Source: Blepharisma stoltei ATCC 30299 (Eukaryota; Protista; Ciliophora). Taken from it: 64,000 bases of DNA. How positions within the stretch are numbered: position 1 is the first letter of the stretch; the number at the start of each line of letters is the position of its first letter. The stretch is from NCBI GenBank assembly GCA_965603825.1, contig CBFDEM010000058.1, forward strand, positions 682,001 through 746,000, read 5' to 3'. The notes below the pieces were generated by a model. The model worked only from the letters and a program-made list of their open reading frames with translations, searched no databases and had not been told where the DNA came from. Positions 1 to 64,000 of the stretch are shown piece after piece. The translations under genes were made by a program, and so were the position numbers.

Positions 1-129
1 TTTGACATAGGAGTCTGATGATTCCTTTATCAAAGAAACGATATCTTCTCTTGCATTTTTAATTTCTTCATGTTCAAAAGCTTTTTGATGAAGAAAATTC
101 AGCTTCTCTAACTTAGTTGGCAAGTCCAT
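1..129 (-). CDS. 5' part (runs off window) of ATP-grasp-like/truncated-globin family paralogue 1
   Basis: ATG at 129 reads MDLPTKLEKLNFLHQKAFEHEEIKNAREDIVSLIKESS, closely matching the N-terminus of the gene at 2792 (MDLPAKLTKLNFIRQKTFEEEEIKNTRDDIVSLIKESS). Confidence 0.85.
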   Translation of the reverse strand, partial: MDLPTKLEKLNFLHQKAFEHEEIKNAREDIVSLIKESSDSYVK

Positions 130-767
130 TATTATAACAAAAAATGATATAAAAAAAAGTGTTGTATATGTAGGTATGCCAATTTGCTTAAACTTTTGCA
201 TAATATGGGCTGTTAAAAATTATAAACTTGTTTTTTATTGTAATTGATTTCTAATTAATTTTATTTTCCAATAAATCTATTTTTTGAGATTTTATTTAAA
301 ACAATTTTATATCAGAATTGCTATATTTAAGAGCTGAAGTAGTTATAAGAATTATAAATAAATTCTGGCATTTAAATAATGATTTCTGATGCTGTTAAAT
401 TAAAACAGTTAATAAAATAAAAGGAATTCTGCAGAAAGAAAGAAAGAAATACGTATTTGCTCTAGAATTTTTATATTAAAAATAGAGCACCAAGATCAAC
501 TTTATTACTGCGAGATTTCATCTATCTGTTCTTTTATTCATCTACTTCAAGTCATATGATTAATTCCCAAGTGATAGAATGCTGGCTTTGCATTCATTTT
601 TTGTTAAAGATTCGTCATTGAAATAGACAATTCCCACATGATTATTTCATAGTCTCTAATTTATTTTTTTAATAAAACACTTATTAAGCTATCTATTAAC
701 TTCAAAACTGTCCGTTTGCATTTTCGCTTAAATTTTACCTATGGTATATTTAATTATTCAATTAAAC

Positions 768-2792
768 TTAATCAGTTCCTTGTTTGCATACCAAAGTCTT
801 CAATGACCTGATTTGCGCCATCATAATGCTTTTATCAAGCTCTTTTATTTGGAATTCTACCAGTGTGCTTTCGTAAATATCGCTGAAACTATTAAACTCT
901 TTTTCAGAGAGCTCCAAAGGTTGATGAGCAGCTCTTATTCTTCTTCTGAACTTAGGATCAATTGTTCCATTAAATAAATTAAACATCCCAGAAACAATCA
1001 TTGTAAAATTTTCAAGTTTTGCACATTTAAAATATTTGATGAGAGAATTATTTTCAAGAATTTTATTGCAAAGCGAAAAGATGAATTGGTCCCAAAATGG
1101 TTTACCGCCGTATTTTTCTACTAAATTTTCGTTTTTAACTTTTGTCGCTTGTGTGCTTAGATTCATTTCGTCTAAATTATCAACAATGGTATTGATATGA
1201 TTTTTTACAAAAGTATCAACCATTGTAGAAAATGATGGTTTTTTTGCTTTTGCGAAAATTTCAGTTGGATGATTAATTATAAGGGGATTTTTTCTTCTTA
1301 CTGAGCTAAATAGACATGACATAGGGCTTGAGTCTGCAAAATAAAATGGGCATTTTTGAGGTGCTGTAGACATTGAATTTATGCTCATTTCGCCTTCATT
1401 ATTGGCGATTTTATCTGATCTTTCGTTTAATGTATAGCATTTATCATAAAGCTCATTTTCAGGTATAGGTTTGGGATTCGATTTATTTCTATATAACCCA
1501 GCTAAAGAGTTCGTAGATTTTACCACACTTTTGTTTAAATCTTGTTCTGGAGCTTCAACAATAAATTCTTCTACTTTAGAATTATCCAGACTACTATATT
1601 TGTTTCTTTGTCTTCTAAAGCATATGCTTATTGTTTCAGGAATTTTAATAGGCTGAGATCTTCTTAAGCTTGTATTTAAACTGTTTGCAAATTCTTTGCA
1701 TTTGAGCAAAAATCATTTTTTATCCCTGTTTTGTATAAAATCAAGCACAATTCCATTGATATAATTATCTTTAAAAGGATATTTATTTAAAAACTCAATG
1801 ATTTTGGCAGTCATAGCGCTAATTTCAGGAAATTGCCCTTTGGTCTCAACAACAAAACATTTTTCAGGGTTTTTTGGATTTACTAAAAATTCATTACTAT
1901 TGTCTTTACTAATTTGAGTAAATAAATTATTTTTTGTCTCTTTGGGGGGATTAATACTAGCATAAAATTCTTCAGATGTACTATAAGAAAACGACTTTGA
2001 TCTCCCTTTTGGTATTAAGACTGACTCTTTTTCACTTTTTACCTTGAAAGGGTTGTTTATAGATTGAGAAGATTTGTTTAGCAGTGTCCTATAATCAAAA
2101 GTAGAGAGCCTCCTCTTTTGAGCGAATCCAGGATCGACAGCTGCAGGCTTAGGCTCAGTCTTCACTTTTCGACTGAGCTTTTTATAGTTAATAATAGAAA
2201 AATATTTTGTCTTGGCTCCATCTACTCACAAAACCCTTATAATAGATGCAGGGTTTGAAAAACTCAGAATGTAATGCTGCATTTTGGCAGTCTCCTTGGA
2301 AGAATTTCAAACAGTTTTTGCAGACTCTTTTGAGTGCATAAGATCTCCTTCTTTGTTTAGTGCTTTATAGATGTAAAGTGGGGCATTTTCTTCATACTCA
2401 GTTTCTATGTTATAATATTCTTCCTCACTGCAAGGCCTGGTAACAACTTTTCCAGTTTTTGCTGTCTGAACTAAATTTGAAGGGAAATTCTCATTTCTGA
2501 CAATTGTGGTTGGGATATTTATATCAATGCTGCTTACGGCTGGATATTTTATAAAAGTATCAAAAATATCTAATTTCCGTTGAATGGAGTTACTTGACAG
2601 CAAGCTATTGAATTTTTGAGCATTTTTTCTTTCCAGAAGCTTAGAATTGTTTCCAAAGCCGTTAATAAGAGCTTTTTGTGACGATTCCTTAATCAAGGAA
2701 ACGATGTCATCTCTTGTGTTTTTTATTTCTTCTTCCTCAAAGGTCTTTTGACGAATGAAATTCAGTTTTGTAAGTTTAGCTGGCAAATCCAT
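768..2792 (-). CDS. ATP-grasp-like + C-terminal group I truncated hemoglobin fusion, paralogue 2 (674 aa)
   Basis: One frame once TGA at 2307-2309, 2226-2228 and 1713-1715 is read as Trp. The C-terminal ~120 aa has 2/2-globin motifs (LVEKYGG, KYF CD1, RAAH F8 His, EF). N-terminal motifs are IPTT, PLYIYK, MQHYI, IRVLW and GIVLDFIQNRDKKWFLL. Confidence 0.85.
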
Positions 2793-3643
2793 TATATAAA
2801 GATTAAAGGAATATAAAAAAAAAAATTAAATATCGCCTGCATCGATTATGGAAGGGTTATAGTTTTTTTAGTTCTATTTAATCTTCTAATTTAATTTTTA
2901 TTTAATAAATATTTTTGAAACCTTATCTGCATTAAATAAATTATTCAACAAAGGCGCTTTGTTAGAAATAATATTTTAAAGCTAATATTGCTAGTAAAGT
3001 ATCATTTACAAATTTCTGGAACTATTCAAAAGAAATTCTGATAGACAAATTATTTTTAGAGCTATTAGATTTATAAGTTTATTTTGATTATTAGAGATTA
3101 CTGTCAAAAACCGTAAGAATTTTGGATATACATGGAATAACAAATTTTCAAGTGAACCAAAACTGAAGTATCCTCCATGTGAAATATTTAGATTTATAAT
3201 GATACATAATCAGATATGGTGACCTCTCGGCCTATCTCAAGCACATATTTTATTATGCTACTAGGTTTTTAATAATTAAGAAATCGGAAGCAATGCTAGA
3301 TGTCTGTGGAATTTAACTCAAGTCTTTCTCCAGGCTAATTTTGCCTTTTTTGATGAGTAAGACATAAGTTAGAAAGGTTAAGCACGAACAATGTCTATGA
3401 AGGTGGATAGAGCACCGCTCAGCCTAGCAGAAAATTCTATTATGAAACTGGGTGATTTCCATGTAGACAACCCAGGTAGACAAGCATGAAAGAGTGAAGA
3501 ATCAAGGATACGCAACCACCTTTTAGGTGCAACAATTTATCACTGTCGCTATTACCTTTTCAATTTTAATTTATTTATTTATTTATTCACAAAAAGCATA
3601 TTAAATTTATAAATTATCATCTATATAAAAATTTCAATAATAT

Positions 3644-5671
3644 TTATATTCCTTTTGTTACTAGGCACTTCAAAGATTTAACTTGAGACATCATAAGCTG
3701 TCTATCTATCTCTTCAATCTGAAATTCATACAAAGTACTTTCAAAAATGTCAGAATAGCTTTCAAATTCATGGTCAGTAATCCCTAAATTATGGTGTGAT
3801 GACCTTATATTCCTTCTAAACTCAAGATTTACCATTCCATTAAAAATTGTGAACATCCCATGCATAATCATTCCAAAAGTCTCTAATTTCGTTTTCTTAA
3901 AATACTTGGTCAAGCTATCATTTGCCAAAATTTTATTATAAAGTGACAAAATAAACTGATTTCAAAATTGTTCTCCTCCATATTTTTCGCTTAAGTTTTT
4001 ATTGACTTTGGACAATTTGGTTTTAAACTTTGCTTCATCTAGATTATCTGCCACATTTTTTAAGTGCTTTCGGATGCATAAATTGTTTTTGTCACTATTT
4101 AAAGAATCCTTAATAAATGAAGCATTTTCAATTTTTAAGGTACTATTAAGTGGGCATTCGTAGAGTTCTGATGGAGGAATTGGGGAGAGAAACGGCCTGA
4201 GATTGTACCGCATTTTGTAAGCTTGGATACTTTGCTCTCTAAAATCAAGCGCACATAGACTTGTAGAGTGTGCGTGACTTACAATTCTATCAATTTTTTC
4301 GTTTACTTTGTGTATTCTATCTATAATATCTTTTTCTTGAACTTCTGGCTTGCAGTATTCTTTTGATTTTGATCTGATCCTAAAGGGCAGATCATAAGTT
4401 TTTTCTTTTTCATCTGATTCAGTAAAACTTGTCTCGGAGTATCTTTTGGATGATTCAATTTTATTTTTGGAGTTTTGGGGCAAATCAGAAGATTTTCGCC
4501 TTCTGGATGATAATGAGGAGGATTTTCTGTCTCCGATTTTATTCAATTCTAGTCCCAATTTATTAGTAAATGCACATTCTTTGCAATCAATTAACACCCA
4601 ATTTTTATCTTTATCTTGGATAAAATCAAGCACTAATCCTTTTATCCCGTCGTCTTTAAATACTTTGACATTTAAAAAATTTGTTATTTCTGAGACCATT
4701 TTTTCTAGTTCTGGGAATTTTCCTTTTATTTCTGCTCCTATGCAACTTTTAGGTTTTTGAGAATTTACAATAAATTCATTTGATATGAAATTGTCAGAGA
4801 ATCTTTGAAGATTTTCTTTTGTTAATAAAGGAATATCTTTATTTAAGAATTCATCATTTTCTCCATTAGTGACATTAATATCAGAAAATTCAGTCGTGCT
4901 TAAATAATTTTGTGGCTTATTGGCAATTATCGATTTTGATATTTGTGAAAATGTACTTGAGCAGCGAAAATCTGAAGATGGGCGATATATTTTTCTTGTC
5001 GGTTTTTTGGGGGTAAAATCGGTTGTTGATTCTGATTTGGTTCTTGCTGGAAGGTTGCGGTTTATAATATTGAAAAATTTGAGGTTACAGCCGATTTTTC
5101 ATAAAACTCGTGTTATAGAAGCTGGATTTGTGAAGCTTTGTACATAATATTGCATGATTGCAGGCTTTTTGGCTGATTTTCAAATTGTTTGAGCACTTTC
5201 AATTGATCTGAATGTTATAATTTCCTTATTTTCTACTTTATAGCAGAAAATTGGGTTAAAGTCATCATTTTTCTTTGGATTTAGCTTAAAAAATTCATTG
5301 TCAATGCAGGGTCGAGAAATAATAGCTCCATTTTTTAAAGTTTTCATCAAAAATGGAACCGAGATATTTTCTACCCTCAGTATTGTAGTTGGAATATTTA
5401 CAAAAACTCTAATTGAATCTAAATGCTTAGCAAATAAGCTGAAGAGATGTAGTTTTTGACATTTTGCAGTTTTTGGGAGCAAATTATTTAACTTTTGAAG
5501 AAAAAGGTCTTGGACACAGTCTTCTTTATTTATGACTCCGTCAAAAATGTCTTGATCTATTGACTCATCTTCAATCGTTCTAGAACCTTCTTTGAAATTT
5601 TTAATTTCATCCCTTTCACTGATTTTGTGATGATAATCCTTAAGGTCTTGCAATATAACTGGTATGTCCAT
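3644..5671 (-). CDS. ATP-grasp-like + truncated hemoglobin fusion, paralogue 3 (675 aa)
   Basis: Continuous frame with TGA=Trp at 5180-5182, 5099-5101 and 3962-3964. KYGGEQF-TGA aligns with KYGGKPFW and KYGGEDFW in the paralogues. Globin motifs SLYNKIL, KYF, RSSH. Confidence 0.85.
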
Positions 5672-6303
5672 AAACAGATTCTTTTTTTTAAGAATTACAT
5701 ATTTTCTTATTACTTTACTGATAGCATAAGGTATTAATTATTATCGGTGAATAATGAAGGTATTTTGCAATAAAAACTCATTTTAGAAATAAAAGAAAAT
5801 GCAAGTTTTTGCTTTAAACAATGCTATTGCTAAATCTCTAATTTAAAATATTTTTTATATGAAAATTTTAGATTGAAAAAGAAGATAGGAAAACAGTCTA
5901 TTTATTTATTAATATTTTAGACGCTTTAATACAATTTAAACACTTACAGAAATCTACAATAGTAAATCTTATTAACTACAAAGTATTTTATATATATTCT
6001 TAACTTTTTCTTATGAGGCCTTCTTATTCAGTAACCAGGATAGGGAGGCACTTTGCCTTGAATTAAAAAAATAATCTATAATAATTTAAAATTCAATAGT
6101 TAAAATCAAATGACAACAGTTTTTGGTAAAATCTCACAGTAAAATATTATAACTTAAAGATTAGTTTATATTCATGAGCAGATCCCTGCTTTCCAATAGG
6201 AAGTTGCTCATTTAAGATGAAATAATAAGATAATTATTCTAAAATCAAAAAAACTTCAAAACATGCACTTATAATCCAGGCTGCTTTATTAAAAATCACT
6301 TAT

Positions 6304-8379
6304 TTACTGTCTTACTACTAAGCACTTCATAGATTTAATTTGAGACATGATAACAGTTTTATCATCCTCCTCAATCAAAAACTCTTCCAAAGTTTTTTCA
6401 AAAATATCTGAGTAAGACTCAAATTCTTGCTCATTTACCAAATAATTTGCATGAACTGCCCTAACTCTTCTTCGAAACTGCATATTAATATCAGAGTTAA
6501 ATACCTTATACATACTTGTGCATATCATTTCAAAGTTTTCTAATTGTGTACATTTGAAATGTTTATTTAATACTTTATCTGCTAAAATTTGGCCATATAA
6601 TGATAAAATAAAATGCTGCCAAAAATCTTCGCCTCCGTATTTTCCGACTAAATCTTGCTCTTTTATTTTAGAAATTTTTATTTTTTTGGAAAGAGAGTCA
6701 AAGCTGTCAACTGTGGCTGTGAGATGTCTTCGGCTGCATCTGTAGACTTCATTATCAAAGGCAGGCTTATTCATGATTAATGATGGGTTTTGTGCTTGCT
6801 CTGGGGAGCTTGGAGATTGATGAGCTGGGCTAGCTAATGAATGCTTTATCATATTTAGAGGCATTGTGCCTGATTTTAAAAGATTTTTATAAGCTTCAAT
6901 GCTTTGCTCTTTAAAGTCAAATAGAGGTAGTATTTTTGATGGTCTGTAATCTGAAAGTTTTGTAGCTTTTTCAACAATTTTGTTATATCTTTCTATAATT
7001 GAGCTTTCATTTGGGCTGGAATCTTCAATTGGTTTGGATTTTGACCTAATATGGAATTTTGGTATATAATCTATTACATTTTCATTCTCACTTTCATCTA
7101 TAATCACACTTTTAGCTGTAATTAGTCGGTCTTCAGCATTTGCTTCCATTATTGTTTCCGGCTGAAGTGTCAATTTTTTGGGGGATTCTCTTTTTGAATA
7201 TAAAGGACACGCTGAATGCGCTCTTTCTATTTTATCAGGAGAAAAATATTGCTGAGACTCATTTAAAAGCAGCTCTTTGACATCTAAAAAAATCCAATTT
7301 TTCTGTTTATCTTGTATAAAATCCATAACGATCCCTTTAATCGTGTTTTCTTTAAAAATGTACGAGCTTAAAAAGTTTTTTACTTGCTTAAGCATCCCGT
7401 CCACTTCTTCAATTGGCCCACGCTTTTCCATGACCCAGCATTTGCCAATCATTTTGGTAGAAATTATATGCTGCTCATTATAATCTGGAGAAGGCGAATT
7501 ATCCGTAATTCTTTTTGTATCAAAAGTGTCATTTTTTCGTAAAAATTCTTGGGATCTTTTTTTGGGGATTTTTTTATCGTCAAAGCTTAAATTAAGCTTA
7601 AAAGGGTTATTTATAGAAGACGAAGTTTTCAATAGGTAATTTGTGAAGCGAAATTCAGGGGGACGAGAAGAAGATTTTGTGCGTTTTGGCTGCTTTTTGA
7701 TAGGAGTCAATTTATTTATTTTGCTCAAATGAGAGTCATTTCTGTTTACAATGCTGAAATATTTTATTTTTTGGGAGGATTTTCATAGAACTCTTAAAAT
7801 TGAAGTAGGCTTAGAACAGCATCGAATAAAGCGCTGGATTCTTTTGGGGCGATTTCGTGAGGCGATTCATGTATCTTCTGCTGTGTGAATGGAATTTATT
7901 AAGATTGACCGATTTGGGTGAGATTTGAAACAAAAAAGGGGAGAGTCATCAGAGTGTTCTCGGTAAAGTGAAAAAAATTTTTGTTCTGCGCAGGGAGTTC
8001 CGGAAATTTTCCCATGCTTGTCAGTTCAAAGCTTGTAGCTTGTAGGTAAATCTTCTCCAGCTATCAATGTATCTGGAATTCTAAGAGATATGCAATTTTC
8101 ATGCCAATGCCTAGCTAGCTCAAAGTATATATCAATCTGTTTAGGCTTTCCTCCAGTTTTACCAAGTAAACAATTGAGTTTCTCTATGAAAACATCATGA
8201 TTTTTTTGCGATTCAAGGCCTTTTCTAAATCTTAACCTTAATCCTTTCTTTGGAGACTCATCAATAAGTTTCAGCAGATGTGCACGATGTATTTTATCAT
8301 CTTCATTTGAATCATTATGATGAAAAGTCTGCTTATAGCTTACCCTGATCTGGTTTAATATATGTGGAACATTAATCAT
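6304..8379 (-). CDS. ATP-grasp-like + truncated hemoglobin fusion, paralogue 4 (691 aa)
   Basis: Continuous frame with TGA=Trp at 8026-8028, 7867-7869 and 7783-7785. Motifs IPDT, PLFCFK, IQRFI, LRVLW, GIVMDFIQDKQKNWIFLDVK. Globin motifs SLYGQIL, KHF, RAVH. Confidence 0.85.
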
Positions 8380-8629
8380 TACTCAATTTTTTGTACCAAA
8401 TCAGAATAATTGCAAACATTTTCGAATTTACTGTAGATTTAATCAGTATAAAAAAATTTTATATTACTCAATAAATCACTCCACCTCTTTACTACTTATT
8501 TTTTAATTCAGTATGCCGATTACCTCATCATTTTAAATTTTCACCAGCTATTAAATAATTTTTCCTTATTATTTATTATTTATTATTAAATATTAAATAA
8601 TTTTCTGAAAAATTTTCTTGTTTTATTTT

Positions 8630-10447
8630 CTATTTTAATTCAAAATCTCTGATAGGACTTGAAAGATCACAGTTTTCAACGATGACATTTGGAGTTGCGA
8701 CTCCAGCAGACCTCGGCGAATTAAATTCTTCACTAGTCAATGTGTCTCCTACTTCACTATCTCCATACTGAGAATCACTTACTCGTGAAGAAGTCCTTGA
8801 CATCTGAATTTCATCAAGCCATAAAGGAACTTTTAATTTTTCAGTTTCCTCTTTTTCGGTATCGAAATTTATATCAAGCGTGACCTATGTGTTTTTTACC
8901 ATCAATTGATCAATGATTTCACTTGAAAGCTTATAGTGGCTTGCGTATCTTAATACTAGTTGAGCTGCATAGTCAACGTCAACTTTAAAATTGACCATTA
9001 TATGCCCATAAGAAACTAATTGGCAAAACACAATATTTTTTATTCTCTGCTGGGTATCTTCAGCATTTTCCATTTTTGTAGCTTCCAGTTCTTCTTGGTT
9101 TTTGACTTCTTCGTCAATTGAGGTTTGTATAACTTTATTTCAAAATTCAAGGTTGGACCAGATTTTGTGGTCTAATATAAAGTTTTGTAAATATTGCTTG
9201 TTGGAATCTGGGTTATCACATTCCTTGTAAAAAGTCTGTGATAAAATAATGCAGCTTTTTCCAATCTGGCTATCCTGAAAACGGTCACACTAAATATCCT
9301 TTACCTCATTTAGAACTGATCTCAATAGCAACCCAATCTGGTTAAACCCTCCTTCTGCAATTGCAAAAATCCCATTATTTCTTCTTTGATTCAGACAGTA
9401 AGACCACAGTTTTCTCCCAAAAGAGTCTTTTATAATGTTATTGAAATGATTATAGTCCTCTGACGTTAACACATCTCCTTGCCATGCTTTTTGAATTATA
9501 GAGTCCATTTCTCCTCTCAGCATCTCCTCAATCGCATTTTGTGTCGCTTGTTCGTCATAGCCTTCCTCAAAAGCAGGTAAATCTATTAATGGAGGATTTG
9601 TACCAAGATTTTTAAAAGCATGGTGCTGTCCTTCATAAGGCTCAAAATCTACGCTTTCTTTTGTATAGTTTAAGTCAAAGTGGAAAATTTTGCTTAAATC
9701 GATCTGCATGTCCACTTTATCCATTGTGGTTTTTATTGAGTCCAGCTCAGTAAAGCTGGTTTGGTTGTAAATTAATTCGTAATTGAGGAGCTTGTAGACC
9801 AGCTCTTTTTTGGTTTCAAGACGCTGCCTTTCATGGCTTCTATAGATTTCGATTAAAGTTTTGACGTTTTCGGTGTATTGGTCGTAATATCTGTTTAAGC
9901 TTTCGACACTTTCTAAATAATTTTTTAAATTTGAATCCACTTCTCTCTTACAAATCACAAGTTTTTGTACGATTTTTTCTACTTTACCTTGGCTTCTTTG
10001 CTGCTCCATTTGTAAAGTAAGCTGCTCATAATCGCTGCAGGCTTTGGCGTATCTTTCTTTTGTTGTTTCGTTCCTCTCAATTAAATTTTCTTTTTCCTTT
10101 TCCAAAATCTGCCCTTCAGCATGTGTCTTTTTTATATTAAGGGCTTGGATTTTTAGTAATTCTCCGTATGGATCTGCTATTTGCTTTCTTATATTTTCCG
10201 CAAATATTTTGGCCTGCTTTGCCCTTTCTAGGCTTTCTAATTTAATAGCACTAAGAACATCTGATAAACTCCCATGATTTATCAAGAAATATGAGTGATT
10301 TCCAATCCTTTCCAGTCCTTTCGCATAGAATTCTTCATGCATGGCTCGTTCTCTTAGCAGCTGTATGAAATCTTCACCTGCCCTTCTCCTTTGTAATGAG
10401 TGCTGATGCATAATTTCAAAACAGTCAAAAATGCTTTTTGATGACAT
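8630..10447 (-). CDS. F-BAR/FCH-domain protein with C-terminal SBF2-like helical domain
   Basis: FCH motif (FIQLLRERAMHEEFYAKGL) followed by coiled coil. 15-nt introns at 9290-9304 and 8885-8899. HKIWSNLEF-TGA(W) at 9140-9142 resembles the SBF2/DENN-associated motif. Stop TAG at 8630. Confidence 0.7.
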
Positions 10448-10738
10448 TTATTATTAATCTCAGGGAAATCATACATATTGGATCATATGAGAAATCATCT
10501 AAATGATAATCTATTAGAAATTAAGCTGACAAGTGTTTCAACTTTTTCTATAGCTTGAAGATAAATTATTAAAAATCTATTAATTTTTGTGAAAAATATT
10601 TAGAATTTATTATAAAAAATCGATTAAAATCGGAAATTGTTTTTAAAAACACAAATTTTACTTAAAAATCTAAATTTTCAGAGAAATTTTACTACACTCA
10701 GGACATTTTTGTAATTAAAAGAGTTTTAAATAATAAAT

Positions 10739-11209
10739 ATGCTCAAAGTTACTATTGCTTTGCTTATATGCGGAGTTTTTGGATTTTGGGGATCTTCAGA
10801 TACAGGCAGCGATGTGTCTTTGCACATGCCGCACGTCATTAAAAGCATCCTCGAGGAGCAAGGCATTTCAACAGTTGAAGCTAAATTAATATCACAGTCA
10901 TATTTAGCCAAAAATGAAGGAATGGACTTCAAAAAACTGGAAAATTCAATACTTAATGGAGACCTGTTTAAATATATAGATGAGTGGAGAAAGGGGCTGT
11001 TTTCTGAAGTTTTCCCTCAAGAATCCAAAGAGGTGCTGAAAAGAATGAAGACAATGCCATTTTCATATGAGTATTACCAAGCAATTACAACTTCATTTGA
11101 TGATTACATGGACAAGAAGCCTAAAGAAGAGCATAAGGCCAAAATAAATGTGTCACATGGTGAGATTGAGGAATGCCCAGTTTTGGTTAATTTCCCATAT
11201 ACATTTTAA
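10739..11209 (+). CDS. Hypothetical protein with signal-peptide-like N-terminus
   Basis: 156-aa ATG..TAA ORF with a hydrophobic N-terminus (MLKVTIALLICGVFG). No family recognised. Confidence 0.6.
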   Translation: MLKVTIALLICGVFGFWGSSDTGSDVSLHMPHVIKSILEEQGISTVEAKLISQSYLAKNEGMDFKKLENSILNGDLFKYIDEWRKGLFSEVFPQESKEVLKRMKTMPFSYEYYQAITTSFDDYMDKKPKEEHKAKINVSHGEIEECPVLVNFPYTF

Positions 11210-12190
11210 TAGTCTAATTAATAGGACAAAATCAATTATCATAGCAAGAATTACGTTTAGTATGCAAATTTATTATTTATTGTTTTATATTTTTAATTAA
11301 AATTAGGGTATTTATATAAATTTTTTATTAACTTTTATAAATAGGGATTTGGAAAGTGTAATATCAATATGAGAGATTATAGATTATTCGAGCTTACTGT
11401 GCTTAGAGGAATACTGCTAATTAAAGGAGCATCATTTTAGAGTTAAAAAAGGATTTAAAAGGGCATTTTGATTGTTTTTAACGAAATAAATATCGAAATA
11501 TCAAATATGCTGCTATCTGTTACTTATATTTAAAAATATTTATGACTTTTTTTTAGGTTGTTTGCTCTAAAGGCAGGAAGAGGAAAGAGGAATGCGGATG
11601 CTTGGGCAGCGGAATGGAGCATTAACAAGTCATTGGAAGGATATTGGAGCGATTATGGAAGCACTACGTAAATTTCTTTGGGTTGGCTTAGGCTTAGGAA
11701 TATATCATCAAAAAAGTTTAGAAGAGAAGCTTCTATGACTAAAAAATGTTTTTACGAGACTTTGCATTTTTTTAGTAAAATTGAAGTTGTTTTTATTTTT
11801 GCTGTTGATTTGACATTGTTGATATGATTCTGTTGTAGATACTACTATTGATGGTTCAGATATGTGACGCAGTTTTGAATAAAAGAGAGAAATGTAGCAT
11901 TTTCACCGCTAAAATATAAGTTAATAGTTATATGCTAATTTTTTTTTCTTTATCATTAGCTTTTAACTCATAAAAATAACGTTTTTCTCGCTCACAGAGA
12001 AGAATTCAGTATAATTAATTATTTAAATATAACTAGCATCCGTATTACTTCTTAATCAATTCAATTAAATTACCAATCTTTAAAACTCAACAAGTTTATA
12101 TTCATAATTAATATAAAAAGAATGGTGTAAATTCAAGACTTAGCTGTTATAAAGATTTGTCTTAGAGAAAAGTTTTAAGTAATAGTAAAT

Positions 12191-13720
12191 ATGGATTATA
12201 GCCTAGATGAAAGCTCAATAGAAGTTCTCAAAAAAGTGTTTGCATGGAGCGATTTTGACGGTGACGGCTTAGTTAGGTAAAAGCTACTCAGTCGCGAAGA
12301 TTTGAAGATGTCAAGCGGTCTTGAAAAAGATGAAGAAGTCGAAGCTTTATTTTTTGCTTTAAAAGAATCATCTGGCTGCAGTAAATTTAGTAGCAGCATC
12401 ACTTTTGAAGAATTCTGCAAAGGAATTATTGATCTTCCTTTCATGCTTGAGCAATTTAAACAAGATTTTGAGGCCACCCCAAAACATTTCAAACCCTTAT
12501 ATGACGAAAGCAGCTTCGAATCCTACGATTTTAATCGGCAAATGAAAGACGACTGCTGCTACAAAATTTCTGAAGGCGCAGGCCTAGATACCATGCTATT
12601 TTTCTTTGACGGCCTCCAAGACACAATTTTTAATTTCAATAAAGCGTTAAGGGGGTCCTTTTCTCCTTCCTCAGAAAAAACTGCTGACGATTTGCTTGAT
12701 ATTTTGTCTGCTATGATAAATCGGCTCCAAAACAAGGCTCAGCGTGATAATTTATCCTTGCTAGAAGACGTATCATCAGGCTGTGCAAGACTTTTTAGAC
12801 TGATGAAAGAAGTAATCCAATATTACGCTGACTCTATGAAAGAGCTGAAAAATAGGCTAAATGAGTCATTGCTTGTGAATGATTCTTTTAAACAGAGATG
12901 CAATAGACTTGAAGAGTCAAATAATAAATTAATTAAGCAGCTTGGCAGATTAGAGCATGAAACCAAAGAAACAAGAATCGCCCATAGTGAAGCTTTAGCT
13001 CAGCAACAAATGCTTCAATACCAGCTTAAAAAAGCTGAAAATTCTGAAGTTGACGCTTTAAACCAAATATCCTCAATCCAAGAAACCATTATTATCAAAG
13101 AAGACGCAATTGCACAGCTAGAAAAAGAAGTGAGAAGGCTTAACAGTATAAAAAAAATCCAAGAAATGAGAGGGACTTTAGGAAGGACTCCACAAGACAT
13201 CAAAAGAATCCAAGTCCAAAAGCAAGAAAACAGGCAAAGTGTCCCAACTTCTTTTAGATTTATAGACTCTGAAGTAAACGGAAGAGCTACCTCAGGTGAA
13301 ACAATTTTAGATTTTAGGATTCAAGCTTTGTCTCACCAATTGAAAATTAAAGAAGAAATTATTCAGAAAAATGAGCAGGAAATTAAAAAAGCAAATGCTA
13401 ATGAAACGGTTATGATGCAGGAAATTGGGCATTTAAAAGCACAAGTTTCGAATTTGTTGATAAGGTTAAAAGAAGAACAGCTGAATAATCAGCTTTATAA
13501 AATAACAGAAGAAGGGGAAGCAGTTATGAGTGATAGGAGTCTGTTTGAAGAAATTGCGGTGCTTGAAGCTAGGAGTGATAGTGTAAAAGAGGGGAAAAAT
13601 AAGAAAGTGGCTGCTTTTGATAGGAGTACACAAACACAATTTAATAGTGAAATGGAGATTATTGGCAGGAATAGGAATCAGAAAACTGATAAAAGGTCAG
13701 ATTGTTGGCTGTGTTTTTAA
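12191..13720 (+). CDS. EF-hand + long coiled-coil protein
   Basis: ATG at 12191. A 15-nt intron at 12277-12291 (GTAAAAGCTACTCAG) restores the EF-hand loop DFDGDGLVSREDL. Second degenerate EF-hand ITFEEF, then a coiled-coil region. Confidence 0.8.
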
Positions 13721-14114
13721 ATTACTAATTAATGTTCTTCAATTAAAATTCTGTCTCAGCAAACTAATTCATTAATGTCAGAAGACATTAGATTGCTCAA
13801 AATTGTTTTAATAAAAGCATTTTTATTCTGGAAATGAGATTTAATTTAGAAAAATGTTCATATTATTAAGTCTGAACTCCTAATTTCTCCTGTCTTTTTA
13901 AAGAGCCTAAAGGAAATTAAGGGATAATAAAAATTAAATATTCTTAAATAATTCTTTAAAGTCTTCATTAAATCTGGGAATTTGTTCTAGAAATTAAAAA
14001 TACTTGGATTAATTTTAGATTTTTTTCTTAAAATTATATTCCTTATTTAGCTGCAAAAGAATTACGACTTTTGTATGTTTATAGATCTTATTAATTTAAT
14101 TTTGAAAAGCATTG

Positions 14115-15614
14115 ATGTTTCCTAATATTAAAATGGAAAAAGTAGCCCATAAAGGAGTTGCTCTCAGCAATATTGATAAGATCATAACTGATGCATGGAA
14201 TTTAAAACCATCTCCTCCGTCAAGCCCTCTACTTAGTACAAAGTCGCAATCGTATATTCGAATATATACCGCAAGCTCCAGATCAATGAGAAAAGATATC
14301 AGTGAATCTGAAAAGTTTACCCAGGCTACACTCTTAACAGGTAGAATTCGCAAAAATACATTTAGCATCAAAGAATTCCAAAAGCAAGAAAAAAATCCTC
14401 ACGAGCGTATTCTCTTAGAGCACAAATATTCAGAAACTCAAAGAAATCTTTTTCAAGCAAAAAGTGACATGCTAGATATAAAGCGAGACATTTCTACTTA
14501 TGAATACGAATTCTGCAATAAAGCATCAGTAGGATTAAAGCTCATCAAAATAAGCAACGCTACATCTGGCTTGCCAAGTGTTATAGAAAACCTCCAAAAT
14601 TTTCACTCTGAAACATCAAGCTATTTAGATTTATTAAAAGTAAAATTTTCTCAAATTCATCAATTATCGAGCATTTCTCCTCAAAAAATTACTAAAGACT
14701 ATACAAAAGAGAACATGAATATCAGAATCACTAATAATTACCATAAGCTTTTTTTAGCTTATCAAGGCTTTATAAACCTATCAAGCATTCGATGTGGTAT
14801 TCAAATATTAACAAATTCTTTGTATACATCAGTGACTGCTATTGCTTTGCTCCCATCAGGGCAGTCATTAAGGACGGTAATAGATAAAAAATTGATTGTA
14901 TCAAGAGTTTCGAAGTTAAAGAAAGTTATATTAACTAATATAACACCTAAGCTGTTTTTATCATGCAGCAGAGATGAATTGTTTTTAAATTGGAATGAAG
15001 ATTATGGCAGCTCATTTTTTACAATTATTACTAACGTCAAAGGATATCCTAAAACAGTTACATTGATGCTTAGAGAAAATGCCAAGAAAGGGTTTGATGT
15101 AGTTTATGGAGAAAGTGAGGTTCACGTTAGCTACTCCCGAATACAGTCCAAACCGTTAGGTCTTTCTACATTAAACGAAATAAAGCAAAAACTTTTCAAG
15201 CACCTTTATTATGACATAAAAGCAGAACATTTACAATGGATCGACCATATTACCGATATTTTTGACAAGAAAGAAAAAAATTCTTTATTCATGGATTTAG
15301 ACTACATATATGAAGTCCTAGGTATCAAGCTTTTCCACTTTAATTCCTATTTCATGTACGAACTCGGCGAAACTGATTATAAAATAGAAATCTGGGTCTA
15401 CAAAGAGCACGCAATGCTAAAAATTTTCAAAAATTTGCAGCTGGTAGGCCAAGCTGAATCTGGGTCCTCCAATTACAAATTCGTCACAAGCCTACAAATC
15501 CTCGATATCATTTCCAGCCCAGTTACGCTATCAAAATCCCTTGAATTTCGCCAATATCTAAAACATCTTGAAGAAGAAATAAGCAGAAATGAGCAGGCTC
15601 CAAAGCTAATATAA
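14115..15614 (+). CDS. Hypothetical protein (~500 aa)
   Basis: Long ORF ending in TAA. The start may be 14115 or 14133. No family recognised. Confidence 0.7.
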   Translation: MFPNIKMEKVAHKGVALSNIDKIITDAWNLKPSPPSSPLLSTKSQSYIRIYTASSRSMRKDISESEKFTQATLLTGRIRKNTFSIKEFQKQEKNPHERILLEHKYSETQRNLFQAKSDMLDIKRDISTYEYEFCNKASVGLKLIKISNATSGLPSVIENLQNFHSETSSYLDLLKVKFSQIHQLSSISPQKITKDYTKENMNIRITNNYHKLFLAYQGFINLSSIRCGIQILTNSLYTSVTAIALLPSGQSLRTVIDKKLIVSRVSKLKKVILTNITPKLFLSCSRDELFLNWNEDYGSSFFTIITNVKGYPKTVTLMLRENAKKGFDVVYGESEVHVSYSRIQSKPLGLSTLNEIKQKLFKHLYYDIKAEHLQWIDHITDIFDKKEKNSLFMDLDYIYEVLGIKLFHFNSYFMYELGETDYKIEIWVYKEHAMLKIFKNLQLVGQAESGSSNYKFVTSLQILDIISSPVTLSKSLEFRQYLKHLEEEISRNEQAPKLI

Positions 15615-15661
15615 TTATATGTACCAATATAAATATAACACTTAATTTATTAATTTTTTTA

Positions 15662-16021
15662 TTAAGTTTTGTGTTCATAAGGGATTTTTGCATCCCCCAG
15701 CAATTTGTAAAAATTCCCTGAGGAGACTGCTTCTAATAAATCAACGAGTCCTCCGAAGTATTGGCCTTTAATAAATATACTGGGGAGGGTGGTGACTTTA
15801 GTAAGATCTTTCAAGGCATTAGCAAAGGTATCCCCATCACTGAGATCGTCTAGTTCTACTACTGTAGGGTCAATTTTCATATCTTTTAATGTCTTAATTG
15901 CCTGCTTGCAGATAGGATCTGTGCTTTTTACATATAACAGGACAGGATTTGCATTTATTTGTGTAAGAATCAGCTTTTGATGTGCAGGATTTGAGCTGAA
16001 AAATCTTGCTAAATATTTCAT
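15662..16021 (-). CDS. Glutaredoxin-like protein, atypical DPIC site, possible mitochondrial presequence
   Basis: Grx motifs TLPSIFIKGQYFGG and an active-site region reading KSTDPIC. Tandem paralogue of the adjacent Grx. Confidence 0.8.
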   Translation of the reverse strand: MKYLARFFSSNPAHQKLILTQINANPVLLYVKSTDPICKQAIKTLKDMKIDPTVVELDDLSDGDTFANALKDLTKVTTLPSIFIKGQYFGGLVDLLEAVSSGNFYKLLGDAKIPYEHKT

Positions 16022-16170
16022 CAGAATGATATTTATTAATTTTATGGAGAAATTATTGGTAAAAGCTGAAATTTGTACAAGTCGGCTTTTGTAATAGAAA
16101 AAAATTTTAATTAATTCATTGAGATTTAGCTATAAATAATAATCAAGAAATAATAAAAATATGCTGATTC

Positions 16171-16533
16171 TTATTTTATGTCCTTAAATTCTACGTTGCT
16201 TTCTTTCAGCCTTTCTTGTACAGCTCCAGATGCCAAACCTTCACTTAAATCGTCATAGCCTCCTATATGAAATCCTCCAATAAAAATATTTGGGACTGTA
16301 TTTTGCATTGTCAGCTCTTTTAAAGCGCTTTTCATTGAGTCTCCTTCTTTTTCTTTATCGACCTCAATAACTTTAGGCTGAACTTGCATAACTTTCAGTG
16401 TAGCCTTTGCCTCCATACAATAAGGACATGACGTTTTCGAAAACATCACTACAGGGCTAGATTTGATGAGTCTCAGCACCATTTGTGTATGCTCTGAGGT
16501 ATGAGAAAAATACCTAAAAAGCGTTTGAATCAT
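16171..16533 (-). CDS. Dithiol glutaredoxin (CPYC), possible mitochondrial presequence
   Basis: FSKTSCPYC, TVPNIFIGG and GGYDDL motifs. Confidence 0.92.
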   Translation of the reverse strand: MIQTLFRYFSHTSEHTQMVLRLIKSSPVVMFSKTSCPYCMEAKATLKVMQVQPKVIEVDKEKEGDSMKSALKELTMQNTVPNIFIGGFHIGGYDDLSEGLASGAVQERLKESNVEFKDIK

Positions 16534-16585
16534 TATAACTATTTGAAATCCATTATTCTGATTTAAATCCTAGCCATAATATTTA

Positions 16586-17863
16586 ATGTCCACGGCCGAT
16601 ATTAACTGCCCTCTAACTTGGCAAGGAGTAGGAGATGTGACAATTTTCCTAGGACTTGTAAGATATATTTAGGTTGGTCTTACCCTAATGGAGCATGGCC
16701 TTGTCCGTGAAGGTTTCAGCAGCCATCTTCTTCTAAAAAATTGGCTTCAGTTCTCAGTAGGTATAGTGGCCTGATGGCTGTTAGGCTATGGTTTTGCCTT
16801 TGGAAACGTCCCAAACAGTGAGTTTATAGGAAAAAAGAATTTTGGAGGTGAAAATTGGCTACAAGAAAGAGATCATAATCACGGCGCTTGTGCTTCATTT
16901 TTCGCATTGTGTGGATTTTTTGTTTTATTTGTAATTAATGGAGCTATCAGTGAAAGAACCAAATATCATGTTTATCAATGGTACGCCTGGTGGGTTATGC
17001 TTTTTGCTTGGCCTGTTGTAGTAGCTTGGTCATGGGGAAGAGGATGGCTTGACTCAGAGCTAGACAAGCCGCTTATTGACATAGCTGGCGCTATTAATGT
17101 TCATCTTTTTGCAGGCGCTTTTGGACTAATTGGAGCAATTTTCCTTGGTCCAAGGACTGGAAGATATAGTTCTTCTCCTAGCGTTTTTCATATGAAATTC
17201 CACGTCGCTTACATTCTAGGAGCTACTTTAGTGATTTTAGGCATATTTGGGCTTAACCAGTCTTTGAGCCCTGATGGTGTTTCTAGAGGTTTATCAGCAG
17301 TCAACACTTGGATTTGTGCAGGAGTTTCATCTATAGTCTCCCTTAAGCTCCTTACAATATGGTCAACAGATATTCACACTCATTTAATAGCAATTTACCA
17401 AGGATTCATTGCAGGGATGATTGCAGTCTCAAATTCAGCTTATAATACTACACCCTGGCAAGCTGGACTATTAGGTCTTATTAGTGGGATATTTTTTGTA
17501 TCTGGATTTTATTTCTGCAGGCTTAACAAAATTGATGACGTTTTGAACGTTACAGCCACGTTCTTTTTCCCTGGGATTTTGGGAGGAATTTTACCTGGGT
17601 TTATTACTGATGATAATGGGTGCTTTTGGCAAGGGATTTCAGGACACACTTTGGCGACACAAGTGGTGGGAGTTATTGTAGTTACGGGATGGTCAATGAC
17701 TTGGGCTGCAATTTTGTTTGGGTCCATGAAGATTTTTAATGCGTTTAGATTGGAAAAAGAGCTGGAGGTGTCAAAACTTAATAATTGTGAAATTAGACAG
17801 ACAGGGTGGAAAATACCTGGGGAACATGGGACAAAAAATGATGCATTGGAAAATCAATCTTAA
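16586..17863 (+). CDS. Ammonium transporter (Amt/MEP family)
   Basis: ATG at 16586, 15-nt intron at 16658-16672, TGA=Trp at 16772-16774 within A-W-WLLGYGFAFG. Motifs DIAGAINVH, LGPRTGRY and IDDVL. Multiple TM helices. Confidence 0.88.
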
Positions 17864-18416
17864 GTTAAATAATATTCGTAAGAATTTATAGAAAATAAAT
17901 GAGCAGAGGTTTTTAAAGTGTAATTTGAGTGGAAATTAAACGAATGTTATTAGTTATAATAATATTAAATAAATTGTAATTTATTTCTAGTTTTTGTTGA
18001 TATAATGCATATGCTAGTTGCGCTTTTTGGATCATCAAGCATGCAATAAATGCTCTTTATATTCAATTTCATTCTGCATTAAATGTAGATAATTTTTAAT
18101 TAATCCTAGTAGTGAAGTAAAAAAACTATACTTTTTCATCGTTAAAAATAAATTTAATCTTCACTTTATATGCTGAAAATTGGTTTGAAATACCATTTGT
18201 TTTAAGGCAGCGATATTACCTTGAGAAGCTGTATAATATTGTTGATAGGTATTACTTTATAATCATCAAAATCTACCAAATATTGCTGTAGATAAATAAT
18301 TGAGACAATTTTTTGTATTTCAAATTATATTTATTAGTAAAAATTGCTTTTATAATGCTTTAGCTTCTAAAGTCAAATATTTCAAAGTATCCAAAAATTT
18401 TGCAATCTTAAATTTT

Positions 18417-18460
18417 ATTGGCGGATTTGTATCCATATCCAAAATTAAGATAATATAAAA
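18417..18460 (+). promoter_or_regulatory. Possible CCAAT (reverse, ATTGG) and TATA-like elements upstream of H2A
   Basis: ATTGG at 18417-18421 and TATAAAA at 18454-18460, about 35-80 bp before the ATG. Weak evidence in AT-rich DNA. Confidence 0.2.
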
Positions 18461-18494
18461 GGCGCTTAGCAAACTATAAATTATAAACTAATAA

Positions 18495-18908
18495 ATGTCA
18501 ACAGTCGGAAAAGGAAAAGGAAGCAGAGGAAAGGCAGCAAGCGCAACTAAGACCTCAAGATCCCAAAAAGCAGGTCTTCAATTCCCAGTCGGTCGTATTT
18601 CAAGATTCATGAAACACGGAAAATATGCAGAAAGAGTAGGAGCAGGAGCACCAGTTTATCTTGCAGCAGTTCTTGAATACTTAGCCGCTGAAGTCTTAGA
18701 ACTTGCAGGAAATGCAGCAAAAGACTACAAGAAAACTAGAATTGTTCCAAGACACATTCAATTAGCAATCAGAAACGACGAAGAACTAAACAGACTTATG
18801 TCAAACGCAATTATTGCTAGTGGTGGTGCAGTACCATTCATCCATCAAGCTTTATTACCAGTACCTGGTAAAGACGAGAAAGAAGGAGGAGCAACCCAAG
18901 AGCTATAA
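18495..18908 (+). CDS. H2A: Histone H2A (H2A.X-like C-terminus ATQEL)
   Basis: [42 protein letters not shown] and [14 protein letters not shown]. Confidence 0.97.
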
Positions 18909-19093
18909 TGATAACTAATTATTTGAATTCCCCCAATCTCTTGCTTTAAAATAATAATATAAGCACAAAGATCTTCTCTATTTTACAATAACTTTTTTAT
19001 ATTTAACTAAAAATTTACTCTATTCCTATATTAATATTTAGATCAAAAAAAAACTAATTCTCATAGATTATTTAAAAGTTATTATTTTATAAG

Positions 19094-19660
19094 CTAAATA
19101 ACTCCCTTTTTATCTCTCTTCTCTCTTAGCTTTTCATACTTATCCTCCATCTCTTTCTTTTTAAGATCTGCTTTTGGAGTTTCTATTTTGGCTCCATATA
19201 ACAACAATTCTTGTTCTTTAATCTTGAAATAGCTATAATTCAAGCTATTTCTATAGCATAAAGCGAAAATAAGACATAAAAGTATTAATCCACAAGCTGC
19301 CAGCATTGAGTATCTGACTGCGTCTGCGTAGCCTTCTCCAAGTACATTAGAGTAATCTGTATAAAATATAATCCCTAATGCAAACCCAAGCTCACCAAGA
19401 AAACTAAAACTTAGAAGTAAAATGTAGAAGGTGATGCAGTTTCGAGATTTTCTGATTAAATGAGAAATCAATACAAGTATAGTAATCACGACGCCTAAAA
19501 TAATGTATCCTCCATTATACCATGTAAAATTTCCAGCTTCAGCACATACTGCAATGCCCGCCCCAATGTTTGCGAATCCAACAAATAAAAGGCAAAGACT
19601 TGTACTTCTAAGCAGGCAATATATGCATTGGTTCCCTTCAGCTTTTCTAGGTATTTTCAT
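19094..19660 (-). CDS. Tetraspanin-like four-TM membrane protein
   Basis: Four hydrophobic segments and a charged C-tail. The start is 19660 (MKIPRK) or 19696. Confidence 0.6.
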   Translation of the reverse strand: MKIPRKAEGNQCIYCLLRSTSLCLLFVGFANIGAGIAVCAEAGNFTWYNGGYIILGVVITILVLISHLIRKSRNCITFYILLLSFSFLGELGFALGIIFYTDYSNVLGEGYADAVRYSMLAACGLILLCLIFALCYRNSLNYSYFKIKEQELLLYGAKIETPKADLKKKEMEDKYEKLREKRDKKGVI

Positions 19661-19899
19661 TTGAATAATTTGATTTATAATCAGATTATAATCCATTTCC
19701 CTCTATGCATGAATATTAATGAAAAAGCAAGGTAAAGAATATGCAAATCTAATAGCGTTTATAATGAAAAAAGCTTTAATATTTTCATCGTTAATTTGAT
19801 ATTTTAATCCCATTTAAAGATTTCTAGCAATACACTTTTTGTCTGACCAGGGGAAAATGCAAAAATGGCCCATTTAGTTTATCATGCCTCTATAATAAA

Positions 19900-20268
19900 A
19901 TGTTGTGTACCTTAATCCATTTAGCACAGCTCACAATCTGCTGGATATACCCAATCTCCCAAACAGTCCACGCATTTGAGACCAGAAATTATTCCCTATT
20001 TTGGATTTCCTATTGGTTTGTCTTTGGGGTCTTAAACTATTTAGAGTCGACCTTCCTTTTCTGGCTTGCTCCGTAAAGATAATATAGATTTTGCGTTTAC
20101 CAAATACTAAGGTCTCTGTTCTGCTTGTGGATGCTCCATCCAGACTACAAAGGAGCTGAATTTATTGAAGAAACACTTTTCCCAGTCGCCTATGAGCAAT
20201 TGAAAGGGATTGTGTCGATGACACCTTTGGGGTAAATTTCATGTAGGAAATATCTAGAAGAGGCTTAA
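19900..20268 (+). CDS. REEP/Yop1/HVA22 (TB2/DP1) family ER-shaping protein; absent from the ORF track
   Basis: ATG at 19900. Reads WIYPISQTVHAFE..WISYWFVFG..E..WMLHPDYKGAEFI after removing 15-nt introns at 20073-20087 and 20232-20246. Stop TAA at 20266-20268. Confidence 0.82.
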
Positions 20269-20416
20269 TAGATTAAATAACGAATATTTGAATAAATGAT
20301 CTTAAGTTATTAAATGATAAAAATTCTTAATTAATTTATATACAACTTTTATAATAAAATGTTAAGAGAATGCTTATTTAATAGCAATTTTTGATATTTA
20401 AAAATAGGATTAATAA

Positions 20417-22075
20417 TTAGTATCTACCTCCTCTATAATTATATTTTGGATATGGATCGGAAAAAGCAGGCTGGCCAAGCTCAAGATTGTCAAGATTCAT
20501 TAATTTTGCCTCAAGATCGACTGGACGGGCTGGCTCAACAGGCGCTGATTGGAAAGTGGTGAAATCCATAGCAGATCTTGGGTTCGCTTTTAGCTGAGAC
20601 ATAGTAGGTCCTTGGCCTTCTTGCAAATTCAAATTTATTTTCATGCTAGGGGTTTGGCTTTGCCCTTGTCCTCCTTGGTGCTGAACATCAGTTTGGTTTG
20701 TCCAAACATCAGCTGGAATTGTAGGGGTTCCCCATGCATTATTTTGCCAGGCAGGATTTGTTTTTGCAGGCTGATTAGTAGGAACAGAAACCCCAGCCCA
20801 TACATTTTCCATATGACTTGGAGGGACTCTTGGGTTTGTTTCAGCTGGTCTTGAATAAGTAGGGTTATTTGGAAATGAGGAAAGGGTATTAGAATATGGA
20901 GGATTTGATGGAGGAATATTTGTATATGTAGGAGGATTTGATGGAGTAATATTAGTATATGTAGGAGGATTTGATGGAGGAATATTTGTATATGTAGGAG
21001 GATTTGATGGAGGAATATTTGTATATGAAGGAGGATTTGATGGAGGAATATTGGTAGGAGGAGGCTTAGAATAAACTGGTGTCTGCCCCCATAGGTCCGA
21101 AGATTGCGTAGGTTTTGGCTCTTGACGTGGAGGCTGGTTCCATAAGGCTTCTAAGCTTGCCTGAGGCGGCTGTGGAGGAAACGGATTAAAAGGCTCAGGG
21201 GCTTTTTGTACTGCAGGCTGACTCCAAATATCTGCTGGTCTCTGTACAGGCTGATTCCAAGCAGGCTCTGGAATTGCTGTATTTTTAACTGTAACAGTTG
21301 CAAACAAATTTCCACCTGGTGGTGGATTAATTTTGGCTGGTGGTGGCATTCTATTATTAATAACCGGTTTTACTGCAGGTGCAGAAAAAATATCAATTTT
21401 AGGCTGCTCATTGATGACAGGCACTGGCTCTTCTATATGCTCTCCTAAATTACTATTTGACTGTCCTCCATAGTCTTGTTGCTGCTGTTCTTGTATATCT
21501 CTTCTCTTTTCTGGGTAAGGATCATAAGACCCTCCTCTCCCATAATAGTCATCCTCATATCTTCTATTACTGTCTGAATAATTCCCATATCTGCCTGAAT
21601 CACTTGACATACCTGAAAATTTGTCCCTGAGCTTTTTGGCTTTTTCCCTTTCTTCGTCTAGATACTTGTGATCTGCAATTAATTGGTTGATATATTTACT
21701 TTTGTCTCTTACGCCGCTGCCACGTTCTTCTCCTCCATCTCTATACGAAAAATCTTGGAGCAGCCTAATTTTGAACCCTTCATCTCTGATTTCGTTCATG
21801 CAGGAGTTTGAGCCGAATTTCAACAAATGTTCTATTAAATTCAAAGCTTTATATATCCTTCTCCACTCTTTTGGAGGCGATCTGAGATATTCCCACGTAC
21901 ATCTCATGATTACGGTCCTTTCTTCAGGGTTGTATGTTTTTTCTGCTATTTCGTGAAGAAGGGTATTCGATGTTCCGTAGTTTTCATCACTGCATACTTC
22001 AGCAATCATGCGTTCTAGTGGGGTTTTTGTGACACGATCTCGGAGACCAAGTGCTATCTTTTTTAGGGAATCCAT
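20417..22075 (-). CDS. ENTH-domain epsin/epsinR-like adaptor
   Basis: ENTH motif WRRIYKALNLIEHLLKFGS...ERGSGVRDKS, followed by a long Pro-rich tail with DIF/DIW/NPF motifs. Confidence 0.9.
   Translation of the reverse strand: MDSLKKIALGLRDRVTKTPLERMIAEVCSDENYGTSNTLLHEIAEKTYNPEERTVIMRCTWEYLRSPPKEWRRIYKALNLIEHLLKFGSNSCMNEIRDEGFKIRLLQDFSYRDGGEERGSGVRDKSKYINQLIADHKYLDEEREKAKKLRDKFSGMSSDSGRYGNYSDSNRRYEDDYYGRGGSYDPYPEKRRDIQEQQQQDYGGQSNSNLGEHIEEPVPVINEQPKIDIFSAPAVKPVINNRMPPPAKINPPPGGNLFATVTVKNTAIPEPAWNQPVQRPADIWSQPAVQKAPEPFNPFPPQPPQASLEALWNQPPRQEPKPTQSSDLWGQTPVYSKPPPTNIPPSNPPSYTNIPPSNPPTYTNIPPSNPPTYTNITPSNPPTYTNIPPSNPPYSNTLSSFPNNPTYSRPAETNPRVPPSHMENVWAGVSVPTNQPAKTNPAWQNNAWGTPTIPADVWTNQTDVQHQGGQGQSQTPSMKINLNLQEGQGPTMSQLKANPRSAMDFTTFQSAPVEPARPVDLEAKLMNLDNLELGQPAFSDPYPKYNYRGGRY
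20898..21056 (-). repeat. Coding 33-nt tandem repeat x~5 (TNIPPSNPP[T/S]Y)
   Basis: The + strand unit GGAGGATTTGATGGAGGAATATTTGTATATGTA repeats with few substitutions inside the epsin tail. Confidence 0.9.
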
Positions 22076-22233
22076 TTTATTATTATGCTAGCTGTTAATA
22101 AGTGTTAGATCAGAACAGGGAAATATTAGATAAATTGCAATAGAAAAAATAATAACATATAGGGATGAGTTGTTATTATTACTGACGTAATTGCAGACAT
22201 ATTTTTTAAGTATAACTAGGTTATAGTAGTTAA

Positions 22234-22857
22234 TTATACTTGTAGATATGTATAAGAAGATCCTTTAGAAATAAAGGCTTGCTTCTTAATAAGATTTCTT
22301 TTCTTAAAGAAAAATCTGTAAACAAGGTAAACCAGAAGCACAATTGTGGATACTTGGATCAGTAAATGTGCATTTAATGTGAAAAGTTCTAATTCCTGTT
22401 TTAGCTTGGAATTTTCTAATTCATGTCCTGAGTGCTCATGATTGAATTTAAGGCTTCTCATATTTTGGGAATTTGGCAAACAGCTGGCAGGTTTATAATT
22501 ATTTTTTACAGGCTCAGGATTTTTTATTTCTTCAATAAATTTCTTCCCTTTAGAATCTTCATTAGAAAATCTAATAAGGTTCAAGAGGGAGAGAGGCTCA
22601 CTTGTTTCTTTTTCATTTATTACATATGAGGTTTTTTGAGCTTCAGCGTCATTAGGTAGTAGGGACGGCTGAATGAAATGCTCGCATTCATCATAAGAAC
22701 ATTTATCTATATGATATTCTGTTCCAGAGTGTGGACGCATTGACCATTTAATCGTGCAGCTTCTGACACAATTGTTATATTTGTCTTGGGCTGAAGCTGA
22801 AATCGCAAGATTTGGGAAAAGCACAAATATTAGGAAAGTAGAAATAAAAGGCTTCAT
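22234..22857 (-). CDS. Putative type I membrane protein (signal peptide, Cys-containing ectodomain, one TM)
   Basis: Hydrophobic N-terminus, CVRSC...C...C, and a TM helix followed by KKR. Confidence 0.65.
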   Translation of the reverse strand: MKPFISTFLIFVLFPNLAISASAQDKYNNCVRSCTIKWSMRPHSGTEYHIDKCSYDECEHFIQPSLLPNDAEAQKTSYVINEKETSEPLSLLNLIRFSNEDSKGKKFIEEIKNPEPVKNNYKPASCLPNSQNMRSLKFNHEHSGHELENSKLKQELELFTLNAHLLIQVSTIVLLVYLVYRFFFKKRNLIKKQAFISKGSSYTYLQV

Positions 22858-23356
22858 TGTCTTATATTATAATTATCGCAGATTAATGTTTCTCCATTAA
22901 GCAATAAAACTACCTTAATAAATTATTAAATTTTATAATTAGCTTCTCTTTAAATTTATTCTCTTATTTTACCATTTATTTCTTAATTATCAGATAGCAA
23001 AATATGAATTTTATATTTAGCTTGCTGTATGGAAATAGTTAAAATAATTTTAGAATATTCTTATATATAAATAAGAAAACAAAATTCGTTTTTTATTTGC
23101 CTATTATAAATATAATCTAAATTTTTTTAAAATTTTATTTTAATTCAATTAAGTCTAAAGACCTAAATTTGTAATTATTCCCATAAATAGCAGGTAAAAA
23201 AAAGAAATTTTTCAGTTTCTGATAGAATCCTTTTTATCATTTAGTTAAACCTTACAAAAATATGATCAAAATTTTATTGGATAGGAAAAATAGGAATAAA
23301 AAATAAATTATGGACCATTGATATCAAGCTAATTTTATCCACAGATTAATAAAATT

Positions 23357-25165
23357 ATGAATTCCAACTTTTCAAATTCATCAACACCGACGCCTCAAGG
23401 AACCAGTCCAAGTCAGAATCCTGCTAACTCCTTATTTCTTCCATCTCAGCCTTTACTTCACCCAAATGTTCATACTGGAGTCAATTATCCTCCTTCCTAT
23501 GTTCCTGCTTCACCGCCTTGGATTCCTCCATGCATCAATCCATATACCAACAATATTTACCCAGTCCCATACCCCTACAACCTAAATCCTTACTATCCAG
23601 CCTTAGTAAACCCTCTTTATAATCCCATTCCTGTTGGCTTAGGCCCTCCTGCATTTCCAGGTCTAATCCTAAACCCTCGCCCTCCTGTGCTCCTGAATGG
23701 TCCTCCATCAGCTTATAATCCTCTTCTTCCTTTAAAGCGTTCTCGAGAAGTAGTAAACTTTGACGACGATGAAGAACTTGAAACCTCTCAGACTCCATCA
23801 GAAGAAGTCAAAGCTGAAGAAGCTCCTCTTATAGCTTCCCTCAATTTTCTATTCAATTATATAGAGCTAAAAAACGCAGCCCAAGAAGTCCCATGTACTC
23901 TTTCACTTCAAGGTATGGACATTTCACTTGATGAGATCCAGAAAAACCGTCAAGGGATAGACCTAGTCTGTGTCATTGATATCAGTGGAAGTATGGTCGG
24001 AGAAAAAATACAGCTTGTAAAGGAGACTTTGGAGTTTCTGCTTACGGTTTTAGATAGGAGAGATAGGATGAGTTTATGTGTTTTTAATAATTCTGGAAAG
24101 AGATTGACAAAATTAGTAACCCTTAATGATAAAGGGAAATCTATAATTTCAAAAGCACTTCGAAGAATTCAGGCTGTTGGAGGGACTAATATAGCTTCTG
24201 GAATGCAGCTTGCATATAATGTGCTGAATAGTCGAAGATTTATAAACCATATCACTTCTATCTTTCTTCTAACAGATGGACTTGACAACACAAATCCCGC
24301 TGCCTCAATTACAATTAAAGGACTTTCTGATTCTTTTCAGATTAAAAGCCCTACAATTATCCATACTTTTGGTTATGGAAGAGACCACGATGCTTTGCTA
24401 ATGCAAGATATTGCAAAAAATAGCAAAGGGAATTTCTATTTCGTAGAATTCCCTAAAAGTATTCCAGATGCTTTTGCAAACTGCCTTGGAGAGCTTGTGT
24501 CACTTATAGCAAACAATATAACGGTAAAGCTTGAAACCCAGGCTTGTGCTGTCCCATTTACCCTTTCCAAAGTTTTTTCAGAAAATGGTGATAGGGACTT
24601 TACAATGCCTCCAGTTTTTGCAGGTAGCAAAAAAGATACTGTATTTATGCTGAGATTTGATTCAAATGAAGCAAAAATTAATGCAACAATTCGTCCAATA
24701 AAGGCAAAAATAAGTTATGAAACCAAAAATAAAGAAAAACGGTATTTAGAATGCGAATTAGAAGTAAATGTAGTTACGGATGGAAAAGATGAAATTGAAA
24801 TCAATGAAGACGTAATGGTCAATTTTTATAGAGCCAAAGGGGCAGAAATTTTAAGGGCTATTTCAAGACTCGCTGAAGAAAGAAGACTGGATGAAGCCAA
24901 AAGATTAGCAGAAGCTGGTGCTCAGGAACTAAAAAACTCTATTGTAAAGCAAAACCCAGTGATCGCTGCGCTTATTAAAGATTTAGATGACGCAAAAGCG
25001 AGGGTCGCTTCAACTCAAGCTTGGGAAATGGGAGGAAGAGCACAGGTGGTGTCTCTATTTGGAAATTATCAAAACCAAAATGCAGCAAGCAACACAATGG
25101 TGTTTCAAAATTGTCAGCAGGCAGCTTTTTCTTCTCAAGCTTCAAGTTATTTTGGTAAACGCTAA
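23357..25165 (+). CDS. von Willebrand factor A domain protein with Pro/Tyr-rich N-terminus
   Basis: MIDAS motif DLVCVIDISGSM, GGTNIASG, FLLTDG, IHTFGYGRDHD. Confidence 0.9.
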   Translation: MNSNFSNSSTPTPQGTSPSQNPANSLFLPSQPLLHPNVHTGVNYPPSYVPASPPWIPPCINPYTNNIYPVPYPYNLNPYYPALVNPLYNPIPVGLGPPAFPGLILNPRPPVLLNGPPSAYNPLLPLKRSREVVNFDDDEELETSQTPSEEVKAEEAPLIASLNFLFNYIELKNAAQEVPCTLSLQGMDISLDEIQKNRQGIDLVCVIDISGSMVGEKIQLVKETLEFLLTVLDRRDRMSLCVFNNSGKRLTKLVTLNDKGKSIISKALRRIQAVGGTNIASGMQLAYNVLNSRRFINHITSIFLLTDGLDNTNPAASITIKGLSDSFQIKSPTIIHTFGYGRDHDALLMQDIAKNSKGNFYFVEFPKSIPDAFANCLGELVSLIANNITVKLETQACAVPFTLSKVFSENGDRDFTMPPVFAGSKKDTVFMLRFDSNEAKINATIRPIKAKISYETKNKEKRYLECELEVNVVTDGKDEIEINEDVMVNFYRAKGAEILRAISRLAEERRLDEAKRLAEAGAQELKNSIVKQNPVIAALIKDLDDAKARVASTQAWEMGGRAQVVSLFGNYQNQNAASNTMVFQNCQQAAFSSQASSYFGKR

Positions 25166-25187
25166 TATTAAGAAATTTAAATTGAAA

Positions 25188-25793
25188 ATGTCTCATTTTT
25201 ATCAAATTGCATTGCTAGGCGCTGGAGGAGTAGGTAAAAGTGATTTAATACTTCGCTTTACACAAAATAGGTTTGAAGACTGCTATGATCCCACTATAGA
25301 AGACCAATATACTAAAAATTTAGAGTTGGATGGAAAAGCGGTTAAATTAGAAATTCTGGATACTGCAGGACAAGAAGAGTTTTCGCATCTGATTAATGTA
25401 TATTTAGAACAAAGAGAAGCATTCTTATTAGTTTACTCAATAATTGATACATATTCTTTAGAATATGTTAAGAAACTATGCCAAATGATTTTGGAGAAGA
25501 AAAGAGACATTCCTATCATGATTATCGGAAATAAAGCAGATCTGGACAAAAATAGAAGAGTTAAAATAGAAGAAATTCAAGAAATTGCTAAGCTGTTTAA
25601 ATATTGTTCTTATATTGAAGCTTCAGCTAAATTGAATTTTAGTGTCACTGAATCATTTATTGAAATAGTTAGGCTTATTTGAAAGAAAAATGTTGATAAT
25701 TTATTAGAAATAGAAGACAAAGAAATAGAAATTGAGGTTCCTCTTTTAAATCAAGACAAAGCTCTGACAAGCAGCTGCTGCTCAATAATTTAA
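25188..25793 (+). CDS. Ras/Rap-family small GTPase with CaaX
   Basis: GAGGVGKS, YDPTIED, DTAGQEE, NKADL and EASAK. Reading through TGA at 25680-25682 gives a C-terminal CCSII-TAA prenylation motif. Confidence 0.9.
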
Positions 25794-25920
25794 TTTAATC
25801 CTAATTTGTATATAGATTTAATAAGCCTTATAAATTTTGCCAATAATTTGAAAATGCTTTCTTAAGCAACTCAAAACCTTATAAGCAGGCCTTAGTCAAA
25901 GAATAATAACAATTCTAATA

Positions 25921-25975
25921 GAAATTATTTAAATCGAAATTATTCGAATCAAAATTATTTGAATCAAAATTATTC
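25921..25975. repeat. Intergenic 15-bp minisatellite x~3.7
   Basis: GAAATTATTTAAATC / GAAATTATTCGAATC / AAAATTATTTGAATC / AAAATTATTC. Confidence 0.7.
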
Positions 25976-26244
25976 ATATATTATAAATTATACCTTGCCA
26001 AATATTTTTCATAGCGAAAATAGCATTTAACGTCCATATATAGCCATTTATCGACTCAACAAGTTTTACCTCCATTTCACAATCTTAAGAGGGTGAAATG
26101 AATATTTCCATAATTTTTCTGAGCATTTAAATTGCAGAGTACTTTTCTCCATTCGCTAGCATACCATTAACTACTCTGGTATTCTTGATATTTATAAATC
26201 GCAAAAGGATTTAAATTTCGAAACTTTTTTTATGCGGTTGATCA

Positions 26245-26970
26245 ATGGTGTCTATTATAATTTTAATAGCGATGCAAAGAAAGAACTCATCTGCCAGAAT
26301 TTCTTTATCAACAAGGAAAGCAGAAGATAGTTCTCGAGCTAATAACAGTGACCGCCATCTCCCTTCATTGCATTCCCCAAGAACTGATCCTTTCCTCAAT
26401 ATGAAAATTTCTGATAAAAAAACTCCTTCCCTAAGACCTATATGCTTAGTAAAGCATAAATTGATAAACTCTGCCAGTACATCCAAACTCAAACTTCCTA
26501 GCAAGTATAGAAGGATTGTTTTGGAGCCCTCATCCTTACAAGTGATCCCAGAACGTACTCCAAAATTAAGTGAAAGTTCAGCTAATCATGCTTATCTTCC
26601 ATTTTCATCTCATATTCTAAATAGAAGATTTTCCAATCCAGCTATCCACGCTGAGTCCAAGGAGGCTTTAAAATTCGAAGATTTAATTACGAAAGAGTCC
26701 GTGCAATCAAAATACCCAAAATTCCCTCTTCCCAGAATTCTCAGCCAGTCCAATTTCCTATTATCACCAAAAACCAATAATAAAGAATTGAAGATCAATA
26801 TCAAACAGTTAAATATCCCAGAGAACTTTATGTTTTCTCACCGCTCAGCGCCGAATACACACAAGAGGCCTTCAATTGTATCAAAACCTATCCACTTCAA
26901 TATAAATAAACAAAACCCAGCAGAGATGTCTTTCGGTGACATTGACCAAGACTCTGCAGATCTATTTTAA
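26245..26970 (+). CDS. Hypothetical Ser/Pro/Lys-rich protein
   Basis: 241-aa ORF ending in TAA. The start may be the ATG at 26272. Confidence 0.6.
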   Translation: MVSIIILIAMQRKNSSARISLSTRKAEDSSRANNSDRHLPSLHSPRTDPFLNMKISDKKTPSLRPICLVKHKLINSASTSKLKLPSKYRRIVLEPSSLQVIPERTPKLSESSANHAYLPFSSHILNRRFSNPAIHAESKEALKFEDLITKESVQSKYPKFPLPRILSQSNFLLSPKTNNKELKINIKQLNIPENFMFSHRSAPNTHKRPSIVSKPIHFNINKQNPAEMSFGDIDQDSADLF

Positions 26971-27341
26971 GATAAAAAAAATGCAAGTTTGCAACGATAA
27001 TTAAACAATTTAAATAATTAAGGCTATAAATGGAAAACTGTCTTGGTCTTTATAAAAGATAGATTTAATTAAGATATAGATTTTAGTAATATAAAAGACC
27101 AAAAAAACGTCTAGAAATAGCAAGGCTATTTTAAATCTTTTTTATTCCTACAGATATCTCAAGGAGCCATTATTTTTCATATGAATTCTATTTCCATAAT
27201 CTAGAAATCTTAAAACATAATTCTTCGAAGATATTATAACAATAAAGCTTTTGATCTAAATATCAAATTAAAAATCTTTAACAATCTTAGTATTATTAAT
27301 TCAACCAAAAAATAATGCATTTATTAATCCACTTCTCATAA

Positions 27342-28547
27342 ATGTTTTATGCACTTTTTCTTGTATCAGGTCTTTTAGTTGAAGAGCACACCCAAGTTGA
27401 GCCTTTGACTCCTGGCGAATATACTCTCTACAGCCTAATCTCCTTAGGTCTAGTTCTCTTTGCAGGGCTAATGTCAGGTTTAACAGTTGGCTTAATGGGC
27501 ATTGATGAAAATGATCTCCATTTGAAATTGGCATGTGGATCTGAAGAAGAAAGAGAGCAAGCCAAAAGACTATTGCCAGTGATAACTCAGCATCATTGGC
27601 TGCTAGTCACCCTTCTCCTTGCAAATGCTATAGCTATGGAAGCTTTACCTATTTTCTTAGGCCATATGGTTGGAGGAATTATTGCTGTAATTTTAAGCAC
27701 CTTATTGATTTTTGTATTTGGTGAAGTACTGCCTATGTCAATTTTGACAGGTCCAAAACAATGAGAATTGTCAAGCAAAGCAATCCCTATAGTAAAGTTT
27801 CTTATGTATATTTTTTACCCTATCAGCAAGCCTTCTGCTTGGCTATTAGACAGGTGATTAGGGCTGAGCCATAGTAAAGGTTGGGATAATGATCATTTAA
27901 AAACCATTATAAGCTTACACGCAAGCAATGGGACGCCTGATAAAGATGCTTTTATCCCTGGCCAAATCAAATTAATCCACGGTGCTATTGATATGAAGCA
28001 AAAAATAGTAAAATCCCATATGATTGATATCAGCAAAGTTTATTGTTTATCATCAGATTTAATTTTAACAAAAAGCATGCTAAAGTCAATTACACAAAAA
28101 GGACATTCAAGGGTGCCTATTTATTATAAAAATAACCCACAAGAGATTATAGGGATTTTATTAATGAAAAATCTAGTGGGAATTGATGAAAATTGTACTA
28201 TTGAAAGCTCAGGAATAAAGCTAAAAGAAGCTATGTTTGTGAAGCAAGAAACCACGATTTTAGATATGCTAAATATGCTGCAGCAGCAAAATAAACATAT
28301 GGCTTTTGTGACGGAAAGCGATAATAAAAGAATTATTGGGATAATTACTATGGAAGATGTCCTAGAAGCTATATTAAATGCAGAAATTTTAGATGAGGAA
28401 GATTATGATAGAATTTCTAAAATAATGAAAAGCACTCCACCAAGGTCAAGATCTGGGAGTAAAGATGGGCTGCAATATACAAAGAAGAATTTATTCAAAC
28501 CATTCAGCATTTCGCAGGGAGATGATTATCGTCTTATGGAGCCATAA
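27342..28547 (+). CDS. CNNM/DUF21 + CBS-pair metal transporter-like protein
   Basis: LFAGLMSGLTVGLMG, LLVTLLLAN, FGEVLP, GHSRVPIY and GIITMEDVLE. TGA=Trp at 27762-27764 and 27855-27857 joins the ORF-track fragments. Confidence 0.9.
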
Positions 28548-28651
28548 ATAATTTATAAAAAATTTAAGAATTTTACTAGATTTTATAATAAACTTATACA
28601 AAATTTCACTTTGAATTTTTTGAATGAAAAATATTTAAAAATTAAATAAAA

Positions 28652-29305
28652 ATGTTTAATGCAGCATACTCTAGACTATCAGAAGAAGAAAGGAGAATCC
28701 TAGAAGCTTATCATGATAAAGGTAACCAATATATAGTAACACAGTGCCAGTCTAAGCTATTATCTGGTGATAATTCAATGGAGACGAAATTAAGCCCACG
28801 ATTAGGAGACCCTCCAGCCAAAGTGCTACCAACTTATATTTTTAATGACAGCGAAACTCCTCGACCTATTGATATTCCAAGCCAAAGGCTCCGCAAAGAA
28901 GATTTGATTAAAAGCTCTGAAACGTTAACTCAAGACTCCACTAGTAAATCAACCTCCAGGTCATTTAGAACACAGCAAAGAAAAGTAACCCCTAAAAGGC
29001 AAGCACAAGTTAAAACGACACCGAAATCAGCAAGGCCATCAAGCAGAAAAGGAGTATCAAATCCTAGCCAAGTAAAACCAAAAAAGCCAGCAAGACCACA
29101 GTCTGCAGCAAGCTCTTCTGCAAAACCGAAGCCGATGTTTAATATCTCCAATATCCCCAATTTCAAATACGAAGTTGAAAAGCTGCTGAGAGCGGTATTT
29201 AGGCACTCTGTAAACTGCCCTGATATGAAAGAAGAATTAAGAAAAATAGGTGGAGTGAAGCTGCTTGAAGAATATATTAAATGCAGACATGCAGCGAATA
29301 CTTAG
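28652..29305 (+). CDS. Hypothetical basic low-complexity protein
   Basis: 217-aa ATG..TAG ORF. Confidence 0.65.
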   Translation: MFNAAYSRLSEEERRILEAYHDKGNQYIVTQCQSKLLSGDNSMETKLSPRLGDPPAKVLPTYIFNDSETPRPIDIPSQRLRKEDLIKSSETLTQDSTSKSTSRSFRTQQRKVTPKRQAQVKTTPKSARPSSRKGVSNPSQVKPKKPARPQSAASSSAKPKPMFNISNIPNFKYEVEKLLRAVFRHSVNCPDMKEELRKIGGVKLLEEYIKCRHAANT

Positions 29306-29435
29306 AGATTCGCATTATTAAGTTAAAATAATTATTATTTTTGATTTATTTAAGATTATACTGATAATTTATGAAACCAGGAAAATTAATAGTAAATTTC
29401 TCATCAAAAATACTGAAAATGCAATATAATAAATT

Positions 29436-30518
29436 ATGCAGTCCAAGCTTATAGGGACCTGGCTACTCTCAACTTCAGTCGGAGTGTTTGGCCTAATCAC
29501 ACTTGGAGGCTACACTCGCTTAAAAAGAGCAGGCCTCTCTATGGTCGACTGGAAGCCTTTAAATGTAAGATATCCTCAAACTCAAGAAGAATGGGCTATG
29601 GAGTTCAAGCGCTATCAAGAATTTCCAGAATATAAATCCTCTAATTGCGATATAGAAGAATTTAAAGAAATTTATTTTATTGAATATGCTCATAGAGTTC
29701 TGGCAAGATCGATGGGATTATATTTAGCTGTACCAATGGGAATTTTCTGGTGGGGTGGACGCTTTACACCTGCATTTAAGCCCAAAATGCTTGCACTGTT
29801 AGGATTTTTTGGATTCCAAGGAGTATTAGGATGGTGAATGGTAAAAAGCGGCCTTGAGGATAAAGATTATGAGCACCGCGTAAAGGTTGAGCCTGTAAGA
29901 CTTACTACTCATTTAGGATTTGGGGCAGGTCTTTTTGCATATATTTCATATTTAGGGTTTTCATGTTTTAGAAAGTCCCCTGAAGAAGTATTTAACACAG
30001 CAGAAAAACTTAAATCTGCATTAAAAATCAGAACATGGCTAATAGGCTCCCTTTGGATGACAGGTATTACAATAATAGCAGGAGCCTTAGTAGCTGGCAG
30101 TGATGCTGGCAGAGTTTTAAATAATTATCCTTGGTATGGCGACGACTGGGTATACCCAAAAGATTTGTTAGAAAAACAGCCATGGTATACAAATTTTTAT
30201 GAAAATAGGTCTATGATACAGTTCGTGCATAGAAATCTTGCATATTTGACCTATGCAAAGATATTTTTAACATGGAGAACTGCTAGACTTTTACCTTTGT
30301 TGCCTCCGTCGGTGAGATTCGGAATTAATGGGGTTTTCTTGCTGTCAAATCTCCAAGCACTTTTAGGAATTACCACATTAATGAGAGGATGTCCGCTACC
30401 AGAATCTTTATCCCACCAAGGAAATGCACTACTTTTGATGGCAATGATTCTTTTTAGCTTAAGCGGAGTAAGGAAGCCACCTCAAGAATTAATAACTAAA
30501 TTATTAAAACCAGCTTAA
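29436..30518 (+). CDS. COX15: Heme A synthase
   Basis: LGGYTRL..AGLSMVDW, EYAHR, GVLGW-TGA(W)-MVKSGL, HL, QFVHR and HQ motifs. The TGA at 29835-29837 falls in the conserved GW[W/Y]MVKSGL motif. Confidence 0.95.
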
Positions 30519-30699
30519 ATAGAGAAAAAATATTAATTTTTATTTTTAATTGATAATTCAAATTTTAAGAAACGCTTAATTCAAAAAAACCCTCCTTATA
30601 CTCAGAATTAAAAAAAATTAAATTTTCTCAGTAAACAAACAGCTTTTTAATAAATATAATGGATTCTTCACAATATATCAATTACTTATTAACTTATAA

Positions 30700-31942
30700 A
30701 TGAAGAGTTTTAATCTGGTATACATTTTAGCTATTTCAAACTTGGCAAGAGGATGCAGCCAGCTTTGTACGGCATGCTCAACTATAACTGGAGTCTGAAT
30801 TGTAAACAATTGCACTAATCAATATTGTCGTGCTAAAGATTCAGATTGTAATAATAATTGTGTAGCATGCTTAGTTGATAGTCTTCCTCTTTCCTGTGGT
30901 CTTATTTCAAGTTCTAATGAATATTGCGAAAACTCTGCGGTATAAAACTATATAGAGCACTTGTGGAGGCAGTACTCAAATCTATAATTCTGCAGCAGGC
31001 TCTATTACTCTGCCAACACAAATAGGCCAGTTACAAGTCTGTGAGTGATTTCTTGACCTCCGAAAAGTATTTTCCTCCCAAGACAATCATTATGTGGATG
31101 TTAAAATTTTATTTGAGAGCCCGAACCAAAATGATATGGTATTTTTTATTCAGAATATCGGTAATTTAACAATCTGAGCTTATGATATATATACTTTTGA
31201 AAATCCTCCGAAACTATCTACACTATCTCCTATTAAATTTACATTGCAGCCTGACAGCTTAGCGTCAATGCTCGCTGAAAGACTCATTAAAGCTGATTAT
31301 TTAATAATTGATTATACCACTACAAAATCATATTCCTCATATGCAGGGATCCATATTACTTGAGTCTCTCAGGTCAGTAGTTCTAGTAGCAGTAACGTTG
31401 ACCAAGTATTAACAATCGTCGCCTTAAGCCTTTCAGTGTTTTTTACACTGGTATGCAGCATTACAGTAGCATGGAGGATTATCCGTACAATAAGAAGAAG
31501 AGACAGAATCATTGACGGCGCTAGAGTTGTGTATCCTCAAAGTATGGGACGAGCAAGGGAATATGAAGTAATTCCTGACGACTCAGCTATTATTTTATCT
31601 GAAGATAATATCGAACGGTATATGCCGAAGTCAAAATATACTCCAGATCTTGTAGAAGTTGGAGAATGCACCTGCTGCGTGTGTTTTGAGGAGTATTAAT
31701 TATTTAGATTTAAAGAAGACATAGAAGTAAGAAAACTCCTGTGTAAGCATGTTTTTCATGCAAGCTGTATAGAAGACTGACTTGTTTCACAAGGAGGGAT
31801 CCCCAAATGTCCATTATGCAAACTTAACCCGTTTCAGCCTTTATTTCCACCAGAAAACGCTCATGAAGATGCTCACGAAGAAGTTCATGAAGAAATTCAT
31901 GAAGAAGCTCAAGTAGAAGTAAGATTAGCAGCCGCTGAATAA
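30700..31942 (+). CDS. Membrane-anchored RING-H2 E3 ligase with Cys-rich luminal domain
   Basis: ATG at 30700 and a signal peptide. Introns at 30940-30955 (16 nt) and 31693-31707 (15 nt). One TM helix, then CCVCFEEF..CKHVFHASCIED-TGA(W)-L..CPLC. Four TGA=Trp codons. Confidence 0.85.
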
Positions 31943-32062
31943 TTCATTATGTATTCATAAATTTTTCATAGCAATTCAGACACAAACAATTATCATTTTT
32001 CCAGTTTCTGTTTAAATATAATTTCTTAATACTAAAATGCCCTGAAAATATTAATTGAAATA

Positions 32063-34126
32063 TTATTTAGTTAGCTGGCTTCTATAGTCCTTGAATTCTC
32101 CTTTAAATCTTCTAAGTCGCTTCTTTTTAATCACCCAAATTTCATCACAGACTGAGCTTACGAAATGCTGGTCGTGGCTAATGATTAAAACGCCTCCTGA
32201 AAATGTGTCTAAGGCCACAATGAGAGCATTGACTGCATCAATATCTAAATGGTTAGTTGGCTCATCTAAAAACAAAATGTGTGGCTGCTTGAAGGCGACT
32301 GCAGCAAAGGCAACTCTTGATTTTTGTCCTCCAGACAAAAAGCAGATGGGTCTTAATGCAAGGTTTCCGGTGATTCCAAATGATCCTAAGTGGGCTCGAA
32401 TTACTTCCGAAGGGGTGTTTGGATACTGCTTAGCGAGCTGCTCTAGTGGGGATGATGATAGATCAAGCTGGTCAATGTGATGCTGAGTAAAGGTTCCAAC
32501 CCTAAGCCTTCTGTGCTTATAATAATTTCCGTTAGTTAGGTGTAGTTCTTCGTTTAAGATTTTTAGAAGTGTTGTTTTTCCACAGCCATTTCTACCCAAA
32601 ATTGCCATTCTGCTGTTCATGTCGATATTTATATTGATTTCTGATATTAGCATATCTTCTGGTCCATACCCAAAAGACCCATCGTCAATTCTAAGTAAAG
32701 GAGCAGCCAAAGGTTCAACATCCGGGAACTCAAACACACAAGTAGGGTCATCTATTACATCTTCAATAATTTCCATCTTATTCAATGCTTTAATTCTTGA
32801 CTGCACCAACGACGCTCTTTTTGCATTGTATCTAAATTTATCAATGAATTTTTGTATATGATCAAGTTTCGCTGCTTGGCTGTCATGCTGCTTTTTCTGA
32901 TTCAGAAGCTTCTCATTCCTTGTGCGTTCAAAAGTATCATAGTTTCCTTTGTAATAAAATAAACTTTCACTATAAAAATGAATAGTATCAGTTGTGACGT
33001 TATTTAAGAAATTTCTATCATGAGACACCACAATTACTGTATTTTGATAGGAATTTAAAAAGATTTCAAGCCAAACGACAGTTTCTAAGTCTAAATGGTT
33101 GGTAGGCTCATCAAGAAGAAGTATATCAGGCTTGCAAAATAGCCCACGAGCAAGAGCAAGACGCATTCTCCAGCCTCCTGATAGCTGTTGTGTTGGAGTA
33201 TTCATAGTATCTTGTGTAAAGCCTAGACCTGATAAAATTGATGCAGCTCTGCTTTCAGCTGAAAATGCATCAATTAATGATAGCTGCTCACTTATTTTTA
33301 GATATTGTTCTGGGTCGTCTTGTGAGTTGTTTAAAGCTTTTAAGAGATCTTCTCTTTCAGAATCTGTTTCTAGCAAAGTTTGTAATGCGCCTTTTTCATC
33401 GCCAGTTATTTCTTGTTCGACATATAAAATATATATATGTTTTGGAATTTTATCAATTTCTCCCAATGCCATGGCACTAAGTAATGATGTTTTTCCTACA
33501 CCATTTCTTCCTATCAGACCATATCTTCTGCCAAATGCGATTTTTATTGCTGCATTTTCCAATAAAGTTTTCCCTCCAACCATAATAGAAAATCTATCGA
33601 CCATGATATCTAAGCTTCTGCTTTCACCTCTCTTATGCATCACTTTAGGTGGAGGCAGTGGCTTATGGATTTGCTTCATCGGAAGATTTTTTATGACTTC
33701 TTCTTCTTTCATCCTTTTGTTTTTTGGGAGTTTCCATAATTTTTCACCTGAGTTTGTGTTGACGGATGCTTTTTGAATGCCGAGGAAAGGATCAATATAG
33801 TCTGCAGTGATGCTTTCTGTGGATATACCAATATCAGAGATCATGATACCAGACGGCATTTGCTGTGCCACGATTCTTTCAACACGCTCCTGGCCTTCGA
33901 TTCCTTGTGCTTTTAGTTTGCTTCATAGGTCATCTGCTATCCTTTTGTTTTCGCTTTCAGATTTTGTGAAGCCATCAGTAAGAAAATCTTGAAGAAGATC
34001 ATAAAGTTCTTGTGCACTGCTCGGAGGGTCTTCGATGATCATTCCTGACATGTAGGAATAGCATCGCTCTGGAATGTCAAGATGTGAGCAGACTCTTCGA
34101 ATGATGCTCTCGACCTCTTCTTCCAT
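32063..34126 (-). CDS. ABCF3: ABC-F family ATPase (GCN20/ABCF3-like)
   Basis: Two ABC domains (GRNGVGKT, LSGGW, LLLDEPTNHLD; GRNGCGKT, LSGGQ) and no TM segments. The N-terminal part is joined through TGA at 33923-33925. Confidence 0.9.
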
Positions 34127-34295
34127 TTATTAATAAGTAATAGAGATTTACAATTCAGCTGAAATTCGCTGATTTTTGTGAGATGCTTTGATAAATTAAA
34201 TTGAGTAAGTCATAAATAATATTTATTGGAGGATTATGATAATTTTGTTTTTAATAATTTTATGGTTTCCTTGCTTATTTAAAGTTGTTATAAAT

Positions 34296-36359
34296 ATGAG
34301 TGGAAATTCAGATAGATTTAAATCAAACAGTGACCGCTATTTAATTTCAAAGCCTAACCCATATACTGAAGAGTCTAATAAAAACCAATGGCAATCTCCT
34401 ACTTCTCCTCCTGCTTTTTCTCCTAAATATAATTCTTTAGCAACAAATTCAATTCAAGCTCGTCATACAATGCCAGATTTAGGTTTCGATTTGAATGAAG
34501 CCTCAACACCATGGAGGAAGCAAAATCAATTTTCGCTAACTTCTCCACAAAATAAGTCAAGGTCGTTGGAAATTAAAAACCAGCTGGAACATGAGCTAAA
34601 ACGGCTGGACCAAGCTTTTACGTTTAACTACGATGAAGACGCATCTCTAATACAGTCCGCAAAATATATAAAGCAGGCTGTTGATAGAATCGTGTATGAA
34701 AAAGAAAGAATTAATCAAGAAGCAAATAGGTTATCACAAGGAAGACAGATAGAATTAGGAAATAATCAATATAGAAACAGCAATTTTGCAATAGAAGAGC
34801 TTAGATCTAGCTTAGAGAATCAAAATAATCAAGCCGCACAAGAATTAGAAAAAATAAAAAAAACCCAGCATCAGCTGAAGAGGTATGAATCGATACTGAA
34901 GCAAAAAGAAAAAAACTTAAAGGACCAAGAAATTCATCTAAATTATGAAAAAGCAATGGGTGATAAAGAAAAAAATGAAATTAGGCAAGAAAGAGAAAAA
35001 TTGATGCATGAAAAAGAAGAAAATCAAAAAACTTTGGCAATAATAAATGAGGAAAAACAAAAACTCAATATTCAAATGACAAAATTAGATAACAGATTTT
35101 CAGAAATTAAGCAGGCTGTAGGAGATATTGAAAAGGGGCCAAAAGTCGCTAAAGAAAATCAAAACGCCCTTATAGAGCTCGAAAAACAAAAACTCGAATT
35201 TTTAGCAGAGTGCCAAGAAAAATCTGAATGGTTTTCAAAAGCAGAAGAAAGCTTGAACGAAAAAGAACAGATTTTAAATGCCCAGCAAGAAGAATTAAAT
35301 ACCCTCTCACAGTCTTTACAAGTTTTGAAATCTGAATTAGAAAAGCAGCATCAATCTATAACTTCACATCTGGAGTCCCAAAGCAAAGCTATCCAAAATG
35401 AAGCCAAAGCCTTAGAAACTAAACAAAAAGAAATAGAAATGACATTCAAAACGCTCAATGACGAGCTGAGAAAAGTAGAAATAATGAAAAAAAGCTTGGA
35501 AGAGCAGAAAAAGTCGATGGAACAAGAAGAAAAGAAAATAAAAGAGCATTATGTAGAGAAATTAAATGAAGCTATCAAAATGAATGAAGAAGCCCAAGAA
35601 AATATGAAGCTTTTGGCAGAAAAAGAAGTATTTATTGATGAAGTGATCAAAAAAATAAAGGATGAAGAAGAGGAGTTCGAAAATAGATGAAAATATCTGG
35701 AGAATGTAGAAATGATGAAAGAGGAGCTGGAAAAAGTTAGGATGATGTATGAAGATGCAGATAATGAGCTAAGAAAAAGAGAAGAAGAGCAGAAAGAAGC
35801 AATTAAAGAGATTAAAGAAAGAGAAGAAAAACTGGATCTTAGGCAAGAAGATCTGCAAAAAAATAATAAAAACACCAGATTAAATGACAAAGCTGAAGAA
35901 CTTTATGAAAGCTTAGAAGAAAAACTTCAGTTTATATTACAAAAAGAGTCTGAGCTTCAAAGGATGCAAGAATTTATTGAAAAAGATAGAGAAGATATCG
36001 ATAAAACAGCAGATCTACTGCAGAAAATCCATAGCGAGCTTAGTGAGCAGCGGGAGCTTCAAAGCTTAGAGGAAGAAAAAATCAAGCAAGACAAGATAAA
36101 AATTCTAGAAATGATTCAAAAATTAAACGATGAGACAGCTTCTTTAAGATTAAAAGAAGAAGAAATTTTAGAAAGAGAAGAATTTTTGCATGCAAAAGAA
36201 GTTGAATTTCAGGAAAGGGAAAACAAATCTGACAGAGGAAATATAGACACTAATGAAAGCGGAGAGTATAGTGACCAAAATGAAGGCTCTGAGCCTGAAG
36301 AAAGAACATCAGTTCTTGATGAGGATTCTCAAGATATCCAAAGATCTGAAGCAGTATAA
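34296..36359 (+). CDS. Long Glu/Lys-rich coiled-coil protein
   Basis: Two ORF-track pieces joined in frame through TGA at 35688-35690. Probable start is MSGNSD at 34296. Confidence 0.75.
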
Positions 36360-36459
36360 AATAATTTTCATTTATTTAATAGTTTGAAAATTTAATTATT
36401 TAAGCCAGTCCTTACAAATTTTATAACTTTGAACGAATATATATTTGAAATGCATAAGT

Positions 36460-37197
36460 TTAAGTCTCCATAAATATTTCTTTTTCTTTAGCTGCATGAT
36501 TTTCTAAATCAATCCTTTCAACTACTTCTGTCTCGATTTTGCTTTGCTCGTCTTGCTTTTTAACCATTTTTTTGGCTCCCAAATAAGTAACTGTATAAAA
36601 AATTGTTGCTACTCCATGAAACAGTAAAGTTGATAGCGCAATTGTAGCGCCCTCTTCAGCACAGGTATGAGCCCGATATCTTTTATCATACCCTCAATCA
36701 AGGTGCTTACAATGATCTTCATAAACACACCACGTAAGCCCATGCCACAGAATAACAGCAAAAAAGTAAAATAATAGCGATATCCAATATGTCAGCACAG
36801 AAAATCATAAGATTTTTATTTTTGTGAACATATCTAAATAAATTATCAAAATTGTGGCAACAAGCATAAACATTGAGATTGAGGAAAATAGTATCATAAT
36901 TACTCCTGATGCATAGAGCTTGTGAAATGTACGGCATTGTCCTATTGATACGCTGGAATCTACTCTACCATTTTCGCAATCTTCTCAGTACTCGTGGTAG
37001 CTTTTATCATCAGAAAAATGATGGGAATCTGGGGTTGGTCTTAGGATTCCACCTTCTCAAGATGTTGAGCCTTCCCCTTGTCTAAACCAACGCGTTTGCC
37101 CTAATGCAGCAATTTCTAGCCCTATGATTAGATGGAGCATCAACATATGTGTAAGCCAGACACAAATTCTTAGATAAGCCATTGCTTTGAGAACCAT
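36460..37197 (-). CDS. Claudin/PMP22-like four-TM protein (245 aa); only fragments appear in the ORF track
   Basis: Open frame from ATG 37197 to TAA 36460 with four TGA=Trp codons. TM1 is followed by a W..WEGGIL..C..C loop, then three more TM helices. Confidence 0.75.
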
Positions 37198-38259
37198 TTT
37201 TATAATCAGATTTATGATAAGGATGGATATAATGCAAAATAATTGATTTTTATCAGTAAAATAAAATAACTTAAGCTGGCTATTATCTGTATGAATAAGC
37301 AATATAGAAATAGTAAATTGTACCTCAGGGGGATAAGTGCTGCAACAATGTTTATTTAAGTATTTAAGCAAATGCAAAATTCTAGCATTGATTTATAACA
37401 TTTTTCCTATGGCAAGTCCGTCTCTATTTAATATATAGAATTTTTTACAGTGGAAACCCTCTTTTTGTGAACATTTTCTGTTTCTGACCATAAAAATTGA
37501 TATAATTACTTTATTGCGATAGAAGTGTTGGGCTCTTACCATTTTTTAATTTAATATTAATCTTAATCTTTCACACGCTTGCCATAATGAAAATTGCCTT
37601 GATTTTATCAACACTCTTATTTAGTAACCCATCTCACTTTCTTTTTTTCTTTATTTTCTATTCTTTTTCTGCATTCTAGCTCTCGATTTATTTCTATCCA
37701 AAGTCTTTTGCATTAAAAAGTCGCTTTTCAGCATAAAAATTATTAATTTGCAGTGTAGTTATTAAAAGTGCTAAGTAAGCATGATGAATGATTATGAAAA
37801 GTCTAATTTTCTATACAAAAAGTTAAGGTATAATAAATCTATATTCAGCTCTATAATTCTTGAATATAAACTTAAATAAGCTTAGAATTCGATTTTAAAA
37901 ACTAGATTTATCAAAAAATCCAAGCTAAAAGTGTTTCCTGTATTTTAATGAGAAAATTAAAGATAAGTCAAATTGGAATTAATGAAACTCTTCTATGAAT
38001 TAATAACTAGGTTTGAAAGATTAATGAAGTGAATATTTAAAACTCATACTTACTCTTGGAGAAAAGGAGCTTTGAAAATTTTTAAAGAAAAAATAAAGAT
38101 TTTATAATATGTAAGCTAAAAATATTGCTAATGACAATTTACTCCATATCTAAGAGATAAATATGCATACACAAACTTTTATGCCAAATTACAAAATATA
38201 TTAACCTATGAGAATCAATCAAAAAATATATTGGTATTTTTAATAGAATTTCTATTTAA

Positions 38260-38631
38260 TTACTCATCTAATTTATCATTGTCCTTTAGACAAACTCGAG
38301 CCACAAAGTGTTTAATTCTGAAAATTTTGGTATTTGGAATCATAGCTATAGAGTCATCTAGAGCTAAATAACGATCGATATCATGCTCCCGTGGCTTAAT
38401 TGCAAAATTTTGGCGCTTTGTCTTAGACAAAGAGCTTCATTTCTCACTGTGATTATTCTTTATATGTCTGTTCAATCCTTTTTTGTACTTGTAAGTATTA
38501 TTGCAAAACTCGCATCTGTAAGGTCTTAAATCGCTGTGGGAGCTCATATGTCGCTTTAAAAATTGATGTGTCTTGAACCCAAGTGAGCAAACTTCGCAGA
38601 TATAAGGGCGAAGATCGGATACCGTATCCAT
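38260..38631 (-). CDS. Two-finger C2H2 zinc-finger protein (123 aa)
   Basis: CEVC..H..H and CEFC..H..H with an SDLRPY linker. The frame continues through TGA at 38437-38439 to TAA at 38260. Confidence 0.85.
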
Positions 38632-38867
38632 TTTATTTTTATCATGACTACTTCATTATAGCTTAGATAACCCTGGTATATATATCTCAATGATCTTCTA
38701 AGTGCTAAAATTCGGATTTAACTATAATTATCATTATTTAAAATTTTAAATGATTTTTAACTTTATTTTATTTAAATTTCATGAAAAATTTCAATTGATT
38801 TTCCTTACCATTATGAAATCCGCATATCAATCTTAATTCCAATTAATTTGAATTTAACGTATTAATT

Positions 38868-39440
38868 ATGAGACCACACATAAATAAAAGCACATCAATC
38901 CGGAAGCTAACAAAACAAAAATCAACTTCTAAAAGCACTCAAACTATAATTGGGGCAAATAACCACATTTTTTCGAAAATTCAAACCCGGTTTCCTTCAG
39001 TATCTTCGCATAGATCACTATCCATCCTAAAGCCTCGTGAAAATTTGTTAAGAAAAGACTCAAAATCTGTGGAGCCTCCAGACTATTCATGTTCAAAAAC
39101 AAGGTCTCCTGAGCCTTTTTCTCCTGACCAAAACTCAATCTGTACCTCAGCTCTTGATCTTGACTATCAACGGCTTGAGTATTTAGTGAACAAAAATAAT
39201 TCAGCAAGGAAAAATTTGCTGACTGTACAGCAGCAAATAATAAATTTAAATGCAAAGCACAAAATGCGTGATAAATTTCATTTAATTCAAGAAACTGATG
39301 AAAATATCAATCATAATGATATAAAAAAGCCAAATTTGACGATGAAGATAGATTTGGCTTTTCAGTACAAAAGCAGTGTTCTTTCGACTCGCCAGCGTTT
39401 AAAACTGCCTCCAATTGATAAAGATATAACTAATATGTAA
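38868..39440 (+). CDS. Hypothetical basic protein
   Basis: 190-aa ATG..TAA ORF. Confidence 0.65.
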   Translation: MRPHINKSTSIRKLTKQKSTSKSTQTIIGANNHIFSKIQTRFPSVSSHRSLSILKPRENLLRKDSKSVEPPDYSCSKTRSPEPFSPDQNSICTSALDLDYQRLEYLVNKNNSARKNLLTVQQQIINLNAKHKMRDKFHLIQETDENINHNDIKKPNLTMKIDLAFQYKSSVLSTRQRLKLPPIDKDITNM

Positions 39441-39467
39441 ATAATTGATTAATCCTAATACATATTT

Positions 39468-42400
39468 ATGAGAAATCTCTGGCCTTTTCATCATCAGAAC
39501 TTCTCAGTTCCGAATGCGGTCGGAGTTTCCACTGACCAGCACAAAATTTTCTTGTTATCTGGGACTAGTGAATTAGTAATTATAGACAAAAAATCTGGCA
39601 CAAAAGAGCTGATTCCTTTAGATGAAGAAATTGAGGATTTGGTAAACATGACTTACTTGCAATTAGAAGAAAATCTTATATTTATTTCTGCAAATGGCTC
39701 ACTTTATTCATACAGCTTCGAGACAAAAGAAACTTCCATTGAAGGCGAAATAACAACTGGGATTTCAGCAGCTCAATGGGCACCCTCTCAAGAACATTTA
39801 GTGATTTTCGCGAAAAATGGAAGCTTACTGATCCATAACTCAGAATTAGATTTTATTAGAGAAGTTAAGCTTGATTTAGGACCAGAAGCTACAGTTAGCT
39901 GGAGAGGAGACAGCAAGTTTTTCGTTGTGTGTGGCCAAGCTGAAGGCGGAAATAAAGCCTTGACTTTTGCAGCAAATGGAGATTTAGTTGAGTCTCATTT
40001 CAAGTCAGATCCTGATGGAGGCAAAGTACAAAATATCAGTGAAAAAACCAGCTTGCTAGGGTCACATATTGCCAGCTGGCAAACTACAGGAAGTTTAATT
40101 GCTGGGATTAAAAATGACAAAATTTTACTATGGGAAAAGAATGGACTTTTGCATGCTGATTTTCAAAATAGGTATAATGAACAGATTAAGCAGCTGGAAT
40201 GGAGTCTTAATGGAGAAATCCTCGCAATTGTTATGATAAATAGAGTAGCTTTATACTATCGCAGCAATTATCATTGGTTTCTAAAGCAATCCTATGAAAG
40301 AGTTTCTCCGAAAATCCAATGGGCTGGAAATTCATTGATTATTTTATCAGACACTGTTGAAAAAATTGACTATATTTGGAAACATGACGCACTCGGCGAA
40401 AAAGTAGTCGTCGTTGACGGAGAATCCCTTAATATTACCCATTTCAGCCAAGGCTTAATTCCACCCCCAATGTTCCACGATTCCATAAATCTTGGCTTCG
40501 TCCCTGAGCTCTTGTCTATGAATTCCTCAGGAACCATCAGCCTAGCCTACAAAAACAAAATTTTCCTATTTGATTCCTCCTTACACGAATTATGCGAATT
40601 TCCTAATACAAAAAAACTTGAATTTGCAGGCCAAAGACTTTTCATTTCAAATGGTTTCCAAGTGTTTGAAATCATTGAAAATAAGCTTGAAAAACTTTTT
40701 GATTTTAATAAAGAAATTTTAGTTTTAAAAGGAGAAGATAATGGAAACCTTTGGATTGAATTTATTGATGGAGAAATATATAGAAATAATGAATTTTATA
40801 TCAGTGAAAAAGAAATTTGTGAAAAAATTTACCCTGTTTGTATGGAAGGGAAACCAAATATTTTAGGATTGGCTGGGAATAAGCTGTATTTAAATAAAAT
40901 TTTATTATGTACAAACTGCACGAGTGCTGGGGTTTTTGGGGATTTTTTGCTGTTTACTAAACAAAATGTGCCTTTAAGCGAGCTTTATTTATTAAATAGA
41001 AATTTTCCGATCCCATTTCCAATAGGGCAAGACCAATCAATAACTCTTCCTGAGCCATCAGCTGACCATTATTATAGCCGCAGTATAGAAAAAGGAAGCG
41101 TAATCGTCACTTTGCAAGGCGTCAATGTAATTCTTCAGCATAACAGAGGCAATTTAGAAGGAATTTATCCCCGACTCGTCGTAATATACAAATCAAAAGA
41201 GCTAATTGAGGCTACAAAATATGGAGAAGCCTTTAAGCTGTTAAGGACCCACAAGCTTGATTTAAATTTTATTTACGATTTAGACCCAGAGAAATTTATG
41301 ACAAATATTGAGAAATTTATTTCCGAAGTGGCCAAAGGAGACTTTATTAATCTTTTTTTGACCTCTTTAAAAGACCAAGATATGGCTGCAGTCTATTTAA
41401 AGCAAGACCCTAAAGATATCAAAGGAAAAACCAATAAAATCTGTGACGCAATTAGAGAAAAACTGAATTTAGCTACACATACTTTGTCGATAATTACGTC
41501 ATATGCTGCAAAATCACCACCAGAGCTAGAACAAGCTCTAGTCTGGATTCAGCATATAAGAGAAAAATACCCAAAAAAGCCGCCAAGACCTCCACACATG
41601 CATGAAGGTAAAAGAGACGATAAAATTTACCCTGAAGACTCCTTAAAATACTTAAGCTGGCTTGTGGACCCTGACAAGCTTTTTGATGTTGCTTTAGGAA
41701 TGTACGATTTAGAATTAACAACACAAACAGCCCAATTTACCCAAAAAGACCCAAAAGAATATTTGCCATACCTAAAGTCATTAAACCAAATGGACGATGT
41801 AAGAAAAAAGGTCAAAATCTGTATAGACTTAAAAAGATACAAAAAAGCTTTAGACGAATTAATTGCAGGCGGGGAAGAATTTTATAGTGAAGCATTAGAA
41901 CTAGTAGCCAGTCAAGGACTTTATATAGAAGGGCTGAAATTGTTTAAAGGGACCAGTTTTGAAATCCAAGCCAAAGAAGCTATTGCAAAGTGTCTGGAAA
42001 AAAAAGAACTTTATATACAATCTGCTGCTTTGTATGAGAGCTGCAATAACTATCAGAAGGCAAAAGAAAACTATATTAAAGGCCAAGAGTGACAGCTTGC
42101 AGGGAATATGGCACAAATGCTAGGAGAAGATATTTCTAATTTTTATGAAAATTTAGCTCACAATTGTGGAGAAATGGGGAATTATGAAGAAGCTGCAAAT
42201 TTGTTGCAAAAATCCAATGATGAAGAAGGCTCGGCAGTCAGGTATCTTATACAAGGAGGAAGGTTCAAACAGGCAATTTTAGCTTCAAAAAATAATGAAA
42301 GCAAAAGTCTTGTCTTAGGAAGCTTAAGAACTTTTGGGAATGAATTAATGGAAGATATGAAGAAAAATACTGAGCTTTGGAAAGAAAAATACACAAGGCT

Positions 42401-42944
42401 GCAATATGTGCAACAAAACAAGAAAAATATGCCTAAGGGCGGAGGAGGCTATGAAGATGAAGAAATTGCTTCACAATACAGCTTAGACAGCGCTATGACT
42501 AAAGCCAGCCAATTTACAAAGCGACAACGGAAAAAAGCCAAAAAAGTCAGAAAAACAGCTGCAAAAGAAGGCTCACAGTTCGAAGAAGACTATTTAGTCG
42601 ACCTTTTATTAACCCTCAGGCCAGATCTTACTTATCAAACTAGAATAGAAAATATTTGTGAAGCTTATATCTTGCTTGGCGAATTTCAAGACGCCCTTAA
42701 TATCTGGAATTTATTCCAAGCCCTAAAAGACACTACTTTTGCCTCAATAAAAACTTTAAGACATCAAGAGTTCCTCACAAAGTTTTCAGAAGTTTTCCCA
42801 GACATAAACCGAGACGCCCACACAGAAAACATCCTTTGTGATATTTTCTCCAAAAATTATTTCTTAGCAGAAGGTTTGGCTTCTCATGAGCCTCCAGTGC
42901 TTCCGATATCCAAGCTCCAGTACTTCTTTAAGCTAATTTCTTAA
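39468..42944 (+). CDS. ELP1: Elongator complex subunit 1 (IKI3/IKAP)
   Basis: SWRGDSKFF, WEKNGLLH, RSNYHWFLKQ, IPPPM, RGNLEGIYPR, ALGMYDL, TQKDPKEYLPYL and a basic C-terminal patch. Joined through TGA at 42090-42092. Confidence 0.93.
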
Positions 42945-42952
42945 ATAATTAA

Positions 42953-44038
42953 ATGGAAGATTACTCTGATTTCAGTGATGATCCTGACCCAAAAACAGCA
43001 ATTGATGACAATCTTCAAGGGATTTCTTTTTCGCCTCCTCTGTGGGAACAAAGATTAGACAAATTCAGAGAAATTTTATTTTCGCTCAAAGTTGTAGAAG
43101 TCTGCGATCTTGGATGTGGAAGCGGGAAATTAATTTCTCAGTTATGCAGATGTAAAGGCCCAAGAAGGATCTATGGGGTTGATATTGACAAATTCAGCCT
43201 TGAAGAAGCAGCTGAAGAGTGTAGGCCGAATATGGCAGATTTTCATTTTCCAAGAAAACATGAGCTAAAAGTGTCACTATTCCATGGGTCAATTCTTGAC
43301 CCCTGCGAACTTATCCCTTATCAAATTCAATGTGTAACGCTAGGAGAAGTGTAAAAATTATATAGAATTGAGCATATTTACCCTGAATCAGTCCCAATTT
43401 TGACGGAAAATATATTTAAATATATTTATCCGAAATATGCCATAGTAAGTACACCTAATAGAGAATTTAATGTATATTTCCCAGACCCAAAACATATGAG
43501 GAATTATGATCATAAATTTGAGTGGACAAGGAAGGAATTTGAAGAATGAAGCCATAAAGTGTGTAAAGAATATGGGTATGAGGTAGAGTTCACTGGGGTT
43601 GGGTTTCCTATTGGATACCAAGACCATGGGTTTTGTACACAATTTGCGGTCTTTAGAAAACAAAAGTTTTCTTATGAAAAAAGGCCTTGTAGTGTTAAGA
43701 AAGGACAGTTTACAAATTATGAAGAATTTTTGTATGAAATCCAAAAATATGACGATTTTAAATCAAAATTTATAAACAGCTTGTACTATAGTTGCAACTT
43801 AGCAAAATCATGAAACTATCTTGGCAACGAGGATCCAATCCCCCTTACTGAAGTTTTCAGAGTCCCCACTATATGTGTGTTATGTGATGGTTCATTAAAT
43901 CGTCTGCGTGAGCTTATTCTATTATACAAAAACTGTGGCTCCTACGATTTTATCTATTCCCAAGCTTATGATACTCTAACTCTAGTTTTATCTTCAGATG
44001 AGTCTTCAGACTACTCAAGCGAAAATGAAGATATATAA
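42953..44038 (+). CDS. HEN1: Small RNA 2'-O-methyltransferase
   Basis: FSPPLWEQR, DLGCGSG, EVIEH (split by a 15-nt intron at 43351-43365), STPNREFN and DHKFEWTRKEFEE-TGA(W)..YEVEFTGVG. Second TGA at 43811-43813, TAA at 44036-44038. Confidence 0.93.
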
Positions 44039-44046
44039 AAAATTTT

Positions 44047-45760
44047 ATGATAAAATACTTTTTTAATAAACATATGTATAAAGCTGTACAAGGTGCAGTC
44101 AAGCTTACCCCTCCTCCTGCACTAGAAGCTTATTTCCAATGGGCCAGAGCACGTGGAATCCGATGGGACAAAATTGAGTACCCCGTCCTTTTTCCACCTG
44201 GATACATAGGATCACGAGCTATTGCACCTATACAGCCTGGGGAGCCCATTATTATAGCTCCAAATCCTTCACTGTTGACTACAAAAGTGGCGCTTAATAG
44301 CGAAATGGAAGAAATTTATGACCAAAATAAAGACTTGTTCAGCGAGCGTAATTCACGCTACGAAGATCTGGTTTTAATTACCTTTTTAATATGAGAAAAA
44401 TACAAAGGTGAGAACTCAGAGTGGTATGATTTTATTGTGTCGCAGCCTGAGTGTCCAGAAGTACTACAAGACTGGTCAATTGAAGAAATAAAGGAGCTGC
44501 AAGATGAAGATTTGGAATATGAGGTAAAAAATACGTAGTCAAAATCCCAGCTGGCAACTGAAATGAAGATTTATTCAAGCTGAAAAAAAGTAATTAAAAA
44601 ATACCCACAGTATTTCAAGCCTGCTATGATGGTCTACAAAGAATTCAACTGAGCTTATAAAATAATCGGGACTCGAACCTTCGGAAAATTCGTCCCATAT
44701 GCGACTTTTACACCTATAGGAGAATTCCTTAACCACAACAATACAGAAACTTTTTACTGCTATGTCCACCCTGATGAAGTCCCTGATTCATCCTCAAGAT
44801 ATGATGGATTTAAAGATTTTGAAGACCATGACGACGATATTGCTGAGAAAAATCCTATTATTTCGGTTACTTGCCAGACATTGGTCTCTGTAAATAAAGA
44901 AGGGAATACAAATTTTGACGAGTCACTTAAAAATAAATTCAATAAAATTAAAAAAGAAGCTGAAGAAATTGATGGGGTGGAGTTTATGGAAAGTAATAGA
45001 AAATTAGAAATGAACAAAGAAGAATACCAGCCGCCTGGAGTTTTATTGTCAGAAAGTGATGAAAAGCAGCTGAGAATTGTGGCTGGGCCTAATGATAGAT
45101 ATGAAGAAGGGTCTGAAGTGTATATGAGCTATGGAAGATACTCGAATAGACAGTTATTGTGTGTTTATGGGTTTTCACTTAAAGACAATATATATAATTA
45201 CGCAAGAATTAAGCCCAACCTAACCCATTTCACAAATAACCCAGAACAAATCAGACATATAAGAAGCTTCAAGCTTGATAGACCTTGCGCATTTAAAATA
45301 AGGGCGCAACATTTGTGTTTAGATCTTATAAGAGCTATAAGAGCCTTAAGATGGAAAAGCTCTATGTCAGAAAAAGCTTTTTTCAACCCAGCAGACATTG
45401 AGTTAGAGCTCGAAACCTTTGAACATGCCAAATTTATATTAGAAAGGTGGCTATCTTGCTATCCGACCTCATATGAGCAGGATTTGCAGCTTCTCCAAGA
45501 AAACCCTCCAATGAGGCTTTATTTTGCTGTAAAATCTAGTTTAGTTAACTTATAGAAGCGAAGTCAAAAGAATTTTGAAAAAACAAATTCAGCTGATTAA
45601 TGTCACTATTGGGATCCTGCTGAAGCTTAGAACGCAGATGGATCTAGATTTAGCGTTGATTCCAATAGAAGAATATGAGCAACAAGAAGAAGTACAAGAA
45701 AATAGAAGAGCTATAGATTCGTATTTGAGGTCTTTAAAATCATCACAATTAAGTAGTTAA
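44047..45760 (+). CDS. SET-domain lysine methyltransferase (SETD3/SETD6/Rubisco-LSMT class)
   Basis: YFQW..GI, IQPGEPII, FN-TGA(W)-AY..TRTF, P..EFLNH, EVYMSYGRYSNRQLL..YGF and an LSMT C-terminal domain. Introns at 44524-44538 (15 nt) and 45529-45544 (16 nt). The start may be 44074. Confidence 0.88.
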
Positions 45761-45770
45761 ATATAATTAG

Positions 45771-46448
45771 TTAATTTTCTTGGCATGCCATTTTCATCCT
45801 TGTTAAATACCTTAAACTGTCTCTTCGTTTCTCATTAGGAGCTATATAAGATAAATCAATATAACTAGGAATTTCTTTTATTTTTACAATCTCAAAGTTT
45901 TTTTTGTTATTTTGGTTGCAAAGGTTGAGTTTTCTGCCTTCTTTTGAACCTATATGATTTGAATTTAAAAATGAAGTAGATTTCCATTCATTTTGATGTT
46001 TATGAAACATAGATACAGGATCATTTTTTCTTTTATTTAAATTAGGTGTATGCGCCCTAGATGATAAACACTTAGCACTTTGTGGTCTTAGCTGGGCTAG
46101 TGGTTTCCTTTTTTGCTCTTTTTTGATTTTTAAGCCAAACTTGAATTTTGATTTTTTTATTTCTTCAAGAGTTTTCCTTATTATTACTTTGGGGTTGTGT
46201 AGGTCTTCTTCAATTGAGGGACTTTCGCTCATTTCAGGGATATTTTCTTTATTAGATTCTTGGATACTTTTAAGAGTCCCAAAATGGTACTTCGATGGTA
46301 AGTGGCCATAATCTTCATCTTCCTCAAAAGAATTATCAAAGGTACGACAGTGATAAGAGTTTGGTTTCGATTTTTGGCAATATTCAGAATGCCCTGAATA
46401 TATTTCTCGTGGATTGGTCTTAGAATTCGTCGATTTCATGTATTCCAT
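45771..46448 (-). CDS. HYLS1-like basal-body protein (HYLS1 C-terminal domain)
   Basis: KNDPVSMFHKHQNEW and YIAPNEKRRDSLRYLTR match the K-x-DPV...W and Y-x-x-P-x-EK-x-R-x-x-LR motifs recalled for HYLS1. Confidence 0.6.
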   Translation of the reverse strand: MEYMKSTNSKTNPREIYSGHSEYCQKSKPNSYHCRTFDNSFEEDEDYGHLPSKYHFGTLKSIQESNKENIPEMSESPSIEEDLHNPKVIIRKTLEEIKKSKFKFGLKIKKEQKRKPLAQLRPQSAKCLSSRAHTPNLNKRKNDPVSMFHKHQNEWKSTSFLNSNHIGSKEGRKLNLCNQNNKKNFEIVKIKEIPSYIDLSYIAPNEKRRDSLRYLTRMKMACQEN

Positions 46449-46583
46449 TTTTGAAATTTAAATAAGAATGTAATTATAAAACTATAGAGAGTCCTTATTT
46501 ATAATCCAAAAAAGCCTTATCTGCTTTTAAAACACGAGAGAAATTTACTATAAATGCTATTATTAGGAATAATAGAAAAAAGA

Positions 46584-47912
46584 TTATTGTTCAACATCTT
46601 TGCTTTGCCCATTTTTCACGAGCCTCTGATACTCCTCTTTAAGGCAGGCAATTGTTTGCTCGTTTTTATAAGTATTAAAAGCAATATCAACGATTTGCTT
46701 CTTTATCATATCCAGATCTTTTTTAAGCTGCATTTTCAGAAGAACAGTTGGGTCAACAACTTCTTCAATGGTCTGAACAAAGACCGAAACCATTTTGCAT
46801 GAAGGTTTTACTTCGCATTCTTCATCTTTCTCAATTTCTTTACACTCAACTTTTAGACTTACTGCTGGCTCTTTTCTTTTTTTATATTTTTTCTTAGGGA
46901 CTGTTGGGTCCTGAAATGACCCTACGACCAAGCCTGATATGAACTCATTTTCTTCAGGAGTCAAATCAACTGATTTTATTTGGAGCCACTGCCAAGAATG
47001 AAGTTTAATCTCGTCTAAACTTGCAAATCCTGTGCAAATATCAGCAGGATTTTCAATATAAACCCCATCTGTCGTATTTCCTTTGAAAGCCCACTTGCAG
47101 GACAGAAAACTGACGTTGAAGGCTGAAACAGGCGCTCTGCACTCTCTGCAGAAACAAGTTTGAGCTTCACTCAAATATTCAAAGGTAAAATTATTTCCTA
47201 TGTATACGAATTCTTTGGCTTTGAAAATAGGGCAGGGAGGATTACTGCATTTTACCTCAAAATAGCAGCCATTATTTTCTAGCTGCTTTTGGGATAGTTT
47301 GGGACGAGCAGAAGTGTTTGGCTCTTCAAAATGGATTTCGATGCCATTTTCTGCAATAAAATTATTTTTTTTCAAAAGTACAGCATCTTTAATGCTGATG
47401 CAATTCCGGATAAAACTTATAAAATGTCGAGTTTTTTCGTCCTCTTCATTTAAGGCTAAAGTTGATTCATAAATAACAAGCCAGTGGTCTATTGTTTCTC
47501 TGAAGCTTGGTTTTGATAGCAGTCTATCAAGAAACTCGTAAGACATTGATTTAAACCGCTCATCAGAATACACATTATCAGGGTTCAAGGACTTGATCCA
47601 GTTTCAGAATTTGATTTCTGTAGGGTCAGTTCTGATCTGCTTAGCGTTCCACGCGAAGAAATTCCTCAGAATCTTTTTCCTTTGGTGCTCCTTCTCCTTT
47701 GGACCAACTTTTGAGAGCAAGGTTTTCTCCATTAGTCTTTTCTCCTGCCTACATAAAAAATACGCTTGGAGTTTATTTCTTGGACATGAGCGATAATAAT
47801 GACCTAAACTGGAGGCATCAGGCTCAGTTTTGGGTAGGACCTGTAAAGAGACTTCGTACGGGTTCTCGACGTTTGCTGGGAAAGTTTTAAATTGTGAGTT
47901 TGCTCCAATCAT
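46584..47912 (-). CDS. Hypothetical protein with Cys-rich putative Zn-binding domain and C-terminal coiled coil
   Basis: Two ORFs joined in frame through TGA at 47604-47606. Cys pattern CSNPPC..CREC..FLSCKWAFKG. Confidence 0.7.
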
Positions 47913-48482
47913 ATTTATATTATATTTTTATCTTAACCTGGCATTTAAAGGCACCAAATTTAAATTCCTGAAGAGATTTAGTGGTGATGGGAGAATATAA
48001 GAAAATTCGCTTTGAAATATGAAGAAAAATGATGATCATTTAGACATTATGTAATATTTATTTAATAATTATAATAGGCACAAAAGTTAATAAATTGGTA
48101 GTGAATTCAAGTAAAGACATAAATCCATTTAATATCAGAAAACCAGTATATAGGCCAGTGCAAACTTCCTTAAATCTCATAACTCAAAAAACAGGTAAAG
48201 AGCCGCAAGTTGTGGCTTCAAATTTATAAAATGCAAAATTAAAATAAATTCATCGTAGTTACTTATGGTTTAATTATTAATTCTTTTAAATAGCACTAAT
48301 TATATAAGAGGATATAATATGAAAATAAAGGCAAGAAAATTTCAGAATTAAAAGTTTAAAAAATGACACAAATGAGTGATAAAAATGCCATTGAAAGTAA
48401 AAATCCTTATGTTTTTTTTTTAATATCATTAATATAAAATATCACATTTTTAAAGTATACAGTGTCCATAAATAATATTTAG

Positions 48483-49712
48483 ATGTGAAAGCAAGGAATT
48501 TCTGAAAGCAATAATCAGCCTGAACTTATAAAACACGAGTTTTCTAATGAAATTCCTCAAAGCAGTAACCCAGATATTTTTACTTCCACAGAAGAGAAAA
48601 ACCTAGAAGCAAAAGCCCAGACAACAGGGAAAACGAAACTATCAGACAGTGTAGGTTATTCTAAAGACTTTGAGGAAGCAAAAAATGAAGAAATTCATAC
48701 CAAGCCTGCACTTAGCGAAAATATTAAAGAAGGCATCACCTCAGCAAGTGAAGAAGAAATTAAACCAAAAATTGAATTGAAAGAATGATCTAATAACTCT
48801 AAAGAAGAGAAAAAAGAAGAAATTTTTGAGCTTCCACCAGTCAAAACTTTTACTGCAGGCACAAGCCAAGAAGAAATTAAGACTGAAATAGAAGTGAAAA
48901 AGGGCAAAAATCTGAGCCTAAACAGCAAAGGATATTCTAATAGCTCCAAAAAAGACACAAAGGAAACTCCTGCTAAGAAAGCTGCACAAAAAGTAGAAAT
49001 AGAGACCAGCTCAGATAGCGAAGAAGAATTTACTCCAAAAAAAGGAGAAGAGTCAAGCTCAGACAGTGAAGAAGAGCCAAACCAGACAGAAAAGAAAATA
49101 ATTTGAGATATATCCTATGGTACTGGCCCAGTCACAGAAATTTTCGTAGGCAATTTGTCTTATCAAACTAAATCAAGTGATCTCGACAACTTTTTCTCTA
49201 GATGTGGAGAAGTCTCTAGTGTTAAACTTCTCTATACCTCAGATGGAAATCCTAAAGGGATAGCAAACGTGAGCTTCACTAATATAGAATCTACAAATAA
49301 AGCCCTTGAACTAAACGGTGCAATATTTATGGGAAGAAACCTCAGAGTTTTACCATCAATTAGCAAGCCTCTAAGCTCAAGAATTGCTGAGATAAGCCCA
49401 AGCCAAGATGAGCCTGAAGAGCAAGCAGATGCTAGGCTGGGGAATGGCAAATCAACCACAATTTTTGCTAGAAATCTTTCATATGCCTCAACAATTGACT
49501 CCATAAGAAAATTTTTTGAGATTTGTGGGGAAATCAAAGATATAAGAGTTGCATTGGATTCTGAAGGAAATCACAAAGGGTTTGCGTTTATTGAGTTTTT
49601 CAACATAGAAGCTGCAGAAAAAGCGATTGAACTGAATGGGAGAAAATTTGATGGAAGAATAATTAGTTTGGATTTTTCGGGAAACTCAACTTCTAAGGAA
49701 ATCTCTATTTAG
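48483..49712 (+). CDS. Nucleolin/Nsr1-like protein with acidic N-terminus and two RRMs
   Basis: Frame opens at ATG-TGA (M-W) at 48483, with further TGA codons at 48786 and 49104. SSDSEEE repeats, RNP2 IFVGNL and IFARNL, RNP1 KGFAFIEF. The start is uncertain. Confidence 0.8.
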
Positions 49713-50044
49713 AATTTCATCCACAGATAGTATAGAAGATACTTCAAACGAAGAAATAAGCATTAAAAAACTTTTTTATTTCTAAATATTTGTGTTTTTA
49801 ATCTAAACTAAACTATTACAAGTCTCCAAGCCTAATTATATAAGAATTACCTATTATTTATCATAACTAATATGCTTAGTCTTCTTTTACTAAAAATGAT
49901 ACTTATCAGACATTAATTTCTTCTATAATTATAATTCAGCTCTCGAAATTAATAATTTAAAAAAGCTCTATAGGGCAGTTTTACAGATAAATCCTTAAAT
50001 TTGTTTAGCTTATTTTTTCGAGCCCGATTAACTATATTACTTAT

Positions 50045-51142
50045 ATGGCGTCTTTTTTTAAACACCAAACAACGTTCTCTCCAAGCGCTCGTGGTAGCGT
50101 CAGATCAGCCCAGTCTGGCAGGCATTCAAAAACGCTACAGTCTGCTCCTTCTTATACAGGCTCTGCTTTTTCTCGTATTTTTAGTGATAAAAATATAACA
50201 ACGAATATCTTGCCGACCTTTTTGGTTTCAGAACAAACAAAGAAAGGGATTACTGAAGAAGATCTTCAAAGGTTAAACCTTATGAATTCTTTATATTCCA
50301 ATCCTCAAGAATCCTTATCAAGAACCCAAGTAATTTTCAGCTCTCGGGAATCCTTAGGAAAATATCAGCCAGATGATGCCAAGCCATCTGAGCCAGCACC
50401 AAGACCAAGCTTGCCTAACGAAAACCGACTAAGCTTGCCTAGTGAAAGCCGACTAAAAATCAGCACAGAAAAAATAGAAGAGGTCAAAAAGATTGAAAAA
50501 ATTACCCGAGATATTTTTAATCCTACCCTAAAACCTAGCGAAGTGTTGCTATCTATAAGAAAACGAGACCTAAAAAGAGAAGATTTGGTGAAACTAAGGG
50601 AGGGGGTTGACTTACCAGAGTGCATTATTGACTGCTACTTGTCTATTCTTAAACATACCAACAGCTTAAGAATAAGGTATACGCCTGGAGCCTCAAAAGT
50701 CCTTATTGCGAGCTCGAGCTTTAGTTCAATGATTTTTTTAAAAGGCAAAGAAATAGCTCAGCCAAAATCAAATATATTCAAATACGATTTTTTAGTTTTT
50801 CCTCTAAATGTAGGATATTGGACTTTATTAGTAGTAGATATGAAAAGGATGATTGTAAAATATTACGACCCAATTAAAGAGCACAGAACTATTTCTATTG
50901 TAATGGCTAGACTTTCAAAATTCATTCAAAAAGCGACTCCGAGAGAAGAGCAAAGAGTTACTACGAATTTTCAATTTATTTCAATGCCTCTGCAAGGGAC
51001 AAGTATGATGGATAGTGGAGTGTTTATTTGTAATGAAGCAGAAAATCTAGCTTGTGGGAAGCAAAACAGAATAAATAAAGAGTCAGTCGATAACTATAAA
51101 AAGGATATGCTGGCCGCACTGGTTAAAGCATCAAGTATATAA
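50045..51142 (+). CDS. Ulp1/SENP (peptidase C48)-like protein, predicted catalytically inactive (gene A)
   Basis: DL..L..G..L...IIDCYL, FPLNVGYWTLLVVD..IVKYYDP and DSGVFIC. His-to-Tyr and Cys-to-Ser changes at the catalytic positions. Confidence 0.8.
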   Translation: MASFFKHQTTFSPSARGSVRSAQSGRHSKTLQSAPSYTGSAFSRIFSDKNITTNILPTFLVSEQTKKGITEEDLQRLNLMNSLYSNPQESLSRTQVIFSSRESLGKYQPDDAKPSEPAPRPSLPNENRLSLPSESRLKISTEKIEEVKKIEKITRDIFNPTLKPSEVLLSIRKRDLKREDLVKLREGVDLPECIIDCYLSILKHTNSLRIRYTPGASKVLIASSSFSSMIFLKGKEIAQPKSNIFKYDFLVFPLNVGYWTLLVVDMKRMIVKYYDPIKEHRTISIVMARLSKFIQKATPREEQRVTTNFQFISMPLQGTSMMDSGVFICNEAENLACGKQNRINKESVDNYKKDMLAALVKASSI

Positions 51143-51392
51143 TGGGTGTAAATAGGTCGTTGTACCTATAAAAATGCAAATAATAAACTAATAAATGTTT
51201 TATTTATACGATTTAATCTAAGATTTCTTTTCATTCGTAGAATTTTTTCTTGCAAAAAATATCTATAGATAAGTATTTTTTAATTAAATGAGAAATTATT
51301 TAATATCACCATAAAAGATTATAATAATCTAATTCGAATTATCCAGTAAAAATATATATTAAATTTCCATTAAAGATATCAATAAATAATTC

Positions 51393-53268
51393 ATGGAAGG
51401 AAAATTTCATGAAGGGCAATTAGTGTGGGCAAAAGTTGAAAATCATCTATGGTGGCCAGCAATTGTATGAATTATTTAAGGTTGATAGTGTGGAAGAAAA
51501 CAATGTTTCTGAGTTTGATGAAGAGCCAGATTTTCAAGGCGTCATCACAGTCAATTTAATTGGAGAGAACACATAGTAAGTTTTACATAGTGCTCATTTA
51601 AATTCCAAAAAAATAGTAGACTATCAAGAAGCTTATCAAACGCATTCTAACGTAGAAGATGAGGTAAAAATTACTTAGAAACTTAAAAACTGTATCACAA
51701 TCGCAAACAAGCTTTTAGCTAAGGAGCTCGATATTACAAATCTTGAAGAAATCAACACAAATTTAATAGCATTTCTTCATAAAAATCACCCTCCAAAAGA
51801 AGAGCACATAGAGCCCAGAAGTCTTGACACTTCAGACGAAGAACTCAAACGAATAGTCAAAGAAATCAACAAGCACCTAGACTCAAAAATCGCGCTAAAT
51901 GAGCGTTCAACAGATCTCAGCGGCTTATGTAGCAGCTCTGACACCACCAGATACAAGCTTGAAGAGCTCTTGCGGCTCCTCGCTACCTTTATCGACCATG
52001 AAGACTCCAGCACTCACTATCTCCCAGTCCAAGAGCTCTGTGACAACCTTTCCTTTATCGTCCAAATAATCCCAGACTCCTCTATTCTCGAGGGCTCCAA
52101 AATCTTAAAAACTCTTAAAACCTTTAAAAACAAAGAAAAAGAAAGCTCTAGCAGCCTTTTGAAATTTCTCTCACACATCTGTCACAAACTTTATTTATTT
52201 TGGAAAAAAAGCTTGATTAATGCAAGCATAAAAAATTTGGTGACTTCTAATAAGCAGCAAATAAAAAAAGACGAAAGCTGGGGGTCAAGAAGCTTTGTGG
52301 CGCAGACAATTCCTGAGCCCAAAAAAGGACTTACTGAAGAAGATTTAAGGAAGTTCAACATGATGAACTCTTTAAATACAAATAATCAGGAAACTATGTG
52401 GAGGTATAAATCAGGGCTAGCTACGACTCCAATACAAAGTAATATTAGCCCAAGAGCAGAAAAGAGGCAAAAAACTGCATCATATGCAGATTCACAGAGG
52501 CCAAGTATTACTAGTGATAATCTTATTACAAGAAATTCAAGCCCACCAGGAGAAACAAGAGCAAGCCTTGAACAAAGTCTAGTAAATAGACTTGTGGATA
52601 TGTCTCCAGAAGAAAATAAAAGACTTGACACAGAAACTGATACTGCCTCACAGATAGGGGACGTTTTGTTAGCAATACGTAAAAGAGAACTAAAGCGAGA
52701 AGACTTAGCAAGGCTTAGAGAAGGAGTAGAACTGCCTGAAAGTCTTGTGGACTGTTATTTATCAATACTTAAACACACAAATAGCTTAAGAATTAGATAC
52801 ACCCCAGGCACACCTAGAGTAATGATAGCAAGCTCAAGCGTAAGTAAAATGATTTTTATTAAAGGAAAAGAAATTTCTCAGCCTGAGCCAAAAATATTTA
52901 AACACGATTTTTTAATTTTCCCGATTAATGTGGGGTATTGGACTTTATTGATAGTTGATTTGAAGCGCATCGTAGTTAGGTATTGTGATCCTATGAAGGA
53001 GCATAAATCTATATCAATGCTTATAGGAAAATTGGCGAGATTTATACAAAAAGCTGCACCTAGAGATATTCCTAAGCTAAATACAAATTATCAGTTTGTC
53101 ACTACTCCAGTGCCTGACATAAATAGAGGTGATACTGGTATTTACATATGCAATGAGGTAGAAAATTTAGCTTGTGGGAAACAAAATATAATTAACAGAG
53201 AAACTGGAGATGTCTATAGAAAAAGTATGCTGCTGTCACTAGTAAAAGCTTCAGGTGCAGGTGTATAA
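51393..53268 (+). CDS. Chimeric PWWP + helical domain + inactive Ulp1/SENP-like protein (gene B)
   Basis: GQLVWAKVENHLWWPAI. Introns at 51465-51480 (16 nt, AAG acceptor), 51576-51590 and 51664-51678. The C-terminal half is a paralogue of gene A (NVGYW, DTGIYIC). Confidence 0.85.
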
Positions 53269-53364
53269 GCAGAAAAGCTATTTAATTAAGGTATTTTATT
53301 GATGGAGCCTAGAAAATAATTTTTTGATATTATAGATTTTATATACACTAATAAATATTAATAA

Positions 53365-54684
53365 ATGGAGGGAAAATTTGAGAAAGGACAGTTGGTTTGG
53401 GCAAAGATTAAAACTTATCCATGGTGGCCAGCAATTGTATTATTAACTTAGATTGATAAAATTGAAAAAGTAAATGCTGCAGAGCCTGATGAAGAGCCAG
53501 AATACCAAGAAGAAATCACTGTAAAGTTTATAGGAGAAAATACGCAGTAAGCTTAAATTAGTGCTACTCTTTGCTCTGAAGATATTAATGACTATCAAGA
53601 GACTTATAATGAGCATTGCATTGTTAAGCAAAAAGTATTGGCTATTTAGAAACTAAAAAATTGCATTTTAATAGCAGACAAAATTGCTTCGAAAGAAATT
53701 GACTATTCTAAGCTTCCTGAAATTAATACCAATTTGGGGGCTTTTATTGAAAAAATCATGAACAAGCAAGAAAAGAGTAGATCATCGTCGTCTGAGACAG
53801 AGTCTGATGAAGAACCAAAGCCAAAAAAGAACCAAAAAGTAGAGGATCCAGAAGATAATGGAGGTAAAAAGCTGAAAGAAATAAATAAGCAGATAGATAT
53901 AAAAATGACACAAAGCGATAAAAATAATGAGCACGGCAGAAAAAGAGAGATCGAAAATATCAATGCAAAACTTAGCGAATTATCTAGTGGATTATCAACA
54001 TATTTAAATAGCGAAGAAAATAAAGAAGAAGCAAAAGAGCCGATTTGCCCTATTGATGATTTGTGTGACCATTTAGCTTATTTAATTCAGAACAACCCTG
54101 AAAATACTGTTTTAGAATCCTCTAAAATACTAAAAACTTTAAAGTTGTTTAGAGCAAAATATACAGAAAATTCCAATCAAAATCTAAGAATTTTGTCTGA
54201 AATTTGTTATAAATTGTATCTGTTTTGGAAAAAGTGTATAATTAATGAAAAAATTAAAAATTCAGTCAGCCCTCCAGCTCCTCCCACTCCAAAGCCAGCT
54301 CGAAAACCAAAATCAGATACCAAGCCAAAAGAAACCCCTAAAAACTCTGCAGCAAAACCTGCTGTAAAACCGCCATCGAAATCCGCCAAAAAGCCCTCAA
54401 AACCAGTTGAAAAAGAAGAAACCAAAGAACCCCAAAAACCATCTCCAGAAGATACGACTGATTGACCACTAAGAAAAAAAGTCTGCAGAAAACTCGCCAA
54501 AATAATCACAGAAAGGGGACTCCTCAAGGCTCAATCTCAAGACTATGCTTTAGACCTCGAAAAAAAATTACGAGAGAAAGACCCTCAAATGAAAACTAAG
54601 TATAAAGAAGCTTTTATCAATTTGCGTGCAAAATTATCAAGCCCAGACAAAGAGATCGAAAAAATAATTTCAGAGTTTCAATAA
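53365..54684 (+). CDS. PWWP-domain protein with TFIIS-like helical domains (gene C)
   Basis: GQLVWAKIKTYPWWPAI. 15-nt introns at 53437-53451, 53547-53561 and 53635-53649. Reads through TGA at 54463-54465 into LRKKVCRKL..ALDLEKKL..KYK (TFIIS central-domain-like). TAA at 54682-54684. Confidence 0.85.
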
Positions 54685-54725
54685 GAAAATTAATATTTTT
54701 TATCATTAATTGCATAAATGATTAT

Positions 54726-56165
54726 TTATTTTCTAGCGTGGTCTGCTAAAATAGAGCCGACACAGCATGCAAAGGACCTCAAGTAATCAATTCTAAGGTT
54801 TTCATTGCAGCTATGAGCACCGCTATCAGTACCTAAAATCCCAGTAACTAATAGCTCGGTGCTCGGGAAAATTTCAGCAAGCATACCCATTAAATGGATG
54901 CTTCCTCCAACACCAAAATAAAGAGCATCTTTTCCAAAATATTCTTGAGAGGCTCTTTGAATGGATTCTGAAAGCCAAGGGGACAAAGGCTGAAGCCTCC
55001 ATCCTTCATTAGGCTTTGCAGTTTTTATTTCTATATGAGCACCATATGGAGGGTCTCTAGTAAGCTCATGGATAACTCTTTCTTGTGCTGCTGGGCCATT
55101 AATTCCTGGAGGAAGTCTGATTGAAAGCCTTACAGAGGTATAAGGTCTTATTAAATTTCCAGCATTTTGAATTGTTGGAAATCCTTCAGCCCCAACCACA
55201 CACAATGTAGGTTTCCAAGTCTGATTAACCGTCTGCATGACTTTATCCTCAGTCACTGGCTTCCCACCTGACACCCATGACACAGATTTTACTTCATCAA
55301 TAATAGAAGCTGTAGCTGCTGCTTGTGCATAAATTTCTGGAGGAATCTGCGTATGAAGTTCTGGCAGCAAAATTTCTCCGGATTTTGAGTCTTCAATTCT
55401 GTCAAGCAGTTGACGTAAAATTCTAAAAGAATCTGGGATTACTCCTGAGCCTCCTGAGTGAACACCTTCATTGATCAGCCTTACAGTGACGTCAATTTTC
55501 AATACACCTCTAAGGCTATTTGTGATCCAAAAATGCTCATAATCTCCTATTCCAGAATCCAAGCAAAAAGTGACTTCAGGCTCCCCAATTCTGTCTTTAA
55601 GTTTATTTAAATAATACTTTAAATTGATGCTGCCGCTTTCTTCTTCATTTTCTCCAATAATCACAATTCTTCCATGTGGGATTTCTAAGGTCTGCAATGT
55701 TTTCACCAATAATGCTGCTGTAGGCATAGAGTAACCATCATCGCCTCCACCTCTTCCATATAGTTTTCCATTAATAATAGCTGGCTCTGTATTATTGGCT
55801 CCTTCAATCCAGCCTGTGAAATGTGGCTGCTTGTCAATATGCCCATAAATCAATACTGTTCCAAGGCCAGGCTGGGTGGCTTGGACTTCGCCAAATAGAA
55901 TTGGAGCTTTTCCAGGCTCTCTGATGATTTCTTTAGTGAAATTTCTGATGTTTAAAGAGTCCATATACCCAGTAATCACTGAAATGGCTTGCTCCATCCT
56001 TCCATTGGTTTCCCATTCACTATCATATAAAGGTGAAAGATTAGGAACTCTGATAAAGTCCATAAGTGTCGGAATGACACCTTCATCAATCCCTTTAAAA
56101 ATCAGATTCCTCAAGTTCTGAGCCATTTTATAAAAGCTTGGCTGTAAAAGTTTAGCTTTAAACAC
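54726..56165 (-). CDS. M20 family metallopeptidase (CNDP/Dug1/ArgE-like)
   Basis: YGHIDKQP, LYGRGGGDDG, EEESGS, HSG, GGSI and AHSCNE. Confidence 0.92.
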   Translation of the reverse strand: MFKAKLLQPSFYKMAQNLRNLIFKGIDEGVIPTLMDFIRVPNLSPLYDSEWETNGRMEQAISVITGYMDSLNIRNFTKEIIREPGKAPILFGEVQATQPGLGTVLIYGHIDKQPHFTGWIEGANNTEPAIINGKLYGRGGGDDGYSMPTAALLVKTLQTLEIPHGRIVIIGENEEESGSINLKYYLNKLKDRIGEPEVTFCLDSGIGDYEHFWITNSLRGVLKIDVTVRLINEGVHSGGSGVIPDSFRILRQLLDRIEDSKSGEILLPELHTQIPPEIYAQAAATASIIDEVKSVSWVSGGKPVTEDKVMQTVNQTWKPTLCVVGAEGFPTIQNAGNLIRPYTSVRLSIRLPPGINGPAAQERVIHELTRDPPYGAHIEIKTAKPNEGWRLQPLSPWLSESIQRASQEYFGKDALYFGVGGSIHLMGMLAEIFPSTELLVTGILGTDSGAHSCNENLRIDYLRSFACCVGSILADHARK

Positions 56166-56299
56166 GAATAAATTTCAACAGGAATGCCTTAATTTTAATA
56201 AGGAATAGAAATATTCATTTTATTATAGCAAAAAATTAATTTGATTAAAAATCATTTTTATTATTGTAGAAATAGGAATGCTGGATTTTAATATAAAAT

Positions 56300-57193
56300 A
56301 TGACTGAAGAAGGAAGCTTGTTTAGTTCTATTGGTGGACTTATAAAAGCTGGTTTTAAAAAAACTGAGAAGGCTTTAAGCTATGTCAAAGACGGAATTGT
56401 GAACTATGGGAAATGCTACATGTGCAAGGAGCAAGCTAACTGTGATATTCCTTGCGGCCACATTCTCTGCTACAGGTGCTTAAATTTCTACATAGAAAGC
56501 CAAGGGATCCCAAACCCAGAATTTGTACTCTGTTATATTTGCCAAAAGCCAATCCCACTTGAAAATATTCCAATTGACTATGATGTCTATCCTTATGAAG
56601 AAGAAAAAATTCCCGTTCACGATACTTGAAGCCTTCCAAGTCCTAAAAAGTGAATCATTAACCAGGAAGAGACAAAATTCACTATATTAGAATTGCCAGA
56701 AGAAGAAGAGGAAAAGCCTAAAGATCTGTTTGTCTCTCCATTATATGATTCAAGTTCCAGCTCTAGCTCTAGTGAAGGAGAGGATTTGCCTGAGGAAATA
56801 GCACCTTTCCCAATCAATGAAATTAGAGTAAAGGAATGCCCCTTTTGTGAATGGAGTTTAGAAATATCGACCGCTTCTAGATATGAAGTTTGTAAAAACG
56901 TAGAATGCAATAGAACTTTTTGTCCTCAATGCAATCAAATACCTCACCCTGATAAATCTTGTAGTAAAAAAGATTCAGAGAGAAAAGTAACTGTTCCTTA
57001 TGATCCAAAATGTCCAATCTGTCTTGCTGAATTTATCAAAGAAGAAGGCTGCAATTTTTTATGGTGTCCAAATACGTGTGCAAAAACATGTTTCTGCTTG
57101 ATTTGCGGGACTCATATAGCAAGATGTGAATATTTTACTCACTATACAAAATCAGGACCATTTGGAAATACCTGCAATGGTAATAAAGATTAA
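56300..57193 (+). CDS. RBR-type (RING-IBR-RING2) E3 ligase-like protein
   Basis: RING (CYMC..CGH..CYRC..CYIC), IBR (CPFC..C..C..FCPQC..H) and RING2 (CPIC..KEEGCN..C..FCLIC). Joined through TGA at 56627-56629 and 56651-56653. Confidence 0.82.
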
Positions 57194-57204
57194 TTATATC
57201 AAAA

Positions 57205-59592
57205 TTATATTAAAAAATTTTTTGGAGGGTCAATAATCATGAGCTTTCTTCTTTCTTTAAATGGAGAAATCGTCACTAATTTCAGCGATCTATTAGATTT
57301 AGAAATCCCTTGAGGATTATCTTTTATAGATCTTTGGAGACTTCTTGAGCTGTTGAGCCTATTGGAATAATGGGAAAAGGAAGACTGTGTATGGCTTGCC
57401 TCGTCAAGTTTCTTGGTAGGGACTCTGTATTCTAAATAATCTTTTATTAAATAACTTTTAGCAACCACTGCTACTTTTCTAATTTCTGGGGTTGATGGCT
57501 TTTTTTGAATTGTTGTCTTAGAATAGGAAGTTCTGCGCATTGGGCTTTCTCTGTTAAATTTCATTCCGAGTTCTGGCGATTTGCAATATCTGGTATCCCT
57601 TGTAATTTTTTGGGTTTTTGCTAAAAGTGGCTGCGGTTTTTTGAATTTATTCATTTTAGATATCAAAAATTTTTGTTTTTTGTCATCAATATCTGAGTCT
57701 CCTGAGTCTTCACTTAAACTCCCTTCATCTAAATCAGCAAATAATTCTCTAAAATCTTCTTCATTTATATGTTGCAGAGAATTTAGGATCGTAAATTCAT
57801 CTTCTTCAGCTTCTACTTCCTGCACGATTTCTTGGACAATTGCTTCTTGATGGTGCCTTTGTTGCTTTTGTAAATTATTTACGACAATATCCATTTTTTT
57901 CTTAAAAAGTCCTTGAGTTCTAAACATAAGCAGCTGTTTACATAGGTCTCTCCCCAAGCTTTGCAGATGGTCAATATTCATATGTGTGTCATCATTTTCT
58001 TCTTCCTCGCTCGCTTTTAACATATCTTTATTGTCAGGTCCAAAAAAGGAAGCTTCTAATGTATAGCTATTTACGATCCCGAATTCTTTATAAACGACCA
58101 CTCGGGCTGCACCTTGTTTAAACCTCTCTGTTCTAAACTTGGTGCCTTGAAAAGAAAACAGCTTATTAGTTTTTGATAAAAAATAAGGAATCATACTCAT
58201 AAGGACTTTTTTCTTTTTGCTTTGATTAGGTGAACAAGCGTACATAAAGACGTTCTTTTTAAGTGAATGCCCATGCATGTCACAGTACATGACAACTTCG
58301 TGGCATTTATTGAATTTTTCTATCATTTTTTTAGTGTAAAATATAGTAGGATGCATTATTTCATCAGGATTTTTTCATCGGCGATTCAAATCAATTCCTA
58401 GCAAAGAGCATCTACAATTCCCATATATCACCCCATCTGGATTAAGCATCGGGACTATCCTAAAAATAAAATTTTTCCTCAAAATTCTTGCATCTTTGGT
58501 ATCACCTAACAAAAAATCAATAACTCCCTGCATCATATAGCTAGAATTGGTTTCCCCTGGATGTGCTCTGCCAGTCAATATGACTCCTTTCTTGCGGGAA
58601 TGTTCATTCACTAACTATAGATATACCTTACATTTTAATTTGTCCTTAAAATTATATTTCATGGTACTGTACATATATTTTTGCTTTACAGACAAAAAAT
58701 CAAGGGAAGGATATGTTAAAACGTTTCTGGTTATAGTCAAAATTGGGCAGGAATTATCGCCTAAGGTTTTACAAAGGGACTCAATCCTGAGGATTTTTTC
58801 GTGAGTTTTGAAGCTGCCGAGGTATGCTAATAGCTGGGTATATGTATAAGGGTAACAGTAAGCGAAAAAAACTTGGTCGTTAGGGTACTCAAATTTATAG
58901 GAAAAAGTTAAGGTGTAGTAAAATACGGGTTTATTTGGGGTCGATATAGGCCTTTGGTAGGAATTTTGATAATATGATACATTATAGCCAGCCCGTTTTC
59001 ATCCACCTCCATCTCTAAGAGACTTTACGAGTGGCTGCATCCCATCATTATATAGTGAGTCATATTTCATTAAGTTGACAATATTAAATCTGATATTTGC
59101 ATCAGCTTTATTATTTTCAACTGCAAAATAATATCATTGAGTATAACCTTCGGTTTCTGTGTCAAATTCTAACAATAAATTATATTCATTTTCACTAACT
59201 CTTATAGCCTTCCTCAAATTCCCGCCTTCAAATTTTGACTCAAATTTCAATGAGTCTTGAGGTATAACCAACGTATATTCGCATGGGATTTTTTTATTGG
59301 ATGTATAGTTCCGCATATTCAAGTACTGGATTCTATCTGGCTAGCGATTACCGTATTCGTAAATTTTTTCAGCTTTTTTATTCTTAAATTCGGGTAACGG
59401 CTCTCTAGCTACAATTTTATTAGTTTCTTCATATAATAATTCGTCTGATCTTCGCGAATGAGAATCAAATACCAGAATTCCATTTCCTTCATATCGAAAA
59501 AGATGATATCTAGAACTGCCTGGCCTTATTTCGTTGAATTCGTCATTGTCAAACTTCCATTCTTGGCTTGAATGTGGAGTAGTTGTAGTCAT
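57205..59592 (-). CDS. Cytosolic carboxypeptidase (CCP/AGBL, M14D tubulin deglutamylase)
   Basis: [14 protein letters not shown](W)-[34 protein letters not shown](W), DMHGHS and YTLEASF. 15-nt intron at 59337-59351 and an inferred 21-nt intron at 58611-58631. Confidence 0.9.
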
Positions 59593-59622
59593 TTTATTAT
59601 TTGGACAATAAAAATACCAAAA

Positions 59623-60600
59623 ATGTCAGACCGAATCCCTTTTCAAACTCATGGGTTTTCTTTGGTTGTGTGCAGAAATTTTGACGGAAGATGACTGGCA
59701 GTGAAAGAAACAAGGAACCGTGGATGGTGGCTGCCAGCTGGACTTGTAGATCAAGGCGAAACCTTTATAAATGCAGCGTATAGAGAAGTGCATGAAGAAG
59801 CAGGGGTTGATGTAGAAATCAAAGGAATCCTTAGGGTTGAACATTCAGTTTATGGCCCTGCCCACGCCAGAATGAGGGTCATATTTTTTGCTGTACCAAC
59901 TGACCCGAGCCAGTTTCCTAAGCAAATTCCTGATAAAGAAAGCGAAGAAGCCAAATGGGTTACAATTGATGAATTAAGAAAAATTGCACGAATCCCACCA
60001 GGACTGCGAGGGCCTGAATTATATGAATGAGGAAATTATATAGAAAAAGGAGGAATTATAGCCCCATTAAGCTTTTTGTGTAGAGAAGATGAGCAAACTC
60101 CACCCCCACAAGCTGCGTATTTTCGGCTTTATGAGCCAATATCTCCAAAGCCAGATCCTGGGATTTTAATAGAGGCAGTTGAAAAACGAGATATAGAAGA
60201 AGTAAGAAAATGCTTGCTTTTAGGCACAGAAATTAATATCCCTATCAACGAAAAACTCTGATCTCCTTTACATTTAGCTTGCCACTTAAACCATGAAGAA
60301 ATCGTATATCTGCTCCTTATGAGTGGGGCTGACATTACTATGGTAACCCATAAATCAAGAAATATTATACATTTCGCTGCACAAAGTACTCATCAAATCC
60401 TTTCGATGGTGCTGGTAAAGGCTTCTAAATGTGTAAGCAAAATGGAGATTATTAATCACCAAGATCTTGTAGGGGATACTCCTTTGCATTTTGCAGCTGC
60501 TATGTCTGGGAGATCGAAAATGTGGAAAGAGTTAGTTACACATGGAGCGGATCCAGAATTGAGGAATAATTCAGGGCTGAGTCCGACGGATATGTTGTAA
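59623..60600 (+). CDS. Nudix hydrolase (NUDT18-like) fused to ankyrin repeats (325 aa)
   Basis: Complete Nudix box GLVDQGETFINAAYREVHEEAGV. Ankyrin motifs SPLHLA, IIHFAA and GDTPLHFAA. TGA=Trp at 59692, 60028 and 60259. Confidence 0.88.
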
Positions 60601-61099
60601 ATAAATTAAATTAATTTAAGTTAAGTTAAAAAAGCTACAGAATTATTCTTTGGTTAAAAATTTTAAGTAAAAGGATTATAGGCAAAATTAATGAGAAAGG
60701 TAGAGTTTTTATTAGATATAAATTTTTGGATGCTAGTTCTTAGTAAAAAATTTTATACTGAAGGTTAATTAAAGATGTTGGTAAAATGCAAGATATTCTA
60801 ATCATGTCAGAAAATAAATAAATTTAATAAAATTTTGGAATTGTTATTTATAATTAAGATTATTTTAATCATTATTTAGCTATCTATCATAGAGGATATC
60901 TTAAAATCTACTAAACCCGGTCTGAATTTTTATTTTTTTCCAAAAAATTTCTTTAATTCTTCGCTATCTGAATTCCCCATCAATCCTGATCCACTTCTTA
61001 TCTAATTTATAAATCATTCCCATATAAATCCCCTAACAAATTTAAGATATCCATTATCAGTCCAAAATTTTCAGCGACTTTTTTAATGGATATAATAAA

Positions 61100-62077
61100 A
61101 TGGAAGGTGGTGCAGTCAAAGTTGTTGTGACAGGAGCAGCAGGACAAATAGGGTACTCAATTCTCCCAATGATCTGTTCAGGTCATATGCTTGGTGCTAA
61201 TACCCACATTGATCTTGGTCTTCTCGATATTCCTCAATGCGAAGAAGCCCTTAGAGGAGTTGTCATGGAGCTTCAAGACTGCTCATACCCTCTGATTACT
61301 CAAATCAGACATGGCTCAGACCCACGTGAAATCTTACGTGATGCTGACATCATCATCTTCTTAGGAGGATTCCCAAGAAAAGCAGGGATGGAAAGAAAAG
61401 AACTTCTCCAAAGAAACTGCAACATTTTCAAAGAACAAGGTGCAGCTCTCAATGAAGTCGGAAAGCAAACCACTCTTTGCTTAGTTGTCGCAAACCCAGC
61501 AAACACCAACTGCTTAATCTTGTCTCACTTCGCTCCAAATATTCCTCGCAAGAACTTCTCAGCCATGACAAGACTCGATCATAACAGATCAATGCACCAA
61601 ATTGCAGCTAGAGCTGGAGTCCACAGCAGCGCTGTCAAAAATGTAATTATTTGGGGAAATCACAGCTCAACTCAATACCCAGATGTTAACCACGGAACAG
61701 TCAATGGACATCCAATTAAGCAAACTCTTAATGATGACGCATGGCTTCATGGAGAATTTATCACTACAGTCCAAAGAAGAGGAGCTGCCATTATTGAAGC
61801 TAGAAAATTATCTAGCGCTATGAGTGCTGCAAAGGCTGCAGTTGATCATGTCAGAACCTGGGTCCAAGGCACACCAGAAGGCGAACACGTGTCAATGGCT
61901 GTTCTCAGCGACGGTTCCTATGGAATTGATGAAGGACTTTGCTACTCATACCCAGTTACCTGTGCTAATAAAGAGTGGCACGTTGTCCAAGGCTTACATA
62001 TTGACGAATTCTCTAGAGAGAAGATGGAACTCACTAAGAGAGAACTTATTGAAGAAAGAGACGAAGCTCTTAGTTAA
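61100..62077 (+). CDS. MDH1: Cytosolic malate dehydrogenase
   Basis: VTGAAGQIGY, PRKAGMERKELL, VVANPANTN, TRLDHNR, IWGNHSSTQYPD and RKLSSAMSAA. Confidence 0.97.
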   Translation: MEGGAVKVVVTGAAGQIGYSILPMICSGHMLGANTHIDLGLLDIPQCEEALRGVVMELQDCSYPLITQIRHGSDPREILRDADIIIFLGGFPRKAGMERKELLQRNCNIFKEQGAALNEVGKQTTLCLVVANPANTNCLILSHFAPNIPRKNFSAMTRLDHNRSMHQIAARAGVHSSAVKNVIIWGNHSSTQYPDVNHGTVNGHPIKQTLNDDAWLHGEFITTVQRRGAAIIEARKLSSAMSAAKAAVDHVRTWVQGTPEGEHVSMAVLSDGSYGIDEGLCYSYPVTCANKEWHVVQGLHIDEFSREKMELTKRELIEERDEALS

Positions 62078-62118
62078 ATCTAATTAAGGACGGACTTATA
62101 TAAGAATTACCATAATTC

Positions 62119-63684
62119 CTAAATTAAAAGGTTAAACTGACTATCACTCGCTCTCAGCTGCTTTTCCATATAAAGCGCTTGTAGAGCTAACATCTGCTTC
62201 ATCACCACGTCTAGCTTGCAGACTGCAAGCTCACTAAGATTGACAATATTCCTATTGACTACGTCTGCTGTGACTTCTCGTTGTGAAGGCATCAATAAGT
62301 ACCCTAAAACGCTTTCTTCTGGCTTGTTATAGCATAAAAGTCCTATGATTTCCCAGACAAAAACAGATAAATCGACGTCTTTTCGGCAAAAAACAGTTTT
62401 TTCTCGGAAACTTGCGAGATATCTTTTGGCATAGTCTAAAGCGGTGTATGGCTCGCCTTTTTTAATTATTTCGATAAATTCTTGGACGTGGAGGCTTATA
62501 ATGCATTCTTCATTGGACTCAAGAGCAGGGTAGTTCATTACGATAAGGTCTCTGGCTTCTCTGATTAGGCCTTGCATTATTAATTGACGGATTTCTGAGC
62601 GGATTTTGGTTTCTTCTAAGTTCTCGAGGGGGGGTTCAGGAATCTCAGGCTCTTCTATGACTGTTTCGTTGTTTTTCATGTAGAGGCTTGACAAGTCTAT
62701 GCTGTTGCAACGGTCAAAGCTAAAAGTATCAGACATAGAATTTTGACGAGACCCAAATGGACTGGTTAGAGGGACTTTTATAGGGCTGACTGGCTCGACG
62801 TTTTGCATTATTTGACGTAAGCACTCTTCACAGATTTTTTGGGCTTTTTCACATTTTTCACATTCAGGGTTTATATCAATTGATCCAACTTTTTCTGAAA
62901 CCCTCCCTGAGTAACTTCTCTGTTTGCTTAAAGAAACTGGTTCAGCTGCTGGTAGTTTTGGGTTTAAATTGGGGAAATTTAGCAGGGTTTGGTAGTAGCC
63001 ATTGTATTTCAAATAATCGTGCACGAGCTCATGCAATTCAGAGCTTGATATATTTTCAGATAAAACCTCGTTGTCTATTCTTGTCGCTTCTTTTACAGAC
63101 AAAGAGTCTACATCATAAGTAAAAGGCCCTGAAAAATTAAATGTGACAGATTCTTGTGGGGTCAACAACGCCACAGCAGGATAATACTCAATAGGCTCAA
63201 TCCCTTTAAACGCACTACCTAAAAATACCCCATTTTTGGTAAAAAAAATTTCTTGTGTGTCGAAAATAATTCCACATCCGATAACGTCGCCGCTGGCGAA
63301 TTTTTGGCAGAAATCTCGACCTTGGGTTGAATTATGATACACTTTTCCGTCAGCTTTTATTCCGTAGGATCGCTTTGAGGCTCCTGGATATTTACTGAGT
63401 TGAAAAGATTCGTCTATTAGACCGACATAAAGAGTAGGTCTTTGAAGAGTAATATTTATTTTCACTTCAAAATAGTAAACTGGAGAGGTGGGGGAAAGAG
63501 GTCGAATAGAATGGCTGCCCCTCACACACTATATAAGGCTTACAGCTATGTCTGCTAAATTTTGGCCTTTTCCTGTGTAAGTCACTGTCAGCCTGTCTTG
63601 GTGGATTTTTACATTTGAGCTGTTTTGAAGGTGAAGGCATGGGAGCTCTTCAGATTTGTTAGGTTGATGCATTTGGAAAAACAT
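62119..63684 (-). CDS. SPRY-LisH-CTLH-CRA protein (RanBP9/10/Gid1-like, CTLH E3 complex)
   Basis: SPRY (YYFEVKI, GDVIGCGI, FFTKNG, YPAV), LisH (LVHDYLKYNGYYQT) and CTLH/CRA. A 15-nt intron at 63529-63543 extends the ORF to ATG 63684 (or 63672). Confidence 0.88.
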
Positions 63685-64000
63685 TTTAGATTTGTAATTA
63701 TTATATTAATGTGATATTTAATGAAGCTTTATATAAGAAATAGGGATCTCTACAATTAAAAATCTTTTAAATTATGAAAATTATAGGTAATCACACTAAA
63801 ATTATCCAAAATTTTATTTTTGTTATTTTTTGCTAAAATAATTCAAATTTCTTTATAATTCCAGTTAATTAGCCTTATATTTTAAATCTAGACTTACGGA
63901 TTTTAAATTAATAAAATTTTTTAAAAATTAAACAATTGAGATCAGATCATAATGAAGGATTTCGGAAAAATGAAAATATCAGTAATAAATAGTAACTTAT

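What the first reader, a model, noticed from the sequence alone, without database searches (positions are those of the whole stretch)
1..8379. Tandem array of >=4 genes fusing a degenerate ATP-grasp-like domain to a truncated hemoglobin: candidate globin-coupled sensor family
Seen: with TGA=Trp, three complete genes of 674-691 aa plus a fourth 5' end lie head-to-tail. Each complete gene ends in a ~120-aa domain with group I 2/2-globin hallmarks (L.EKYGG, B10 Tyr/Cys, CD1 Phe, F8 His in RAAH/RSSH/RAVH, G-helix Phe). The N-terminal half keeps the ordered motifs IP[T/D]T, P-x-x-x-x-K, Q-x-[Y/F]-[I/V], RVLW and G-x-V-x-DFIQ[D/N]-x-x-K-x-W, interrupted by a Ser/Lys-rich insert. Established: that motif order is typical of ATP-grasp enzymes (RimK/TTLL type), and the characterised Paramecium and Tetrahymena trHbs are single-domain. 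Inference: these could be O2/NO-responsive nucleotide-binding switches. The ATP-grasp E-x-N metal ligands appear replaced (KCK/DCK/DVK), suggesting a pseudo-enzyme or altered chemistry. I do not recall this architecture being described.
Basis: partly seen in the sequence, partly recalled or inferred. Interest (0 to 1): 0.9.

Follow-up and report, generated by a model that had tools for sequence, protein, structure and literature searches.

The report
Haemoglobin fused to cilia-motor-holder-like domain
This ciliate (Blepharisma stoltei) has more than 50 expressed genes, three of them here, that join a small haem-binding haemoglobin to a catalytically degenerate ATP-grasp-like domain whose closest known relative holds dynein motors on trypanosome flagella, which suggests (unproven) an oxygen- or NO-reactive part tethered to the ciliary machinery.

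Summary
On the minus strand, with TGA read as Trp, the window holds three intact genes of 674, 675 and 691 aa, plus the first ~43 codons of a fourth.

They are the last members of a same-strand tandem array on this contig. At least 43 full-length paralogs were fetched genome-wide, and about 53 strong matches to the globin domain were found.

- **C-terminal domain:** the last ~120 aa is a group I truncated haemoglobin. A family profile matches the Tetrahymena trHb at E 2.9e-8, and the AF2 model matches only 2/2 globins. F8 His, B10 Tyr and CD1 Phe are conserved; E7 and E11 are apolar.
- **N-terminal domain:** it has an ATP-grasp fold (Z 10.7-12.3 to TTL, Ddl, RimK). Its nearest relatives are trypanosomatid DC4 and TbDC65, subunits of the docking complex for the outer dynein arm (Z 17.7 and 16.1). 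The homology link runs through intermediate profiles (E 3.9e-29, then 2.4e-15).
- **Expression:** RNA-derived contigs cover each ORF without a break, so the globin is not shown to be a separate transcript.
- **Distribution:** the fusion also occurs in Stentor coeruleus and in metagenome contigs.

Function is inferred, not shown. My best reading is a haem protein tethered by a scaffold-docking pseudo-enzyme, possibly at the axoneme. An earlier follow-up of this scan reached the same reading on another piece of this genome.

The parts
1..129 (-). 5' end (about 43 codons from the family-like start MDLP; the first in-frame ATG is at 201) of a fourth family gene, C58:680069-682219, whose body lies before the window
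768..2792 (-). g1: complete gene, 674 aa, 3 in-frame TGA (Trp), no intron; transcribed
   Evidence: RNA-type contigs span 742-2788 with no gap or joint.
2157..2537 (-). g1: first half of the DC4-like ATP-grasp-like domain (NIPTT, PLYIYK, QHYI, RVLW)
   Evidence: The profile of distant homologs (A3) matches at E 2.1e-16. Motif conservation.
1929..2156 (-). g1: basic Ser/Lys-rich insert. The equivalent insert of the modelled paralog is predicted disordered. It holds the conserved SINNPF motif and is absent from the distant globin-less homologs of A3.
   Evidence: pLDDT <50 for the equivalent residues 186-279 of the modelled paralog. Composition: K+R 0.20, S+T 0.21, net charge +10. Gap in hhalign.
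1686..1928 (-). g1: second half of the DC4-like domain (GIVLDFIQNRDKKW-FLL-KCK-E; the E-x-N position reads K-C-K)
   Evidence: A3 profile E 3.2e-17
1218..1685 (-). g1: variable linker, not folded here
   Evidence: Low conservation. Low pLDDT in the pre-globin part of the g3 model.
780..1217 (-). g1: pre-helix plus group I truncated haemoglobin domain (KYGG at aa 560; B10 is Cys in this copy; F8 His623 codon at 924-926)
3644..5671 (-). g2: complete gene, 675 aa; DC4-like halves at 5048-5410 and 4562-4783; globin domain at 3653-4087 (F8 His codon at 3794-3796)
   Evidence: RNA-type contigs span 3628-5675; one contig, 3628-4740, covers the globin, the linker and the DFIQD motif.
6304..8379 (-). 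g3: complete gene, 691 aa; DC4-like halves at 7714-8094 and 7255-7515; globin domain at 6307-6744 (F8 His codon at 6451-6453). It is the last gene of the array.
   Evidence: AF2 model of its last 150 aa.

Best explanation
**Shown**
- These are expressed, intron-less genes of a large heterotrich-ciliate family.
- The protein has four sections. First comes an N-terminal ATP-grasp-fold domain homologous to trypanosomatid DC4/TbDC65. Within it sits a basic insert of ~75-100 aa, predicted disordered in the modelled paralog. A variable linker of ~170 aa follows. The protein ends in a group I truncated haemoglobin that keeps the proximal His, TyrB10 and PheCD1.
- The ATP-grasp metal site is gone.

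**Inferred**
- The N-domain is a non-catalytic docking module. In trypanosomatids DC4 sits on the DC1/DC2 coiled coil of the outer-dynein-arm docking complex and touches a dynein heavy chain.
- The N-domain would tether the haem domain, through the flexible linker, to a cytoskeletal and possibly axonemal site.
- There the haem would bind or turn over O2, NO or peroxide. It could act as a local sensor that influences ciliary beating, or as a local scavenger.
- On this reading the protein is a tethered haem protein, not an allosteric enzyme switch.
For: **Globin domain**
- A profile of 30 paralog C-termini hits solved group I trHbs: Tetrahymena 3aq5 at E 2.9e-8, plus GlbN, LI637, THB1 and HbN.
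- The AF2 model (pLDDT 79.6) matches truncated (2/2) haemoglobins in its first 46 rows, mostly group I, with TM up to 0.81.
- Among 43 paralogs, F8 His is kept in 42, B10 Tyr in 40 and CD1 Phe in 42.

**N-terminal domain**
- The AF2 core has pLDDT 80-92.
- Foldseek's top three hits are 9e78_5K, 9y6s_5K and 9e5c_7c, at E 3e-8 to 5e-7.
- VIA-align gives Z 17.7 and 16.1 for those chains, against 10.7-12.3 for TTL, Ddl, RimK and TTLL6.
- Those chains are named 'distal DC4 | ODA dDC4' and 'TbDC65'.
- The homology chain is: the Blepharisma profile A2 against the distant-homolog profile A3 gives hhalign probability 99.8%, E 3.9e-29. A3 hits DC4 at E 2.4e-15. A3 also hits g1-g3 directly at E 1e-12 to 1e-18.
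- DC4's position and role are taken from PMC7617938.

**Lost catalytic site**
- The 'E' position reads D26/K5/G4/N3/E3 and the 'N' position reads K31/R9 among 43 paralogs.

**Expression and distribution**
- Contigs from which a 16-nt GT..AG intron has been removed nearby cover the whole ORFs but not the spacer.
- The same fusion occurs in Stentor coeruleus OMJ86194 and in environmental contigs.
Against: - There are no localisation, haem-binding or ligand data.
- DC4 is only one characterised member of a wide family with no Pfam entry.
- The same genome has at least 13 insert-free, globin-less DC4-like genes that match the canonical profile far better (E 1e-31 to 9e-54). The fused genes are therefore a divergent branch, not the obvious DC4 equivalents.
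- More than 50 paralogs is many for a fixed axonemal subunit.
- The direct Blepharisma profile finds nothing in PDB sequences.
- K143, Q172, R186 and D351 are nearly invariant, so a ligand site may persist in the N-domain.
Confidence: 0.42

Rival explanations
1. Globin-regulated nucleotide-binding switch. The ligand or redox state of the haem is passed to the ATP-grasp-like domain and changes its ATP binding or hydrolysis, which signals onward.
For: Nearly invariant residues sit at the places that hold ATP in ATP-grasp enzymes: Lys 41/43, the Q-x-[FY]-[IV] hinge 43/43, the Arg of RVLW 43/43, and the Asp of DF 41/43. These residues, and an acidic residue after the lost site (E367, 41/43), are better kept here than in DC4 itself (alignment).
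Against: The E-x-N metal ligands are lost, and the 'E' position is variable. The domains are separated by a ~170-aa poorly conserved linker. The nearest characterised relative is a structural subunit. No Pfam or PDB sequence match to any ATP-grasp enzyme was found.
Confidence: 0.15
2. A locally acting haem enzyme or buffer with no sensing role, for example an NO dioxygenase, a peroxidase or an O2 store. It would have expanded in heterotrichs that carry photodynamic pigments (blepharismin, stentorin) or live at low O2. The N-domain would only set location or solubility.
For: Group I trHbs of microbes are mostly linked to NO and O2 chemistry (established knowledge). TyrB10 and the proximal His are kept. 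The large copy number and tandem arrays fit dosage or diversification. The two named carriers are Blepharisma and Stentor. That these are pigmented heterotrichs is my own knowledge.
Against: The polar E7/E11 residues that help ligand chemistry in many trHbs are replaced by Phe and Val/Ile. The single-domain trHbs in the same genome keep a polar E11 and could already do such jobs. Nothing here separates this reading from a sensor.
Confidence: 0.25
3. An active ATP-grasp ligase with altered chemistry (for example a TTLL-like modifier of tubulin or another protein) that carries a globin as a regulatory domain.
For: The fold is closest among enzymes to TTL (Z 12.3) and TTLL6 (Z 10.7). Several ATP-site residues are conserved.
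Against: The metal-binding E-x-N is replaced by (D/K/G/N)-C-(K/R) across the family, by Q-x-K in the distant homologs and by W-C-G in DC4. There is no sequence-level match to the TTL or RimK Pfam models.
Confidence: 0.05
4. The globin-like domain no longer binds haem and serves only as a structural or oligomerisation module in a fast-evolving family of unknown role.
For: The window genes score below Pfam's cut-off for Bac_globin (13.7-14.6 bits against 21). One window copy (g1) has Cys at B10.
Against: The proximal His is kept in 42 of 43 paralogs and in 12 of 13 distant fused homologs, together with PheCD1. That pattern is hard to explain without haem.
Confidence: 0.08

Closest known systems
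Group I truncated haemoglobins (TrHbN / T1), e.g. Tetrahymena pyriformis trHb (3aq5), Paramecium trHb (1dlw), Chlamydomonas THB1, M. tuberculosis HbN
   Same: The 2-on-2 helical fold, the KxGG motif before helix B, TyrB10, PheCD1 and the proximal HisF8 in register over ~100 residues.
   Different: It is the C-terminal domain of a ~680-aa protein, not a ~120-aa single-domain protein. E7 is Phe and E11 is Val/Ile, instead of the Gln/Gln of the Tetrahymena protein. Only one Gly is left of the EF Gly-Gly. It falls below Pfam's cut-off. The same genome also has ordinary single-domain trHbs; two of them (L036, L037) share the 'EKYGG..FW' start.
DC4 (Leishmania LtaP31.0090, PDB 9e78 chain 5K) and TbDC65 (T. 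brucei, 9e5c chain 7c): ATP-grasp-like subunits of the outer-dynein-arm docking complex
   Same: They are the best structural matches (Z 17.7 and 16.1, 213 residues aligned). They share the motifs IP(D/T)T, Q-K-F-I and R-V-(V/L)-W. Both lack the ATP-grasp metal site.
   Different: DC4 has no globin and no basic insert, and was described as trypanosomatid-specific. The window genes keep the D of 'DF' that DC4 has lost. Homology is seen only through intermediate profiles. The genome has closer, globin-less relatives of the canonical family. Axonemal location of the window proteins is not shown.
ATP-grasp ligases of the TTL/TTLL, RimK and D-Ala-D-Ala ligase types
   Same: The overall fold (Z 10.7-12.3) and the order of the motifs.
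   Different: No sequence-level family match. E-x-N is lost. A disordered insert interrupts the domain.
Globin-coupled sensors (S family, e.g. HemAT) and other chimeric globins (flavohaemoglobin, androglobin)
   Same: A globin joined to a non-globin domain in one polypeptide. Chimeric T1 globins in ciliates have been mentioned in silico (PMC7475203).
   Different: Globin-coupled sensors have an N-terminal 3/3 globin and a C-terminal transmitter. Here a 2/2 globin is C-terminal and the partner is a scaffold-like pseudo-enzyme. No held paper has both 'truncated hemoglobin' and 'ATP-grasp'.

Membership tests
Group I truncated haemoglobin (T1/TrHbN) | 2-on-2 alpha-helical globin fold | tested here: met
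   AF2 model of the last 150 aa of g3 (pLDDT 79.6). The first 46 Foldseek rows are truncated (2/2) haemoglobins, mostly group I, with probability 0.98-1.00 and TM by target up to 0.81.
Group I truncated haemoglobin (T1/TrHbN) | Significant sequence-profile similarity to solved trHbN proteins | tested here: met
   The profile of 30 paralogs gives 3aq5 at E 2.9e-8, and 12 further distinct trHbN sequences at E<0.01. A single sequence alone gives only E~1.
Group I truncated haemoglobin (T1/TrHbN) | Proximal His F8, Tyr B10, Phe CD1 | tested here: met
   F8 His 42/43, B10 Tyr 40/43 (g1 has Cys), CD1 Phe 42/43.
Group I truncated haemoglobin (T1/TrHbN) | Gly-Gly motifs at the AB and EF corners | tested here: inconclusive
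   The AB motif KYGG is invariant. At the EF corner only one Gly ('FNG') is kept.
Group I truncated haemoglobin (T1/TrHbN) | Pfam PF01152 (Bac_globin) gathering score | tested here: not met
   g2 scores 14.6 bits and g3 13.7 bits against a cut-off of 21. 20 of 30 paralogs match at E<=1; the best is 3.7e-5.
Group I truncated haemoglobin (T1/TrHbN) | Binds haem b | not testable with these tools
   Needs expression and spectroscopy.
ATP-grasp enzymes | ATP-grasp fold | tested here: met
   VIA-align Z: TTL 12.3, Ddl 11.8, RimK 11.7, synapsin 11.6, LysX 11.0, TTLL6 10.7, over 160-197 residues. Foldseek.
ATP-grasp enzymes | Mg-binding D ... E-x-N triad | tested here: not met
   D (of DF) is kept in 41/43. 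The 'E' position reads D26/K5/G4/N3/E3 and the 'N' position reads K31/R9/Q2/N1. The window genes read KCK, DCK and DVK.
ATP-grasp enzymes | Match to a Pfam or solved-structure sequence model of the superfamily | tested here: not met
   No hit for the N-terminal profile or its members.
ATP-grasp enzymes | ATP binding and ligase activity | not testable with these tools
   The conserved K143, Q172 and R186 leave nucleotide binding open.
DC4/DC65-like ATP-grasp-like scaffold family | Structural similarity well above that to ATP-grasp enzymes | tested here: met
   Z 17.7 and 16.1 against at most 12.3 for enzymes, with 213 residues aligned.
DC4/DC65-like ATP-grasp-like scaffold family | Sequence homology | tested here: met
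   The link is transitive: A2 to A3 by hhalign at 99.8%, E 3.9e-29; A3 to DC4 at E 2.4e-15 and to TbDC65 at 2.4e-6; A3 to g1-g3 at E 1e-12 to 1e-18. The direct search of A2 against PDB is blank.
DC4/DC65-like ATP-grasp-like scaffold family | Orthology to DC4 (same branch of the family) | tested here: inconclusive
   At least 13 insert-free, globin-less genes of the same genome fit the canonical profile much better. A quick FastTree without support values did not resolve the branches.
DC4/DC65-like ATP-grasp-like scaffold family | Binds the DC1/DC2 coiled coil on the doublet microtubule | not testable with these tools
   Needs localisation, pull-down or cryo-EM of heterotrich axonemes.
Globin-coupled sensors (S family) | N-terminal 3/3 sensor globin followed by a C-terminal transmitter domain | tested here: not met
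   The globin here is 2/2 (T family) and C-terminal. Definition taken from PMC7475203.

The most novel reading that the evidence does not exclude
These proteins are haem-based O2/NO/redox sensors built into the axoneme. They would dock like DC4 on the outer-dynein-arm docking complex and tune dynein activity, and so ciliary beat or reversal, directly according to gas or redox state. The >50 paralogs would serve different ciliary territories or ligand ranges. A corollary is that DC4, published as trypanosomatid-specific, belongs to an old, widespread eukaryotic family.
Probability: 0.15. Interest if true: 0.9.

Novelty: new variant of a known kind. Interest (0 to 1): 0.66.

Why it matters
If the reading holds, this would be a eukaryotic haem protein family physically coupled to a cilia-associated scaffold module. 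That offers a testable route from O2/NO or redox state to ciliary behaviour in large, easily observed ciliates.

Two results stand regardless of function:
- The ATP-grasp-like docking subunit DC4, described in 2025 as trypanosomatid-specific, has sequence homologs in ciliates, Thecamonas, Telonema and a euglenid. A structure search adds a cluster with oomycete members. No Pfam match was found for the ten homologs scanned.
- A truncated haemoglobin has been recruited as the C-terminal domain of more than 50 paralogs in one genome. This is an unusually large expansion of a chimeric globin.

Tried and rejected
- **Bacterial (Mollicutes) origin.** I considered this first because of TGA=Trp and the low GC. 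It is rejected: the genome is 41.5 Mb in 64 contigs, and identical or near-identical proteins are named Blepharisma stoltei.
- **Pfam on the pieces of g1-g3.** Only sub-threshold Bac_globin matches appeared.
- **The N-terminal profile against PDB sequences and Pfam.** Blank.
- **The search for homologous proteins.** The word-indexed search gave only 2 and 5 hits, so it was of little use for taxonomic range.
- **Complex prediction on the N-domain against the globin domain of one paralog.** The result was 'no answer' (score 0.01; controls not run). This is no evidence either way.
- **Quick FastTree of N-domains.** The fused and unfused proteins were not cleanly separated, and no support values were computed, so I draw no conclusion on one or several fusion events.
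- **Rfam on window 1-9300.** Nothing was found, including for the small spliced transcript in the g1-g2 spacer.
- **Pseudogene or junk-array reading.** Rejected, because 43 paralogs have intact ORFs, key residues are conserved, and RNA-type contigs cover the genes.
- **dN/dS.** Not attempted; the paralogs are only ~40-50% identical, so synonymous sites are saturated.
- **Literature.** No held paper links Blepharisma or Stentor with truncated haemoglobin, or truncated haemoglobin with ATP-grasp.

Full report
**1. What is in the sequence**

The region is 27-34% GC. With table 11 the long frames are broken only by TGA. With TAA/TAG as the only stops, three minus-strand ORFs appear: g1 768..2792 (674 aa), g2 3644..5671 (675 aa) and g3 6304..8379 (691 aa). 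Each has three in-frame TGA codons.

The window is G000:C58:682001-746000 of a 41.46-Mb genome in 64 contigs. Database proteins of this family are named Blepharisma stoltei.

TGA = Trp is shown directly. In an alignment of 43 paralogs, four essentially invariant Trp columns are encoded by a mix of TGA and TGG (25/14, 17/26, 17/26, 12/31). 71 of 99 in-frame TGAs fall in Trp columns.

The fourth gene is C58:680069-682219. Its family-like start (MDLP...) is at window 129; the first in-frame ATG is at 201.

**2. Scale of the family**

A search of the genome itself with the last 148 aa of g3 gave 60 matches. About 53 of them reach E<1e-25.

I fetched the arrays and found 43 full-length ORFs of 613-717 aa. 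They include:
- same-strand tandem genes on C58 at 653.7-690.4 kb, of which the window holds the last three;
- a second array on C22 at 175-213 kb;
- smaller groups on C12, C35, C55, C59 and C58 at 835-841 kb, and single copies elsewhere.

After g3 the window continues with ordinary eukaryotic genes: F-BAR-like, ENTH, VWA, ABC-F, ELP1, M20 peptidase and SPRY/CTLH.

**3. The C-terminal domain**

One sequence against PDB sequences gives only E~1, but in perfect register with Tetrahymena trHb. A profile of 30 paralog C-termini (A1) hits group I truncated haemoglobins. The hits are Tetrahymena pyriformis 3aq5 (E 2.9e-8), Synechococcus GlbN, Chlamydomonas LI637 and THB1, M. tuberculosis HbN and Paramecium 1dlw.

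The AF2 model of the last 150 aa of g3 has pLDDT 79.6. Its first 46 Foldseek rows are all truncated (2/2) haemoglobins, mostly group I, with TM by target up to 0.81.

Mapping through the ungapped alignment gives these counts among 43 paralogs:

| Position | Residue | Count |
|---|---|---|
| F8 | His | 42/43 |
| B10 | Tyr | 40/43 (g1 has Cys) |
| CD1 | Phe | 42/43 |
| E7 | Phe | where aligned |
| E10 | Ile | 42/43 |
| E11 | Val/Ile | mostly |

The genome's own single-domain trHbs (L035-L037) have Val at E7 and Gln or Asn at E11. Two of them share the 'EKYGG..FW' start of the fused domain. They are plausible relatives of the recruited domain.

The window genes stay below Pfam's cut-off for PF01152.

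**4. The N-terminal domain**

There is no Pfam or PDB sequence hit. The AF2 model comes from a TGA-free paralog of the same array (L015, using 8 aligned N-termini). It has a confident core (residues 41-185 and 280-352, pLDDT 80-92) interrupted by a disordered insert (residues 186-279).

Foldseek ranks three chains first: 9e78_5K, 9y6s_5K and 9e5c_7c (E 3e-8 to 5e-7). ATP-grasp enzymes follow.

VIA-align gives these Z scores:

| Chain or enzyme | Z |
|---|---|
| 9e78_5K | 17.7 |
| 9e5c_7c | 16.1 |
| TTL | 12.3 |
| Ddl | 11.8 |
| RimK | 11.7 |
| synapsin | 11.6 |
| TTLL6 | 10.7 |

A full HMMER scan of 1.84 billion representatives with the N-terminal profile gave 146 hits. Many are 500-720-aa proteins that also carry the globin domain according to my family HMM. 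One of these is Stentor coeruleus OMJ86194. Others are globin-less proteins of Thecamonas, Telonema and the euglenid Ploeotia.

An alignment of ten distant, mostly globin-less homologs (A3) hits 'distal DC4 | ODA dDC4' at E 2.4e-15 and 'TbDC65' at 2.4e-6, over the whole domain. A2 against A3 by hhalign gives 99.8%, E 3.9e-29, with the Blepharisma insert as one gap. A3 also hits g1-g3 directly, in two halves, at E 1e-12 to 1e-18.

According to PMC7617938, dDC4 (LtaP31.0090) is an ATP-grasp-like protein. It is bound to the DC1/DC2 coiled coil of the outer-dynein-arm docking complex, contacts the ODA alpha heavy chain, and its loss slows swimming. The paper calls it trypanosomatid-specific.

**5. 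Catalytic site**

Across 43 paralogs:
- the Lys of P-x-x-x-x-K is kept in 41/43;
- Q of the hinge is kept in 43/43;
- R and W of RVLW are kept in 43/43;
- D and F of DF are kept in 41/43 and 43/43.

At the position of the ATP-grasp E-x-N, fixed through the PruB alignment and the alignments, the family reads (D26/K5/G4/N3/E3)-C-(K31/R9). The distant homologs read Q-x-K and DC4 reads W-C-G.

The loss is ancient and family-wide, which fits a non-catalytic module. The conserved K, Q, R and D leave ligand binding open.

**6. Expression**

Four runs of one study hold 68-75% of the words of window 700-5800. Their contigs cover g1 (742-2788) and g2 (3628-5675) without gaps or joints, and leave 2790-3100 empty.

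In three runs, a 16-nt GT..AG stretch at 3357-3372 has been removed from a separate plus-strand unit at 3105-3543. The tool could only guess that the runs are RNA. The removed mini-intron and the empty spacer argue that they are.

Single contigs bridge the globin, the linker and the DFIQ motif (for example 3628-4740 and 1019-1837). The contig ends support the chosen ATGs and very short UTRs. Contigs cannot exclude an additional internal start.

**7. Distribution**

The fused architecture also occurs in Stentor and in gene-dense eukaryotic contigs from an activated-sludge metagenome and another metagenome. In those contigs it appears as single copies.

The Blepharisma genome additionally has at least 13 insert-free, globin-less DC4-like genes that fit the canonical profile far better (E 1e-31 to 9e-54). 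The fused family is therefore a divergent branch of a large superfamily.

The ESM Atlas shows related unnamed clusters in ciliates and oomycetes.

**8. Interpretation**

*Shown:* the domain identities, the lost metal site, the conservation of haem-pocket residues, transcription of the whole ORFs, the family size and the taxonomic spread.

*Inferred:* the N-domain is a docking module, and the haem domain is tethered by the long linker to a cytoskeletal, possibly axonemal, site. There it senses or turns over O2, NO or peroxide.

I put 0.42 on this tethered-haem-protein reading and 0.15 on its most specific form, an axonemal gas sensor that tunes dynein.

This is not a globin-coupled sensor in the defined sense.

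**9. Novelty**

A review notes chimeric T1 globins in ciliates in silico, without naming partner domains (PMC7475203). No held paper joins 'truncated hemoglobin' with 'ATP-grasp', or either heterotrich genus with truncated haemoglobin.

An earlier follow-up of this scan on another piece of the same genome (s1-624626) reached the same reading. I re-derived it independently here before seeing that note.

I rate this a new variant of known kinds: a new architecture built from two known folds.

Noticed in passing
window 3105-3543 (+), in the spacer between g1 and g2: A separate transcribed unit on the opposite strand. RNA-type contigs of three runs cover it and lack 16 nt at 3357-3372 (GTAAGACATAAGTTAG), a typical heterotrich mini-intron. 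I found no long ORF, and there is no Rfam match.
   Followed up: partly
G000: C24:403217-403873, C11:91296-91946, C32:798760-799392, C39:474113-474769, C29:144942-145613, C57:630113-630742 and seven more: At least 13 dispersed, insert-free, globin-less genes with the canonical DC4-like domain (E 1e-31 to 9e-54 to the profile of distant homologs). They are likelier counterparts of trypanosomatid DC4 than the fused genes are.
   Followed up: partly
L035 (C54:165901-166260), L036 (C38:533025-533390), L037 (C32:292982-293350), L033 (C18), L034 (C11): Single-domain truncated haemoglobins of the same genome, in frames of 119-140 aa. L036 and L037 share the 'EKYGG..FW' start of the fused domain. L033 and L034 have His at B10.
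   Followed up: partly
P0120 (Thecamonas trahens), P0135 (Telonema subtile), P0099 (Ploeotia vitrea), P0097 and others: The DC4-like domain, published as trypanosomatid-specific, has clear homologs (shared NIPDT, QKFI, R-x-VW, DFIKD..WWF-Q-x-K-x-F) in distant flagellated eukaryotes. The ten homologs scanned (including P0097 and P0099) had no Pfam match.
   Followed up: partly
window 8400-64000: The rest of the window carries ordinary eukaryotic genes (F-BAR-like 9290-10447, ENTH 20417-22075, VWA 23357-25165, ABC-F 32063-33871, ELP1 39468-42944, M20 peptidase 54726-56165, SPRY/CTLH 62119-63525). There are no further family members; the array ends at g3.
   Followed up: partly
L041 (activated-sludge metagenome contig), 2448-3941 and 5721-7253: In an environmental ciliate-like contig, the fused gene lies 1.8 kb from a genuine TTL-family (PF03133) gene. 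This may be chance.
   Followed up: no

Follow-up and report, generated by a model that had tools for sequence, protein, structure and literature searches.

How did a gene come to stand between two neighbours while resembling one of them in its first half and the other in its second, and has it lasted as a gene in its own right? The question is raised by three genes, here called A, B and C, in a window of 64,000 nt from Blepharisma stoltei ATCC 30299 (contig CBFDEM010000058.1, positions 682,001 to 746,000; positions in these genes count from the first letter of the window). The model of A, a single exon encoding 365 aa, corresponds to P0132, and the 609-aa product of the B model is identical to the public protein P0001. 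The C model (424 aa) contains one in-frame TGA, read as Trp, at 54463-54465. The features of the locus are as follows.

50045-51142, + strand: gene A, putative upstream parent; Ulp1-like (Peptidase_C48, Pfam PF02902, E = 4e-12), with a SENP1 alignment and RNA contigs
50045-50230, + strand: residues 1-62 of A, without counterpart in B
51143-51392, no strand: A-B spacer, 250 nt
51393-53268, + strand: gene B; exons 51393-51464, 51481-51575, 51591-51663 and 51679-53268, introns of 16, 15 and 15 nt
51393-52237, + strand: 5' part of B, putatively derived from C, to which it is homologous; PWWP domain (aa 8-76) and TND-like helical bundle (aa 164-266, 51928-52236)
52238-52320, + strand: junction or linker of B (aa ~268-294), the gap between the DNA matches to the two putative parents
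52321-53268, + strand: 3' part of B, putatively derived from A, to which it is homologous; starts with the motif KKGLTEEDL and contains the Ulp1-like domain (aa ~395-605, 52621-53253)
53269-53364, no strand: B-C spacer, 96 nt
53365-54684, + strand: gene C, putative downstream parent; exons 53365-53436, 53452-53546, 53562-53634 and 53650-54684; PWWP domain, TND-like bundle, basic linker and weak TFIIS_M-like tail
54271-54681, + strand: residues 288-424 of C, without counterpart in B

The two-part resemblance, first proposed in a sequence-only reading of the locus, is clear in protein local alignments (BLOSUM62). Residues 1-269 of B align to residues 1-287 of C with a score of 615, and residues 292-605 of B align to residues 63-363 of A with a score of 807, while A and C score only 37 against each other. 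Overall, B is 48-54% identical to its putative parents. A DNA self-comparison gave the same picture. Positions 50540-51136 of A match 52660-53256 of B (69% identity, E = 1.5e-60), with a further match between 50240-50311 and 52321-52392. On the other side, 51381-51788 of B matches 53350-53758 of C (68%, E = 9e-32), beginning 12-15 nt 5' of both ATGs, and 52177-52237 matches 54202-54262. Because the C-type matches end and the A-type matches start there, the junction is confined to 52238-52320, in agreement with its proposed position. This segment has no clear similarity to A or C.

The sequence-only reading had also held that B and C share their introns. Exons 1-3 are indeed 72, 95 and 73 nt long in both genes, with intron phases 0, 2 and 0, but the correspondence is not exact, as intron 1 of B has 16 nt (GTATGAATTATTTAAG) and that of C has 15. 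Since all three introns were kept in B, retroposition is ruled out. The three genes lie on the + strand, with the chimera between intact, transcribed parents over one repeat period, and the collinear offsets are nearly equal, at 2081-2120 nt from A to B and 1969-2025 nt from B to C. Thus, order, strand and the offsets of ~2.0-2.1 kb are all as expected if a segment of about 2 kb, starting within A and ending within C, was duplicated in tandem, as suggested. The two spacers (51143-51392 and 53269-53364) have no detectable similarity in the DNA self-comparison beyond ~12 nt before the ATG, so that the duplicated non-coding part is not recognisable; at saturated divergence this is expected and is no argument against the duplication.

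Based on these comparisons, we regard it as likely, with good confidence, that B is a chimeric gene that arose through a DNA-level tandem duplication of ~2 kb and that both of its later copies were retained. The breakpoints would lie near codon 63 of A, on the left, and near codon 288 of C, on the right. Between them, the duplication would have taken in the 3' five-sixths of A, the spacer, and the 5' two-thirds of C with promoter-proximal sequence and the three mini-introns. At the new junction the 5' part of C would have been fused in frame to the 3' part of A, leaving intact copies of A and C on either side, and a block duplication, after which both copies of B were kept, would have followed. 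We infer the single step, as we do the timing relative to the relative discussed below and all functions.

All three genes are represented among the RNA contigs. Those of A extend over 50052-51189 in four runs, and those of C over 53371-54800 with all three 15-nt introns excised. In B, introns 2 and 3 are excised, and the junction is spanned by contigs at 52185-53294, 52198-53275 and 52185-53275, as expected if the two halves are transcribed together. A contig break at 52183-52214 is due to a stretch of 32 nt common to B and its paralogue B'. In runs X1 and X2 coverage of B is limited to the 3' half. Exon 1 and the 16-nt intron 1 of B lie outside all RNA contigs, as do positions 51212-51375 of the A-B spacer. 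An alternative exon at 51482 was considered and rejected: the 21-nt loose end of an RNA contig that suggested it maps to C37:410454 and has only TTGATAGTG in common with B, which indicates a chimeric read or contig.

The formation of B is old rather than recent, as the whole triplet is duplicated on a second contig, C22. There an A'-B'-C' block (B' is P0002) is embedded in collinear flanking genes, with 46.6-62.1 kb of the window corresponding to C22:270-285 kb. Since both blocks carry A-B-C, the chimera formed before they were duplicated. A look-up in the database found no contigs on record that encode B'. For A/A', B/B' and C/C', synonymous sites are saturated, with a dS of 2.0-2.2 (NG86, 2.05-2.22). 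The published WGD-beta of Blepharisma has a Ks peak at 1.8 (PMC13685798). The collinearity of the C58 and C22 blocks and a dS near that peak, in this pair of blocks, indicate that their duplication is probably this Blepharisma-specific event.

It had been suggested that B is under selection and that dN/dS should be computed separately for the two halves of B, each with its own parent. No such ratio could be obtained, as synonymous sites between B and its parents are saturated (pS 0.77-0.79); B was therefore compared with B', and it is this comparison that bears out the suggestion. The B/B' dN/dS is at most ~0.09 (0.088 overall, 0.074 in the N half and 0.045 in the C48 part), and these ratios indicate that strong purifying selection has acted on B and B' ever since the block duplication. 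The linker is fast-evolving between B and B', with indels and a dN of 0.50.

A relative that also reads TGA as Trp, represented by contig L018, has the layout predicted for a genome without B. An A-like gene (10001-11050) is followed directly by a C-like gene (11167-12492) across a 116-nt spacer, in the syntenic order RRM, ribosomal S8, A-like, C-like, M20 peptidase. The exon lengths of 72, 95 and 73 nt and the intron phases are common to B, B', C, C' and the C-like gene of L018. No PWWP gene lies next to the A-type gene P0011 of Stentor, and no C48 gene within 8 kb of the C-type gene of L016; the adjacency of A and C was thus observed in just the two genomes that read TGA as Trp, B. stoltei and L018. 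Among 1.84 billion representatives searched exhaustively with HMMER, no proteins other than B and B' match both halves of B.

The L018 layout could be ancestral or could reflect loss. B may have formed before the split from L018 and later disappeared from that lineage. Unequal crossover, for instance, between A and B or between B and C where they are homologous is mechanistically easy and would bring back the A-C order. In a concatenated maximum-likelihood tree, the topology is (outgroups,(L018,((A+C of C58, A+C of C22),(B,B')))), with support of 84/91. L018 is thus placed outside all six B. stoltei sequences, despite the attraction to the outgroups expected from the long stem of B. The alternative topology, with B predating the split, is worse by a delta lnL of 3.9 but is not rejected by the AU test (p = 0.08), and trees of single partitions (C48-only and N-only) do not settle how A, A', L018_A and B branched. 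In raw identity, A is closer to L018_A (65%) than to B (54%), as an early origin of B would have it. However, in the conserved core the A-B identity of 72-80% matches or exceeds that between A and L018_A (60-82%), and the halves of B are consistently 3-8 points nearer their B. stoltei parents than those of L018. Furthermore, sliding windows revealed no hybrid signature in L018_A or L018_C, and the exhaustive search results contain no B-type protein from the L018 assembly. We therefore consider formation before the split followed by loss unlikely, while giving it real weight. Most likely, judging from these trees and identities, the Blepharisma lineage had already separated from the L018 relative when B originated in it, and the tree favours, without proving it, the A-C layout of L018 as the ancestral state over a secondary loss. 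B could seem younger than its true age if it had undergone gene conversion with A or with C ahead of the block duplication.

The tandem duplication need not have made the chimera in one step. The A-C pair may have been duplicated as a whole, to A-C-A-C, and then shortened by a deletion that began within the first C and ended within the second A. Layout and offsets would come out identical, and the present sequence does not separate the two routes. Two events would be needed, the second of them in frame, and no relic of the deleted 3' part of C or 5' part of A is present at the junction. For this reason we hold the two-step route to be rather improbable and prefer the single duplication.

That B is instead the ancestral fused gene, with A and C as its partial duplicates or fission products, is highly improbable, and nothing beyond the bare pattern of homology speaks for it. 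The 62 N-terminal residues of A, with the motif SAFSRIFS..N[IL]LP.F, are common to the paralogues L005-L007 and missing from B, and Stentor P0011, which likewise has the A-type architecture with this motif, aligns to residues 6-363 of A, nearly the entire protein. The 137-residue tail of C, also missing from B, is part of the C-type architecture of L016_C/P0141, P0008 and P0010. Other heterotrichs thus have separate A-type and C-type genes, and not the fused form only; fusion is unique to B and B', and the L018 relative has A-C only. An artefact of assembly or annotation joining A and C has no supporting evidence and a negligible probability, given that B is too diverged from its parents to be a mis-join of them, that the independent paralogous locus on C22 has the same structure, and that B-specific RNA contigs cross the junction of what public annotation gives as the same 609-aa protein. 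Both the fission and the misassembly readings were rejected on these grounds.

The mechanism itself is not new, and B is a clean example of it. In known chimeric genes formed by tandem duplication, the junction likewise brings the promoter and 5' end of one gene together with the 3' end of the adjacent gene; the parents stay intact on both sides, and introns are kept because the event occurs at the DNA level. Such genes have been described chiefly as young variants of animals and plants that do not last long; they still segregate, and most are expected to be lost. In contrast, B is ancient, fixed, under strong purifying selection in both of its copies, and part of a ciliate macronuclear genome with introns of 15-16 nt. 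The locus joins flanking parents, a relative with A-C, and two independently retained copies under long-term purifying selection. It offers a compact, testable case in which domain shuffling has probably given a lasting ciliate gene.

What B does is suggested by its domains, beginning with the A-like half. Peptidase_C48 (PF02902) scores 46.9 bits in A and 32.6 bits in B, both above the cut-off; in B the match covers aa 473-584 (E = 9.6e-8). The alignments of A to SENP1 and of B to SENP2 have E-values of ~5e-6 to 2e-5, and the Ulp1-like domain of B has a structural match to a Ulp1 cluster in the Atlas (TM 0.80 over 216 residues). Sequence and fold of the catalytic domain are therefore like those of the Ulp1/SENP SUMO proteases (MEROPS C48), but the His-Asp-Cys triad and the oxyanion Gln, which canonical homologues keep as HW, D and QQxNxxDCG, are incomplete in both proteins. 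In A, Tyr258 (50816-50818) stands at the His position and Ser324 (51014-51016) at the Cys position, Asp275 is kept, and Gln317 is displaced by one residue. In B, Tyr500 (52936-52938) replaces His, Thr566 (53134-53136) replaces Cys and Asp560 replaces Gln, and Asp517 (52987-52989) is kept. The Trp after the His position is conserved in A and B, as is the Asp of the triad. From these residues, the Ulp1-like domains of A and B would be at most a binding module and not a cysteine protease.

In the C-like half, Pfam places a PWWP domain (PF00855) at aa 8-76 (E = 8.4e-10; 39.5 bits against a cut-off of 25.6). The profile matches DNMT3B, PWWP2B, PSIP1 and HDGF, and the predicted fold (pLDDT 85.5) is similar to PWWP2B (Z = 11.0) and PSIP1 (Z = 10.0), with NSD2 also in the Z range of 10-11. 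The cage columns, which we take to be the positions of F236, W239 and W263 in DNMT3B, read Tyr-Trp-Phe in C, C' and L018_C, and His-Trp-Leu in B and B' (NHLWWP and VNLIGEN). Thus, B keeps one of the three aromatics, with His18 (51444-51446) and Leu50 (51556-51558) in place of Tyr18 and Phe50 of C. Residues 164-266 of B form a helical bundle that resembles the TFIIS LW, MED26 TND, LEDGF IBD, HRP2 IBD and Elongin-A TND domains with Z of 8.1-8.4, values to be read against 8.5-9.6 for unrelated helical proteins, and Pfam gives no match to a TND/Med26 domain in B. In the tail of C, the Pfam TFIIS_M match (E = 0.042) is below the cut-off.

An N-terminal PWWP domain followed by an IBD- or TND-like bundle recalls LEDGF/p75 (PSIP1) and HRP-2 (HDGFL2). 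B differs from these in that its TND assignment is not secure, with a Z typical of helical bundles and no Pfam support, in the His and Leu at two of the three cage positions, and in its Ulp1-like domain, which is absent from members of the LEDGF family; no orthology is claimed. Taken together, the domains, with a putative chromatin-targeting module from C linked to the Ulp1-like domain from A, suggest that the product of B is most likely a non-catalytic, chromatin-associated adaptor. We propose only tentatively, as a rather doubtful extension, that B was remodelled once the fusion had formed, with the altered-cage PWWP domain and the TND-like module holding a dead Ulp1 domain on chromatin so that it would read SUMO or another ubiquitin-like mark rather than cleave it. 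If true, the 'DSG' Ulp1-like proteins found throughout the heterotrichs would make up a class of readers of ubiquitin-like modifiers specific to this lineage.

The same active-site losses are found across a heterotrich family that has no fewer than nine loci in the B. stoltei genome. A metagenome scan with a profile of the Ulp1-like domain of A and B returned no matches. The locus points to an unstudied family of Ulp1-like proteins in heterotrichs that are predicted to be catalytically dead. As a separate observation, the SUMO gene of this genome is located at L035:1438-1728.

The window was placed at positions 682001-746000 of contig C58 in a whole genome of 41.46 Mb and 64 contigs. TGA encodes tryptophan in the window (for example in gene C, at 54463-54465) and introns are 15-16 nt long. 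Matching public proteins carry the name Blepharisma stoltei. The three gene models are as follows.

50045-51142, gene A, upstream Ulp1-like (Peptidase_C48) parent, 1 exon, 365 aa
51393-53268, gene B, chimera, 4 exons, 609 aa
53365-54684, gene C, downstream PWWP parent, 4 exons, 424 aa

Based on protein alignment, residues 1-269 of B correspond to residues 1-287 of C, and residues 292-605 of B to residues 63-363 of A; A and C are unrelated. In the DNA self-comparison, four off-diagonal matches are collinear; the offset is 2081-2120 nt from A to B and 1969-2025 nt from B to C. Both comparisons confirm the A - (C 5'/A 3') - C layout proposed in the sequence-only reading. The junction lies where that reading had placed it, flanked by the end of the final C-like DNA match in B at 52237 and the start of the first A-like match at 52321. 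The public database label of B is 'PWWP domain-containing protein', and no account of its origin was found in the papers and annotation searched.

Exons 1-3 measure 72, 95 and 73 nt in B, in C, in their paralogues B' and C' on contig C22, and in L018_C, the C-like gene of a related organism. Every C-type gene has an intron 1 of 15 nt with TAG at its end; in B (51465-51480) and B' (L013 2502-2517) the length is 16 nt and the last bases are AAG (GTATGAATTATTTAAG and GTAAATTTTATTAAAG, respectively), so B' preserves the longer form. Retention of intron 1 in B would introduce an in-frame TAA stop, and the frame is kept only by its removal.

Outside B and B', the two parts occur in separate proteins. 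A-type proteins carry an N-terminal SAFSRIFS..N[IL]LP.F motif, a KKG[IL]TEE motif and the Ulp1-like domain; paralogues of this type occur elsewhere in the B. stoltei genome (L005-L007), and the alignment with Stentor coeruleus P0011 covers residues 6-363 of A. C-type proteins combine a PWWP domain with a helical bundle and with a tail that carries RKK[AV]CR...KDP.M. Examples are P0008 and P0010 from B. stoltei, and L016_C/P0141 from another heterotrich; the last has three intron positions identical to those of C. The first 62 residues of A and the last 137 residues of C are absent from B. When B (query P0001, identical to the spliced model) was searched exhaustively with HMMER against 1.84 billion representatives, each of the 126 matches was to the N part alone or to the C part alone. 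For C, spliced models (C, C', L018_C and L016_C) were used in local alignments and trees, and single exons as database queries. The separate A-type and C-type proteins, the parent-specific ends missing from B and the 126 one-part matches show that B is the derived chimera. We reject the alternative that A and C are fission products of a fused gene, as the two types are separate in relatives and none of the 126 matches has both parts.

The arrangement expected in relatives, A-C without B, is seen in L018, a contig of 23,953 bp that encodes P0003 and derives from a public run. It shares synteny with the window, with genes for an RRM protein, ribosomal S8, the A-like and C-like proteins, an M20 peptidase and others, and also uses TGA for tryptophan (YPWWP is spelled with TGA).

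10001-11050 of L018, L018_A, A-like gene, 62% identity to A by tblastn and 65% in pairwise alignment
11167-12492 of L018, L018_C, C-like gene, 44-48% identity to C, same three introns of 15 nt each

No B is found in the 116-nt interval between L018_A and L018_C. RhoGAP and Exo_endo_phos genes lie at L018 12502-14619, between C and the M20 peptidase, and are not present in the window (54685-54720). The origin of the chimera put forward in the sequence-only reading, a tandem duplication or unequal crossover of [A 3' part - spacer - C 5' part], holds; the mechanism is well known in Drosophila (PMC5460883).

A second triplet is found on contig C22, with flanking genes collinear between C58 and C22. 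Identity is 75-77% between A and A', 67-74% between B and B' (P0002) and 54-58% between C and C'. The whole triplet is present in both, so the chimera is older than the C58/C22 duplication. Synonymous differences are saturated (dS of 2.05 for A/A', 2.12 for B/B' and 2.22 for C/C'), and these values are near the Ks peak of 1.8 assigned to the Blepharisma-specific whole-genome duplication, WGD-beta, in a 2026 paper (PMC13685798). The event is ancient, not recent. The C22 block (C22:266000-290000) has no RRM, ribosomal S8 or M20 gene, reflecting gene loss after duplication.

For A, for C and for a third gene in synteny, the C58 and C22 copies are more alike than either is to the L018 copy, so the L018 lineage probably split off before the block duplication. 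B could have arisen after the L018 split (T1), or earlier with subsequent loss in L018 (T2); the two differ solely in the outgroup attachment point. T1 is the maximum-likelihood tree (support 84/91) for a concatenated alignment of the C-type N part and the A-type C part with three paired outgroups, and T2 lies 3.9 lnL units lower (AU p = 0.08). The tree favours T1 without being decisive, and is conservative, because the long stem of B is expected to pull the outgroup toward T2. Sliding windows gave no hybrid pattern in the L018 A-like and C-like genes. In these windows A and B were also no more alike within a locus than across loci. This speaks against gene conversion later than the block duplication; conversion before it may have occurred.

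B was also suggested to be under selection, and the B versus B' dN/dS of 0.088 overall bears this out (0.074 in the N half, 0.045 in the Ulp1-like part), all values being upper bounds because dS is saturated. The linker is fast-evolving (dN 0.50). B and B' share a single 32-nt stretch without mismatch, at 52183-52214, which encodes KLYLFWKKSL and persists despite saturated synonymous sites; strong codon bias may underlie it.

In four runs from one study (X1-X4) the contigs skip the 15-nt introns, and the runs were therefore taken as RNA. The contigs cover A at 50052-51189, C at 53371-54800 (all three introns removed), and B at 51481-52212 (introns 2 and 3 removed) and 52185-53294. The latter contigs, with 60 nt of C-like sequence at the left end, provide the transcript across the junction. 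All four runs break at 52183-52214, an assembly effect of the 32-nt identity. The RNA contigs do not reach exon 1 or intron 1 of B, nor, in X1 and X2, any of its 5' half, and gaps in such coverage prove nothing. The B contigs begin precisely at 51481/51482, possibly a sign of mixed splicing upstream. In one X3 contig, 21 nt from a BAH-like ORF (G000:C37:410454-410474, L032 1501-1521) are joined to B exon 2 at 51482; the piece has only TTGATAGTG in common with B, and the join probably arose in the library or the assembly. RNA differs from the assembly at 52965, 52968 and 52989 (B) in all of X2-X4, and at 54340-54346 and 54385 in some of them, in neither case in X1; strain or allele differences within the study are likely.

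In B, PWWP (residues 8-76) and Peptidase_C48 (473-584) each score above the Pfam cut-off. The predicted model of residues 1-290 (pLDDT 85.5) has two domains. The PWWP domain matches PWWP2B (Z 11.0) and PSIP1 and NSD2 (Z about 10). The helical bundle (164-266) resembles many TFIIS-N-terminal-domain structures (Z 8.1-8.4), a lead rather than an assignment, as unrelated helical proteins score equally high. Two of three aromatic-cage positions are His and Leu in B (51444-51446 and 51556-51558) and B' (L013 2430-2612), and Tyr and Phe in C, C' and L018_C; this change was fixed between the fusion and the block duplication. Relative to SENP1, SENP2 and canonical homologues, the Ulp1-like domain has Tyr for His, has lost Gln and keeps Asp; the catalytic Cys is Ser in A and Thr in B. 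We infer that B is a putative non-catalytic chromatin adaptor.

The same losses extend across a family of heterotrich proteins, represented by at least nine loci in the B. stoltei genome (G000), including L005-L011 (C55:98306-98887, C57:672341-672889, C40:555723-556322, C46, C3, C34 and C54). Further heterotrich members are P0004, P0009, P0011, P0012 and P0133. The family has DSG/DTG for DCG, lacks the oxyanion Gln, mostly has Tyr, Asn or Phe for the catalytic His (kept in a few members: L007, P0014, P0015 and P0023), and shares the N-terminal motif S.A[FY][ST]RIF[ST].KN...[IL]LP.F.

Beside C, an M20 peptidase CDS on the opposite strand (54720-56129, - strand) ends about 40 nt past the C stop. 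The public gene table (L015) extends C by ~1 kb into this CDS and puts the M20 gene further along, so its ranges mismatch the reading frames.
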